A stretch of DNA of 64,000 bases, taken from the NCBI GenBank assembly GCA_032718475.1, contig JAUCBJ010000701.1, positions 7,624 through 71,623 of the forward strand. Reading direction: 5' to 3'. The translations under genes were made by a program, and so were the position numbers. Positions within the stretch are counted from its first letter, which is position 1. Each line of letters starts with the position of its first letter. The stretch is from Nemertoderma westbladi (taxonomy: Eukaryota > Animalia > Xenacoelomorpha). Of the stretch, positions 1-64,000 are shown piece after piece. The notes beneath the pieces were generated by a model. The model saw only the letters and a list, made by a program, of their open reading frames with translations, ran no database searches and was not told the origin of the DNA.

Positions 1-202
1 TGTTTGAAAAGTTCCTCCTATGTGGCAACCGAAATCAGTTCCAGAAATGTAGAAGTAGGTTGGAGTTCGTTTTAGCTCTTGAGAATAATATCTATGGTAT
101 AACTGTTGGAGAGTAGATCTAGTAGTTTAGAGTTATTTTATTATAATTAAACATTACGATTACCAAAACTTATATAACAGTATTAATTAATAGTTGTCTT
201 AC

Positions 203-319
203 CTTCACATGAATATCCATCACCAGTATATCCAAGTTTGCATGTACAAGTATAGTTGTCTTGAGTATTTGTACATATCGCGTTGTGGTGGCAGCTGTGA
301 CCATTTGTTTCACATTCGT
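203..319 (-). CDS. Host gene exon encoding an EGF-like (calcium-binding type) domain
   Basis: Minus strand: ttttgcag|AC GAA TGT ... TGT GAA G|gtaag. The 117 nt are phase 1-1 and translate as DECETNGHSCHHNAICTNTQDNYTCTCKLGYTGDGYSCE, with 6 Cys in EGF spacing. Not in the ORF track. Confidence 0.92.
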
Positions 320-420
320 CTGCAAAATATTTAAATTATTATAGGATCCCAACAAATTTGTGGGATGATAATTTTTGAAACCTGTTTCCAAGGGTAATTT
401 CATCAAAAATCCCTGTAAGT

Positions 421-1300
421 CTTACTACTACTACTAGGTCGAGTAAACTCGGACAGTGGAAATGGAATCCTTCCAGGCTTCCCGATTCTCCATAGTTGTC
501 GCAATTTCGTTTCTTCCAAGTTCAGTATCCCTTTCAAGTTGATCTATATATGTTATGGCCGGTCGTCCACGACTACGCTTTCCATGAGTTGGTTGCCAGA
601 GAAGTAGATCTGGCATGACTTCGTCTTTACGCCCACTGAATCTTAATCTGCGTTCACGGAGGGCAGTTGATACAGGTGGTCTTGTACCATAGAGCTCTGC
701 ATTTGGCATGTGTTGTCTCTTGCTTTTATGTTTAGGGCTGCCCTTAGTAGTGTTGTCCTTCAATTCAGTGTTCAAGTAATTTCGTCAGTGTCCATGTCTC
801 ACCCTTGTATAAAAGTACACTTTCCACTGCGGCTCGAAATAATTTAATCTTCAGGTGCCTGGAGATATCTGATTTCCAGATGGTATCCATTTGATAGAGC
901 TTCCCATGCCTTTGGTTTCTTAACTTCTATGTTCTCTATGTTACTTCTTTTTTGCTACTCTCTATTCATGCCCAAGGACTGGAAGTCGTCAACCTTCCTT
1001 AGTTGATTATTATCAATTGTTGTCAAGTTTCATTAGCATTAAAAGTCATCAATTCGATCTTGGTAGCATTTATATTCAATCCAACCTCATTAGCGGCCTT
1101 CTCTACTTTATTCAGTTAATGATCTGCATCTGCTAGTGTATTAGAGATCAGGGCAATGTCATCTACAAAGTTAGTGTCTGTGACTGTAGTTGCCGGATGT
1201 CTACTACTTCTGCGTTCTTGTAGTGTGAATCCCAGATCTTCACCCTTTGTGGCCATCCTCATTGCATAATCCAGTACAATTACAAATAGTAGTAGCACCA
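421..1300 (-). mobile_element. 5'-truncated, decayed RTE-clade LINE (RT C-terminal half)
   Basis: Fragments LLFVIVLDY...FVDDIALIS and RRLRFSG...LLLWQPTHGKRSRGRP...YIDQL, with frameshifts. 3' end has a (TAG)n tail (ctactactactag at ~424-436). Confidence 0.85.
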
Positions 1301-1665
1301 ACTAGGGTAATAATTTAGGCTTGTTAACCAAACAATAATACTTATACATACATACGCAATATATAAAAAAATCAGTTTTAAACATTTTAAATACTTCCTA
1401 TTACTAGCTAGTAAATTATTAACATAATAATTCCATAAAAATACCATTGCTACCATAACTAATAATGTTAACAAAAAAAAAGTAAATTTTTTTTATTTTC
1501 AAAACATACTAGCTAGTAAAAAAACACTAGCTACCATTTAATATCTATTAAGGTTCTAGAACATTCACCATTATATATTACCAATTAAATTTTGTCCCAG
1601 ACAATTCGGTCCTGGAAAATTCGGTCCCGGACAATTCGGTCACATTATTATGTATGTTTTGGGAC

Positions 1666-3137
1666 CAGGGGCGGCGCTAGACAAAACAAGTGGGGGGGGG
1701 GGGGGGGGGAAGTCAATTTGCACCGACTGAAAATTAAATTTGCACCGACTGAAAATTAAATTGGCACCGACTGAAAATTAAATTTGCACCGACTTAAATT
1801 GAAACGGTTAAACTATGCGTGTAGTAGTAATAATTTATATTAATTAATAAAAAATAATTATTGAATTGGCATTTTATTTACTTCGCTTTCGCTCGGTAAA
1901 TTAAATGCCTCGAGCATAGTGAAAAATAAGTTCTATTTTTTTTCCCATGTAATAGGTGATTTTATTCTTAAATTGGTACTTTTTTGCTGCTCAATTCTTT
2001 AATAGAAGAAAGAGCGATATAATGTTACAAAATAAATTGAAGTGCAAAAAAAACTGAATAGTTACTGCAATTCAATTTACTACACTCTTCAACTCCTGAT
2101 GCTGCCTTCTCAATGTTAAATAATTTAGTGTTCTTTAATAAGTATTACGTAGCTAAAGAGCCGCTTAACAACATACTGTACACCAATATTAGATACTGAA
2201 TTCCGTTTTGGAGTACGCCGTGCAGACACTAAAGTTGCAATAACTTTTGAGACCGTGTCTGGATTTTGCTCCAATTACGTGTAAACCTTTTCTACGTTGA
2301 TGCTCTTTTACCACATGTAATGTGGTGAAATGTGGAGAAAAACCACATACTGTATTTATAAGAAATTCCACCAAAAATAGTTTAATTTAAGCGGAAAAAA
2401 GTAAAATTAATGCAATCTTGCGGGTTACTATTCTCCTTAGGGAAAAAAGTAAAATCAATGCAATCTTGCGGGTTACTATTTTCCTTAGGTAAAAAAGTGA
2501 AACTTTTTTCTCCCTATTTTGGGGTACATTCGAGCGAAAAAGTAACAATTCACGAATAAATGTTTATATTTTTATGCGGTGATAATTATAATAGTAGGCC
2601 TAATTAATAATTAAATATAATCATAATAGTAATTGACAATATGCAATCATAATATCGGCTCGAAAAATTTCACGCAGCAACCCTATTATCACAACTAAAT
2701 ATTAATGTTTAAAACGAGGTAGTAGGCTACTAACAGTAATTTATAAAAGTTGACAAAAAAATTCAATTCAACAAATTATCGTTTTAATTATTTGAATTGA
2801 ATCTTACGTTTTTTTAAATCCTATTTTAATCCAGTTCTTAATTACTGTACTCAATTCGATAGTTTCAACAATATCCGTTTCACATGCTATCGGTAACAAT
2901 GACTCTAAATTCTTTCATACCTGACAGTCTTTCCATCGTGAAATGTGTTATTGTTTTCTATCCTGTAACCATTGTTAATATAGCTCCACACCTACTGTAT
3001 CTGTTTTGCATTTTACTTTGTAGCGTTGACCGCGATGAGATATCGCACTGCTGCCCGTGGATTTTCGTCTCTTTTTCATTTAGTTGGGAATTAGGGGGGT
3101 GTCCCACCCCCACATCCCCCCCATGAAACTGCCCCTG
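1666..3137. mobile_element. Non-autonomous hAT-like DNA transposon
   Basis: Termini CAGGGGCGG / CTGCCCCTG, with a perfect 8-bp TSD tttgggac at 1658-1665 and 3138-3145. No transposase. Contains short internal tandem repeats (aaatttgcaccgactgaaaatt, 1715-1800). Confidence 0.85.
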
Positions 3138-3139
3138 TT

Positions 3140-3848
3140 TGGGACCGAATTGTCCTAGTCAGTATCTGGACAATTCGGTCCCGGACAATACGGTCCCAAA
3201 ACACAAAATTAATGGGACCGAATTGTCCGAGACCGAATTGCCCGGGACCGAATTGTCTGGACCGAATTGTCCAGGACCGAATTGTCCGGGACCGAATTGT
3301 CCAGGACCGAATTGTCCGGGACCGAATTGTCCGGGACCCAATTGTCTGGGACAGAATTGTCCGGGAGTAAATTGTCCAGGACCGAATTGTCGGGACGGAA
3401 TTGTCCAAGCAAGACCGAATTGTCCCGGACCGACATGTCCAGGACTGAATTGTCCGGGACCGAATTGTCCGGGACTGTAATGTCCGGGACCGAATTGACC
3501 GGACCAAACTGTCCGGGACCGAATTGTCCGGGACCGAATTGTCCTGGACCGAATTGTCCAGGACTGAATTGTCCGGGACCGAATTGTCCGGGACTGTAAT
3601 GTCCGGGACCGAATTGACCGGACCAAACTGTCCGGGACCGAATTGTCCGGGACCGAATTGTCCGGGACCGAATTGTCCGGGACCGAATTGTCCAGGACCG
3701 AATTTACCAGGACCGAATTGTCCAGACAGAATTGTCCGGGACCGAATTGTCCGGGACCGAATTGTCCGGGACCGAATTGTCCGGGACCGAATTGTCCGGG
3801 ACCGAATTTACCAGGACCGAATTGTCCAGACCGAATTGTCCTGCTTCC
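3140..3848. repeat. 15-bp tandem array (ggaccgaattgtccg), likely the arm of a foldback/MULE-type element
   Basis: About 40 copies ending in ...ttgtcctgcttcc. Inverted copies (ggacaattcggtccc) occur at ~1600-1640 and ~3167-3197. Confidence 0.85.
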
Positions 3849-4116
3849 ATGTTTTATAGCCCTTATTTATTTGTTCTACATATTATACAATATTTATTAA
3901 ATTATCCACAAGTCTTATCTAAAAAATTATGCAAACTAGATAGAGAATCTAGTTATAATTAACATAAAAATGGATATCAGTTATTAATAAATAAAAATAA
4001 ATTGTGTTGTTATTGTACATAAATAGATATCTAGTTTTTATTAATATAAAAATAGATTTTGTTATTATCGTACATATATATACAACTCACACAGCAGTTG
4101 CATATGTTTAACATAC

Positions 4117-4314
4117 CAATACACTGCCAAGCACATATTCCCCAATTTCCAGAGCCAAGAACGAAACTTCCATCATTGTCAACTTCTGTGGCACACCAAG
4201 GGTGATCATTGGGTTCAACAGGACAAGTATTTGTGTATTCAGTGCCATTATATTTGAATGGAAAAACACAATCCCGATATGGTCGTGGCCCTGCTACTGT
4301 TGAGCATTTCTGAA
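4117..4314 (-). CDS. Host gene exon encoding a fibronectin type II domain
   Basis: ttgcag|TT CAG AAA TGC ... TGT ATT G|gtatgt. The 198 nt are phase 1-1 and translate as QKCSTVAGPRPYRDCVFPFKYNGTEYTNTCPVEPNDHPWCATEVDNDGSFVLGSGNWGICAWQCI (FN2 CVFPF..Y..C..PWCAT..WG.C). Confidence 0.92.
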
Positions 4315-4750
4315 CTGCAATATAATTTATTTAAATTTCATTTATTTAGATCTAAAATTTGTCAATATCTGAAAATTAGTGAAGGGCATTTGGGCTGGCC
4401 TTTGCAGAAACCATGATATACCGTTTATAATAATCATGATACCTCAATGTTCAATTTTGCTTGCGGCTAAGGTCTTGTCTAGTTCTGTTGGATCAGTCAA
4501 TGGTTATGATTTCAAGTATTGCACAGTTACATCAAACCACAAATTATTCCCGATCTGCAGTTTAATGACTGGACTAAGATCACCACTGATAATTGTAGGC
4601 CATATTTTCTAGGTAGACATATAGGCAGGACAGTCTTTGTAGAATTTCATATTTTTGCGATATCTATCTAGGACTTTGTCTAAATTATGATTCTAGTTTC
4701 ATCATTAATATAATTGCAAGAGATGAAGATACATTAGGTAAGTAGGAAGA

Positions 4751-5335
4751 GGTAATGGTGAAAAATATCGAGACTTGAAAAATATCGAGAGTAAAAATAT
4801 CGAGAGTAAAAATATGGAGAGTAAAAATATCGAGAGTAAAAATATGGAGAGTAAAAATATCGAGACTTGGAAAATATCGAGAGTTAAATATCGAGTGTTG
4901 AAAAATATCGAGAGTAAATATATAAGTGATAAATTTTGATAAAAGAGTTGATAAATATTTTTGTTCTAAAACACATTTTCTAGTTGTAGATCACATTTTT
5001 AATTTTTTAAAATAGCTAGTATTTTCTACTTCTTTTTATAAATGTTATAGAACACGTGTAAGCTACCAATGTTGATAAATATTCTTGTTCTAGAACACTT
5101 TTTTTTGTACTAGAACATTTTTATGATTAAGATTATTATACAACCCTTATTATAAAGTTACAAAGTTACAAGTTACTATCGATATTTTTACTTTCGATAT
5201 TTTTCAACACTCAATATTTTTACTCTCGATATTTTTACTCTCTATATTTTTTGAACTCTCGACATTATCGTTATTTTTCAACACTTGATATTTTTACTCG
5301 TGTTATTTTTACTCTCGATATTTTTAAATATAACC
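4751..5335. mobile_element. Foldback/MULE-type MITE
   Basis: 9-bp TSD gtaggaaga at 4742-4750 and 5336-5344; termini GGTAAT/ATAACC. The arms are made of inverted 15-bp repeats (aaaaatatcgagagt). Confidence 0.85.
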
Positions 5336-5825
5336 GTAGGAAGAACATATTGGATGAAATGGATCCCAGAGGTTTGCATCAAAATAATGTCTAAAAGTTC
5401 ATAAATGTGCTAAAACTGCATGAAATTCACGTAATGTAAAGCAGCAGCATTACTATTCGACTCCTAATGTAAGAATTTATTTTTGCAAGATGGATTAGCA
5501 GTTTTTCTGTAGTACACATCCCAACTTTTAAATTATTATTCATTGAATACCAATCTAGCACAAAAGATTAATATTAAAAATTAATAATAAATTAGAATAT
5601 ATTTATTAAAGTATTTTAGATGTACATCTATCATTATGTATTATGTATCATTATGTGCATCATTATGTATTATGTATAACATCAATTAACACTGACCGTG
5701 ACCACAACAAATAGTTAACAATTAATATTACCACGCACTTGTATTATTTTGCATAAATTGTATGTGGGAACAGCGGTCCACATAGCATACAGAGCAAATT
5801 ACACCAAGTTACTTGAATTTTCGAA

Positions 5826-5881
5826 GGTGGGGGTAGCTCAGTTGGCTGAGCGCCGGGCCTGCACTCTATTGATTGTAGGTT
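5826..5881 (+). mobile_element. tRNA-derived SINE, 5' head (split by LINE insertion)
   Basis: A-box TAGCTCAGTTGG and tRNA-like arm. The B-box region GGTT(C) is interrupted by the LINE 3' tail and continues at 12002. Confidence 0.75.
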
Positions 5882-6566
5882 CTACTAGGATCGGCATGCT
5901 GCCTTGCAGCTGCCTTTTTAAGAATGCTGTGCCGGCTTGTCGACAAAATTGCGCCACCACAACTCGCTATCACCCATGACATTTGCTAGATCATCCGTAT
6001 CTTCAAGGCCAGTGTCCTTTAAGATGCGTCTCAAGAACGTCATGGGCTGTCCACCATGCTTATTCACTCCATGAGGCTGCCAAAGTACAAGATTATGCAC
6101 TGGCTGGTCCTCACGGCGAAAGCAATGTCCTGCAAAGCGGAGGCGATTTTGTTCTAGTGTCAAGCTTGGGGGAACCAATGAGACACCTCCAATGTTATAT
6201 AGTGTCTGGTTGGAGATGTGTGCATTGTACTTGACACAATGAACCCGGCGTAGCATTCTTGTGAATGTGCCATCCAGAGATTTGGTGTCCTCAGTAGTTA
6301 GAGCCCAGCATGGACTCCCATAGAGGAGTACTGGAACTACTGCTGCTCTAAATAATCGGACCTTAAGCTTCCGATTAATTCTCGTTGACTTCCAAATCCT
6401 GGAAAGCCTATTCAAGGCTGCCCATGCCTTTCCCTTACGTATTCGAAGGTCCTCACCTGACTTCCGGATCCATGATCCACGGTAACAGAAGTCTTCCACA
6501 TGCTCAAGCATACCATCCTTTGAGCTTATGCTCATCCGATCAGAGACTTGCTGAGGACTTTCAAAG
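5882..6566 (-). mobile_element. RTE-clade LINE, 3' part
   Basis: ORF 5918..6535 (DFCYRGS, KAWAALNRLSRIWKS, LLYGS.CW.LT, RLRFAGHC). (TAG)n tail at 5882. The TSD ttgtaggtt occurs at 5873-5881 and 12002-12010. Confidence 0.9.
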
Positions 6567-7136
6567 TGTGACGGGATCAGGGGATCCCGACCGGTGTATT
6601 AGGTCATGCGTCACCGCGTTGTTGTGAAAGATAATAGTTTGTTGTTGTTATCGGTTAATTGATATAGTATATAAAATGTGATAGCACAGTTGACAGGTAA
6701 TATATGCAGTATAGTATGCTGACCGGTAAATATAATATATATGATGGCGGTGACGGTACGAAATTGTCACCGATCTGCACTAGATGACTGAGATAACTGA
6801 ATTGACCGGTAGTATGCAATATAATATATATTGGTTATTCCTACGGTACTTTGGCCTCTCTATCTAGTGGATGCTTTCTTCGCCCTTATTGGCTAATATA
6901 CTAATTCTCGGCTCCCACCTCTGTGGGAGTGCTTCCCCCCCGCTGCTGTTACTTTCCCTCTCGAGGCGGTTTGACCTCTAACCTCTTTTGTGTGTGGCCT
7001 TCGGGGCCGTGTGTTGTCCCTGTTATTGGGTGTGATACGAGATTAATTGTGATTAACCTCGTATCCCCAATATTGCTGAAAAGGCGCCACTGCTCTAACT
7101 TTATGGGGTAATGAGGCGGAATTGAATCCGCTCACA
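6567..7136 (-). repeat. 3' LTR
   Basis: TGTGAC...CTCACA, a direct repeat of 10965-11534, adjacent to the polypurine tract. Confidence 0.93.
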
Positions 7137-7399
7137 CCCCCCCCCATGCTATCTTCCCGGTGAGAAGATAGCATCACCTTCGAGTTCGCTTCAATTCCGC
7201 TGGAACCCGATCTACTATCGGGTGTGGGGTGGAGTTCTCTTACTTGGAGTCGGCTTTCCAGGCCGCTCCCTCTGGGTATGATATTACTACCCTCTCTTGG
7301 TGCAACTCCAACCTATGTTGCACCAAGACATCTGGCGTCTCTGTTTGAGACAATTGTGGATTTCTCTCACACAATTTTAAAAACCCTCACTCAAACTCT

Positions 7400-8230
7400 A
7401 ACTTCTCACTCTAACTCTCCTCTAACTCCACTCTAACTCCACTCTAACTCCACTCTGAATCGCACTCCCTGTACTCTCCACTACTCCCAAAGGCGCTAGG
7501 TTCTTATGCTATCTACACTGTGCTATCATTCTTACCTACTACTTACTTACTTACTTCTTACTACTTACTTACTTATTTCTTACTACTAACTCTCTAATTC
7601 TAATAACTCTCTAACTCTAACTAGCTCTCTAACTCTACTAACTCTAACTAACTCCTAACTCTCTAACTCCTAACTCTACTAACTCTCTGACTCCTCTAAG
7701 TCTACTAACTCTCTACCACTACTAACACTCTAAACCTCTCTAACTCTACTAACTCTTCTAAGCCTACTAACTCTCTACCTCTACTAACTCTCTAACTACG
7801 TGGCGCTTTCGGTGCCCACAACCACTCTGCTACTACCTCTATCTACGTGGCGCTTACGGTGCCCACAACCCCTCTACTACTACTTTCTACGTGGCGCTTA
7901 CGGTGCCTACAACCCCTCTGCTACTACTCGTGGCATGTCAATATACCACACTCCCTATACTCGCCGACTTCTAACCTAACGGTACTACGTACCCCTCTAC
8001 TCCCGTGGTATGTCTATATACTACACTCCCTATACCCGCCGACTTCTAACTTAACGGTACCACGTACCTTCCTGCTCCCGTGGTATGTTTATATACCACA
8101 CTCCCTATACCCGTCGACTTCTAACTTAACTAACTTCTACCTAACTTTCTAACTAACTTACTTCTACTAACTTTCTAACTTCTTACTAACTTTCTTACTA
8201 ACTTCTACTGACTTCTACTTACTTATTATT
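7400..8230. repeat. Low-complexity (ctctaact)n tract plus ~34-bp and ~63-bp tandem repeats inside the LTR element
   Basis: Visible periodicity: ctacgtggcgctt x3 and atataccacactccctata x3. Confidence 0.75.
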
Positions 8231-8358
8231 TTATTATTTTTATTATTTATTTAATTATTTATATTTCTTTATGTGTGGGAAGGGCGTCTCGCCCTCATTC
8301 CCACCCCCCTCAGTCCAAAATATTGGACGACTAAACTTCATCTAACTTCATCTAAACT

Positions 8359-9690
8359 TCAAGGGCGATTCTTCCAACAGGCACTCTCCCACTGCTCCCC
8401 TTGTAGGTCCTGTAGGATTCGCCACACTCTCCTCGCCAATTCCAACTCACCAGGAATTGGTTCTCCCTCTTCTGCCACCCTAAAATCGGGTCTCTCCGCC
8501 GCCTTCTTAACTTCCTGATCTCCTGGCAGCAAAATGCCACCCTTCATCTGGTCTTCGCTTGCCGGTAGAATAAAAAGAAATCGGAAGAATAGATAAAACA
8601 GCACGGACAATAGTAATCCTATCCCTCTCCATCCTGTCTTCTTACTCGACCTCGCCCTTGTCGGTATGCCTCTCAACCAGACCGGCGTCTCTTCCAGACA
8701 CTCCTCTGGACACTCCTCCCGACACTCCTCCGGACACTCCTCCAGACTGTTGTCCTCCGGACATCTCGCCGTCCACTCCTCTCCATCCCCATACCAATAC
8801 TTGCTGGGAACATCCTTGTTCCATCCCACTGTCTCTAAGTCTTCCACGTCGAATCCATTCTCCTCCACCCACTCTCTCGCTGTTACTTCTCCTTCTAGTT
8901 TATCTACCATCTCTGGTTTCTCCTCTACGTCTTTAATGGTGCCTGGTAGCATGCACCCTGATGTCTCCGACACCCTGTGTGGAATCTTGGTTTTAATTGG
9001 GCCGCTAAGCGTCCATCCGAATGGCGTGAGAATCGCCGTCGGATCCCGCTGTCTGTCTTTCCCGAAGATCGTCTGTAATCTTTCGTGGGCCGTCGGGCAG
9101 TCCATACCCACTATGATGGATACCTTCGAGATGTCCACCTCCGGTATTGTAAAATCGATATCATCCAGGAACCGGTACTGCTCGACCTCGATGTTAGTTG
9201 GTCTCCTGGCATTAATATTTATCGATTCTATAATCTGGATGGGGTCGATGGTCGCCCCATTGTCACACCCCGGTGCTATTGCTGATATCTTGCACCGTCC
9301 CGTCCTCATCTCCAGGACTTCATCTTTACTCGAGATGGTAGTTACCGCCATCCTACTCGGCCTCGTCTTTAGCCCTATCTCTTCGGCCACCCAATTATCC
9401 ACCAGCGTGAAGGCTGCTCTGCTGTCGACCAGCATTAATGTTGTGACTGATCGACCGCCCTTTCCTGATATCTTCACTGGTACTACCCCAAGTAGTACTT
9501 TCCTCTTCCTCCTTGCTCCTGTCGTGCTTGTAGCCATTGTTTGGCCTCCAGTCTCGTCATCTCCTATTGCTGTTTCTCTACACTCTCCGGATCTGTGTCC
9601 TTCTACCACACAACGATGACATAGTCCATTTGCGTCTGTGTAGGCTACACGATCTTGTTTGGGCAACGCTTGCCAGTGCTTACAACTCAT
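8359..9690 (-). CDS. BEL/Pao zinc knuckle + aspartic protease region with atypical acidic/hydrophobic C-terminus
   Basis: LCHRCVVEGHRSGEC knuckle; LLGVVPVKI; LVDSRAAFTLV (DSG changed to DSR); AILTPFGWTLSGP. Confidence 0.75.
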   Translation of the reverse strand: MSCKHWQALPKQDRVAYTDANGLCHRCVVEGHRSGECRETAIGDDETGGQTMATSTTGARRKRKVLLGVVPVKISGKGGRSVTTLMLVDSRAAFTLVDNWVAEEIGLKTRPSRMAVTTISSKDEVLEMRTGRCKISAIAPGCDNGATIDPIQIIESININARRPTNIEVEQYRFLDDIDFTIPEVDISKVSIIVGMDCPTAHERLQTIFGKDRQRDPTAILTPFGWTLSGPIKTKIPHRVSETSGCMLPGTIKDVEEKPEMVDKLEGEVTAREWVEENGFDVEDLETVGWNKDVPSKYWYGDGEEWTARCPEDNSLEECPEECREECPEECLEETPVWLRGIPTRARSSKKTGWRGIGLLLSVLFYLFFRFLFILPASEDQMKGGILLPGDQEVKKAAERPDFRVAEEGEPIPGELELARRVWRILQDLQGEQWESACWKNRP

Positions 9691-10649
9691 GGTCTTATGG
9701 GTTCCGTCCCTATGCAGTTGACATTCGAATCCTGGATTGTAGCGTTCCTACGTATCGCGTGTAGGTTTATATCTACTGATTTAGTGTTTTGGTTATCTGG
9801 ACTCGGCCTACTGGGTATGTTGGGATTATGTTTATTTGTGTTGTTATTTTCTTTCTGTCCCTGCCATGGTGTGGCCCTACTCCCAGCTAACTGTGGGCTT
9901 GTAGCCCCCTGTGTGGCCGCGTGTGGTAACGACTGTCTTACTCTCGGGAATGGATCTGCAGGATTGTGTTCGGGTTTAGGCCTGTTGTATTCGGTCTTTG
10001 GTGCCTTCCCCAAACTATCCTCACTATAGACTCTTTCTAATAATGCGGTTCCCTCATTCAATTGTCTCTCTAACTCTTTCTGGTCTAGCGCCGCAATGTC
10101 TAGTTGACACTCCTGATTTATCTCCAACACCCTTCTTGCCTTTGCGGAGGATGTAGCGGACTTATTGGTCGCGACGGACTCCCGTCGCCTCTCTGTCCTA
10201 CTAACTTTCCCCCGCTTTCCAGGGTTCTCGCTAACCGACGAGACCGAATCCTCGGAGTTAACCTCGGGTTCGCCCTCGTGCGGGTCTGCCCAACCCGCTA
10301 ACTTAATTCCCCTAGCATCCACTAAATACAGCCCTACATACACTATTTGGGGCTCCATAATCTCGGATCGCCACAGTTCGAATAGTTCGGTGGCGACCCC
10401 CCTCGCTCTCTCACTCGCTAGTTCTCCCTGCCCGAAACAAACTAGGTATCTGAAATGTTTATTCGACTCACCTAGTCGCTGGCTAAACTTCCCCTGGTCT
10501 ACCTTTGCTCCCTCTCTGGCCTCCTTGAGCTGTTTCTTCGTGGCATTGTAGGCCCGTCGAAGCCGATCGCTGGTTCCGACGTCCTCGTCACCGACATCTC
10601 CTCCTCCTCTCCTGGTTCGGCGTCGTACCGGCGGCCCCACTGTCGCCAT
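9687..10649 (-). CDS. Gag-like N-terminal ORF of the LTR element (frameshifted from the downstream ORF inside a CCHC knuckle)
   Basis: 320-aa ORF after the 5' LTR with a Ser-rich/coiled-coil region. NCI...DGTHKTMSC is split across two frames at ~9700. Confidence 0.65.
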   Translation of the reverse strand: MATVGPPVRRRTRRGGGDVGDEDVGTSDRLRRAYNATKKQLKEAREGAKVDQGKFSQRLGESNKHFRYLVCFGQGELASERARGVATELFELWRSEIMEPQIVYVGLYLVDARGIKLAGWADPHEGEPEVNSEDSVSSVSENPGKRGKVSRTERRRESVATNKSATSSAKARRVLEINQECQLDIAALDQKELERQLNEGTALLERVYSEDSLGKAPKTEYNRPKPEHNPADPFPRVRQSLPHAATQGATSPQLAGSRATPWQGQKENNNTNKHNPNIPSRPSPDNQNTKSVDINLHAIRRNATIQDSNVNCIGTEPIRP

Positions 10650-10964
10650 TCCAGTGGACCGTCCGTCGCCCTCGGCCTGTGGCTGGCCGGCGAATTCGGT
10701 ACCTCGACCGCCATCGTGCGTTGACTCGTCCCTTCCTCCTGGTAGACGGCCGCCCTCCGCTTGGACTGCCGGATCGTCTCTCGTCGGCGAATCCGGCGTC
10801 GTAGGTCGATACCGTCTCGTCGCGGCCTCACGGATCGTTAGGTTGTTGCTATCGTCCGCGGCGGTGTCCTCTCCCCCTCTAGATCTCGGGGCTCAGGGGT
10901 TCATCTTTAACTTTCCTTCTCGGTGGCTGGCAGTCACAGTTTAGCAGTGTTGGGAATTTCATAC

Positions 10965-11534
10965 TATGACGGGATCAGGGGATCCCGACCGGTGTATTAG
11001 GTCACGCGTCACCGCATTGTTGTGAAAGATAATTGTTTGTTGTTGTTATCGGTTAATTGATATAGTATATAAAATGTGATAGCACAGTTGGCAGGTAATA
11101 TATGCAGTATAGTATGCAGACCGGTAAATATAATATATATGATGGCGGTGACGGTACGAAATTGTCACCGATCTGCACTAGATGACTGAGATAACTGAAT
11201 TGACCGGTAGTATGCAATATAATATATATTGGTTATTCCTATGGTACTTTGGCCTCTCTATCTAGCGGATGCTTTCTTTGCCCTTATTGGCTAATATACT
11301 AATTCTCGGCTCCCACCTCTGTGGGAGCGCTTCCCCCCCGCTGCTGTTACTTTCCCTCTCGAGGCGGTTTCACCTCTAACCTCTTTTGTGTGTGGCCTTC
11401 GGGGCCGTGTGTTGTCCCCGTTAGTGGGTGTGATACGAGATTAATTGTGATTAACCTCGTATCCCCAATATTGCTGAAAAGGCGCCACTGCTCTAACTTT
11501 ATGGGGTAATGAGGCGGAATTGAATCCGCTCACA
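10965..11534 (-). repeat. 5' LTR
   Basis: Direct repeat of 6567-7136 followed by TSD caaag. Confidence 0.93.
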
Positions 11535-12001
11535 CAAAGTTAACTGTCAAAATTTTGGTCTTTCTAGAGTTAATAAAAAGACCAACACTAGAAGCAGCAT
11601 GTTCTAATGAGCTGAGGAACCATTGGGCTCCCTCTAGTGATTCTGAGAGTACTCCTAAGTCATCAGCAAAGTCTAGATCAGTTAGGTACTTGGCAGGATT
11701 TTCTCGACTTCTGGAGCCAGTAGGTAGAGTTATCATCACCCCATCATCATTATGATGATCTAAGGACATGCGTAGAACATAGTCAACCACAATTATGAAC
11801 AAGAATGGTGCAAGTGTTTCTCCCTGGAGGATACCCCATAACACTTCAAATGGTTCTGTGTCACCATCAATAATAGACACAAATGTTGTCGAACCATCAT
11901 ATACTGATCTGATTGCTGCAATAATTTCATCAGTAATCCAATATAATGAAAGTATGCTGAACATACGTGAACGAGAGACTGAAGAAAACTGAGAAACTGA
12001 G
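11535..12001 (-). mobile_element. RTE-clade LINE, 5' part (RT core)
   Basis: GILQGETLAPFLFIIVVDY and LTDLDFADDL; continues into 5882-6566 once the LTR element is removed. Confidence 0.9.
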
Positions 12002-12176
12002 TTGTAGGTTCAGCCCCGCCAGGGTCCACTCAGCCTTTCATCCACTGGGGTCGATAAAATGAGTACCACTTAAATAACTGGCAGCAAATCTTGGGATAGG
12101 AGTAGCGTCCACCCCTACCATCGGGTAGCAGCTATCGCCTACGGCTTCGGCTAACTGTTTGTTTGCTTGCACTTGC
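12002..12176 (+). mobile_element. tRNA-derived SINE, body and tail
   Basis: GGTTCAGCCCCG completes the B-box. The body ACTCAGCCTTTCATCC...GGGGTCGATAAAATGAGTACC resembles the RTE-5'UTR-derived (Ceph-like) SINE middle domain. Ends in a simple tail tgtttgtttgcttgc. Confidence 0.75.
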
Positions 12177-12199
12177 ATTATTAATTCTGTTAAATAAGC

Positions 12200-12720
12200 G
12201 CGACACCAAATTAAAACGTATATGTATAATTGCGATGATGAGCATCACGAGTGGCGATTGCCACTCGCTGCTTGTGTAGGATACATCAACTCTATTATGA
12301 ATGAAAGGCGTTCAATGGCAGGCAACGAAGATGTAAAGGCGATTATTAGTGGTTGTCATGAGTCAGCCACTAAGATGTTATTGTTCAAAGAAGTGAACCC
12401 ATCTCTATCGTGTCCAGCCTATTTGTGGACAGTGTTAATGAGTTGGACAGGATCGCGTGGTCCAATCTTTGAGTGGCGAGTCTCAACCTCCCTATAGAAA
12501 AGATGCAGTGGACGAAAGTTCAGAAGGCCGATAGATTCTGCAAATATGGTGCCAATCGCCAGAGAACCACATAGCCCTGCGGTGTCCACTACTGGTGGGA
12601 GACATTCGGAATAGGTACTTCCCAGGGGGAAAGTTACCCTACGTCGTTAACGGATTTGCTCTCTTATGAGAAATGGTAGTATCGTTATTTGCGCTTGCCA
12701 ATAATTTTATTTGATATTTG
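12200..12720 (+). pseudogene. Decayed LINE ORF2 C-terminal fragment (L2/Crack-like)
   Basis: In a shifted frame, reads ..NLPIE..W.K...DRFC.., resembling the LINE C-terminal LPIE.GRW...R.C motif. Confidence 0.4.
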
Positions 12721-13229
12721 AACTTGCCTCAAATTAGTTAATTAATAGAGTCTGTTTCTAATTTTAGTTTTAATTGCAAAATTAAAAAATAAATAAATGT
12801 AAATTCATTTTATATTGAATAATTAATATAAATAAATTTAATTTTTAATTGAAATCTATTCTAAAATTGTATCATATAATAAAAAAAAATGTGTGTGAAA
12901 AAGTATGAAAAAAATTAAGTACATATGACAATATTTATCCAAATCTTTAGCATGCTGTATATTAATGCTTGGTGTTTTAGTATGCATATAAAATTGACTG
13001 CGTTATTTTTCGATCTGGCTAGTGTTTACATTGCGTAGACTTAGTACTTGAAATTTCTTTTTTTACTCAGTTCTATTGCAATGCATTATTTTTTATTGCT
13101 TAATTACAAATATAAATAATGGAAATTAGATACACAAAAAAAATTGTATTTATTTACAAAATAATTAGTAGGTAGTTAATGTTGCAGTTGTAAAATAGCC
13201 CAGGCCAGATAAGGTTAATGTTGGAAAAC

Positions 13230-14250
13230 ATGGGAACTTCCACATCCTCTAAAACAATCAGACGTCATTGTCGGAATTTGCCATGAGAATGGAGGCCTCG
13301 CAGCAGACTGGTTGATGTCGAGCAGAGTGTACACCTCGGAGGCACATTAGGCTGGCTTGGAGAAGAGCGAAGCTCACTTCTCGACAAACCAGCGGATGCA
13401 CTCCAAATAAGGTATCTCGCACTTCTCTGACAGGAGGATTCCAAGGCGTTTGATAAACTGGGTCATTGTTGGGGAGAGTCCACCAAATGCCGAAAAAATC
13501 TAAGGAATGAAGGTGGCAAGCTCGATCATATGTACTCGTTCCTCACAGTGGTTGCGTTTGTGAGCCTCGTGGTGTAGGTGGGCAGACTCGAGTGTCATGG
13601 TGGCATTCGATTGAGCCAGGGGATTGAATACTGAGACGTCAAGGAATGTCTTTTGGTAACGAGATCCCAAAAACCCGAACAGGACATGTCAAGACGAGCC
13701 TGTTGGTCAGTGGAGGTGGAGTGATAGCTGAATTGCTCACCAGTGACTGGCTACAAGTGTGGCTCAACAGTGACTGACATTGTGAGTTACTTCGGTCAGG
13801 GTGGTTGCAAAGAAGTGTGATGGAAGAGAATGGAAGGGCGACAAAGCATGATTGACTGAAAATCGTATCCCACTGGCATACGGGGACAAGAAGTTGTGGC
13901 TGCGTCGTGCAGGCACAAAGCATCATGGAACTCCTGTTTGTTCAGATGCATGCAGTGTAACGTCACGGGTTGAGAGTTCAACCAGGACAATGCACTCTTC
14001 TCTGAGGTCAGCTCCTGAAGCCGTAGTTGGTTCTGGGGCAGTGTTGTCTTAAGTGCTTCCTGCTTCACTGTTAGCCAGACTGCTTCCACTGCCTTTATCT
14101 GCTTTGTGGCTTCTTCCTGCGCTTTTCTTACATCTGTTGGGTCATCAAATTGGTTGAATGGCTAATGGCTCGCATAATGACTGAGAGTTATCAAACTGCA
14201 TCACCAGGTCGCCTGCGAGTGAAAGTGGTCACCAAAGATGCATGGATAAT
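13230..14250 (-). pseudogene. Decayed CRE-clade non-LTR retrotransposon, restriction-like endonuclease region
   Basis: SWLNSQP...LNKQEFHDALCL, DVSVFNPLAQSN, HEAHKR...EERV..IE.ATF.P.IFS.FGG....FIKRL, with many frameshifts. Confidence 0.7.
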
Positions 14251-15922
14251 GAGGCCATTGGTAAAAACCCAAAAAATACTTCTTCAACATATCTAAATAA
14301 GATATTTTAATACAAAATCATCTTGGTATTGTATGGATGAAGGAATCACATTTTTTTGACATGAAATTTTGAACTGTTATAACTTTTGGCTTTTGACATT
14401 AAAATAGCTAAATAAAATTTATATGAGACATGAATATCCAATAAACTAAAAAGCAATGCTCACTAACCTTTTCCTGTTTTTAAAAATCTAAAATTAGTGT
14501 TGAAATGACCCAAGTCCAGGTAATTAGATTATTTTTTATGTACGAATTTGAACTTCTGCCTTGACTTTAACACCCTTGTAGCTAAATGAATGGAAGCGGT
14601 GTTGCTGCAGGTATAAATCCTGCCTTTAAAATTACTTATTTTACCAATTTTCCCAAAATACTGTATATTTATTGATAACAGTTACGGTATCATATTGAAT
14701 TGTTTCTTACAAATTATTCTTTAGTAAAGGTTCTTACGCCATCTAGTGCTATTACACCTATATTCGATCTAATTTCTACTGTAAAGGCCTACTAAACCTC
14801 AAATGGAATACGTGATGCTTATTGGCTATGCTCCTTGCCGATACAGCTAGTATATAAGTGTGGTTGTGCTATGATTGATTTTACTCTCTTTTTGTTATTG
14901 TTTGACAGAAGAAGTTGTACTGCCCATGCAGAGGCTTTGGTCCCCGGTCAAGTTTAATTGACTGGTGGTTATTACAGGCCTAAGGTCTAAACTTAAAGAG
15001 TTAATAATTGAATTATAATTATTCATCACTACATTGTATATTCTAGTGCTTTATTCAATTTATCTTTATTATTTGCTTAATATATCGCCGATATTACGTA
15101 ATCAAGGAGGTTTTACACGCGCCACAACAGGTGGGTTGCTGTAACTAAGTATCAGTGATAATCTGGACAATTGTATCAGATTTGTGTGTTGTCATATCTC
15201 TGACTTACTAAATAATTAATATATGGCGATATTTCAGACCATTAATGTAAGCAAAGCTCTCATTATTAATTACATCACGATTGAGAGTTGTCACAAATTG
15301 AATACTGTAGCGATATCAATATAATTAGACCCAAAGACATTTCCCTAAAGGGAAACACAATCACCAGACTTGAGTTCTTACAGAATTAATTAGTCACAGT
15401 CATTTGCTTGTCATTTGCTTGCTTTGTTGTCACACCCTCCCGGTATAGGATCTCAGTTAAATACAATAGATAATCAAATACCGTATTGAACTAAGTGAAA
15501 TATAGAGCAAATCAATGCATCGAAGGGAAAAAGGGGCAAATAAACAGATACAGTGAGCGGCCCTTGTTGACAGGTACACTAGCGCAATCCCGTTTATTGT
15601 ATCAGACCGGACATCTTGCCTTCATTTTTGCATGGTTTATTAAGTAACAGAAAAGAGTCAAAATATATGAAATTTGAGAGAGAAAGAACATAATTTACTA
15701 AAAGCGCTAACACCCACCAGTAATTTTCAAATCTATTATATTCCGCGGCTGCTGTGAAAGGTATGAGGATGGAAAAATATGCTCACTCGACTTCTTGAGG
15801 TCACATGGTCATAAAATTAGGCTCATTCGAACCGAATAATTCTTAAACGTTTAGCATTTTTTATACATGAAGATTCAAATCTACATGACTCAATAAATCG
15901 TCTCTCTCAGGAAGTTCAGACA

Positions 15923-17587
15923 TTGTATAAAGAATATGGAATACAGTGTATCACTAATACAAATATTAAGATACGAATCTCGCATACTACTCTAAAGAAT
16001 TTCAAAATCATATTAGGCATAAAAAAAAGTAACTTTCTGGAAAGTTGTGATTCTCCAATATCATTCAAGGCAGCCTCACAACCTAAATGGGTTCTGAAAG
16101 AAGATCTAATGTGGAACACTAATCATCAATCAGGAAAAGGCGGTGGCATGACTTCTATTGACATATCTGCATGGAAACGCAGTGCAAAAAGAGCTACAGC
16201 CAATGCTCACATATAATGATCATATAATAATTTGTCACCTTCTACATCTACAAGTTTCACAGTGTTAGATGATGATGGTGATGGTGAAGCTTCTACTTCC
16301 AATATAACAACACCCATTACTCCCAGCTTAGAGGCAGACTCAGATTATATACCAGAAAAAACCCCATCATCCACCTCGTCCAATCGATCTTCTAGAAAGA
16401 TTAACTGGCAACCAGTTTCTGCTGTTATGATTCGTTATGGTATAAGTGCGGAGGGAGGACAGGAGGTTTTCGCAAAATATGCCAAACTCACTGATACCGA
16501 AGATAAATTTGTTCCCAGTGATAGTACATTATATCGAGCCAGCAAGAAAGTTGCTGATGGTGTTTCAGATCGCTTAATTCAACTCAAGCATGACTACAAC
16601 TTTCTTTTCGCTCATTGTGATGGGAAAGAGCTCTATGAGGTATCACTATATCATGCATCAAATTTAAACAAGTCTAAATTTATTTAGTTCCCTCATGACA
16701 TTGAGAAATTCCCCATTCCACATACTGGGAGAACACTAGGGTCTTACCTGGCAAGATCTTTTAAACCAGATCTAGAATCTCAAAAACTGATTGGAATTTG
16801 TACCGATACAACTTCTCTAAACTCTGGAATTGGTAAAATAGGACGTTCTATTACGCCTTTGCAGCAGGTTGCGCTATTTAACAACCAGATGTTTGTCGTT
16901 ATGTGTAGAGTGCATAGTAACGAAGCAATCTGTGGTCACATGTTAGAAACTATATCAGCAATGTTCTTTGATACTAAACCAGTGATGACAAACGATAAAA
17001 GTGGAACTGTTAGATCTATACTTACATTGTGCTTTAATATGCGCCATTTATATGACTGCATTGGTGGCTCAAATCTCTACAAATATATTGAGGACGATTG
17101 TGTAATAAGACGTCCCGATAATTGGCCTCTTGTGGATGATAGCACATTCACCGATCTTTCAGTTTTTAATGACGATCAGCGATTTATTTATAAGATAGCC
17201 TACAAGTTGAGTTGGACTGGTCGAGAGCTCAAAAACTCTGTCCTAAAGGTCGGTGTTCACTGGTTAAATACCCTTGGAAGTGCACTTCATATAATACTGT
17301 TGCATTCACAATTACTTGAATCCTTAATCTTTCAGCACACCAATTGCAGATTCAAGTCAAAGACAGATGAGAACATATGTCTAAACACAAAAGCTATGTT
17401 GAAAATTAAGAATCTTGACAAATTGGGTGAAATTCTCTGCCAGTATGCTATTGTTCATTTTAGAGCCCATTGGATCACTATAACCACCACTGGATGTATC
17501 ATGATTACTAACACTTTAGAGATATCTCAAATGTTGGCCAATGTTGGTGACAAATTGAAACTCACAAGACTGCACTTCAAAGTCTAG
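15923..17587 (+). pseudogene. Sola2-like DDD transposase relic
   Basis: Broken ORFs with AHCDGK, GICTDTTSLNSG (~16793) and VMCRVHSNE, matching the Sola2 HWDGK / DTT..NTG / CxxH..E pattern. A possible left end GAGG lies at 14251. Confidence 0.6.
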
Positions 17588-17649
17588 ATTCCCACTGAGC
17601 CGTGTGTCAATCAAGCAGCCCTCTCTCTCTCTCTCGCTCCCCCTGTGTG

Positions 17650-18167
17650 TGTAATGCTCCATGTGCTCTGTAGGATGTCTGCAGAGCACACAGGACACCA
17701 CGTCCATATCATACCATAGGTTTGTACGCTATAGCCGTCATTTAAACCGGACCGCCTAGGTTTTAATAATTTACAGTGATTATCAGAAAATAACAGCCGC
17801 AATTGAATCTCCACTTGGCGGTGTGGTGGTAATGAATGCAAGGGCGGGTAGGGGCTGTGTGGAGTTTAATTCTGAGTTACGCAATGTCATGTAATTCGTA
17901 CTAATTTACAGTTACCTTATTCAATAAGTATTTTAATTGGCAGTAATATTGAGCAATTTGTTATAGTATACATGTATTTTGGTGAAGGGCGTTTCTTGGC
18001 TCTTACTCAGTGCAGTACCAGCTGTTCAGCTTAACAAACTGGGTTGTGTTTAAAGTTATATTCTACATTATAAATTATATTACAATGAATCGAGATTTAG
18101 AGTGAATTAGACTAAAACAATTTATTTTTCCAATACAAGTTTGGGTTCCAAGAAGAAATCCATTACA
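17650..18167 (+). repeat. 5' LTR of BEL/Pao element
   Basis: Termini TGTAATG...CATTACA (7-bp inverted repeat), directly followed by a PBS. Confidence 0.7.
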
Positions 18168-18169
18168 TT

Positions 18170-18179
18170 TGGCGCCCGA
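18170..18179 (+). promoter_or_regulatory. Primer binding site (tRNA-Lys-like)
   Basis: TGGCGCCCGA, 2 nt after the LTR end. Confidence 0.7.
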
Positions 18180-18244
18180 TAAAAAAAACTCTTACCATGT
18201 ATTTGTGTTAAATTAATTATTGCGTACTATACGCACAACAAACA

Positions 18245-21200
18245 ATGGCGGATGCTGAGGAGTTATCCCGAAAAATTACGCTCAAGAGGCGGCGTTCGAG
18301 CCACAGCAACAATCGCACTTAAAGACTCTGACGATATGGAGTCTTTCAATATCGGGAGAAAAATGTCTCAGGTGTCAATCTTACAGGGCTATGTCAATCG
18401 CTTAGACGAAATGGACATTGCAATTTGGGCAATTATGGACGAAGAAGACGCGACATACAACAATCAATGACGTACAAGGTTAAACTCACAAACGCAATAA
18501 CTCAGTTACAACTGTCATTATCAGAAACAACTTTATCAGAAACTAGAGTAGAACAAGATACCGGTGGTGCTGCAATTGAATTACCCTCTCATAGAAGTAG
18601 TTTTTATGCTAATAGTAGTAATTATGCTAGATCTGTGTTACCTAAATTAGCCCCTCCAAAATTTTCTGTAAATTTATTAGAATATTGCGGGTGGCGAGAT
18701 TCTTTTCGCTCCGCAATTCATGATTCTGGATTACCAGACGTATTAAAACTACAACATTTAATACAAAGTTTAATTGGTGAAGCGAAAGAAGTAGTAGCAG
18801 GCGGGACTTTCAATATTGTCTGAAAATTATAAGGTAGCAATGGATTTATTACAAGATAGGTACGGTTGTACGGTACGGTAGTACGGTGAAGGTCGTATCA
18901 TACAAGCACACATCAATAAACTGAGGAACATTAATCACATATTTAATGGTAGGAAGTATACATTAAGGCAGGTGTACGATACTTGCCAATCACAAATACA
19001 AGCTTTGGAAGCATTAAACACAAAACCAGAGTCATATCAAATTACGGTTATCCCTGATATTATGGGTATATTACCTTTCGAATTCGGTGCAAAACTTTTA
19101 GCAAAACAAAATAATCATATAGATGACTTGTTATGGTTAATGGAGCAAATTGGGTTACAGTGCAGAGGCAATTACCGAATTCGTAAACACAAATACAAAT
19201 AAATCAAATACTCAAGGTGCACAAAAACAATTTAAACCGCAAGGTGGCGACAAGGCAACAGCAGCAGCTTTAGCAATAGGTGTAAAAGTCCCAGAACACC
19301 AACAAAGAGGGCCAAGTCACAAAAGTTCTAACCAATCCACATCTACATCCCAAAAACATTATCAAACTCAAGCAACACCTAAACCGAACGCATTTTGTCC
19401 GAAATGTGTATATTGCGGTCAATTACAGTTTTCAACTGACTGCCAACTTATCAAGGGAGTTTCGCAAAGAAAAATTGCACTCGATGAAAAGAATTTGTGC
19501 TACAATTGTCTACTTCCCGGACATCAAGCAAAGGATTGCACACGTAGAAAGCCGTGCTACACCTGCAAAAAATTAGGCCATCATAACTCAATTTGTTTTC
19601 GTTTGCAACACAATACAAATGCAGGAGCATTTAAATCAAATACAACACACAACATGTTAGCTACAATGGCTCAAACGCCTTACCAATCAAACGATGAACT
19701 CTGCAGAGAGGAGCATAAAGATACTACAGCTATGTTATTACATATGTACAATACAACCGCCAGACCTTCAAATGCCTTACTTCAAACCGCGACTATTGAC
19801 TGCCAAACAGACCACAATGGTATAAGCAAAACAAATACATTTTTCGATTTGGGGAGTCAAAAGTCATTTGTTATCAACAAGTTTGTGAAGGATAACAACT
19901 TACCGATTATAGGAAAGGAAAGTATTAGTGTAAACGGATTTGGTGGTAAGGAAAGTGAATTTACATCTCTAAATGTAGCTCAAATTACCCTAGTTATGAA
20001 GGACAACTCGATATTTACAATGTCAGCATTGGTAGTAGACACAATTTGCAATCCAATACACAATAACATTCCGTTAGAAACATATGCAAAAATTCGAGTT
20101 TCATTTGAATCAATAGAATTAGCGAATTCTTCGTATAAACAATCAACACAAGAATGTGTGTTTCCGGTTCAACTCTTAGTTGGAAGTGATTTCTACTGGG
20201 AAATAGTAACTGGAAGATCAATTAGAGTCTCTAATACCGGCCTTGTTGCATTCGATTCTGGAGTAGGTTGGTTACTTTCAGGAAACACTGGACAATTACA
20301 CAACAATGAAATTGCATTATGTGCAAATAACTCACAACAAGGTAATATGTGCATGCTTGTTTCAACTGTGGAGGTCGATTCCTCTAACAATAGCAAGAAC
20401 AACTCAACAGATGTACTAGCGACAATTTTAAAAGCATTTTGGTCTTTAGATAGTATGGGTATTTGTCCAAAAGAGTGCCATAGTGAGCGATCAGCAAATA
20501 TAATAGGAACATATACATTAGAAGAAGGTATGTACTCAGTCAGTTTACCATGGAAGCTGAATCCCGATCAATTACATGATCATTACAATATGTGTTTCAA
20601 GCAATTGTTATCATTAGTTAAACGGCTACAGAAATTAGGGCTTTTGGATCGCTATGACAAGGTAATTAAACAACATTATGCGAAAGGGTACATAGAAAAG
20701 GTGACGGTTGGGGAAGTAGAACACAATAGTTCAGGAGTTCATTACATTCCACACCCGGTGGTGTAAGAGAAGAAAAGGAGTCAACAAAACTAAGAGTAGT
20801 TTATAATGCCTCAGCGTGAGTCAACCCCACTGATTTGTCATTAAATGATTGTCTCATTCGCGGTCCCAATCGCCTTCCAAATTTGGTTGGAAACCTTTAT
20901 CGTTTTCGTCTAAATCGCATTGGACTAACCGCAGACGTGGAACAAGCCTTCATGCGCTGCAAAATTAATGAAACAGATAGAGATTGTCTCCGTTTCCTTT
21001 GGGTCAGCAACATCAATGATAGTAAACCCTTGAAAATTCAAGCATATCGTTACACACGTGCAGCATTTGGGTTGACATGCTCTTCGAACATTTTGTCAGA
21101 AATAATACAACACCATTTAGACATAGAATTAGAAGCAAATAAAAACCAATTTCAGGTGATAGAAAAATTAAGAGAGTTATATGTAGATGATTTGAATTCG

Positions 21201-22503
21201 GGAGCAGAAACAGTAGAATAAGGTATTCAATTTGTTATAAGCGAGACAAATTCTTGGCCGAGGTGGATTTAATCTCCGCAGAAGGATAACAAACTCAGAC
21301 CATTTACAAGCACAGTTGCAGGACATATCAATTAGCTCAACAAAGGTTGACCAAACCAAGAATAAAACTGAAGTAAGAGAAGATGATGAAACATATGCAA
21401 AAGTGGCAATGAATCTTCTAAATCTTCAGACAGAAAAGGTATATATATGTTTATTTGTTTGCGCAATAGTTTGCGCCATCCATTTAGAGTTAGTGTATGA
21501 TTTAAGTCATCAATCATTCATAGCCGCATTCCACAGATTTATAGGTAGAAGAGGGACACCATCTCTAATCTTGTCGGATAATGCTAAGACATTTAAAAAG
21601 TCATGGAAAGAAATCGAAGCAATACAAAAGGTCCAAAAATACAAAACAGTTATTGATGAGTTTGGCAAATTAGGCATTGATTGGGAGTTCAATGTTCCTT
21701 TAAATCCTGCAGCTTATGGTTTCATCGAGCGTTTAGTAGGAACCATAAAAGGGTGTTTGAAGAAGGTTATCGGACGAAACATCTTGATGTATGAAAAATT
21801 GCAAACCTTCATGGTGTCCGTAGAAGCCTCAGTGAATAGTCGTCTGTTAACCTTTGTATCAGATGATAACAGTGACAACTATCAGTGCTTAACTCCAGCA
21901 CATTTCTTAGTAGGTCACAGGTTATGTGCTGCCCCTTACACAACAAAAAGGTTAAACAAAAGAAAACAAACTAATTATAGCCTAACCACAAGATTGACGC
22001 GCCAAGAAGAAGCTGCTAATGTTTTTTGGCGTAGTTTCAATGAAGATTACATAATGGAGTTAAGAGAGCAACACAGAAAAGGAAATTTAGATCCCAAATC
22101 CCCAAGGATTCCGAAAAAGGGGGACATATGTCTATTGGTGGACAGACAGCTTCCACGATGCATGTGGAAATTATGTCCTGTGGAGGAGATGATAATTAGT
22201 AGAGATGGTAAATGCAGAGCAGTGAAAATTACAGTATGCGAGAGAAAGAAAGAATCTAGGTCCTTAACAAGGTCTGTGAAACAGATCATTCCATTGGAAA
22301 TAACAGACGATGATGAATTAAAAAATATAAACCTAGAAAACAAAGACGCCGGTGAAGATGTCAAATCAACCAAGGACATCATACAACCACATGATAAAAA
22401 TGTTATAAAGACAAATCAATCAGATAAACATAACATCGTTCATCCAAACCGTACACGTCTATATCTAACTCGAGCAGCAAAGGTTACTCAAATAAATAAA
22501 TAA
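18245..22503 (+). pseudogene. BEL/Pao gag-pol pseudogene (gag, zinc knuckles, protease, RT, integrase; RNase H region deleted)
   Basis: LPKLAPPKF..KLQHL..SL.GEA; LCYNCLLPGHQAKDC; FDLGSQKSFV; SLNDCLIRGPN...ADVEQAF; LYVDDL; AIHLELV...SDNAKTF...FIERLVG. Multiple stops and frameshifts; no 3' LTR. Confidence 0.92.
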
Positions 22504-22619
22504 AAGGTTTAAAAAAAAAAAAAATTCAAAAAAAGGTGTTGTTTAAAAATGCAAAATTTGTAAGAAAATTAACTAATTACTTTCGTAGGAATCGGTGCTT
22601 GATATGTACAGTATATTTA

Positions 22620-24800
22620 GTATTATTATTATTATTGTTTATTTCAGGCTATACGGCCCATAGTAAAATATATATATATATACACTAACACAAATGATAC
22701 AAGACATATTAGTAATATAATTAAATAGCACATATTATTATCCTAACTAAATATTCTACTGTATTGGTGACAGAAATTAAATGTAGTACTTAAAATATCG
22801 TTATTGGATTTAGATACTCTTCTCTCGAGACTACCCAGAGACGCATGATGAATGTGTACGAACATTGGTAGGTTGAGCCGACCAAATGTCAATGACATGC
22901 TCGTCGGTTCATCATTAGTCATTCTAGGGACATTAAATAATAAACGAACATCATTGTTATATGCAACCGATAGCTTATTAAACACTGCACCAGTATAATT
23001 ACGCCGTGCCCACAATGCATTACAATACACTGGTGTTATGTAAGCTTTAAATAAGCACTTTTTAACATTATCTGAGCATCTTCCAAATTTTCTAACGAGC
23101 ATATTCGCCCTAGCGTATATCGAGCACGTCTGTGATTTAATATCAAAGTCATCATCCGTACTACAATGCAACCAGTGTCCTAGGTACTTGAATTTTTCTA
23201 CTATGTCGATTGGTCTGTTATATAGATAGACCCTACCTACTTCCAAACCTTTGCAACATTGAGGCACATAATATAAACATTTAGTCTTTACTGTATTAAA
23301 CAAAATTGAATTAGCATTTGCAAAAGATACTGCCTTATTAATTAGTATTTGCAGGCCAATCATTGAGTTTGACAATAAGCACAAATCATCTGCGTACATG
23401 ATATGGTTTATACGTAAACCTCCTAAACAACAACCTACACCCGTGTCAGTGAGTTGTTTACTTAAACCGTCAACGTATACAATAAATAATGTCGGGCTTA
23501 ATAAACCACCCTGGCGGGTACCGTTAGATACCGTAAACGTTGAGGATTTATTTCCATCCCAATTGACACACATTTGCTGCGTCCTATACCAAAAAGCTAA
23601 CAACCGTACAATATATACCGGGAAACCTAACGCCAATAATTTCTTAAAAAGTTTAAAATGGTTTACTCTATCGAAGGCTTTGGAAGCATCTAACATACAC
23701 ACAAAAACCGGTGTGTCATTGGCAAGATAATAGTTGATTAATTCCTTCAATGTATATACACATGTTTCTGTACCTAGTCCCGGTTTAAACCCGAACTGAT
23801 TACCTCTAGTCGCAATATAATTATGACACCTACTAAGTAAAATAATTTCTAGAATTTTACTGAGCACCGTTGACAATGCGATACCTCGATAATTGTCCTT
23901 AGACGTTACATCACCAGTACGGTCCTTTAATAAAGGTATAATAATACTTAGCATTAAACTTTCAGGCATGTATCCATGTATAAGAATTGAATTTACTAAG
24001 ATACGTAATTTAGTTAATAAAGAATAACACAAACCATAATATAAATGCTCACTTACTAACAAATCAGGGCCATATGATTTTCCTAAATTTAGGTTATTTA
24101 TCGCGTCAAATAACTCTTCTAGAGATACTAGCTTAATATCAGAGACACGCACCTTAGAAAACTCGTGCACAACGAATGATTTATCGTTGTCATCATTAAC
24201 ACAATTGAAGACAAAATGAAAATGTTTTTTCCACATTTCTGCAATTGCTTCTGCACCAGATTCACCTCCTACCACATTAGGAGTAGGTGAACGAGTTTTA
24301 GTACATTTGTGTACTTCCGACCAAAAATTAGTCGTCCGTCCACTTCCAGTACTAAGCAATGACTCTGCAAGTTTGTCATTTCTATGTTTATTTTTGTCCC
24401 TTTTGCACGAGCGCAAAACCCTTTTGAAGTTGGCCCTTGTGTGCAAATAAACAGCAAGCAATGGTCCCTGTTTTGGAGAACCAGCTGATTTCCAATTCAA
24501 AAACGCTTGCCTAGCTTTATTGTGCACCTCTTTAACTTGAGAATTCCACCCTGGAATATGGTTCCATTTATTATTCGTGTTGTTTTTATTAACTTTAAAT
24601 GAACTATCACTTGCTGTTTTCAACCCCGTCGCAATCGTCTCATAAAGAGAGTCAATTGCTTCTTCGTGTTCACCGCAATGTGGGTTGCAGCAGTTACTTA
24701 ACAACTCCTCCGAGGTTGTACCCACACTAAGCAGTTGTTGTACTAAATTACAATAATTTTCTATCTGATACTTTTTTACACTTTCCCAACATGGAGTATT
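22620..24800 (-). mobile_element. 5'-truncated L2/Daphne-type LINE with open RT frame (22743..~24800)
   Basis: YRGIAL, QFGFK, LDASKAFDRVNH, GTRQGGLLSPTLF, YADDL, KYLG, RANMLVRKF; AATAAA and (TAA)n tail at ~22620-22643. Confidence 0.92.
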
Positions 24801-24809
24801 ATCCACTCC

Positions 24810-25430
24810 ATGTTGGGAACATATATGGTATCCATACTTATCCATACTTATATGGGACTATGGGAGATTTCAGCTAGATATTCTGATGCTATTGGTCTTA
24901 GGTATTATAATGGGTTTAACTTAACAGCATCAGAAGTAAATTCATTGTGGTATGAATGGAATTATGAAATTAGTAACGAAGGTGTCTTTTCAGAGCTAGA
25001 CACGAGCAATAAAGCTTTATCTAACCGACTTAAAGTAAAAATAAATGTACAAGAAAAAAAAGTAATTTTTACAGACAAGGAAAGCAAATATTTACAGTTA
25101 CATTATGATAAAGACATACCACATATAGAGTTTCTCAATGATATGATGGAAAAGGTTTCATCAACTGATATAGCAGACGGTTTCGCGATTTTATATCAAC
25201 CAACTTGGAAGTTTAAGGTTAATAAGTCATTTCCAGAAACAGTTTCATCCATATTTAATCCAAAGACATACATCGAAGAGACATCGAGTGATAGAAAGCG
25301 CAGATCTACGTCTCAAACATCTTCCAATCCCAACAATGATTCTATACCTACAAAGAAAAGAAAAGTTACAAAAGCAAGTGAAGAGGTAGCAGATTACAAT
25401 AAGGAACATATAAAAGCAGTATCAGATTGA
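24810..25430 (+). CDS. Polinton accessory ORF, N-terminus weakly PC4-like; basic NLS-like C-terminus
   Basis: 206-aa ORF upstream of pPolB containing I.TY.G...I..R.....G.....GFNLTASEVNSL, plus RKRR and KKRK. Confidence 0.45.
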   Translation: MLGTYMVSILIHTYMGLWEISARYSDAIGLRYYNGFNLTASEVNSLWYEWNYEISNEGVFSELDTSNKALSNRLKVKINVQEKKVIFTDKESKYLQLHYDKDIPHIEFLNDMMEKVSSTDIADGFAILYQPTWKFKVNKSFPETVSSIFNPKTYIEETSSDRKRRSTSQTSSNPNNDSIPTKKRKVTKASEEVADYNKEHIKAVSD

Positions 25431-25984
25431 TTTATTATTAACTAGAGACTTTTTTTTTCAGTTTCACACTGACTAGTAAAGGTAACTTTTTAACATAAAG
25501 CATAATTATTATAAAGTATTTGCATGTAAAGGTGACTTTATTGAGTAAATATTGGTGATAGTTTATATTTAATGTGAGCATGGGATTAGGTATAAAACAT
25601 TCGCATGTAAATGCATGAGTTTACCTGATATTATAATAAAACATTAGCATGTAAAACCTACTTTATCAATGAAAATTAAAAACGCATTATGCACATCTTG
25701 GTTTAGACTTGATTTTATTATAAAGAATTCAGTTGTAAAAGCAACTTTATTTATGATATTAGTTTCCAATGTAACTGTTATTTATGATTGGTTGGTATAA
25801 GTAGAAACTTGAAATATATATAAAGAGCTCAACTGATTCAATCGAGCTCATTCTGAAAATATTAAATTAATTAAAGTTTAGATATTATATCTTATTTGTG
25901 TTGAGTAGCTTATGAATTTTTTTTTTGATTATATATATAACAATATTCATATTAATTTTAAATTATTTTTAGGATAATAAAGAG

Positions 25985-28900
25985 ATGGATAAACAATTAA
26001 AATGTCCATTTTGTCCTCTTCAAATTTCTAAACGAAATTATTTAACTCACTTGAAATCACATTTTCAAGAATACAATTGTTTTAATTGTCAAGTGAAATG
26101 TTCACGTGAAGAAATTTGCAAACGACATGAATCAACTACGGGTTGTAAAGAAATGAAGTTTTGCGTGTATGAAAAAACTTCCCTACTTGTAATAAAGAGT
26201 ATTTATATGAGAATTATTTACGTCACGACTGTCACCAACGTTATTATCATGTTAGACCACCACGACGGAACCAAAACAATACTGTCGCATCTAGAAAAAG
26301 ACTGAAATCTGGTCAAGGTCCATCAATTTTTAGCCTCGAACGAGCCGCACATGATAACCGTTTAGAAATCTATGTTTACAATCTTCCGAATGATGAAGAT
26401 TTTCCTGATATTCATTCATCGATACTAAAAATTCTGCCTCATATTGAAAAGTTATTATTAGGAAAACTTAGCGAAATGAATGTACTTAGACCCTGGCTAG
26501 GTGTGAATATATTCATGTATCGATCACATTTTTCAGAGGGTGACCAAGAAGAAACTTTCTATTTTAGTTCTTCAGGTGGTGCAGTTAATACCGTAGATTC
26601 ACATGAAAGTTTCTATATTTGGTTTGAGTATGTACTAGAAAAATTAATGCAAAAAATGGCCATGTTTAACACTCGTGGCTCAGGGTGGCGCGTTGAATCT
26701 TTATTAAGAGTGGAAATTAAAGTAGCTGAATCCAAGTCTAAGTCACTGGAATATAAAGGTCATGGTTATATGGAGTTACCTAAGGCTCTATCGAGTAAAC
26801 GATGTGTTATAAATATACAAACGACTGATAATGACTGTTTCAAATGGGCTATTATAGCCACAAAGTTTAGCAGGAAAGTGAAGATAAACAAAAACCGTAC
26901 TTCGCAGTACACAGATTACATGAATCATTTTATTTTTGACAACGGGAACAAAGATTATCCAACAGAATGGCAGCTTGCAATTAAACTTTTTGAAAAACAG
27001 AATTCAGCATATATAATTAATTTATTACTCTACGACAACAATCGAGTATCTATATTAAGACAGGCACCATTTAGTAAAATCACTCCAGATAAAGAGTTAT
27101 TGAATATATTACTTGTAAAAAATAAGAATACGAGTAAACAATCACATTATGTTTGCATAACTAACTTGAATCGTTTGATGAATACAAGAGGTAAGCATAT
27201 TAGATGTAGGAAATGTTGTGAACGGTATTTGTCTCATTTCTATAGCAAGGATGTTCTAGAATTTCACCGTCTTGCTTGTTATCGAGGAAAAAGTCAAGTT
27301 GAGAAGCTACCATCTGAAAAAAGAACTCACATTAGCTTTAGAAATTTAGACAGAACATTACCAGCATTGTTTGTAATATATTTTGACATAGAATCTATTT
27401 TGGAGCCAGCCAGCAACAGTAAATTTATTCAGAATCATATTCCATGCGCTGTAAGTTATTTAGTTGTCCCTAGTAGCGAATTAATCAATCCACCAAAATT
27501 TTATTTGAAGACCTTTACAAAAACAATCGACAACAACTGTATTCAAGACTTTTTAGACTCTGTATATAATGACATCACCCAATTATATAAGTGGTCAGAA
27601 ACTCACACGAGAGAGAAGATGATACTTAATGATGTAGATAAGTTAAGTTTTTGGAAAGCTAAAACTTGCTTTTATTGCAATGTTTTATTTAAGGATAAGT
27701 CTGAGAAAAACAAACATCACTCACATATTACTGGTAACTATATAGCAGCCGCTTGTAACGCATGTAACCGCTCTTTATCGTTGAAACGACACATGTATAT
27801 ACTTACTGCACACAACTGCAATCACTACAATTTGCATTTTCTTTTACAAGTTGGGTTTACCAATAACAGATATTCTGATTGGGATATAAAGGTGATCCCT
27901 AAAAATTCTGAAAGGTATATTTCACTAAGTATACATATACCGGTGAAAGATCAAAAAACAATAATCGAGCTACGTGTCTTAGACACATATCAATTTTTAT
28001 CCTTTTCCCTAAGTACTTTAGTTGATTGTTCAACAAAGGATATAGACAGCGAGGATATAACATCAGTTCTACCAATTACTGAACAGCAAATGAAATATTT
28101 TTATCCGAATTTAAATAATGCAACAATTAAACGAAAAGGTATATTTCCCTACGAGTATCTGACAGATTTAAATAAATTCAATGATTCGAAATTACCATCA
28201 ATAGACAAATTTTATAGTAAATTAACACAAAATACCTGTACACCCGAGGAATATAGTTTTGCCAACGCATCATGGAGTCAGTTTGACTGTTCAAATCTCA
28301 AGGATTATCTTTTAGCATACTTAAAACTCGATGTTTGTCTCCTCGCTGATATATTTGAGAACTTTAGGAGAGTATGTAGACAACACTATGAATTAGAAGT
28401 AGTTTATTATTGCAGTATCGCAGCTTTCACTTATGATTGCACCCTGAAATACAATAAATGTAAGTTAGCATTAATAAAAGATTACCAAACATATAGAGAT
28501 TTTGAAGCATCTATTAGAGGAGGGATTTCATTCTGTCGAAAGCATTACATAGAATCAAATATACCAGATACTGATAATTATGATCCAAGCAAGGAAGAGT
28601 GTCATATTTTCAATATAGATTTTAATTCCTTGTATTCGGGTAATTTAAGTAAAAAGCTACCTGTTTCAGGTTTTGAACAACTCAACGTTACATATTTAGA
28701 GAATGCTGCTCCAGAAGAACTAATAAACTATTTAACAAATCTTGATACTGAAGGAGATATTGGGTTTTTCTTAATTTGCGATTTGAAATATCCCAAAGAT
28801 ATTCATGATCGTACATTAGAACTACCCTTAGCCCCAGAACATTTAAGTATAAATGAGACAATGCTTTCACCATATATGAAAGATCAATTTAATAATGTAT

Positions 28901-29925
28901 GTAAACAAAGAGGTACTAATAGTAAGTATAAGATGTGTGCACCATAACTTATGTTGACACAATTCGATAAAGAATTCTATCATGTAAATTTAAAACTGTT
29001 AAAATTTTATATAAAACAAGGTTTAATTGTTACTAAGCTCCATAAATTGTATTCTTTCCATCAAGACTTTGTATTTAAACCCTATATAGATTTTAATATT
29101 AATCAAAGACGACTAGCAAAAAGTTACATTGAAACAGCTGTCGCAAAGCTGCTTAATAACTCTTTATTCGGTAAGTCAATAGAGAGGATACGAGATCGCT
29201 GTAATTTCCGTATCGCGAATACCAAAGTAAAATGTGATCAATTGGTGAAACGTATAAATCACGAAAATTTCATGATTTATAACAATTCCTTATTGGGACA
29301 CTTATTAGTGAAAGACAGCGTGACACTAGATAAACCAGTCTATGTAGGTAGTACTGTCTTGGATTTAGCGAAACTTGATATGTATGAGCTGTACTACGAT
29401 AAATTACTACATATTGAGAAAGAATTAAACTGCCGAATTGAAATTGTAGCATCAGATACAGACTCATTAATAGGTTGTTATTATAATACATCGCAGAGTA
29501 ATTTCTTAAAAGCATTAATTAAAAATAATATTTTAGATACCTCTAATTACCCCAAGGATCACCCTCTCTACAGCGATAAAAATAAATCCAGACTCTATTA
29601 CTGTAAAGACGAGTTGTGCTCACGAGAGATTAAACAAGCAGTATTTTTACGTCCAAAGTTATATTCAATTTTGGAATGGAATAACAAAAATGTTCGTAGA
29701 GCGAAAGGAATAACAAGAGCTGTTGTGGATAAAAAAATTTGCCACGAAGATTATTTAAGAGCATATAAGGATAACGAAGAAATTTCCAAGGAAACGCATC
29801 AATTTCAGAGTCAATTACACAAAGTGTACACTGTAGCACGAGATAAGTTTGTTCTCAGCGCATTTGTCGATAAACTTTATTGGGTTAATAAAAATCATTC
29901 ACTTCCCTGGGGTCACTATCAAACA
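25985..29925 (+). pseudogene. Protein-primed family B DNA polymerase (pPolB), disrupted
   Basis: N-terminal zinc fingers; Exo motifs YFDIES, AHN, YLKLDV; EndoVII-like HH..TG....AC..CN insert; KGIFPYEY; IDFNSLY; KLLNNSLFGK; SDTDS; AKG; LPWGHY. Frameshift before ~26305 and TAA at 28945-28947. Confidence 0.95.
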
Positions 29926-29979
29926 AAGGTTGTAAAACCAATTAAAAAAAAAATATACCTATTTATCGGGAGCCAAACA

Positions 29980-30522
29980 ATGAACTATCAGATAGTTAAT
30001 AAGAATGTAAGTTGCCAGCAAGTGTCAGCGATTAATTTGAAAGAATTAAAAAATCAATTATCTGGCAAACACATACTCAAACCAAATCAGTTTATATATA
30101 AGATATTTGGTGCCATATTATTAATATTTAAAAATGGTCGTATTACATTATTAGGTAGTAAGTATAATTTCCAAAAAGTAAAAAAGCATGTATTTGATAA
30201 AACAAGTATTAATTTGATTTTAAAATCTATTAATTTATGTACTTATATTTTTAGAGTCTATAGGTTATTGATAAACAATACCGGGTTTTATGTTGTCTTT
30301 GATAATGTACAACTTCAAGTTATATATGAACCTGAAATTTTTAATAATTGCAAAATAAGAATAAATAATACCGTAGTCATTTGCTGCTTTCATACCGGTA
30401 AATGTACTTTAATGTGTTCACCTAGCAAATTTCACATTTATTACCCTATATTTAGTAAACTGGTTAATTATTTATTAATGTTTGGTGTTGTGACTTTAGG
30501 TGTAGAATATATTGGTAATTAG
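29980..30522 (+). CDS. TATA-binding protein (TBP)-like protein, in frame with the pPolB C-terminus
   Basis: 180 aa with two TBP half-repeats: IVN..VSC...INL..L, LLIFKNGRITLLGSK, YEPEIF, CFHTGKCTLM. Confidence 0.8.
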   Translation: MNYQIVNKNVSCQQVSAINLKELKNQLSGKHILKPNQFIYKIFGAILLIFKNGRITLLGSKYNFQKVKKHVFDKTSINLILKSINLCTYIFRVYRLLINNTGFYVVFDNVQLQVIYEPEIFNNCKIRINNTVVICCFHTGKCTLMCSPSKFHIYYPIFSKLVNYLLMFGVVTLGVEYIGN

Positions 30523-30662
30523 AAGGTGAAAATTAAACATTATTATTTTTCAATCGATCTATCGGTAGTTAGGGAAAACTAACCTCGTTTGAATAAGCAT
30601 GACTCTCACAGGCTGACTGCGTGCCTAGCTGACAGTAGCTGCGAGGCTGACTGCGTGACTAT

Positions 30663-31562
30663 CTGCGAGGTTGACTGCATCCCAGCAGCGTGGGTGACTG
30701 CGCACATATCTGATTGTAACTGGCTCACGATATTGTATACATTGGCTTAGTTTGTTACTGCAGGTACTGTTACATTAATACTGTAGTACCAGTACTGCAG
30801 TACAATGCTAATAGAAGGAAATCAGTATGCTCTATCTGACTATACTGTTACAACAACAGTGAAAGTACTGCAGTACTGTATTGTTTGGGTAGGTGATCTA
30901 ATCCCTGTATGTGAGACCCATGCGTGCAATCCAGGTCATGACTGCAGTATGCTAATCAAGGTTCGGGTAGACTGCAGTATCCTTATAGGTGAAAAAAAAC
31001 AAATGCTATTGCATCAGATTACTGCTGTACTGATACCGGTAGACCGCGACTACAGTGTTGGAAGAGTAAAACACTACCGGTACTGATAAAGTGGATGACA
31101 GTTGTGGATAGGGGCTGCGAGGTTGACTGCATCCCTGCAGGGTGGCTGACTGCACACACATCTGATTGTAACTGGCTCACGATATTGTATACATTGGCTT
31201 AGTTTGTTACTGCAGGTACTGTTACATTAATACTGTAGTACCGGTACTGCAGAACAATGCTAATAGAAGGAAATCAGTATGCTCTATCTGACTATACTGT
31301 TACAACAACAGTGAAAGTACTGCAGTACTGTATTGTTTGGCTAGGTGATCTAATCCCTACATGTGAGACCTATGCGTGCAATCCAGGTCATGACTGCAGT
31401 ATGCTAATCAAGGTTCGGGTAGACTGCAGTATCCTTATAGGTGAAAAAAAACAAATACTATTGCATCAGATTAATGCTGTACTGATACCGGTAGACCGCG
31501 ACTACAGTGTTGGAAGAGTAAAACACTACCGGTACTGATAAAGTGGATGACAGTTGTGGATA
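30663..31562. repeat. 452-bp tandem duplication in the Polinton convergent intergenic region
   Basis: Two near-identical units starting at 30663 and 31115. Confidence 0.9.
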
Positions 31563-32056
31563 AGCCTATAATAAATTATTGAATTTAACAGTACCGGTAC
31601 CAACAGGTTAACATTACATCATATACAGATTATGTTGCATTTCTGACTAATATTACTAAAGTTATATCACTAGTCAACTACTGTATGTGTTATTAGTTTG
31701 CGATGTATAGGATGTTTCGCAATACCATTACAACTATATTAGAATGATATCGAGAATACTTACTGTACATGTTACGTCTATATCATATTGTTAAATGTGT
31801 ATGGTTTACCTAGCGCAATTGATTCTTTTTTAGAGAACTTGTTGTAAAAAAAATTATATTTTATTATATTTTTATATTAACATCAAGATCATCACCAAAA
31901 TAAAATTATATTATATCCCATCACATTAGAAGCTTAGAGTAAACCTACTGTACATCATTCACCGCAGTTATTTCTTTCTGTTTATCACCTGTCTCAGTTA
32001 ATCGCTTCATTACATACCCTCCAATCCTTTTCGCTGAGCAGTAATTCAAGCAGCTA

Positions 32057-32512
32057 TCACCATCGAAAACTACATTTATCTTCTACAGTAGTTAATTTAT
32101 CGTGGAAGGGGCATGGAGTTAAATAATTGTAATATAGTCGAAATATTCCCAATTTGTTCATCGATTTTGGAGCGTAAACATCAAGTTGGGTATTTAATAT
32201 TGCGGCTTTCATCAACCCGAATACATATATATTATATTTATTTTTTAATTGTCTCTTCATGTACTTTTTAAAGTCATCTTGCGAAATGTCACCGTAATCC
32301 CAAGGTAAATGCGATGTAATATTGCGTAAATTGTTTACGTGGGCTTCATCTAATGCCGATAAGTTAATATCAGGAGGTCCTTTAATTAAAAACGTCTTTA
32401 TATTAGTTTTACTGTATTTAGAATCGAATATAGCAAATTCTTTAAATACTACCGGATATTCCTTATTGTCTATCTTATAATATTGAAAATCAACAAAAAT
32501 AATATTATCCAT
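32057..32512 (-). CDS. Polinton accessory protein, DEDD/RNase H-fold exonuclease-like
   Basis: IFVDFQ...VFKEFAI...FLIK.P...LPWDYGD...IYVFG..K, plus a C-terminal CPFH. Confidence 0.6.
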   Translation of the reverse strand: MDNIIFVDFQYYKIDNKEYPVVFKEFAIFDSKYSKTNIKTFLIKGPPDINLSALDEAHVNNLRNITSHLPWDYGDISQDDFKKYMKRQLKNKYNIYVFGLMKAAILNTQLDVYAPKSMNKLGIFRLYYNYLTPCPFHDKLTTVEDKCSFRW

Positions 32513-32556
32513 TTTATCGAATAATATATTTAGATAAACAAAAGTTAAATGATTAA

Positions 32557-33012
32557 TTACAACGCAAGTTGGTTTATTTTATAATAATTAACAAGCCATT
32601 TATATAATATTATTTCATTTATTTCCAAATTATTTGTAAACGCTGTTATTGGATAGTTTGTGTGAATTCGATTTACCAAGTAATAAAGACAGTATAACCC
32701 GCATGTGGTCCTTCTAGGGTCTTGAAATTGCCTGCGAGTAGTACACCACCTTGCTGCTGAATTTTTCTCAAGCCATTTTTCAATACATCTGTTTGGATAT
32801 TTTGGACCAAACGAATTAAATAATTCAGCTTCATTATCTCGTATATATATAGCCACCCAATGAACACCTGGTAGATGCGCTTTATCGGTATTTACTATTA
32901 ACCCATAGTCTCTTCGCTTATTATTATCTAATTTAGGTAATTTATTAGATGGAAACGCCCCCAAATAGTGACCACCCACTGGAAACATATCAAGGTCCTC
33001 TGTAGATAACAT
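32557..33012 (-). CDS. Adenain-like (Ulp1/C5) cysteine maturation protease
   Basis: LIVNTD...PGVHWVAI, FNSFG, Q.....TCGLYCLYYL. Confidence 0.93.
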   Translation of the reverse strand: MLSTEDLDMFPVGGHYLGAFPSNKLPKLDNNKRRDYGLIVNTDKAHLPGVHWVAIYIRDNEAELFNSFGPKYPNRCIEKWLEKNSAARWCTTRRQFQDPRRTTCGLYCLYYLVNRIHTNYPITAFTNNLEINEIILYKWLVNYYKINQLAL

Positions 33013-33014
33013 AC

Positions 33015-34274
33015 TTAATCGATATGTATTTCTTTCCTGCTATTTAAACTTAATGATTGATCATAAATATTAAAAACGATTACATTTATGGTCTCAACCA
33101 ACGGTTTGGCAAATCTTAATTTTAATTGTCCGTTAGTATATATTGATGGTTGGGGATCCCTAACATAACCGTCGGCAGTTAGGTCTCAGGATATGAGTGG
33201 GCAATTACCTAAGTAGGTTTCATGGTCTATATTATTACCTCCATAACCGTTAATATATGTATTAATGTTCTTCATTAATTGAGTATACTCAAAAATAAAT
33301 GTTCCATCTGTAAAATTAGGCTCGTATATTACACCACCTACTGGAAGACTGTCTACAATCAGCTCCGCGCGTTTAAGGTTAAAATGTTCAAATTTCAATG
33401 GGTTACTAGTTAATTCTCCCGAATATGAATTATTTGTTATAAAACCGATAATAACTAATTTGGGTTTTTTACCATCAAATATGTTTGTTTGGGTGTAATT
33501 TGTGGTTTGAGCGGGAATAGTAAATGTAGTAACCTCTTTTTTTTGAAATTGATATTCAATATTGTAGCTCTCTAAACCTTTTAGATGGCTGCTTTCTATT
33601 ACTGGATTAACCTCCATTCTAGGGATTAGGATCTTTACTTCATCTAATTCTAGCCGAAGATTTGTCACAGCGTTTGCGTTTGGAGTGATTTTAAAAATAA
33701 ACGAATTTGATACTTTTCTAAAATGCATTCTTAAATCATACCCCGGTTGTATTATTTTACTTTCAGTATCAAAATCTATCATCAATCCACTTACAAATTG
33801 CATTTGTTTACTAAAGGCATCGCCAATAGGATGCGCACCGGGATTAATTTCATTTCCGTGTTCGGATAAAGGCTGACGAAAGCCGCCTGCCCCCAGTAGC
33901 CCATTTTTTGTTTCGTATGTTGTAAATAGTAAATTGGATAAGTACGACTTGTAGAAATAATGGTTATTGCTATTTTCAACCTGCTTCTCATTAAGGTCTA
34001 TTTTAATATCACTCCACATAGTTCCAGAAGGGTAATTCAACATATAAATATGTGAGTTTTCAAGTCGTCTATCCTACTGTACAGTACATTTTGTAATTAA
34101 TAACGCATCTTGCAGTTTCGTATAGAATTCATTGGATCTCGGTACAAGAAACGTGACTTCCCTAGACTCGCTTCTGAGATTAGATACTGGGTAAATTGTT
34201 TCATAATGCTTTGCTTTAAATTCAGTCTGCATTGGCTGTGTAGAAAATAAATCTAATTCCTTAATAATTGACAT
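33015..34274 (-). pseudogene. Polinton major capsid protein (double jelly-roll/hexon), disrupted
   Basis: ELDLF..QP.QT, LNEKQV...Y.YKSY...LL, PK.VIIGF..N..YSG...NP..FEHFNL; C-terminus DLT.DG...LRFAKPL in another frame ending at TAA 33015. Confidence 0.85.
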
Positions 34275-34276
34275 TA

Positions 34277-34840
34277 TTAAAAAATACTTTTTTCGCAGTG
34301 TTTCAGTTTGCCTTTTTTTATTTTTCTATTTTTACTATGACGATGATGTATGTTCATAGACATTGGTCTAGTCGGTCGCTTTAAATCTCTATAAACTTTT
34401 TCTACAACTGATCTTGTTGATGGTTTCATTTTATTTAATGCTTTATTAATAACCGTATTAGCCTGCTGATGTAAGACCCGCTTACCTTTTGGTATTACGT
34501 ATTGTCTCATAAATTTTGTGGTAAATGGTAAAGCTTTTTGTAAAACGTTTTTTGCTAATGGCTTTCCAAATTTTTTCAATGTAGATAAAGCGTCTGTAAA
34601 TATACCTTCTCCGTGTTGATTTGTCCGCATACCTCTGCGATAACGTTGAAATCGACGTTGTTTTAAGTTTGGACCAAATGCACCAATTTGTTGACCGTAA
34701 GGGTCAATATATGATCCACCTCGAAAAACAGGAACTTGCGTCGAGCCTCTCGTACTTCTACCACCTTTAAAAACAGCAAGATTAGAGTCTGCACCGCCAT
34801 ATTGAGGTTTACTGTATCTTTGAAATAAATCGGAATCCAT
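34277..34840 (-). CDS. Basic core/membrane-active virion protein with adenain-type Gly cleavage motifs
   Basis: QYGG, PVFRGG, QHGEG followed by amphipathic IFTDALSTLKKFGKPLAKNVL; Arg/Lys-rich; lies between penton and hexon. Confidence 0.65.
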   Translation of the reverse strand: MDSDLFQRYSKPQYGGADSNLAVFKGGRSTRGSTQVPVFRGGSYIDPYGQQIGAFGPNLKQRRFQRYRRGMRTNQHGEGIFTDALSTLKKFGKPLAKNVLQKALPFTTKFMRQYVIPKGKRVLHQQANTVINKALNKMKPSTRSVVEKVYRDLKRPTRPMSMNIHHRHSKNRKIKKGKLKHCEKSIF

Positions 34841-34844
34841 TTTA

Positions 34845-35683
34845 ATTTATTTTTTTAAAGTGTAAGGTAATAGAAGTTGTACCGTATTCAAAATTCAAAT
34901 CTTTTCCTTCTTTGTCTGTTATTTCAATATGAATGTATGTTATCTTATATGATTTTTTTTACAGGGATATAATGAATTGTATCCTTGGCAAATTCTTTAT
35001 TTATTACACTACCATATTTCACGTCATCAGGTATCGCCACGCGACGAAGTAAAGCTAAACCAAAATCATTAATATATTCATTCAATCATTAATATATTCA
35101 TCGACTTAGGTTCTGGAATAGAATTGGGTGGTTGAGGACATAAAAATACCCTCTGGTAAGCTTTTTCTTCATTTCCGATAATCTTTATTAAATAACCCTT
35201 TATATTATTTTTCGTCTTCAAAATAATTTTAAAATTTGGATTTAAATTCGCACCGAGATTATTTTCAGTAATTCCAAAATAATAGGCTAATTGTTGACCT
35301 ATAAATAACTCTCGTACAGTTTTCCCTAAAATAAATTGCAACCTATTTTGCTGAGTATTTTCAACTATTTGTAATTTATCTTTCAACGCCCCAGTATTAA
35401 AATAATCTATAATGTCATTAATACTGTAGAACAAACCGGATGGAAGTGTATCCTCAAAATTTTTTTTCCCTTTTTTTAATAAAATAACATTCTCTACATT
35501 GTTATACATGGATGTTAACGTGGCTAAGTAAAATATACTTTTTATACCTACCACCCAGTTTTCGTTTGGATTTATAGGTAAGGCACCATGGAAATTGATC
35601 TGATAATTACTACCGGTATTACGGGGAAAATCAATTGGACACGAGTTACTTGGTAGCCTAACATAGAATTCATCCATCTCCAC
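34845..35683 (-). pseudogene. Minor capsid protein (penton) paralog 2, frameshifted
   Basis: FYVRLPSNS...FP.N..S.Y...W.VG; C-terminus ALLRRV...HYIPV...IHIEITD..G..L.F..G...ITLHFK in shifted frames. Confidence 0.8.
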
Positions 35684-36539
35684 CGCATATTAACTTAAGT
35701 GTTATAACAGTGCGACCACCGTTGAAATTAATTAATTCACCTTGTCCGTCACGTAAAGTAATTAAGATTGTTTTTAGTTTTTTATTCAACAATGAGTAAT
35801 AGCAAATGCTCTCGTATTCGTGATTAATATATTTTCGATTTAATTGTGTTAAAGGACAGGTTCTTAAGAGCGGAGCTAAAGCATCACCAACAAAAGAGCT
35901 CTCAATAATATCTGTATATATGAAGATTGTATCTTTATTACGAGTAATATTCGTAGGATCTGGAAAATCTAAAATCCCAATTTCCGAAATTTTTGGTCCA
36001 CTATAATTTAAAATTAATATCGGCTGTTCTATATTGCTTAATTCATCCACTGTAGTGGTACTGTATATATCCCAATTCGGAATACCTGGATGATTCTGAT
36101 CCAATAACTGTTTTAAGCCTAGAATTTGTATTAAATCACCGCGTAGACTTAATTGTATTTTTTTCAACTTTTTAGGAAATTTAAATTTAATTCTAGAATT
36201 ATTTGTATTAAAAATGAATTCGAAATCTCTATATTTCGCTTCAGAATTAAACAGTTTATTTATATCATCAATAATGACTTGAATAGAGCTATGCATACCA
36301 GGAAATAAACTGTATAATTTGGCATCTTTTGCATCTACCCCGATTGACAGTGAGATTTGAGTTTGCAAAGTAATATTACTGTATGTTGCTTGATATTGAA
36401 TCTCGGCAAGTCCAATTTTAGCGTTTGAACCAATATATAATTCTTCGGCTAAATCAACAGTAAACTCGCTAGGGTTATTATTGGGATATGTGTTTAATGA
36501 GCTATCTGAAACTAGAGTGATATATGTATCTACAGCCAT
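35670..36539 (-). CDS. Minor capsid protein (penton) paralog 1
   Basis: YITLVSDSS...YPNN.PSEFTV.L...IGLAEIQY; IFIYTDIIE...VGD..APLLR; ITLRD..GE.I.F.GG...ITL.L. Confidence 0.88.
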   Translation of the reverse strand: MAVDTYITLVSDSSLNTYPNNNPSEFTVDLAEELYIGSNAKIGLAEIQYQATYSNITLQTQISLSIGVDAKDAKLYSLFPGMHSSIQVIIDDINKLFNSEAKYRDFEFIFNTNNSRIKFKFPKKLKKIQLSLRGDLIQILGLKQLLDQNHPGIPNWDIYSTTTVDELSNIEQPILILNYSGPKISEIGILDFPDPTNITRNKDTIFIYTDIIESSFVGDALAPLLRTCPLTQLNRKYINHEYESICYYSLLNKKLKTILITLRDGQGELINFNGGRTVITLKLICGGDG

Positions 36540-36551
36540 TATTATTATTAT

Positions 36552-36975
36552 TTAAGCTCTCTCTGCTTGACTCCATTGTACATACTGTACTGTATAATGT
36601 TAAACTATAGACATCTGTGACCACGTTCATTGTTTCTACAGTATATGCGAGAGATCAATATTTAAAGCGAATGAACTATAGATATTAGACTTACAGCATA
36701 GTAATATCATTTGAGTTAATATTGATTAATTACGATCATATGTGACCATTATTCGCTTAAGCTCTCTCTACTTGACTCCTTATACATACTGTATAATGTT
36801 AAATTATAGACATCTGTCACTGCGTTCATTACCACTTCTACAGTATATGTGAGGGATCAATATTTTACTAGCTTTATTTAAAGCGAATGAACTATAGATA
36901 TTAGACTTACAGTATAGTATAGTAATATCATTAGAGTTAATATTGATTAATTACGGTCATATGTGACCATTATTC
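36552..36975. repeat. ~205-bp diverged tandem duplication upstream of the penton genes
   Basis: ttaagctctctct...atatgtgaccattattc repeated at ~36552 and ~36757. Confidence 0.8.
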
Positions 36976-37009
36976 ACGCAATGAATCAATATACAGTATA
37001 AACCTAAAC

Positions 37010-38015
37010 TTATTGAATATGCTGTACCCACGACTGTTTTTTGGATCCAATGAATCGGACTAAATATTCTTTTTTCCCATTGCGCACACGTTCTTTAAGT
37101 TTGCCAATATTTTTGTCAATCGGAAGATAAATATTACTACTCGGGTGGACCTTTTGGAGTTCGTATGAATAAAATGAACCATTTATTATAGCACCAGCGC
37201 TGTCCTTAATATCGAACATTACCGCTGGTACTCTATCCAATCTGACCCAATGAATAATAAATAATTCATGTGTCCATTGTTCTCGATAGCCTTTAGCAAA
37301 AGCAGTACACGCGATAGATAAACGTACTGTATCTCCAACTTGAAATTTTATTTTCTTGTGATTAATCTGTCTATATTTCCCATATAATCTATTAATTAAT
37401 TCAGTTTCATTAAATTTATTAACTTCAATGGGAGTCATTTGTATAGTCCTATGAAATGACCTATTATAAGCAAAAATAAGCTTCGGTAAAATTTTTATCC
37501 AAACATTATTTCCCCGTTGCGTGAAAATTTTGAACATCTTTGTTTTTAATGTTCTATTGAATCTCTCGACAATAGCCGCCTTATTCACAGAGTACATTAC
37601 GTAATAACGTACACCAATAGTATCTAAATATTTTCTTACAGATTTATTTAGAAACTCAGACCGCGATTCTGTTTGGTTTACCTTTCTGGAATATATTTTG
37701 CAATATACTAATAATTTCAATACCTGTTTTTGTCTTCATACCATAGGCAAAAGCAAGCCGGCTAAAGGCATCACTACATGTTAATATATAGTTATAATTA
37801 TTATTTTGTGATTTATATTGCTGCATATCCACCAGATCTATCATATATATATCTTTTAACCCTCCCGTAAATATTTTAGATGTTGGATAATGATGTCTAC
37901 GTGGTGCGTGAAGGGAGTATGTCTTTTGCCCGCTCAACCATTTCTGAGCTTGAGATGGTTTGATGTTTGCGGCTTTTGCTAATTTTGCGATACTTCGGAC
38001 ACTCGTAGCGCCTGT
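37010..38015 (-). pseudogene. Polinton retroviral-like (rve) integrase with C-terminal chromodomain, frameshifted
   Basis: WLSGQKTYSLH.P, IDLVDM, YILTCSDAFSR, SEFLN, KAAIVERFNRTLK, F.KGY...WT.E.F, EYLVRF.G....WV. A small deletion removes the second catalytic Asp region (~37660). Confidence 0.92.
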
Positions 38016-38359
38016 AAAATAAAGGATTGTGATTGGATGCAGTACTAGCGTTGGGTGACTAATAACGCCTCTAGCGGAAGATGCGGGAACATGAGAAGTT
38101 ACCATGGTTACGGTTGAAATGCTGGCATCTGATTGGATGAAATAATAACGACCACTGGTAAAGGTTGAAATGGTGGCTTCTGATTGGATGCAGTACTAGA
38201 AATGGATGGTAATGATGGGCTATGGGTGACCTTGATGCGAGGGACTACAAACATATACTACTGGTTGAATCTCTCAAGTATATAATGCGGTATGTAAGTA
38301 TCTATCTATTACAAAAATTTGTTCCACCACCATGCAACCTTCAATTGGCTTACTGTGAA

Positions 38360-38562
38360 GCAGCATGCAAAGAATGATATGCCGGGTTAAATACTGTGCA
38401 AAATTCCACCGCCGCAATTCCCTATCCCCATAATTATCAGCATCTCCAAGGCCAATGTCCTTTAAGAGGCGTCTTAAGAAAGTCATGAGGTGTCAAAGCG
38501 CAAGATTGTGCACAGACTCGCTGGTACTCACGGCGAAAGCAATGTCCTGCAAAGCGGAGGCG
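38360..38562 (-). mobile_element. 3' fragment of the same RTE LINE family as 5882-6566
   Basis: Shares cacggcgaaagcaatgtcctgcaaagcggaggcg (RLRFAGHCFRRE). Confidence 0.8.
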
Positions 38563-39621
38563 GTATATATATATTACATGTATATTTATAGTATACATGT
38601 ATGTATAAATGAGCATCACATTAGAAAGATTCAGTTTCATATCTATGCAAGAGTATACAGTTTATAAAAGTATAGGCCTACTAACAGTATATCACTTGAA
38701 GTAAAAGTGACTTATTCAACATGCTATTCATTACAGTAGGTATAATTATATAATCGGCTCCTTCCTTTTTTTGAAGTAAAGTAGTGCATAAAATGTTTCT
38801 TATAATTTTTTAATTTTTAAATAAATTTTATTTTTGTTACAGCTGGGAAATGCTATTTATTATGGATGGAGTGAGTGTGGGGATTCAACTAGCTACAAAA
38901 TTCAGGAGAAAACGAAGGAATGCTACCTAGAGAAAGATATCATTATACAGTACTCCCACTCTGTAATAATTAACTCTAGACTTATCTATTTAACTTTTAC
39001 GTTAATGATATATTATGTATTTCCTATTTGATTTATCTCCTTGTTATATTTCTTTCCATGTTTCTCATGTTCGGTAAATTCGCTATATTTTTGGATAAAA
39101 GTAAGTAGTGGTAATATTCAATATAAACTCGTAGTCTTATTTCAACAAATGTTTGTTTTCATGTTCAGTTGATTTACTTTTGCTGCAATCCTGTAGTTCA
39201 CAAATCGTTACACTAACAGCGGTGCCAGGGGGGGGGGGGCATTTTGCCATATTATCATTTAATAGTGAATGATTGACAGCTATTCAGCAGTGGTTAAATA
39301 TTCGTTCGAAATTATATATTTGAACCACACTTTTAGTTCAAGCACAGTTCAAACCAACAGTTTTGAACGTTGGAAGGAAGCATTATTGAACCTTTTCAAA
39401 ATATTAAGCCGTTCAAAAGGAGTTCGTTAAATAATTAGTTGAACGGACCATTTTAGAACGAATATCTAACGTTTATAAGATGACGTCGAATCAACGTTTT
39501 GTGAGCGGGACAAATCCCTTCCTAGATGAACGTGTACAGTGAACGCACCTGGAACGTTATCAGAACAACGTTATCCACGTTATTAGAACTATCTTAAACG
39601 TGAGGTGAACGTTGGTGTGCT

Positions 39622-40140
39622 ACTAGGGAAGTCTAGGACTTCGAGCAGCACTTGAACAACAAAGCTGACAGGTTAACTAGTCTGGGACTTCCAGTAGCAC
39701 GGGAACAACTAAGCTGACTTGTTCACTAGTCTGGGACTTCGAGCAAAATTGCAAATTGAGAAGGGGGGGGGGGGGGGGGGGGGGTCGGGGGATTTGGCTT
39801 AACTTCTAGCTGTAAATGTAAAGAACATTTATTATTTGTTTGTATCAGTTATATATAATTACATCAGAACATTATAATTATAATAATATAGCGGGGAACT
39901 GATATATATCGCATGTAGGCCTACTGTAATAACAATAGGTGTATAATGCATCTGCCTATACTGCTATATCTGTCCCAGACATGTACCAGACTAGTTAACC
40001 AGTCAGCTTAGTTGTTCACGTGCTGCTCGAAGTCCCAGACTTGTTAACCAGTCAGCTTAGTTGTTCACGTGCTACTCGAAGCCCCAGACTAGTTAACGTG
40101 CTGGTTTAGTTGTTCACATGCTGCTCGAAGTCCCAGAATA
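39622..40140. repeat. Foldback made of ~49-bp repeats in inverted arms
   Basis: tagtctgggacttcgagcagcac..aacaactaagctgac occurs x3 forward (39622-39745) and in several reverse-complement copies (39970-40140), around a poly-G spacer. Confidence 0.75.
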
Positions 40141-41967
40141 GATAAATCAACAACATTAACGGATGAGTGAGTTAAACCGATAAGAAATAATTTATTCTGA
40201 TTCAATGAATTACATTAGTCTTACTCTATTCATGTATTCAATGTTAAAACAGATTTGAATTTACCGCCAAAATATAGGTCGCAGATCAGGGGCGGTATTC
40301 ATAGAGTTAGTATTAGTTACAGCTACAGTACTTAGTGACAGCTTTTAGTAAGAGCTGCAACTATGTTTAGTAAGAGCTATCTGTTACTAAAAACAACTGA
40401 TTTTAGTAAGAGCATTGACTTAACTTAGTTTCAACTAGCCCTTAAAAAATATCAGTATTCATAAAAGGTTACTAAACTTAGTTCTAGCCTATTAGTTAGT
40501 AGCAGTGCCGGTACTTTAACTCATGTTTATCAAAAAGCTCTCAGTTTCAACTTAAGGTCGGTAGTTATGCCCTGCATGTCTCTATGTTTACTGTTTTACT
40601 TGTACTGGTAGTCTACATTAAAACCCATTAATTTTATTGGTCACTAAAACAATTCCTGTTTTCCAGTAAATTTTTTCGTTATCAAATATATTATTTCCTC
40701 CACTCAATATAATTATCACTAAAATATATTTTCATCAAAAATAAATCTGATACGGCCTGTTGTAATAAAATCCCTTCATTATTAGTGGCACTGTAACATG
40801 CCCTTTCCCACATTTTACCAATAATTTATAATTAATAGATTTTAGTGGAAACAATTTCATATATCCCAGGATGTCGGTGTAATCATTATAATTCAGTGTT
40901 GTTACGAGAGATGGAATCAGCACGAATACGGACTTGGATTAAAACATTTGGGAAAAATACGCATGCGTGTCAGCTGACCATGCTATCACATTGTCTTGTT
41001 AAAGTTCTTTTACTGGTATCGGTGGCGTGTAATTCAGTGCCTCGATAATGCAAGAGGCATTTCCAGCCAATTGTGGAAACTGAATATTTTTTTAGTGATT
41101 TCCTGTTAAAATTATAGTGAAAAATTATTATTTTTAGTCAGTTAGTAAGGCGATAAATCAATTGGCTACCATTATCGAATACCATTATTTACATTCGGTA
41201 ATAGAGATGAAAATAATGAAGTGGGAACGCTACCGCTTTTTCATCTTGCGAAAATTTTCGAATGGTAGAATTCTTTAGCGAAACACATTTTTCAACGGAC
41301 GCGGACCGTTCGGGAGCAATCTCACCATTCAAGAATGTGAGTTGAAATTTGAAAATTTAAGTCGGATATATGTTTAAAAAACAACAAGCTTTATATCGTT
41401 ACATTTGACAGTTTCTCTGCAACAACACATTTGCAATGAACACAGAATGCTAGAAAAACAAGAGAGAGTATAATGTGGACAGAGTCGTCAGTAACATAAT
41501 AACCATACTGTATGTATGAAGGCCAACATAGAATAAGTAAGCGTTCTTACCAACTTAGTCACATCTTCATGTGACTAGAAATTTAAGTTACAGCTAATAC
41601 TAACTTAAGTAAGACTAAATTCTATGAATACGAGTTTAGCAACAACTAGTACAGTACCGCTTTCAAATAACGTCGTATTGGTTCCTAATAGGATCCTATT
41701 AGGATCCAAGTCACTGATTTACTACTATTGGAGTTAGGATTTAATTGGAAATTAAATTTAGCCCAAATTCCAGACTTGGAGGCACTTAGGATTTGACTTG
41801 GATTTCATTAGGAATTTACTTGGAAATCGGCGCTTACTTTGATGTCTGGAAGGTGGACTGACTCAGACTATGCTTGTGCTGGTCTACTTCTTCTCTATCC
41901 TGTCATACATTAAGATGTATAGAATGGACTAGACTCAGCATAAAGTTTGTGTAGTGTTCAGTTCATT

Positions 41968-43234
41968 ACACGTTCGTGGGGCCTTCGCGCAGCACGAGGC
42001 CCAGTTATGAGATACAAATTAAAATTGTGCGACTGTATCACAAAATCAGGTTATGAGAGATTAACCGACACCACCAATTAATCAAAGAAAGGGGGACAGT
42101 ACGTGTTCACCCGTTTTAATCTGCACCCCCCCCCCCCCCCTCCCCCCACCCACCAATACATAACCGCGACATCTACCACCCACGGAAGGGTAGCACGAAC
42201 TTATTTCCAAACGCACGTTCAATATGCAAAGCCAGGTGGTTTATAGGAATATAATCAATGCAGTACTCGTCTTCATTATAAGCCTCTTTGCGTTCGACCT
42301 GTTTTGTATTAAAATATATTTATTAAACGCAGGCTGACGCTCTTTATAATAATAATACCTAGGGTTGCCAGCTTCCAGACTTTCAATCTTTACTGCCGCG
42401 CAAACCTGCTGTTGCTGTGCAAGTGCTGAAGTGCTAGTTGCCACCGGTCAGCCGGTACCGGTAGTAGGGTGGTACCTACGGTGCGCACTACAACGGCAGT
42501 ACAGCAATACGGTGTACCGTGCCAATGACTGAATGATTAGCGGTAACTATCTAAACTATTATATTATTATTACCGGTGCCGGTACTGGGCTAATTAGGCC
42601 TAAACTATAATCACCGCAAGGGTTGCCGGGGCCATGTTTAATTAGATTACATGATATGGCATGTCTGCAGTGTATGGTACCGGCTGACCAGTATTGCAGT
42701 ATTGACTGATTCCAGGAATCTCGATTCAGGGATTGAGTACAGCCTGACAGTACCGGTACACATGGTACATGCAGATTGGCAGAGAGCCCCAATGTATTGC
42801 AAAATTTGTCAGAAACCCAGCTGATTTATCCTACAGTAATAATAATTTAACGCATTTTAAATTTGGATAAATAAATTTATTATAACTGCAATAACAGTTA
42901 CACTGATGCTGCACGAAGGCCCCACGCAAATTCTAATTGGAAAATTTTCAAACTTTTGCCAAACAACATGTGTACCAAGTTTGGATAGATTTCATCAAGG
43001 ATTGGCCGAGTTATTAACGTTTAAAATAAAATACTGAAAAAAAAACGCGACAGAACGACAGGTTGATTAATGGTACCCCTACGCTAAGGCTCACTCACTT
43101 CGTGGCTCTCCCCACAGGTTGATTAATGGTACCCCTACGCTAAGGCTCACTCACTTCGTGGCTCGCCCCACAGAACGACAGGTTGATTAATGGTACCCCT
43201 ACGCTAAGGCTCACTCACTTCGTGGCTCGCCCCA
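41968..43234 (+). mobile_element. Helentron/DINE-1-like non-autonomous element
   Basis: Starts acacgttcgtggggccttcgcgcagcacgaggccc (hairpin); catgtgtaccaagtttgg, gacagaac microsatellite; ends in three ~56-bp terminal repeats ...gctcgcccca. Confidence 0.65.
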
Positions 43235-44908
43235 CATTAAGGTATAGATATCGATGGAAGATTACACTCCTCCTACTGTACCTTGTATTGCCAGCCTCTG
43301 ACGTAAATAATATTTAAAATATAAACTCTAATAGATGAAATCCACACACATCGGCACATAGTTAACGTCCGTGGGCTGCTGATGGGCTCTGGAATATTTT
43401 AAAATCGTATTGAACTTAAAAATAAATGTAGGATCACACACTGTATTTATTACTATTGAATATATTTTGAGTAATAAAGAGTAAAACACAATGTTTGTGT
43501 AATTATTAATAGAATAAATATTAGTTTATTTTCATTTATTAGTTTTAATTAATAATTAGACAGGGGCTAAAACTGAGCGACTAAATAAATGTATGTTATC
43601 CACGGGAAATTTTCATTTCCTCTACACATTGACATTCTGCTTACTATACAAACACTGCTTGCTGTAAGAGGAGTACACGTTGTGGGGTCTTCGAGCAGCA
43701 CGTGTTCAAATGTTCAATGACTGAGCAGCGACTAATTAACAAATTTATGAGAGATTCATTGACCAGCTACAGACAGACCAATATTGTGACATATATTTTA
43801 GTTTAATGTTTGATTCAATTAAAGGCACAAATTAAAAAGGCTACAAATATATAGGGGTGAATAATTAAATTAGTCACCCATTAAAAGGTAGCCAAATATA
43901 AGTTGCAATCTATAAAAATTGTTAAATTCAGTAGTGTGCGTGTGTTGTGTATAGATTCCGTAGATTTCATGTTGAAATAGCGTTCATTAATTTCATTTCT
44001 ATTTAATTATTCAGGCATACTAATACCCACTTTAAATTAGTTCGTGTGTGTTAAGTGTGTAAGATTTGATTGTTTTGGAACGAACCCATTAGGGCACAGA
44101 AACTGACGGATTCTTCGCGAATTTTGTAAACGTCGCTAATTTCGCAAACGTCGCAAACTTCGGGAATTTTTTCTACAATTTTGACTCCTTAAGCAAAAGG
44201 GTCCCGAATGAGTTTTTTAACCCTTATTTTTTTGTGATTTTGATTGCTTTTTTATATTAGTGAATGTTCTAGAACCTTAGTAGATTTTTTATGGTATAAT
44301 GCTAGTATTTTTTACTAGCTAGAAATTTTTGGAAATTATTTTGGTCAATAATATATTCTTCAACAGTTTAACCTGAAATATCATGGACTTTCACATTTTT
44401 TATAATTTCTAAAAATACTAGCTAGCAAAAAAACACTACCGGTAGCTATCATAAAAAACATATCTACTAATGTTCTAGAACTTACACCAATACCAAAAAA
44501 ATTTAAAAACTCTAAAAAAGGATTGGTGAAAAATGGCTGGGGTGTCGACAGGGCGAAGTAGGGACCGTGTTGCTTAACCCCTTAGAGCCTATGACGTCCA
44601 GTGCATGTCACCATGGACAGCACTAAGACGTGCAGTGGACGTCATGCTGGAATACATGTTTTATTGGAAGGCTCTTGGAGTAGGTATACTGGTGGATAGT
44701 ATTAAAGACATTTAGTGCTCTTCATGGGAAATAATCCATTCTGTACTGTAGATAGGATGTATTGTAGACTGTATTATCAATGTTAGGTATATGGCGTAAT
44801 GTCAACCATAGTACAGTAGTACAGACTGACAGTAAGACCGACAGACAGACAGACTAGATTTATGTAAACGTGAAAACTGACATCAGAAATGTAATCAGCA
44901 ACCCTTAA

Positions 44909-46037
44909 GGGGGGGGTAGCGCATTTTCTGACCAAAAAGACGAATTTTTGAAACATATCCTATCTGATGCAGAATTTCATGCTGAATCCAAATATGGAAA
45001 CCGTTTTCCCATATCTTGCTTAGTTTTCGAGATATCTTGGATAGAAGATACTGGCTCCGATGTATTGCGATATCGGTAAAGGCGATGAAGTTTGGGGTTT
45101 GCATTCAATTTCTGCAAATTTCTGTGCTCAGTGGTGCCAATTGGATGTCTCCACGAGAAAGAGCACAAAATTTTAATTGAGAAGGTATTTTCTTATGATT
45201 ATTGGACCTACTGATCAGTTTATAAGACAACTTCAAGTCTCCGGAATGAAGACTGGACTCGAATAAGCGACTCTGCGGTCTTTGCGCGATTACACGGAAT
45301 AGACTTATCGGTCATCGGAGATCTTCAAAATGTATAATCTCCAGTTCTAGTGGTCGTACAAAGTTCGTTTTAGGCTCATTCGAAAGCTCTTTTCTTGGAG
45401 AACAAAGTTACCATTTGATTTAAGACAAAATGGTTGTAAAGCAACATAACATGAATTTGGGTAAAATATGCCTTGCAAATTTTGTTCAAGTTATGATTGC
45501 TCAGGCAGCTTTCAAGAGTTTGCCAAACCAAATGGTAACTTTGGTCTCTGAGAAAAGAGCTTTCGAATGAGCCCAAAACGATCTTCGTACGACCACTAGA
45601 ACTGGAGATTATACATTTTGAAGATCCCCGATGACCGATAAGTCTATTCCGTGTAATCGCGCAAAGACTGCAGAGTCGCTTATTCGAGTCCCGTCTTCAT
45701 TCCGGAGAGTTGAAGTTGTCTTATAAACTGATCAGTAGGTCCAATAATCATAAAAAAATATTTTCTCAATTAAAATGTTGTGCTCTTTCTCGTGGAGACA
45801 TCCAATTAGCACCACTGAGCACAGAAATATTCAGAAATTGAATGCAAACCCCAAACTTCATCTCCTTTACCGATATCGCGATATATCGGAGCAAGTATCT
45901 TCTATCCCAGATATCTCGAAAACTAAGCAAGATATGGGAAAACGGTTTCCATATTTGGATTCAGCATTAAATTCTCCATCAGATAGGATATGTTTCAAAA
46001 ATTCGACTTTTTGGTCTGAAAATGCGCTACCCCCCCC
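44909..46037. mobile_element. Kolobok-like palindromic MITE
   Basis: TTAA TSD (44905-44908, 46038-46041), GGGGGG termini, ~500-bp inverted arms. The empty site cagcacccc-ttaa-aacccccatag is seen at ~54782. Confidence 0.85.
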
Positions 46038-46248
46038 TTAAAACCCCCATAGCGAGAATGTTAGCGACAAGTTTTAATTATTAACTATATTTCGTAAGAT
46101 ATATTTTAAAACATTTATTTATTAATAATGCAATAACTGAATAACCAGATAACGGAAAGACAAACTGAATTGAAACTTTTAATTACTAATAATAATTGTG
46201 GTGAGAGGTGATTGGAAATCAAGGATATATGATATGTTATGGTAGGGA

Positions 46249-48579
46249 TGTAGTGCATGCCCAATAGTCAAGGAAGCTTAGAAATAATTTATTCACAAAA
46301 TCAAATTTAGTATTTTCATAAAATTGTTAGTCGAGACATTTTACCTATCTTTCTACAAAGCAAAACACCTTATTTATTTACTTAAGATACAGCATGTTGA
46401 TTTCATGTGCAAAACAGATGTAGTCTCAATAATAGCCCTTATACAGTAGATGTCAATTAAACAGATATTTATCAGAGTGACATCGCACATGTCTGCTGCA
46501 AGAAACCACTAACACTAGCTTGCTTAAATACTGCATGTAACTTTCATTAAGAGAGAGAGAGAAAGAGAAATAGAATAGATTTAATTACCGGTAAAGTTAT
46601 ATTTGGAGACCGTAATAATAAGTTGAAAGTTAGACATTAAAAACCAGAACCAAAACTATATTATTTTCATCATAACAAAGACAACGTCCAAACCTTTACA
46701 TTGGTGACCCACTCCATTGAATACATTGCAGGAGAAAGTAACATAGTCGCTGATACTTTATCACGTCAAATCGCTTCAATTAGTATTGATTCTTTTGGAT
46801 TGGAAGATATTGCCTCTCAACAGTCAGCCAATTTAATCCTTCCTGAAGATCATTCGCTAAATATTAAAACATTTCCATTAGCAAATGGTAAAGTTATTAA
46901 GTGCGACGTAACTACTGCATACCCTAGACCCATCCTACCAGATTCATGTAGACGAACAGTATTCAATGAACTACACAACATGTCACATCCAGGAATTAAA
47001 TCGACCATACGCATAATAACTGATCGTTATATTTGGCCAAATGCTAAACGAGACATAGTGGAATGGTGTAAATTGTGCACATCTTGTCAAGCAAGTAAAG
47101 TAATACAACACACAAAAACACCCCTAACACCATTTCCTTTGGCACCACGTTTCACACATATCCATTCAGATATAATTGGTCCACTAGTCATGGGTGAGCA
47201 CCAATATCGACACGTAGTAACGTTCATAGATCGACACACTGGGTGGGTAGAAGCAGAGCCAGTTACGTCAATCACAGCTGTTGCCACAGCGACTGCATTT
47301 ATAAAAGTCTGGTTTTCTCGATTTGGAGTGCCCCTTTACCTCACAACAGATCGCGGTGGTCAATTTGAATTACTAGCTGAACTCTCTAAGCTGATTGGTT
47401 TCCACCGTATGCGTACCACATCTTACCACCCCCAGAGTAACGGAAAAATAGAACGATTCCATAAAGTTTTAAAGGCTGCACTCAAAGCACGGAAATCATA
47501 TTGGTTAGAGTCCTTACCAATAGTTATTTTCAGTCACAGAATAACGCCATCTAGCGTTACTAATGTATCTCCATTTGAATTGGTAACGGGAACACAGCCG
47601 TTGTTGCCAGCTTGTTTACTAACTACTAAAGATACAACTTTTAATTATGACTTTGTAAAGACACTTCACAAGCATATAACGGAAATAGGATTTACTGTAG
47701 ACAGTAAAGCTCCTGATTACCAAGAGAGCAACCCAAAGTTGAAAACATACTTACCACCACAATTAAAGACTTGTGACAAAGTTTTCGTTAGAATCGATCG
47801 GGTCCGCAAACCATTAGAAGCGCCTTACCAAGGACCATTTACAGTTCTCAGCAGAACGGATAAACATTTCTGTATCGAAACTCTTAGAGGAGAACAACGA
47901 ATATCAATCGACCGCTTAAAACCTTGTTATACCGGTAACGTTAATAAGAAACCCCCTCCAACCAAGAAACTAAAACCTCATAAGATATTACATAGTAAAA
48001 CTCACAAAGAAAATAAATCACAATCTCAACCGCGAAACATCATTACTACTAGAAGCGGAAAGCGAGTACATTTCTTTGACTCTTAGTTTTAGTTATTCTT
48101 ATTCCATAACTTAATGGAGGGAGATGTGTAGTGCATGCCCAATAGTCAAGGAAGCTTAGAAATAATTTATTCACAAAATCAAATTTAGTATTTTCATAAA
48201 ATTGTTAGTGGAGACATTTTACCTATCTTTCTACAAAGCAAAACACCTTATTTATTTACTTAAGATACAGCATGTTGATTTCATGTGCAAAACAGATGAC
48301 GTAGTCTCAATAATAGCCCTTATACAGTAGATGTCAATTAAACAGATATTTATCAGAGTGACATCTCACATGTCTGCTGCAAGAAACCACTAACACTAGC
48401 TTGCTTAAATACTGCATGTAACTTTCATTAAGAGAGAGAGAGAGAGAAATAGAATAGATTTAATTACCGGTAAAGTTATATTTGGAGACCGTAATAATAA
48501 GTTGAAAGTTAGACATTAAAAACCAGAACCAAAACTATATTATTTTCATCATAACAAAGACAACGTCCAAACCTTTACA
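46249..48579 (+). mobile_element. Internally deleted Gypsy LTR retrotransposon (integrase only)
   Basis: ~452-bp near-identical LTRs TG..CA (46249-46700, 48127-48579); PBS TGGTGACCC (tRNA-Trp-like); PPT at ~48113-48126; 4-bp flanks ggga/ggca. Confidence 0.93.
46701..48086 (+). CDS. Gypsy RNase H tail + integrase (HHCC, DDE, GPF) open reading frame
   Basis: G..NIVADTLSR; H...HPG...C..CQ; HSDIIGP; TDRGGQF; YHPQSNGKIERFH; YQGPF. Confidence 0.88.
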   Translation: MVTHSIEYIAGESNIVADTLSRQIASISIDSFGLEDIASQQSANLILPEDHSLNIKTFPLANGKVIKCDVTTAYPRPILPDSCRRTVFNELHNMSHPGIKSTIRIITDRYIWPNAKRDIVEWCKLCTSCQASKVIQHTKTPLTPFPLAPRFTHIHSDIIGPLVMGEHQYRHVVTFIDRHTGWVEAEPVTSITAVATATAFIKVWFSRFGVPLYLTTDRGGQFELLAELSKLIGFHRMRTTSYHPQSNGKIERFHKVLKAALKARKSYWLESLPIVIFSHRITPSSVTNVSPFELVTGTQPLLPACLLTTKDTTFNYDFVKTLHKHITEIGFTVDSKAPDYQESNPKLKTYLPPQLKTCDKVFVRIDRVRKPLEAPYQGPFTVLSRTDKHFCIETLRGEQRISIDRLKPCYTGNVNKKPPPTKKLKPHKILHSKTHKENKSQSQPRNIITTRSGKRVHFFDS

Positions 48580-48650
48580 GGCACACAGGCAAATGAATTG
48601 ATGTCTGTTGAGATGTATTGAAGGAGCACTATTCCTTCTACTAGACTACT

Positions 48651-49395
48651 ACACGTTCGTGGGGCCTTCGCGCAGCACGAGGCCCAGTTATTAGATACAA
48701 ATTAAAATTGAGCGACTGTATCACAAAATCAGGTTTTGAGAAATTTACCCACACCACCAATCAATCAAAGAAAGGGGGACAGTACGTGTTCACCCCTTTT
48801 AATCCCCCCCCCCCCCAACCTTCCCAACCACCAATACATAACCGGGACATCTACCACCCACGGAAGGGTAGCACGAACTTATTTCCAATCGCACGTTAAA
48901 TATGCAAAGCCAGGTGGTTTATAGGAATATAATAAACGCAGTACTCGTTTTCATTATAAGCCTCTTTGCGTTCGTCCTGTTTTGTATTTAAATATATTTC
49001 TTAAACGCAGGCTGACGATATTTATAATAATAATAATTAGGGATGCGATCAATATGTGAAGCCAGGTGGTTTATATAATAATTTAGTCAACGAGGTACTC
49101 GTCTTCATTATATGCCTCGTTGCGCTCGTCGCTTGTCCTGTTTTGTCATAAAATATTTTTCCTAAACGCAGACTGACGATCTTTATACAGTTATAACTAT
49201 GCGAAGTTTCGAAACTGTGCGATACATCTATGTGGAGATGTGTGATATGTGGAGATGTGTGATACAACGCCAACGCATCTTATGCCGATGTAGTAATATG
49301 GGTATTGAAATAATATTAAATCAATGTACACTCTTAAAGCTGCAGCGAAAAAATGTAGCTAATTTCCTAGGTTACATATAAAATAATAATATTAT
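48651..49395 (+). mobile_element. Partial copy of the Helentron-like 1.55-kb unit
   Basis: Reverse complement of ~56640-57392. Confidence 0.8.
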
Positions 49396-49599
49396 TTTTT
49401 TAACAGCAATCAGACAACAGCTCAGCCTACAAATCGTCTGTACAATCTGATCAGGTTTACACGCCTTCTGTTCAATACTGGCCTACAAACAAATAAAACT
49501 TGACAGAAATAAGTAAAAATCTCAATAAAAAACCAGGGCTGCAGTCCCTGATTAATTATTAAGGCCTACCGGTATATAACTATCAAAATCGAATAATAC

Positions 49600-52287
49600 T
49601 AATGTACTTATATGGGAAGTACCGGTTAGGACAGTTAGGCCTACGGACCTACAGAAGTACCGGTTCTGGCAGTTGGACCTACGGACCTAAGGCAGTACCG
49701 GTTCTGGCTGTTCGCGCTTTCGAAGACCTTTAGCAGTTTAACCTGCCAAAATTTATATGTCTTTTCGTTAATTAAAACCACTTTAGCATACGACAATAAT
49801 TTATGCTAATACGCAAAACATTAGCCGAAGTCAGCCCATGCGCGATCATTCACCCGATGGATCTACACCCGGGAGACTGAATTCGGATGCTTGAATTGTA
49901 TTATTACAGTGTAAGGTTGCAGTGTATACCTAATGTATTATTCGATAGATCGTTAATAATTAATCTCTGACAGATATTATTGGCTTTCGGGAAATATTAA
50001 CAGTTCCTTTAGGACGTGGCGCTTTATCTATTTAAACAGAACTAAGACTTATACTAAACGCAATGATACTGCCTATGATTAAAGTATAAAACGTATTCTT
50101 TAGGAAATACTTTGTTACCAATCACAATCATACACACTATTCTGCCGACAGTCAGTACATTTGATCACACATAAAGAGAGCAGTAATTGACTCACGTAGG
50201 GTCTGCTAAATAACATTGGATTCAATACACACCACATTAATATAAATCGCAATTGTTATGTATAGCCGGTCTCTCTAACCTGTAGTGTTATCAAGAAAAT
50301 TGGGAATTGGGTGATTTATCCGTATTATCCAAATAGCAATATTTCCATCAACAAATATTTACAATTAATAACTGACGGTAAAATAACAGTACAAACAATA
50401 TGATTAATGAGTTAGTTAGGTAACAGTTTATACTTTCGATAATTCAAGCAGTTTACGGTACAGCAGTATCTATCCAAAAATGCCGGTGTTTCTGGCTTAG
50501 ACAGCAATAACAACAAAGTATCAAGAAAAAACAGTAAGACTGAACACTCTCCTTATGATCGGCAGAAAAGCTACACGTCGACAGGAAAAACCGCCCTGAT
50601 TGGCCCAAGCCAAACAAAGAACCACGCGTCCAATGGCTGTTTCCATGTCAGCAACCAGCTGCTAGATGTCGTAATATGAATCATCACGGCTAAGCTGTGA
50701 AAGGTGGTTGGTGCATTACAAGTTTTTTGTCTTACCATGTCCACTAAAACACGTATATAGCAGAATTACTTTTATGTCCGTTAAAACCCCTGTAAAGGTA
50801 CCTTGCGGGCGAGGGGAACATATATACAGTTAGAAAACCTTTTTTAGAGTATTCCAGCGCCTGGGGGGGAACTGGCCAGCAAAGGCAAACGTATCAGTTA
50901 TCCCACAAAAGCTTTTACACTGGCAGTTGGGCCTACTGACCTACAGATGTACCGGTTCAGGTTTACCGGTTGACCGGTACTTTCAACTTTATTGCTTACT
51001 GCAATAAAGAAGCTATATCCTTTAATGTTCGCGCTTTCAGACCTTTGGCAGTTTAACCCGCCAAATTAAGATGTCTTCTAGATATTAAATCGCTTTTTAG
51101 CCTATGACAAGTATTTGATTCACTACACTAGTCGAAACCAATCTGTGCGCGATCATTCACCCGCTGGATATTCCCGGGAGATTGGGTTCGACGGTTTAAT
51201 TTTATTGCTATGTAAGCCTAATGTATTATTCGACTGACAGTATTATATAATCTCTGACAATATTATTCACCTTCGGGAATATTAACAGTTCCTTTAGGAC
51301 GTGGCGCTTTATCTATATAAACAGAGTTATGACTTAAACTACTCACAACGATATGGCTTAATTATAATTCACATATATGGCGCATTCTTTAGGAAATGCT
51401 TCTTTAACAGACTCACTCGTACACAATGCTGCACAATACTGCACACTAATCTGCCAATCTTCACTGATTTTAGTCACATATAAAAGGAACACAGACTGAC
51501 TCATGTAGGGTCTATCAAATAACATTAGATTCACTTCAAACCACTTTAACATAAGTCACAATCGTCATTGGTAACCTTTCTCTCTTACCTTCGGTATATC
51601 AAGAATATTGGGTGTCGGGGTTATTTCTCGTTATTCCAATATAATAATTCATCAACAAATATAATGAATAACCGACAACAAATAACAATATACAGTATCG
51701 ATTGAGCAGGTAATTTTAGCAGTTTCAGCAGTTATTAAAAGCCGTGTGTCAGCAGTGATTACGAAATTGCAGTGATTCCATGAGTTAAAGGATATATGTC
51801 CTTATAATTAAACCTACTAGTGTTGAGCTAAAAAGCAGAATGCACAAAACACTACAAAGCCGTTCTTTCGTGGCTTTGAAAAACTCGTGACTACTGCTCT
51901 ATACAAGGATACCAACTACCCTTATTCCACGAAGCTCCCGTTCAACACAGAGAAAGAGCAGTGAGATAGGAAAATTTCAGTTCAGTAGCTCTGTGATAGG
52001 TCAAAATCAAAGCTAACTCAAATTCTATTGGGAGATACAGAAAGTTGCAACGTGGCAATATCAGCCGTTAGCCGTCGTCATGGTAGCGACACTGTTTTCA
52101 AGAGTATCGAGCCTTTTACGTCACGAAATTACAGATTATGTCCTCTAAAGTACAAATACAGAAGAAATGGCTTTTATGTCCTCCAAAACACCAGTACAGC
52201 AAGGACACGGCCTTTTTATGCCTGGTAAACCAACCACAGAGTACTTTACGGGGATAATAACCGGCTAATTACGCAAAAGCTTTTACA
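49600..52287. repeat. Two diverged ~1.3-kb tandem units
   Basis: Collinear anchors: gttcgcgctttc (~49710/~51027), acagttcctttaggacgtggcgctttatctat (~50000/~51286), caaaagcttttaca (~50906/~52274). Confidence 0.75.
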
Positions 52288-52605
52288 AGGCCACAGGTTC
52301 TTGAGATATGGAGAATTAATTTCAAAGACAGCTGCCATTTTATTAGCCCCTGATTTTTTATTATTGATAGTAACAATGTGTTGGCAAGCTGTATTTTTCG
52401 AGGTGTTTGTTATTATACATTTATTATAGGAAGGGATCTAGGGGTCGTAACCTCGAATGATAAGTTTATTTTACCGAAAATAACTTATCTTTTATTGGCG
52501 CAATTGTGGGACTAATCCCATCACATGCGTACTTTTTAACCGGGTAGTGTACAAATTTAGAAATCGCGTTATTTTTCTTGAAATTAATATCTCATATCTC
52601 TCCAA

Positions 52606-52648
52606 ACCACGTACGCGTTTCGACCTTACTGGGTCTCATCAGCGTGGT
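52606..52648 (-). ncRNA. Minimal type I hammerhead ribozyme, copy 1
   Basis: ACCACG-CUGAUGA-GACC-caguaa-GGUC-GAAA-CGC-GUA-CGUGGU: intact core, stem I 6 bp, stem II 4 bp, palindromic ACGCGU stem III. Confidence 0.9.
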
Positions 52649-52651
52649 GTC

Positions 52652-52704
52652 GGAATCGAACCTGGGACCTCGAGGCGGAAGCTGAGACTACAACCACTAG
52701 GCCA
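52652..52704 (-). promoter_or_regulatory. tRNA-type internal Pol III promoter (A and B boxes); second copy 53063-53115
   Basis: A-box TGGCCTAGTGG (52694-52704) and B-box GGTTCGATTCC (52652-52662) at tRNA-like spacing. Confidence 0.8.
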
Positions 52705-53016
52705 CAGGTTCTTGAGATATGGAGAATTAATTTCAAAGACAGCTGCCATTTTATTAGCCCCTGATTTTTGATTATTGATAGTAACAATGTGTTGGCAAGC
52801 TGTATTTTTCGAGGTGTTTGTTATTATACATTTATTATAGGAAGGGATCTAGGGGTCTTAACCTCGAATGATAAGTTTATTTTACCGAAAATAACTTATC
52901 TTTTATTGGCGCAATTGTGGGACTAATCCCATCACATGCGTACTTTTTAACCGGGTAGTGTACAAATTTAGGAATCGCGTAATTTTTCTTGAAATTAATA
53001 TCTCATATCTCTCCAA

Positions 53017-53059
53017 ACCACGTACGCGTTTCGACCTTACTGGGTCTCATCAGCGTGGT
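53017..53059 (-). ncRNA. Minimal type I hammerhead ribozyme, copy 2
   Basis: Identical to copy 1. Confidence 0.9.
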
Positions 53060-53271
53060 GTCGGATTCGAACCTGGGACCTCGAGGCGGAAGCTGAGACT
53101 ACAACCACTAGGCCACAGGTTCTTGAGATATGGAGAATTAATTTCAAAGACAGCTGCCATTTTATTAGCCCCTGATTTTTGATTATTGATAGTAACAATG
53201 TGTTGGCAAGCTGTATTTTTCGAGGTGTTTGTTATTATACATTTATTATATATATTATTATTATATATTTA

Positions 53272-54190
53272 TTATTTATTATATCTTCCTATAATATTAT
53301 TAGTGGCAATGCCTAAATACGTAATAAGGCGGGAATAGCCATCAATACCACCATGAACCACAAGGTTCCATCTTACCAATCTATGGTGGCCATCAATATG
53401 CCACAGACTGTTTGCGGCCTTTACGGAATATTGCCGCCTTGTGACTATGGCACCCCACCTTATAGCAGTACCTACTGGATCTATATAATGCAGAATTCTG
53501 TGAACACGTGGCAAGCTAACAACAACCGACCTCGAACGCAAAATCGAGTTTATCATTCGGCAACCCGCATGAGGATATTCTCTCCTAATTTCTTTCACCA
53601 AATTACATAAATCTTCCTCTGTTATTTCAGTCATTTCTCTTCGAATACCAAGTTCCCGAACTCTCGCCATTATACAAGAACGACTAACTCCCAACATTGT
53701 TGCAATTTGAGACCAAGTAAAGCCGCAGTCTTTCAAATATGTTAAAGTCTCTTCCCGTATATCGAATTCCGGCCTACCGACTGGGTTGATGGAATCACTT
53801 AGATTACTGGTAGTTTGCAGTCTTAATACACCTTCAACTATTGTAGTGCAACTAATTGACTCCCGGCGCCGACATTATCTGTAGGTGCAGAAACTAATGC
53901 GTTTCGAAGAAATAATATCTATTAAAATAATCTATCCCCGCTGTATTATCGTCCACATTTATGTCATTTACGAGATTTAAACAAGATATTGAATTTTCAA
54001 GCCTTTGAAGCAATTTGAATGTATCTCGTACGAAAGATGGATGCTTTCAGGCGATATGTACTCATCTGATTGATTCTGCAACATGATACCACAACTGGGG
54101 CAAAAGTTATCGGAAGTTATGTTAACTTCGTGCCGACAGTGCCGGCATAATCCATAGAATCAGACCACTCAGAATCCACAGAATCCATAG
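53272..54190 (-). pseudogene. IS3EU/IS481-like DDE transposase fragment, 3'-truncated
   Basis: [18 protein letters not shown]; [37 protein letters not shown]. Cut off at the 411-bp array. Confidence 0.8.
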
Positions 54191-54335
54191 TTATTTCTGT
54201 GTGAACCAGGCGCAAAGTTTTCAGGAACTCTAGCCTAGCATACAGCATATGCCTATAGGTGTACAGTTGTACCATAGTCAAAGTGCAGAAATGCAGTACT
54301 ATCTATCTATGCACCAATCAGGTAATTCAAATAAT

Positions 54336-54470
54336 TCAACAATTAATATTTGCGCGAAACAAATAATTTAAGCGCTTAACAATTAATTTTTTTGCGCGAA
54401 ACAAATAATTTTTGCGCGTAACAATTAATTTTTGCGCGTAACAATTAATTTTTGCGCGAAACAATTCGGT
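54336..54470. repeat. ~20-bp tandem repeats (aacaattaatttttgcgcg), probable transposon subterminal array
   Basis: About 6 copies visible. Confidence 0.7.
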
Positions 54471-54604
54471 CCTATGATACATGAAAAAAAATCCCCACCA
54501 AACAGTGAATAGAAAAACCAAATGTATGCCATAGAGCATACCTCTAGGGAGATAGAAGAGGGGGTTGGCGTCAGCTACCTCTGCTATTCTTTGATCAATT
54601 TTTT

Positions 54605-55737
54605 TAAACGTGAAAACTGACATCTAAAATAAAATCAGCACCCATTAAAACCCCCATAACGAGAATGTTAGTTAGTTTGTATTCTTTTTTAAGTTTTGAC
54701 AGACTGACTGACTGACAGAAAGGCCGACAAACAGACAGACTAGATTTATGTAAACCTGAAAACTGACACCAGAAATGAAATCAGCACCCCTTAAAACCCC
54801 CATAGCGAGAATGTTAGTTAATTTGAATTATCTTTTAAGTTTTGACAGACTGACTGACAGAATGACCGACAGACAGACAGACTAGATTTATGTAAACGTG
54901 AAAACTGACATCAGAAATGTAATCAGCACTCCTTAAAACCCCCATAGCGAGAATGTTAGCGACAAGTTTTAAATATTAACCATATTTCGTAAGATATATT
55001 TTAAAACATTTATTTATTAATAATGCAATAACTGAATAACCAGATAACGGAAAGACAAATCGAATTGAAACTTTTAATTACTAATAATAATTGTGGTGAG
55101 AGGTGATGGAAATCAAGAATATATGTTATGTTATGGAGCACGCGTTGGTAGGCACAGGCAAATGAATTGATGTCTGTTGAGATGTATTGAAGGAGCACTA
55201 TTCCTTCTACTGGACTAACGAGAATGTTAGTTAGTTTGTATTCTATTTTTAAGTTTTGACAGACTGACTGACTGACAGAAAGGCCGACAAACAGACAGAC
55301 TAGATTTATGTAAACCTGAAAACTGACACCAGAAATGAAATCAGCACCCCTTAAAACCCCCATAGCGAGAATGTTAGTTAATTTGAATTATCTTTTAAGT
55401 TTTGACAGACTGACTGACAGAATGACCGACAGACAGACAGTCTAGATTTATGTAAACGTGAAAACTGACATCAGAAATGTAATCAGCACTCCTTAAAACC
55501 CCCATAGCGAGAATGTTAGCGACAAGTTTTAAATATTAACCATATTTCGTAAGATATATTTTAAAACATTTATTTATTAATAATGCAATAACTGAATAAC
55601 CAGATAACGGAAAGACAAATCGAATTGAAACTTTTAATTACTAATAATAATTGTGGTGAGAGGTGATGGAAATCAAGAATATATGTTATGTTATGGAGCA
55701 CGCGTTGGTGGGCACAGGCAAATGAATTGATGTCTGT
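54605..55737. repeat. Helentron/HINE-like repeat with GACA microsatellites, ~560-bp tandem duplication
   Basis: Repeated aaactgacatcagaaatgtaatcagcac..ttaaaacccccatagcgagaatgttag. The same family occurs at 44820-46245 and 48580-48650. Confidence 0.75.
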
Positions 55738-58700
55738 GGGGCGAGCCACGAAGTGAGTGAGCCTTAGCGTAGTGGTACCATTAATCAACCTGTGGGGCGA
55801 GCCACGAAGTGAGTGAGCCTTAGCGTAGTGGTACCATTAATCAACCTGTCGTTCTGTCGTTCTGTCGTTCTGTCGCGTCCAATTTTAAACGTTAATAACT
55901 CAGCCAATCTTTGATGAAATCTATCCAAACTTGGTACACATGTTGTTTGGCAAAAGTTTAGAAATTTTCCAAGTAGAATTTCCGTGTGGCCTTCGAGAAG
56001 CTAAGATAATAGCAGTTAATTAGTTAATTAAGTTGATTACGGTAAAAACACCATTTTCAACCTGCCTGTTAAAGGAAATTAATTGTTTTACAGTATAAGA
56101 TTTAAATAATTATACTTAAAAATTATACAGATGTAATCCACATACGCCATTCTATTATAGTTTTTAATTAGTTCAAGTGATTTGCTTTATTAATTGTGTC
56201 TTTAATTGATCTAAAGTAATTAAAACGTCATAAAAAATTGATTCTCATTAAATACTGCTCATTTATTGGCTAACATGCTGGTACAATGGAAGGATGTGTG
56301 TGTAAGGCAGCTAGTGCTGGGAATGATTATTGGTCAAGTCTCTGCTGGTGTGGAGCTAGCTGGGAGTTGTGGCTGTAGACTAACCAGAGAGAAATTGTAA
56401 TAGGCAACCAGTATTGCTATTCCAGCCCAGGCAGCATTCCAACATCCCAACATCCTTCCTGTATTGACTCTACTATAAGTGTTGTATTGCTATCTCAGGT
56501 AAATGACAGATATAATAACATAAATACCATCCATGGCATGGCTGTTGTGTAGGCTTATCTGAAATAGTTTATTCCACAATGTATATGTCTGGTTATTTTT
56601 TAATTGAATTTTTGCAAAGTAGTAAAATTAATGTTCTTAAAAATAATATTATTATTTTATATGTAACCTAGGAAATTAGCTACATTTTTTCGCTGCAGCT
56701 TTAAGAGTGTACATTGATTTAATATTATTTCAATACCCATATTACTACATCGGCATAAGATGCGTTGGCGTTGTATCACACATCTCCACATATCACACAT
56801 CTCCACATAGATGTATCGCACAGTTTCGAAACTTCGCATAGTTATAACTGTATAAAGATCGTCAGTCTGCGTTTAGGAAAAATATTTTATGACAAAACAG
56901 GACAAGCGACGAGCGCAACGAGGCATATAATGAAGACGAGTACCTCGTTGACTAAATTATTATATAAACCACCTGGCTTCACATATTGATCGCATCCCTA
57001 ATTATTATTATTATAAATATCGTCAGCCTGCGTTTAAGAAATATATTTAAAACCAAAACAGGACGAACGCAAAGAGGCTTATAATGAAAACGAGTACTGC
57101 GTTTATTATATTCCTATAAACCACCTGGCTTTGCATATTTAACGTGCGATTGGAAATAAGTTCGTGCTACCCTTCCGTGGGTGGTAGATGTCCCGGTTAT
57201 GTATTGGTGGTTGGGAAGGTTGGGGGGGGGGGGGGGGGGATTAAAAGGGGTGAACACGTACTGTCCCCCTTTCTTTGATTGATTGGTGGTGTGGGTAAAT
57301 TTCTCAAAACCTGATTTTGTGATACAGTCGCTCAATTTTAATTTGTATCTAATAACTGGGCCTCGTGCTGCGCGAAGGCCCCACGAACGTGTCGTTCTGT
57401 CGTTCTGTCGTTCTGTCGCGTCCAATTTTAAACGTTAATAACTCAGCCAATCTTTGATGAAATCTATCCAAACTTGGTACACATGTTGTTTGGCAAAAGT
57501 TTAGAAATTTTCCAAGTAGAATTTCCGTGTGGCCTTCGAGAAGCTAAGATAATAGCAGTTAATTAGTTAATTAAGTTGATTACGGTAAAAACACCATTTT
57601 CAACCTGCCTTTTAAAGGAAATTAATTGTTTTACAGTATAAGATTTAAATAATTATACTTAAAAATTATACAGATGTAATCCACATACGCCATTCTATTA
57701 TAGTTTTTAATTAGTTCAAGTGATTTGCTTTATTAATTGTGTCTTTAATTGATCTAAAGTAATTAAAACGTCATAAAAAATTGATTCTCATTAAATACTG
57801 CTCATTTATTGGCTAACATGCTGGTACGATGGAAGGATGTGTGTGTAAGGCAGCTATTTGCTGGGAATGATTATTGGTCAAGTCTCTGCTGGTGTGGAGC
57901 TAGCTGGCTTGGAGTTGTGGCTGTAGACTAACCAGAGAGGAATTGTACTGTAATAGGCAACCAGTATTGCTATTCCAGCCCAGACATCATTCTTTAAATC
58001 CAACATCCCAACATCCTTCCTGTATTGACTCTACTATAAGTGTTGTATTGCTATCTCAGGTAAATGACAGATATAATAACATAAATACAATCCATGGCAT
58101 GGCTGTTGTGTAGGCTTCTGAAATAGTTTATTCCACAATGTATATGTCTGGTTATTTTTTAATTGAATTTTTGCAAAGTAGTAAAATTAATGTTCTTAAA
58201 AATAATATTATTATTTTATATGTAACCTAGGAAATTAGCTACATTTTTTCGCTGCAGCTTTAAGAGTGTACATTGATTTAATATTATTTCAATACCCATA
58301 TTACTACATCGGCATAAGATGAGTTGGCGTTGTATCACACATCTCCACATAGCAGACATCTCCACATAGATGTATCAACAGTTACTCGCACAGTTTCGAA
58401 ACTTCGCATAGTTATAACTGTATAAAGATCGTCAGTCTGCGTTTAGGAAAAATATTTTATGACAAAACAGGACAAGCGACGAGCGCAACGAGGCATATAA
58501 TGAAGACGAGTACTGCGTTGACTAAATTGTTATATAAACCACCTGGCTTCACATATTGATCGCATCCCTAGTTATTATTATTATAAAGATCGTCCTAGCC
58601 TGCGTTTAAGAAATATATTTAAATACAAAACAGGACGAACGCAAAGAGGCTTATAATGAAAACGAGTACTGCGTTTATTATATTCCTATAAACCACCTGG

Positions 58701-60505
58701 CTTTGCATATTTAACGTGCGATTGGAAATAAGTTCGTGCTACCCTTCCGTGGGTGGTAGATGTCCCGGTTATGTATTGGTGGTTGGGAAGGGTGGGGGGG
58801 GGGGGGATTAAAAGGGGTGAACACGTACTGTCCGCCTTTCTTTGATTGATTGGTGGTGTGGGTAAATTTCTCAAAACCTGATTTTGTGATACAGTCGCTC
58901 AATTTTAATTTGTATCTAATAACTGGGCCTCGTGCTGCGCGAAGGCCCCACGAACGTGTCGTTCTGTCGCTTTTTTTGCAGTGTTCAATTTTAAACGTTA
59001 ATAACTCGGCCAATCTTTGATGAAATCTATCCAAACTTGGTACACATGTTGTTTGGCAAAAGTTTAGAAATTTTCCAAGTAGAATTTCCTTGTGGCCTTC
59101 GAGAAGCTAAGATAATAGCAGTTAATTAGTTAATTAAGTTATTACGGTAAAAACACCATTTTCAACCTGCCTTTTAAAGGAAATTAATTGTTTTACAGTA
59201 TAAGATTTAAATAATTATAATTAAAAATTATACAGATGTAATCCACATACCCCATTCTATTATAGTTTTTAATTAGTTAAAGTGATTTGCTTTATTAATT
59301 GTGTCTTTAATTGATCTAAAGTAATTAAAACGTCATAAAAAATTGATTCTCATTAAATACTGCTCATTTATTGGCTAACATGCTGGTAAGATGGAAGGAT
59401 GTGTGTGTAAGGCAGCAGCTAGTTGCTGGGAATGATTATTGGTCATGTCTCTGCTGGTGTGGAGCTAGCTTGGAGTTGTGGCTGTAGACTAACCAGAGAG
59501 AAATTGTAATAGGCAACCAGTATTGCTATTCCAGCCCAGGCAGCATTCCAACATCCCAACATCCTTCCTGTATTGACTCTACTATAAGTGTTGTATTGCT
59601 ATCTCAGGTAAATGACAGATATAATAACATAAATACCATCCATGGCATGGCTGTTGTGTAGGCTTATCTGAAATAGTTTATTCCACAATGTATATGTCTG
59701 GTTATTTTTTAATTGAATTTTTGCAAAGTAGTAAAATTAATGTTCTTAAAAATAATATTATTATTTTATATGTAACCTAGGAAATTAGCTACATTTTTTC
59801 GCTGCAGCTTTAAGAGTGTACATTGATTTAATATTATTTCAATACCCATATTACTACATCGGCATAAGATGCGTTGGCGTTGTATCACACATCTCCACAT
59901 ATCACACATCTCCACATAGATGTATCGCACAGTTTCGAAACTTCGCATAGTTATAACTGTATAAAGATCGTCAGTCTGCGTTTAGGAAAAATATTTTATG
60001 ACAAAACAGGACAAGCGACGAGCGCAACGAGGCATATAATGAAGACGAGTACTGCGTTGACTAAATTGTTATATAAACCACCTGGCTTCACATATTGATC
60101 GCATCCCTAGTTATTATTATTATAAAGATCGTCCTAGCCTGCGTTTAAGAAATATATTTAAATACAAAACAGGACGAACGCAAAGAGGCTTATAATGAAA
60201 ACGAGTACTGCGTTTATTATATTCCTATAAACCACCTGGCTTTGCATATTTAACGTGCGATTGGAAATAAGTTCGTGCTACCCTTCCGTGGGTGGTAGAT
60301 GTCGCGGTTATGTATTGGTGGGTGGGGGGAGGGGGGGGGGGGGGGTGTGCAGATTAAAAGGGGTGAACACGTACTGTCCCCCTTTCTTTGATTAATTGGT
60401 GGTGTGGGTTAATTTCTCAAAACCTGATTTTGTGATACAGTCGCTCAATTTTAATTTGTATCTAATAACTGGGCCTCGTGCTGCGCGAAGGCCCCACGAA
60501 CGTGT
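55737..60505 (-). mobile_element. Helentron-like element as a head-to-tail trimer of a ~1.55-kb unit
   Basis: Three near-identical units with one duplicated terminal module at 55737-55850. Inserted in tgtctgT/Tgagatg with no TSD (empty site at 55171-55184). Confidence 0.75.
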
Positions 60506-60759
60506 TGAGATGTATTGAAGGAGCACTATTCCTTCTACTGGACTACTATGTCCTTGTGTACTAGCCTAGGCACTGGCTTGGCCAATGACTTTAGCTTGCC
60601 AACTGTAAAACTTCAAGAAATATTATTGGGCACGGCTGCCCTTGCCATGCCTTCTGCTCTATGGGGGAGAATGGAATCAGCGTATGAATTTACAATGTTA
60701 ATTATGTTTAAATCAATTAAAAATACATTTATTAACGCAAATCACTTGAAAAAATAAAA

Positions 60760-61105
60760 AACTATAATGGGATGGGGTACATGGATTCCAGATATCTAAT
60801 TTATGTGCAAAATAACTTTAATCGTATGGTGCTAAACAATTAATTTCCATGGAGAGACCGTTCAAAATGACTCAACCATACAATTTAGCTGAAGATATTA
60901 ACTTCGATTATGGCTTCCGACATTTATGGCTACCGACACACACACACACACACACGTCACACACAGACTTTTCAAAAACGGCCATAGTATAATTATATCA
61001 GTTCGCTGATGGCTCGCCATACGTGTCTCGCCCCAGTTCGCTGATGGCTCGCCATACGTGTCTCGCCCCAGTTCGCTGATGGCTCGCCATTCGTGTCTCG
61101 CCCCA
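60760..61105 (+). mobile_element. Second HINE-like element with (CA)n and 35-bp terminal repeats
   Basis: (ca)n at ~60936-60965; cagttcgctgatggctcgccatacgtgtctcgcccca x3. Confidence 0.5.
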
Positions 61106-61469
61106 CATAAACATCCTATAGGAATTAACAGACCCTTATGAGTTTAGTGGCGGTTTGTAACAAACTTAACCTCTTGGCATATTGATATTAATATTAATTA
61201 TAAATTATATTTATTATACCATGGTAATGGTAAAATCGCCAGATCTAAAAAGTTCGCACAATAATTTAAATAAAATTATTAAAAGTTTGACATCCGATTC
61301 ATCCGAATAAAATCAGATTTACGCCTTAGCAGCCCAACTACTTGTTGAGGCTCACTCAACGTGTTGGCGGGCCTATTTTACACAAGCGGCGTTACCTTTA
61401 CCGTATGGTAGTTAATTTGTCCAGATGTTGAGTTACAGCCAGTAGTGTGTACTTTGCATGCTTGTACTT

Positions 61470-61677
61470 TGGCAGCCTCATGGAGTGAATAAGCATGGTG
61501 GACAGCCCATGACTTTCTTGAGACGCATCTTAAAGGACACTGGCCTTAAAGATGCGGATGATCTAGCAAATGTCATGGGTGATAGGGAGTTGTGGCGGTG
61601 CAATTTTGTTGACAAGCCGGCACAGCATTCTTAAAAATGCAGCTGCAATGCAGCATGCCGATCCTAGTAGTGGTAGT
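61470..61677 (+). mobile_element. 3' end of the RTE LINE family of 5882-6566
   Basis: Reverse complement of ~5882-6085, ending gccgatcctagtagtggtag. Confidence 0.85.
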
Positions 61678-62106
61678 GTACTTTGCATATTTAACATTAG
61701 CCTATGGGGAGTATCGTTATTGTAAGATAGGTCAGGGGAAGGGAAATACAACTCAACCACTAGACAAAGCAGCTCTCTTTACTACTTTCAGCTATCCCGG
61801 GAGGTTGATTGACAGACACTTCTAAGCTTTGATATTTAGCCGCTCTAGGTAGACTTACATTAGGCAAATTCCAAGTGATTTCCAAAAGGTTATTTATTTC
61901 CTATTAGGTTCCTATTAGGATCCAATAGGACGTTATTTGAAAGCGTTACTGTACTAAATACGTTAGTAATAAGTCGCACCAACTTCTCTGAATACCGAAT
62001 TAGTACAAGCACTTACTAACTGTCATTGACTAGGACTAAGTTGCTAGTTAGTTACATTTATGAATACCGCCCCTGATCTGCCACCCTCTCCATTACAAAT
62101 AACTAT

Positions 62107-63795
62107 CGCAATAATTTTTATTGTCCGTTTAAATCCTTTTTTTGTCCTTATTTTTTGATTTTTTATGTCCTCCAAAAGTCTAATGTTAGGTTCCATGCTA
62201 CCGGTTTCTCTACTGCTGTTCTCTCAGGCTATCAGTACCGGTATTGGTATATATAGCACTATTTTGCTGTATTGTATGTACAGATGTAGGTATAAAGCAG
62301 GTATTTCTGTATTTTAGTACCGGCACCGGTACTGCTATAGGCCTACTGTGTAGCCTACCATTTAAATACGGTAATGGTAGGCCTACCGGTGTTGTGCTAA
62401 TAAATTTTAAATAATTGATAGGCCAAACTGGATTGTAGGATTGTGGAAAATGTGGATATACCTTTCACATAATTTAGGCCTATTACTGTATTAGTTTTAT
62501 AATCAATAATGGATCATGACTACTGTCTGAGTAGTGTTACGGATAACCTGCTCCTTTCCCTGATTTGGTAAAGTGACTGTTTATTGTTTTGGTTAGAAAA
62601 TCCGGCCTTAACCTGCTCCTTTCCCTCAATTAGTTAAGTGATCGTTTATTGTTTTGGTTAGAAAATCCCGCCTCTGTAACCTGCTCCTTTCTCTCAATTG
62701 GTAATGTTATCGTTTATTGTTTTGGTTAGAAAATCCCGTCTCCGTAACCTGCTCCTTTCCCTCAATTAGTTAAATGATCGTTTATTATTTTGGTTAGAAA
62801 ATACCGCCTCTGTAACCTGCCCCTTTCCCTCAATTAGTTAAAGGATCGTTTATTGTTTTGGTTAGAAAATCCCGCCTCTGTAACCTGCTCCTTTCCCTGA
62901 ATTGGTAAAGTGACCGTTTATTGTTTTGGTTAGAAAGGCCCGCCTCTGTAACCTGCCCCTTTCCCTCAATTAGATAAATGATCGTTTATTGTTTTGGTGA
63001 GAAAATCCCGCCTCTGTAACCTGCTCCTTTCCCTCAATTAGTTAAGTGATCGTTTATTGTTTTGGTTAGAAAATTCCGCCTCTGTAACCTGTCCCTTTCC
63101 CTCAATTAGTTAAATGATCGTTTATTGTTTTGGTTAGAAAATCCCGCCTCTGTAACCTGCTCCTTTCCCTCAATAAGTTAAGTGATCGTTTATTGTTTTG
63201 GTTGGAAAATCCCGCCTCTGTAACCTGCTCCTTTCCCTCAATAAGTTAAGTGATCGTTTATTGTTTTGGTTAGAAAATCCCGCCTCTGTAACCTGCTCCT
63301 TTCCCTCAATTAGTTAAGTGATCGTTTATTGTTTTGGTTAGAAAATCCCGTCTCTGTAACCTGCTCCTTTCCCTGATTTGGTAAAGTGACTGTTTATTGT
63401 TTTGGTTAGAAAACTCGGCCTTAACCTGCTCCTTTCCATCAATTGGTAATTGTTTTTGGCTATAAAATGAGTGTTTTGCTACGTCATGTGGTATTCGATT
63501 ATCGACAACAACCACAAACTATTAAATATAGAGTCTTTTTACCACAGGCGCATATGGAAATCAATCTCATAGTCTATAAATCATGGAATCATGGAATGTT
63601 TTGGCACAGGCATAGTGAAATCAACTGTCTGACAGTCCAGAAATCAGCAGTCTGACAGTTTGAAGAAATACATACATAAAAAGTCATTAAAAGGACAATA
63701 AAAGTCATTAAAAGGACAACAAAAGTCATTATGCATAATTCGTAAAAAAAAAATGACAGAAAAAGTCAAATAAAAGGACATAAAAAATCACTGCC
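62107..63795. mobile_element. MULE/foldback-type non-autonomous element carrying a minisatellite
   Basis: 9-bp TSD aataactat at 62098-62106 and 63796-63804; imperfect TIR cgcaataatttttattgtcc / ggacataaaaaatcactgcc. Confidence 0.65.
62546..63447. repeat. 68-bp minisatellite, ~13 copies
   Basis: Unit aacctgctcctttccctcaattagttaagtgatcgtttattgttttggttagaaaatcccgcctctgt. Confidence 0.93.
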
Positions 63796-64000
63796 AATAA
63801 CTATTACATACTGTACTAGGTAGGCCCTAGGCCTAAGACATCACATATATACTGCTGTACTAAAATACCGGTATACTAAATTAATATATAGATATGTATC
63901 ATTTCTGAATTAATAAACTATAATTAGAAATAACACTTGTTCATGATACATATACTGTAATGATATGGTGATTTGAAATGCTATATGTTCAGCGTTCAGG

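Follow-up and report, generated by a model that had tools for sequence, protein, structure and literature searches.

The window analysed here, a stretch of 64,000 nucleotides from the Nemertoderma westbladi contig JAUCBJ010000701.1 (positions 7,624 to 71,623), contains a Polinton-type element that spans about 24.85 to 38.5 kb and is arranged in two converging gene arms. The plus-strand arm consists of a gene remnant, the gene for a protein-primed DNA polymerase B (pPolB) and a TBP-like open reading frame (ORF). The minus-strand arm carries a candidate integrase gene, two penton-like genes, a pX-like gene, a probable major capsid gene, an adenain-like protease gene and a small ORF. The features, in window positions, are as follows.

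24846..25430, plus strand: remnant of an element gene (3′ part, with two basic clusters), its left side cut where a LINE reverse transcriptase frame begins
25506..25830, plus strand: intergenic region before the pPolB-TBP arm that holds four TATAAA(A/G) boxes and a 37-nt repeat present three times
25985..29979, plus strand: broken pPolB gene with a Cys/His-rich start and 45 relatives
29920..29979, plus strand: stop-free linker of 20 codons between the pPolB motif GHY and the TBP ATG, as read in the sequence
29980..30522, plus strand: TBP-like ORF with two lobes, 180 aa, without an N-terminal extension
30611..31414, no strand assigned: repeat block between the converging arms, with a 300-nt pair spaced 452 nt and shorter 31-nt units
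32057..32512, minus strand: small ORF with no profile match
32557..33012, minus strand: adenain-like cysteine protease gene (PF00770, 23.5 bits versus a cut-off of 21.3)
33016..34274, minus strand: probable gene for the major capsid protein, named by position and interrupted by two in-frame stops
34277..34840, minus strand: gene for a basic protein with Gly-Gly sites
34846..36539, minus strand: two tandem genes, the second frameshifted
36536..36985, minus strand: segment of about 220 nt duplicated in tandem, between the integrase gene and the first penton-like gene
37010..38105, minus strand: retroviral-type integrase gene, frameshifted and with an uncertain start (PF00665, E = 0.01, under the cut-off)

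Besides the TBP-like ORF, only pPolB and the protease have firm matches among the genes of the element. The 45 relatives of pPolB (best E = 7e-75) include 14 that are marked PF03175, and the gene is broken by a frame change near 26.2 kb and an in-frame stop at 28945-28947. The candidate genes for a double jelly-roll capsid protein and a penton have no profile match and no PDB sequence match, and their names come from position and presumed resemblance: we take the N-terminal pattern of the 33016..34274 product to be of the major capsid type and the tandem genes at 34846..36539 to be penton-like. The basic protein encoded at 34277..34840 is presumably pX-like, and we assume the small ORF at 32057..32512 to be nuclease-like. 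The gene remnant at 24846..25430 has no Pfam match and no ESM Atlas match above 0.78.

With seven frame breaks in 9457 nt of genes other than the TBP-like ORF, this copy of the element is decayed and probably inactive. A search of the element in six frames found no P-loop motif of a packaging ATPase, in a copy that is cut by other elements. Likewise, no inverted repeat among those listed within the window flanks the element as terminal repeats would, and its ends seem to have been replaced by insertions: a LINE reverse transcriptase abuts the left edge, and another repeat starts near 38516.

Several further features were observed in and around the element. To its left, 18332-24857 holds a broken BEL/Pao retrotransposon on the plus strand and, on the minus strand, a 704-codon LINE reverse transcriptase frame. 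Such neighbors presumably indicate an animal host. Three frames separated by stops at 15821-17587 have no Pfam match and are, we assume, DNA-transposon transposase-like. The region 41968-60505 contains many long inverted repeats (92-100% identity, up to 596 nt), which probably represent a young non-autonomous repeat family. Within the element, the repeat block at 30611-31414 has contig cover like that of the rest of the element and many joints that show length variation, and short repeats spaced 51 nt, with CCAAT on the minus strand, lie around the integrase start (38017-38208).

The TBP-like ORF extends from an ATG at 29980 to a stop codon at 30520-30522 and forms the final 180 codons of an open frame (28948-30522) whose first 344 codons encode the C-terminal part of pPolB. 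An earlier note on this DNA had placed the ORF at the end of the pPolB frame; this position holds, although pPolB itself is interrupted by the stop at 28945-28947 and by the frame change near its start. The same note had recognized both TBP half-repeats, and Pfam bears this out with a match of PF00352 to the 180-aa product in two stretches (E = 1.7e-9; 37.9 bits versus a cut-off of 22.9); all four motifs quoted there are found in the translation. Two TBP models of NCBIfam also match the ORF at E = 3e-4, far below their curated cut-offs. TBP clusters are its best matches in the ESM Atlas (0.94-0.95), with a recognition value of 2022 that falls short of the 2300 mark and is weak taken alone.

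A profile of 120 retrieved TBPs, from which the query was left out, scores the ORF at 27.6 bits versus −0.4 bits for the reversed sequence, and the best of 1000 shuffles reached 6.3 bits against the same profile (899 of the 1000 were reported). The frame stayed open in none of 20000 base shuffles, and the remaining five frames across the ORF contain between 13 and 27 stops. Third-position GC of the ORF (0.22) lies within the range of the other element genes (0.21-0.29). The ORF had been described as being as AT-rich as the element, but it is richer in AT (GC 0.25 versus 0.325). Its ATG has a purine at −3, as do eight other element starts examined. We conclude that 29980..30522 is a real, divergent TBP-fold gene carried by a Polinton-type element.

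Many of the residues on which a TBP depends for DNA binding are retained. The Phe residues of the intercalating type, previously counted as at least three, are indeed kept and number four in the alignment (F38, F50, F121 and F137), where the pairing of F38 with a conserved TBP Phe depends on a 3-residue gap after F38. Both central Asn (N7 and N85) and several basic DNA-facing residues are kept as well. Other residues stand in place of both central Thr and of the Pro-Gly that follows F121, and some Val positions of TBP carry polar residues in the ORF; we take these Thr, Val and Pro-Gly positions to be base-reading ones. The YEPEIF loop is kept, with E117 and E119 aligned to the TFIIB-contacting glutamates. 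G59, E117, P118, E119 and F121 are the only invariant columns across a 124-row TBP alignment, whose rows were partly picked by the E-P-E-x-F motif. Passages of PMC7221094 identify the two C-lobe glutamates as the TFIIB contact and report that the first of them is kept in about 40% of viral TBPs.

The first lobe is reduced. Its helix H2 segment has 20 residues in the ORF versus 28-35 in 12 of the 14 comparators measured, which leaves it eight short; it is a 9-residue helix in the structure model and retains five basic residues, and is thus not a full-length basic H2. The first-lobe stirrup and S3-S4 loop are also shortened. According to PMC7221094, TFIIA, TAF1, Brf and Mot1 contact TBPs at basic residues of N-lobe helix H2.

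The structure model of the ORF, built from the 124-row TBP alignment (pLDDT 77.7, pTM 0.60), has a fold that begins at residue 4. As the earlier assignment had predicted, this alignment-built model matches 38 TBP entries with Z between 10.0 and 11.8 (157-171 residues aligned, rmsd 5-7 Å), and the next unrelated entry has Z = 6.6. Among the Foldseek matches listed, every one at E < 0.001 contains TBP. Residues 81-100, the expected first helix of the second lobe, have a pLDDT of about 54 and are not helical in the model. A single-sequence model made without the TBP alignment gave a pLDDT of 35.3 and no fold match, and the saddle-fold model therefore leans on the TBP alignment.

Compared with 14 eukaryote-like TBPs, whose mutual identity is 33-68%, the ORF reaches 21-29%. 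Its end branch measures 3.98 changes per site versus a median of 0.49, and groups only with another long branch, in a 32-row tree that comprises 22 of the 120 retrieved proteins and nine locus TBPs and is without animal TBP, TRF2 or the host’s own TBP. Placement of the ORF among the eukaryote-like rows was not rejected (p-AU 0.45). A common origin of the ORF and the TBPs of large viruses finds no support in the tree. The objection that the ORF might group as a host TBP retrocopy does not hold for a recent one. Because of its distance from TBPs in identity (21-29%) and in branch length, the ORF is, as judged from sequence, no recent host retrocopy.

Close relatives of the ORF were not recovered in any of the collections searched. 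A word search confirmed 0 of 82 candidates, phmmer against 1.84 billion representatives returned none at E = 0.001, and searches of viral contigs confirmed 0 of 31 and 0 of 19 stretches. Plasmids and phages yielded one chance match each (E of 7-10), and the best TBP in a sequence search of the PDB had E = 0.14. The pPolB alignment confirmed 0 of 77 stretches in viral contigs. The sole metagenome match to a 20-nt pattern was rejected as a chance match, lying in a bacterial receptor gene (contig L001). Among the viral contigs, L018 has a eukaryote-like TBP gene adjoining a large capsid-like gene (4326-6404), and L003, L004, L010, L012, L013, L016 and L025 have acidic archaeal-type TBP genes, which served as comparators here.

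To place the ORF within the element family, we used contigs from four public runs of one organism, which come from three studies and contain 0.13-0.42 of the sampled window words. No RNA run is among those listed as containing such words, a result that carries no weight for or against expression. Across 24500-38700, all 30 bins are covered by contigs in all four runs. The summed depth over the ORF in X1 (18,679-25,267) lies within the range of the pPolB bins (18,469-40,717), depth not being equal to copy number; a contig from the flank of the element has a depth of 102. That contigs of three studies cover the ORF along with the viral genes supports its membership of a Polinton element family. 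At one site within the ORF, a different letter occurs in 7, 8, 7 and 1 contigs, and several versions of the ORF therefore exist. One contig, which covers the first 333 bases of the ORF over 352 places, differs from the window in 13 letters and has gaps that total 12 letters (a multiple of three). Near 30254, three contigs from a different study diverge from the window sequence; some copies of the ORF therefore likely differ in length there by whole codons. None of the contigs listed spans the pPolB-TBP junction with 31 letters on both sides. The intact frame in the window is itself no sign of selection, because a 543-nt gene escapes breaks with a probability of 0.67, as calculated from seven breaks in 9457 nt of other element genes.

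The suggestion that the ORF product recognizes the element’s own AT-rich promoters finds no support in this copy, in which no common box precedes the seven structural and integrase genes. TATAAGA occurs within 150 nt before one of the seven (0.30 expected, P = 0.26), ATAAAC before one and TATT(A/T)AA before none; TAAGA and TATAAAC are not enriched before them, and no 5- to 7-mer is common to the seven upstream regions above chance. The power of this comparison is low, because a single decayed copy with tightly packed genes was available. In the duplication at 36536..36985, which lies before the structural cluster, TATAAGG is present in one of the two units, and the gene-proximal unit differs there; we regard this as a weak hint. 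Before the pPolB arm, TATAAA(A/G) boxes occur at 25510, 25591, 25719 and 25819, four versus 0.8 expected (P = 0.006, uncorrected and with the boxes partly being copies of the repeat), again a weak hint. The region 25506-25830 is a candidate early promoter for host TBP.

To our knowledge, no switch for the capsid genes of Polintons has been established, and the assumption is that these elements rely entirely on factors of the host. We propose that the TBP-like product is the element’s own promoter factor and recruits host TFIIB and RNA polymerase II, a role that we consider slightly on the probable side given the sequence and the model. Translation would start at the ATG of the ORF itself, within the pPolB arm, and the protein would bind and bend AT-rich DNA via its four Phe and two Asn, with the changed base-reading positions moving its preference away from the host TATA box. 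The kept E-P-E loop would bind TFIIB of the host, the presumed partner because the portion of the element within the window shows no TFIIB gene: TFIIB has no match among the 26 frames scanned with Pfam, nor does the gene remnant at the left end match it. Since the element is cut on both sides in the window, a TFIIB gene could also lie in the missing part. The shortened first-lobe helix may weaken control by TFIIA, TAF1 and Mot1/BTAF1, and the targets would be the genes of the capsid arm, resulting in an early-to-late switch.

The residues that suggest a promoter factor also bear on other roles. The acidic loop is the best-kept patch of the protein, many base-reading positions are changed and this copy has no late box, as might be expected of a decoy that binds host TFIIB or Brf by the loop, or fills host TATA boxes, and thereby damps host transcription. 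However, real DNA binding fits a protein that still has its four Phe, both Asn and several basic residues that face the DNA, and a germ-line element would presumably gain little from a general shut-off; we consider a decoy improbable. The chances seem smaller still for a DNA-bending structural or origin-binding protein that has no part in transcription initiation. The ORF does adjoin a replication gene, and two of its first-lobe surfaces are shortened, but such a protein would have no need to keep the TFIIB-contacting glutamates at about 25% overall identity. Very improbable, in our view, is a host TBP or TRF retrocopy that the element captured and now carries as a decaying passenger with no function. 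It would account for an intronless ORF that the tree cannot place, with a eukaryotic origin at p-AU 0.45 and comparators that include no host TBP. Yet the ORF retains an open frame and functional residues at the end of a branch of 3.98 changes per site, and neutral decay of that depth would destroy the frame (0 of the 20000 shuffles stayed open); its cover together with viral genes in three studies also argues against a retrocopy.

A different question is whether the promoter factor would be a protein of its own. From the last motif of pPolB to the ATG of the TBP-like ORF the frame has no stop, and the TBP fold could instead be a true C-terminal domain of pPolB or a polyprotein part released by the element protease, an alternative that the earlier note left aside. 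Linkers shuffled with the same make-up are stop-free in only 18% of cases, and the linker of a fusion must moreover be in frame. Contigs show no indel at the linker among the best 12 of 132 indels (letter changes were taken as the best 40 of 1392), but the other known frame breaks are also absent from those 12. Against a fusion, PF00352 is found in 0 of the 45 long pPolB relatives, of which 44 reach the C-terminal motif in the alignment and finish 0-97 residues past it (43 within 49). The linker contains a ten-A run, the type of site where copies often differ in length, in an element copy that has seven other frame breaks. Because no relative is fused, the linker has this run and the ATG, with its purine at −3, stands exactly at the start of the TBP fold, we favor a separate gene and consider a domain or a polyprotein part unlikely. 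If fused, the TBP fold might anchor pPolB at AT-rich terminal origins or make late transcription depend on replication, functions to which we give little credence. That a single product might both replicate the genome and mark promoters for TFIIB and RNA polymerase II of the host, and so link late transcription with replication, is similarly doubtful; such a pPolB-TBP fusion would be an architecture absent from all relatives retrieved here.

In its pPolB, adenain-like protease, candidate integrase, probable capsid genes and converging arms, the element resembles Polintons/Mavericks (adintoviruses), from which this copy differs in being broken and in having no ATPase or terminal repeats found within the window. 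TBPs of viruses, including herpesviruses and large DNA viruses, are already known. For viruses related to Polintons, the literature covered here has a TBP only as a label in a figure legend. In PMC8502044, the legend to Fig. 5 marks a TBP-like gene for mid-size MELD viruses whose PolB is adintovirus-like. These viruses thus share with our element a TBP-like gene and pPolB, in a legend that belongs to a section on non-animal datasets and in text passages that give the gene no function. Section 3.2 of the same article does not include TBP among its listed Polinton/adintovirus accessory genes, and one searched file of its supplement has no TBP or TATA match. The literature on Polintons with TBP, TATA or TFIIB, taken with subscription papers, figures and preprint supplements outside its scope, yielded only PMC8502044 and the preprint label; PMC12220804 has no TBP passage, and a passage of PMC10675990 mentions TBP in mirusvirus-like elements, not Polintons.

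With the cellular TBP family (PF00352; eukaryotic TBP/TRF and archaeal TBP), the ORF has in common a two-lobed build, the four Phe and two Asn, and a YEPE-x-F loop in which both TFIIB-contacting glutamates are present. It differs from cellular TBP in its identity of about 25%, the lack of an N-terminal tail and its location in a mobile element, as well as in the shortened stirrup, S3-S4 loop and H2 of the first lobe and the replacement of Pro-Gly and both central Thr. That TBP homologs are known from large viruses, as the earlier note had stated, agrees with passages of PMC7221094 and with BFVD matches: in Foldseek, the ORF model matches giant-virus proteins in BFVD with E down to 2e-7 at 8-18% identity. 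Judged from those sources, the TBPs of large DNA viruses have divergent folds and have lost the regulatory surface of the N-lobe, as has the ORF. Large viruses mostly pair their TBP with a TFIIB of their own, according to the same sources, and none is seen in the far smaller, incomplete element here.

A functional parallel can be drawn with KSHV ORF24, a vTBP of beta- and gammaherpesviruses. In passages of bioRxiv 10.1101/2025.08.25.672222, the four Phe of ORF24 are required and the acidic residues are absent. As far as those passages go, both proteins combine a TBP fold with a virus that has no RNA polymerase of its own, and both keep the four Phe on a more polar DNA face; ORF24 is the model for late-gene activation. 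However, ORF24 is large, has extra domains, acts in a six-protein complex, reads TATTWAA and is without the acidic TFIIB residues, whereas the ORF described here is a bare 180 aa and keeps E117 and E119. If our proposal of a promoter factor is correct, it would support a staged, virus-like cycle of Polinton elements, and one small protein suffices to test it. A bare TBP with a host-TFIIB contact and a trimmed regulator surface would then represent a one-protein route to host RNA polymerase II, where herpesviruses use the ORF24 complex and large viruses a TBP-TFIIB pair.

What the first reader, a model, noticed from the sequence alone, without database searches (positions are those of the whole stretch)
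52288..53250. Tandem 411-bp unit coupling a tRNA-type Pol III promoter to a minimal hammerhead ribozyme (retrozyme-like)
Seen on the minus strand: A-box TGGCCTAGTGG and B-box GGTTCGATTCC, then 3 nt later ACCACG CUGAUGA GACC..GGUC GAAA CGC GUA CGUGGU. The motif is repeated exactly 411 nt apart, with no coding capacity. Established: minimal type I hammerheads with palindromic stem III act as dimers in metazoan non-LTR retrozymes, Penelope pLTRs, newt satellite 2 and schistosome Sm-alpha (the last also has Pol III boxes). Inference: read-through transcripts self-cleave to 411-nt monomers that can circularise. Each monomer carries the promoter for the next round, making a self-contained non-coding replicon probably mobilised by a Penelope-type RT. 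The partial-unit ends fit rolling reverse transcription of a circle.
Basis: partly seen in the sequence, partly recalled or inferred. Interest (0 to 1): 0.8.

Follow-up and report, generated by a model that had tools for sequence, protein, structure and literature searches.

The report
Fluke-style retrozyme with tRNA-type promoter
This is one copy of an abundant 411-base non-coding repeat in an animal genome that places tRNA-type promoter boxes just in front of a hammerhead ribozyme motif, so it likely makes its own RNA, is predicted to cut it into unit-length pieces that would close into circles, and is likely pasted back by another transposon's enzyme, a design already known from blood flukes.

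Summary
52288-53250 is 2.34 copies of a 411-nt unit. Two copies carry, on the minus strand, an A box, a B box 42 nt later and a type I hammerhead motif with palindromic helix III; neither motif arose in shuffles. Public DNA contigs show a high-copy, near-uniform family, head-to-tail elsewhere too. All copies here share two rare letters, pointing to one template. There is no target duplication. The array joins a cut transposase gene to another cut repeat, through an A/T filler and a 12-nt inverted piece of the unit, which is Penelope-like. No Penelope ORF was found in the window. It fits a non-LTR retrozyme and copies the promoter-then-hammerhead layout of Schistosoma Sm-alpha, but its tRNA head no longer scores as a tRNA. 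Two corrections: the hammerhead has canonical metazoan geometry, not the Penelope 'minimal' form, and a T4 run must be read through. Transcription, cleavage, circles and the mobilising enzyme are untested. This scan already noted what appears to be the same 411/412-nt family at several other loci of this genome. Verdict: new member of a known kind.

The parts
52288..53250 (-). Tandem array, 2.34 units of 411 nt
53105..53115 (-). A box, copy 1; predicted Pol III start near 53122 if the box sits at tRNA position 8 (inferred)
53063..53073 (-). B box, copy 1 (family-majority letters), starting 42 nt after the A box
53017..53059 (-). Type I hammerhead motif, copy 1: helix I 6 bp, helix II 4 bp, palindrome ACGCGU at 53029-53024, predicted cut 3' of A53023 (GUA)
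52612..53022 (-). Predicted 411-nt monomer between the two cut sites; long arms pair its two ends and rebuild helix I in the circle
52888..52891 (-). Only T4 run of the unit (possible weak Pol III stop), inside a hairpin stem; second copy at 52477-52480
52694..52704 (-). A box, copy 2
52652..52662 (-). B box, copy 2 (one private change at 52655)
52606..52648 (-). Type I hammerhead motif, copy 2; predicted cut 3' of A52612
52288..52293 (-). 3' end of the array, inside the third A box, 87 nt short of where the next cut site would be
53251..53296 (.). 5' junction: 34-nt A/T-only filler, then a 12-nt inverted copy (53285-53296) of the unit sequence that spans the 5' break point
53296..53790 (-). 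Upstream neighbour: integrase-core (PF24764 rva_4) transposase-like gene, cut at about residue 262 of 448; C-terminal half absent from the window
51800..52287 (.). Downstream neighbour: a different high-copy repeat, cut at 52287 (only this part was laid)

Best explanation
This is a young, high-copy tandem repeat of an animal with tRNA-type A/B boxes in front of a type I hammerhead motif, likely a non-LTR retrozyme of Sm-alpha design that is predicted to be transcribed by Pol III, to self-cleave to a 411-nt monomer that would circularise, and to be copied back, likely by a Penelope-type reverse transcriptase. Shown: the repeat, boxes, hammerhead motif, high copy number, shared rare letters, no target duplication, inverted 5' piece. 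Inferred steps: (1) Pol III starts near 53122 and reads through one T4 run; (2) the two hammerheads cut after GUA, probably as a double hammerhead through the ACGCGU palindromes; (3) long complementary arms hold the monomer's ends together and a host ligase (RtcB, as shown in vitro for other retrozymes) closes it; (4) a reverse transcriptase starts internally, here in the A box, and goes about 2.3 times round, ending in a short fold-back and A/T filler; (5) integration went with loss or rearrangement of target DNA. Any insertion with two or more promoter-hammerhead modules, like this one, can start the next round; a solo monomer cannot.
For: Motifs far above chance. Monomer fold z -4.68; circle -104.8 versus shuffles -78.3 +/- 5.9; helix I and II pairs 0.76-1.0 in the circle. 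Two-copy cofold gives the classical double hammerhead, and in the array transcript the enforced double form (-230.0) beats two single forms (-222.7). Runs X1, X3 and X5 (three studies; X1 may be the source sample) cover the whole unit, with median summed depth 6.9e5, 4.3e5 and 5.2e3, while the 8 pieces listed for X1 have depth 5-30; a 441-nt contig in X4 is one unit closed head-to-tail, and X1 shows joints 52698 to 52289/52290. All three copies share the letter at 52328/52739/53150 (3-12% of family depth) and both share that at 52508/52919 (about 0.2%). Longest word common to the two flanks is 4 nt; the inverted 12-mer has simulated chance 0.0003-0.005; inverted 5'-truncated pieces and A/T targets are Penelope traits (bioRxiv 10.1101/2021.04.23.441226 passages; PMC11167929 passages). 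The layout equals that described for Sm-alpha.
Against: The active double fold lies 3.9 kcal/mol above the minimum-energy fold and its pair probabilities are about 0 in the computed ensemble. Only 1 of 9 Xenopus retrozyme dimers cleaved in vitro (bioRxiv 10.64898/2026.07.22.740005). A T4 run precedes the second hammerhead and T runs are not depleted (1 seen, mean 1.64, P 0.47). The head is not recognised as a tRNA. At 52359/52770/53181 copies 1-2 carry the family's minor letter (28-32%) and copy 3 the major one, and copy 2 has 4 private changes against 0 in copy 1, so the array is not strictly clonal. Hammerhead cleavage was not needed for Penelope insertion in vitro.
Confidence: 0.62

Rival explanations
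1. Same retrozyme and RNA cycle, but copied by a LINE enzyme, or used as a cDNA patch at a chromosome break, rather than by a Penelope enzyme.
For: The array bridges two unrelated, cut elements with filler DNA, as break repair would leave (repair pattern recalled). LINE-like RT fragments lie in the window and no GIY-YIG family was hit in 23 of 28 long ORFs scanned. Nematostella hammerhead repeats have LINE-like 15-bp duplications (PMC4918200 passage).
Against: No target duplication and no poly(A)-like tail here; the 3' end is internal to the unit and the 5' end has an inverted piece.
Confidence: 0.15
2. The unit is the pseudo-LTR of a coding Penelope-like element with a tRNA-derived promoter; this locus is a 5'-truncated partial tandem of it.
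For: Penelope pLTRs carry hammerheads with short palindromic helix III and form partial tandems with inverted 5' pieces. 24 of 57 Xenopus retrozyme families match known repeats, nearly all Penelope ends.
Against: Units join head to tail with no ORF between them here and in other runs; depth is fairly even along the unit. Helix sizes match canonical retrozyme hammerheads, not the min-HHR of schistosome Penelope elements (weak, since other Penelope hammerheads are less atypical). No Penelope ORF was found in the window.
Confidence: 0.1
3. The A/B boxes are a relic; the array is read by Pol II or by read-through from neighbours (as newt satellite 2), or it grew by DNA-level tandem duplication and the hammerhead is idle.
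For: No cloverleaf; T4 inside the unit; shared rare letters also follow from local duplication; newt repeats appear to use Pol II.
Against: Both boxes match consensus at tRNA spacing, 0 of 2000 shuffles; the majority letters of the family keep both boxes among the variants shown (23 variant rows were not displayed); fractional copy number with an inverted junction piece is not expected from unequal crossing over (inference).
Confidence: 0.13

Closest known systems
Schistosoma Sm-alpha / Sj-alpha SINE-like hammerhead repeats (seen through PMC6765202, PMC2770079, PMC8490949, PMC4918200 passages; Ferbeyre 1998 and Laha 2000 not read)
   Same: Tandem non-coding unit with a tRNA-type Pol III promoter followed by a type I hammerhead; after cleavage the promoter lies at the 3' end of the monomer, so at least two units are needed to propagate; very high copy number.
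   Different: Sm-alpha is 335 bp with a tRNA-Gln part still called by tRNA finders; here the unit is 411 nt, the head is not called as tRNA, its T-stem 3' half and acceptor 3' strand are replaced by hammerhead helix I, and it is predicted to refold as one long hairpin. Sequence homology and host lineage were not tested.
Metazoan non-LTR retrozymes (Cervera and de la Pena 2020, PMC7229834, parts 2-4 of 6 read; Li, Clavereau and Pollet, bioRxiv 10.64898/2026.07.22.740005, parts 1-3 of 5 read)
   Same: 150-450 bp tandem units, type I hammerhead in consecutive units, GC under 50%, no LTR or ORF, stable self-paired monomer, proposed circle copied by a Penelope or LINE enzyme.
   Different: The parts read name no promoter for these elements ('promoter' occurs twice in PMC7229834, both T7; supplements not read). 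This unit carries a clear A/B box pair.
Penelope-like element pseudo-LTRs with hammerheads (PMC4209133, bioRxiv 10.1101/2021.04.23.441226, PMC11167929; passages)
   Same: Short palindromic helix III, partial tandems, inverted 5' piece, A/T-rich target, internal start of reverse transcription.
   Different: No RT-endonuclease frame between or beside the repeats; hammerhead helix sizes are canonical.

Membership tests
Non-LTR retrozyme | Tandem repeat of about 150-450 bp with a complete type I hammerhead in at least two consecutive units | tested here: met
   411-nt unit, two complete motifs
Non-LTR retrozyme | No protein coding, no LTR structure, GC under 50% | tested here: met
   No Met-started long frame; GC 39%; PBS and PPT were not searched specifically
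Non-LTR retrozyme | Stable, self-paired monomer; hammerhead fold below -5 kcal/mol | tested here: met
   z -4.68; motif -12.3 kcal/mol
Non-LTR retrozyme | Many genomic copies | tested here: met
   Thousands of contigs and summed depth far above single pieces in three DNA runs; not a true copy count
Non-LTR retrozyme | Self-cleavage and accumulation as linear and circular RNA | not testable with these tools
   Needs in vitro cleavage and raw RNA reads
Sm-alpha / Sj-alpha | Pol III A and B boxes placed just before the hammerhead | tested here: met
   (sequence only; activity untested)
Sm-alpha / Sj-alpha | Recognisable tRNA-Gln-derived head | tested here: not met
   ARAGORN 0 genes; no Rfam tRNA match up to E 10; a 13-tRNA covariance model hit only the B box, E 4.3-4.8
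Sm-alpha / Sj-alpha | Sequence homology to Sm-alpha and a schistosome host | not tested
Penelope-like element (pLTR) | RT plus GIY-YIG frame between or beside the repeats | tested here: not met
   None in 23 of 28 ORFs of 150 aa or more scanned; nearest frames are integrases. The rest of the genome could not be searched
Penelope-like element (pLTR) | Partial tandem with an inverted, truncated 5' piece | tested here: inconclusive
   Present but only 12 nt, chance 0.0003-0.005
Penelope-like element (pLTR) | min-HHR geometry (helix II 7-8 bp, helix I 4-5 bp, as in S. mansoni PLEs) | tested here: not met
   Helix I 6 bp, helix II 4 bp against definitions

The most novel reading that the evidence does not exclude
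An independently evolved, self-promoting retrozyme outside flukes: the tRNA head keeps its DNA-level A/B boxes but in the RNA has been rebuilt into a rod (the 5' acceptor strand pairs with the B box, probability 1.0 in the circle) fused to hammerhead helix I. That would hide the circle from tRNA-processing enzymes and may be where a Penelope reverse transcriptase starts, since this insertion ends inside the A box. It would give a complete, testable promoter-to-insertion cycle for animal retrozymes.
Probability: 0.3. Interest if true: 0.55.

Novelty: new member of a known kind. Interest (0 to 1): 0.33.

Why it matters
Animal retrozymes are abundant circular RNAs, yet the papers read here do not say what transcribes most of them, and the enzyme that inserts them is still a hypothesis. 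A young, near-uniform, high-copy family with an obvious type 2 Pol III promoter lets both be tested: mutate the B box and follow the circle; census the insertion ends against resident Penelope and LINE families. If the host is not a fluke, the Sm-alpha design has arisen or spread more widely than the papers read here describe. The design itself is published, and this locus adds one junction to a family the scan has already noted.

Tried and rejected
No whole genome is held, so no copy census or search for a Penelope partner. Run search: 7 runs listed, no RNA holder listed; this says nothing on expression. Run X4 (organism B, RNA only as a guess) holds one closed 441-nt unit contig, but it also covers the neighbouring repeat; unit-to-flank depth ratio 1.2 against 2.8-4.3 in DNA runs, so I rejected it as evidence of a circular RNA; trace genomic DNA explains it. 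B box plus hammerhead pattern: 3 loci in metagenome contigs and 1 in viral contigs; none is tandem or similar to the unit beyond the motif; two are tRNA clusters, one a single tRNA-Ser with a terminator-like hairpin, one unexplained. Terminator depletion test negative. tRNA cloverleaf tests negative; by eye a bulged anticodon-like arm with UCC remains, which is not a test. Search of earlier findings by sequence and near this place returned nothing. Lunse et al. 2017 was not held. Six literature searches showed no paper on a Pol III-boxed hammerhead repeat outside schistosomes, but most subscription papers and supplements were not searchable.

Full report
Observation. The 411-nt period holds from 52288 to 53250, 2.34 units, with five mismatches (52359, 52447, 52561, 52570, 52655 against the position 411 higher) (TRF). 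On the minus strand two copies carry an A box (53115, 52704), a B box starting 42 nt later (53073, 52662) and, 3 nt behind it, a type I hammerhead motif with predicted cuts after A53023 and A52612. The third, partial copy stops inside its A box. The box pair is found nowhere else in the window and in 0 of 2000 shuffled monomers. A type I descriptor hits only these two sites and 0 times in 30 shuffled windows. Rfam gives HH9 at E 0.0075 and 0.022, below the gathering score, and E 0.00014 on a 401-nt stretch. The box and core consensus patterns I used are recalled, not taken from a call.

The ribozyme. Helix I has 6 bp, helix II 4 bp with a 6-nt loop, and helix III is a 1-2 bp stub within the palindrome ACGCGU. 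Cervera and de la Pena 2014 (PMC4209133, passages) call this geometry the canonical metazoan type I form, which needs a second copy to fold actively; their Penelope min-HHR of S. mansoni has a longer helix II and shorter helix I. So 'minimal' is a misnomer. Two copies cofold into the double hammerhead. In the predicted 835-nt transcript the enforced double form scores -230.0 kcal/mol, two single forms -222.7, and the unconstrained minimum -233.9, where helices I and II form but helix III does not; double-form pair probabilities are about 0. The dimer is thus the better active fold but not the ground state. Activity is not assured: 1 of 9 Xenopus dimers cleaved (bioRxiv 10.64898/2026.07.22.740005, part 3).

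The monomer. The 411 nt between the cuts fold at -110.1 kcal/mol, z -4.68, 0 of 100 shuffles as good; as a circle -104.8 against -78.3 +/- 5.9 in 100 shuffles. Long arms pair the 5' end with the region before the tRNA-like head, and helices I and II re-form in the circle at probabilities 0.76-1.0. The head is not a cloverleaf: no ARAGORN gene, no Rfam tRNA match to E 10, and a model built from 13 tRNAs of loci L001 and L002 matched only the B box (E 4.3 and 4.8). Its first seven bases pair with the B box at probability 1.0. The unit has one T4 run, 231 nt after the predicted start, and no T5; this is no fewer than shuffles give. T4 is the shortest Pol III stop in vertebrates (recalled), so the cycle needs partial read-through.

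The family. Six of seven listed runs hold part of the stretch. I laid 4 of them on 51800-52698. X1 gave 5,451 contigs, X3 1,966, X5 127 and X4 21, counting unit and flank together. Median summed depth on the unit was 6.9e5 in X1 and 4.3e5 in X3, while the eight pieces listed for X1 have depth 5-30. The tool warns that this is no copy number; I infer thousands of copies. X1 may be the source sample; X3 and X5 are other studies. Head-to-tail joints occur in X1, and X4 holds a 441-nt contig, one unit plus overlap. Four of the five differences between neighbouring copies are private to the downstream copy (other letter 99.8-99.97% in X1). All three copies share a letter at 52328/52739/53150 held by 12% (X1) or 3% (X3) of family depth, and both share one at 52508/52919 held by about 0.2%. 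That points to one template. Against strict clonality, copies 1-2 and copy 3 differ at a site that is polymorphic in the family (28-32% minor letter), in an A-rich run. One template fits rolling reverse transcription but also local duplication or copying of an uncut multimer.

The junctions. Upstream lies an integrase-core gene (PF24764) with 86 longer relatives; the few that carry an organism name are oyster, sponge, mussel and limpet. It breaks at about residue 262 of 448, and five full-length relatives find no C-terminal half in the window. Downstream lies another high-copy repeat; its pieces in X3 and X5 end at 52287 and X4 contigs run on with letters absent from the window. The longest word shared by the two flanks is 4 nt. 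So there is no target duplication, and target DNA was lost or rearranged, at or after insertion. Between gene and array sit 34 nt of A/T only and a 12-nt inverted copy (53285-53296) of the unit sequence spanning the 5' break, five bases of it lying beyond the break; simulated chance 0.0003-0.005. Inverted truncated 5' pieces and microsatellite targets are listed for Penelope-like elements (bioRxiv 10.1101/2021.04.23.441226, passages). A Penelope enzyme cuts A/T-rich DNA and starts copying inside its template (PMC11167929, passages), which fits a 3' end 87 nt short of the cut site. The same paper found hammerhead cleavage unnecessary for insertion in vitro. No GIY-YIG family was hit in 23 of 28 ORFs of 150 aa or more; the five left out were three repeat-derived and two antisense frames.

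Comparison. The unit meets the sequence criteria for non-LTR retrozymes (PMC7229834, parts 2-4; Li et al., parts 1-3). There, circles were shown in coral, mussel and axolotl, RtcB closed monomers in vitro, and Penelope or LINE enzymes were proposed as mobilisers. The promoter-then-hammerhead layout, with the promoter left at the 3' end of the cut monomer and tandem copies needed, is described for Sm-alpha (PMC6765202, passage). Sm-alpha carries tRNA-Gln still called by tRNA finders (PMC2770079; PMC4918200) and is 335 bp (PMC8490949). So this works like Sm-alpha, but membership is not shown: the head fails the tRNA test and homology was not tested. I read none of the primary Sm-alpha papers and no supplements. 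The host looks like an animal; its lineage was not determined.

Earlier notes. Four unchecked notes describe what appears to be the same 411/412-nt family elsewhere in this genome. They agree with this reading, but one puts the family beside a LINE tail with a 14-base duplication, which keeps the mobilising enzyme open. I could not check those loci.

Verdict. Real, well-formed, and a new member of a known kind. My rough odds: retrozyme about 0.9, working Pol III promoter about 0.7, Penelope-type copying about 0.6; whole chain about 0.6. Interest 0.33.

Noticed in passing
window 26173-38195: Cluster of long frames that looks like a Polinton/Maverick-type element: a split polymerase-like frame (by eye; no Pfam polymerase hit), a TBP-like domain (PF00352, E 3.8e-8), an adenovirus-type protease (PF00770, E 5e-5) and several unassigned frames.
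   Followed up: partly
L001:347-470 and L002:1196-1300, 984-1030: Hammerhead cores directly behind tRNA genes in dense, phage-like tRNA clusters; L002 has two Rfam hammerhead matches and a GOLLD RNA. They may process the tRNA cluster transcript.
   Followed up: partly
L004:1201-1250: B-box-like word followed by a hammerhead-like core in a viral contig with no tRNA call; a second core lies about 580 nt away.
   Followed up: no
window 30663-31562: Another two-copy tandem of 452 nt, 97% matched; no hammerhead descriptor hit there.
   Followed up: partly
window 48584-49399 and 55153-60100: A dispersed repeat in direct and inverted copies (596-nt arms 100% complementary, 7.2 kb apart, flanking the array region), with about 1543-nt and 560-nt periods.
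   Followed up: no
window 5918-6598, 11530-12009, 22743-24857, 18332-22503, 46641-48086: Fragments of non-LTR reverse transcriptases (RVT_1 in two of them), a BEL/Pao-like LTR element and a Gypsy-like integrase (clade names inferred); the window is mostly transposon debris.
   Followed up: partly
window 3214-3841 and 62544-63449: Minisatellites: 42 copies of 15 nt and 13.4 copies of 68 nt.
   Followed up: no
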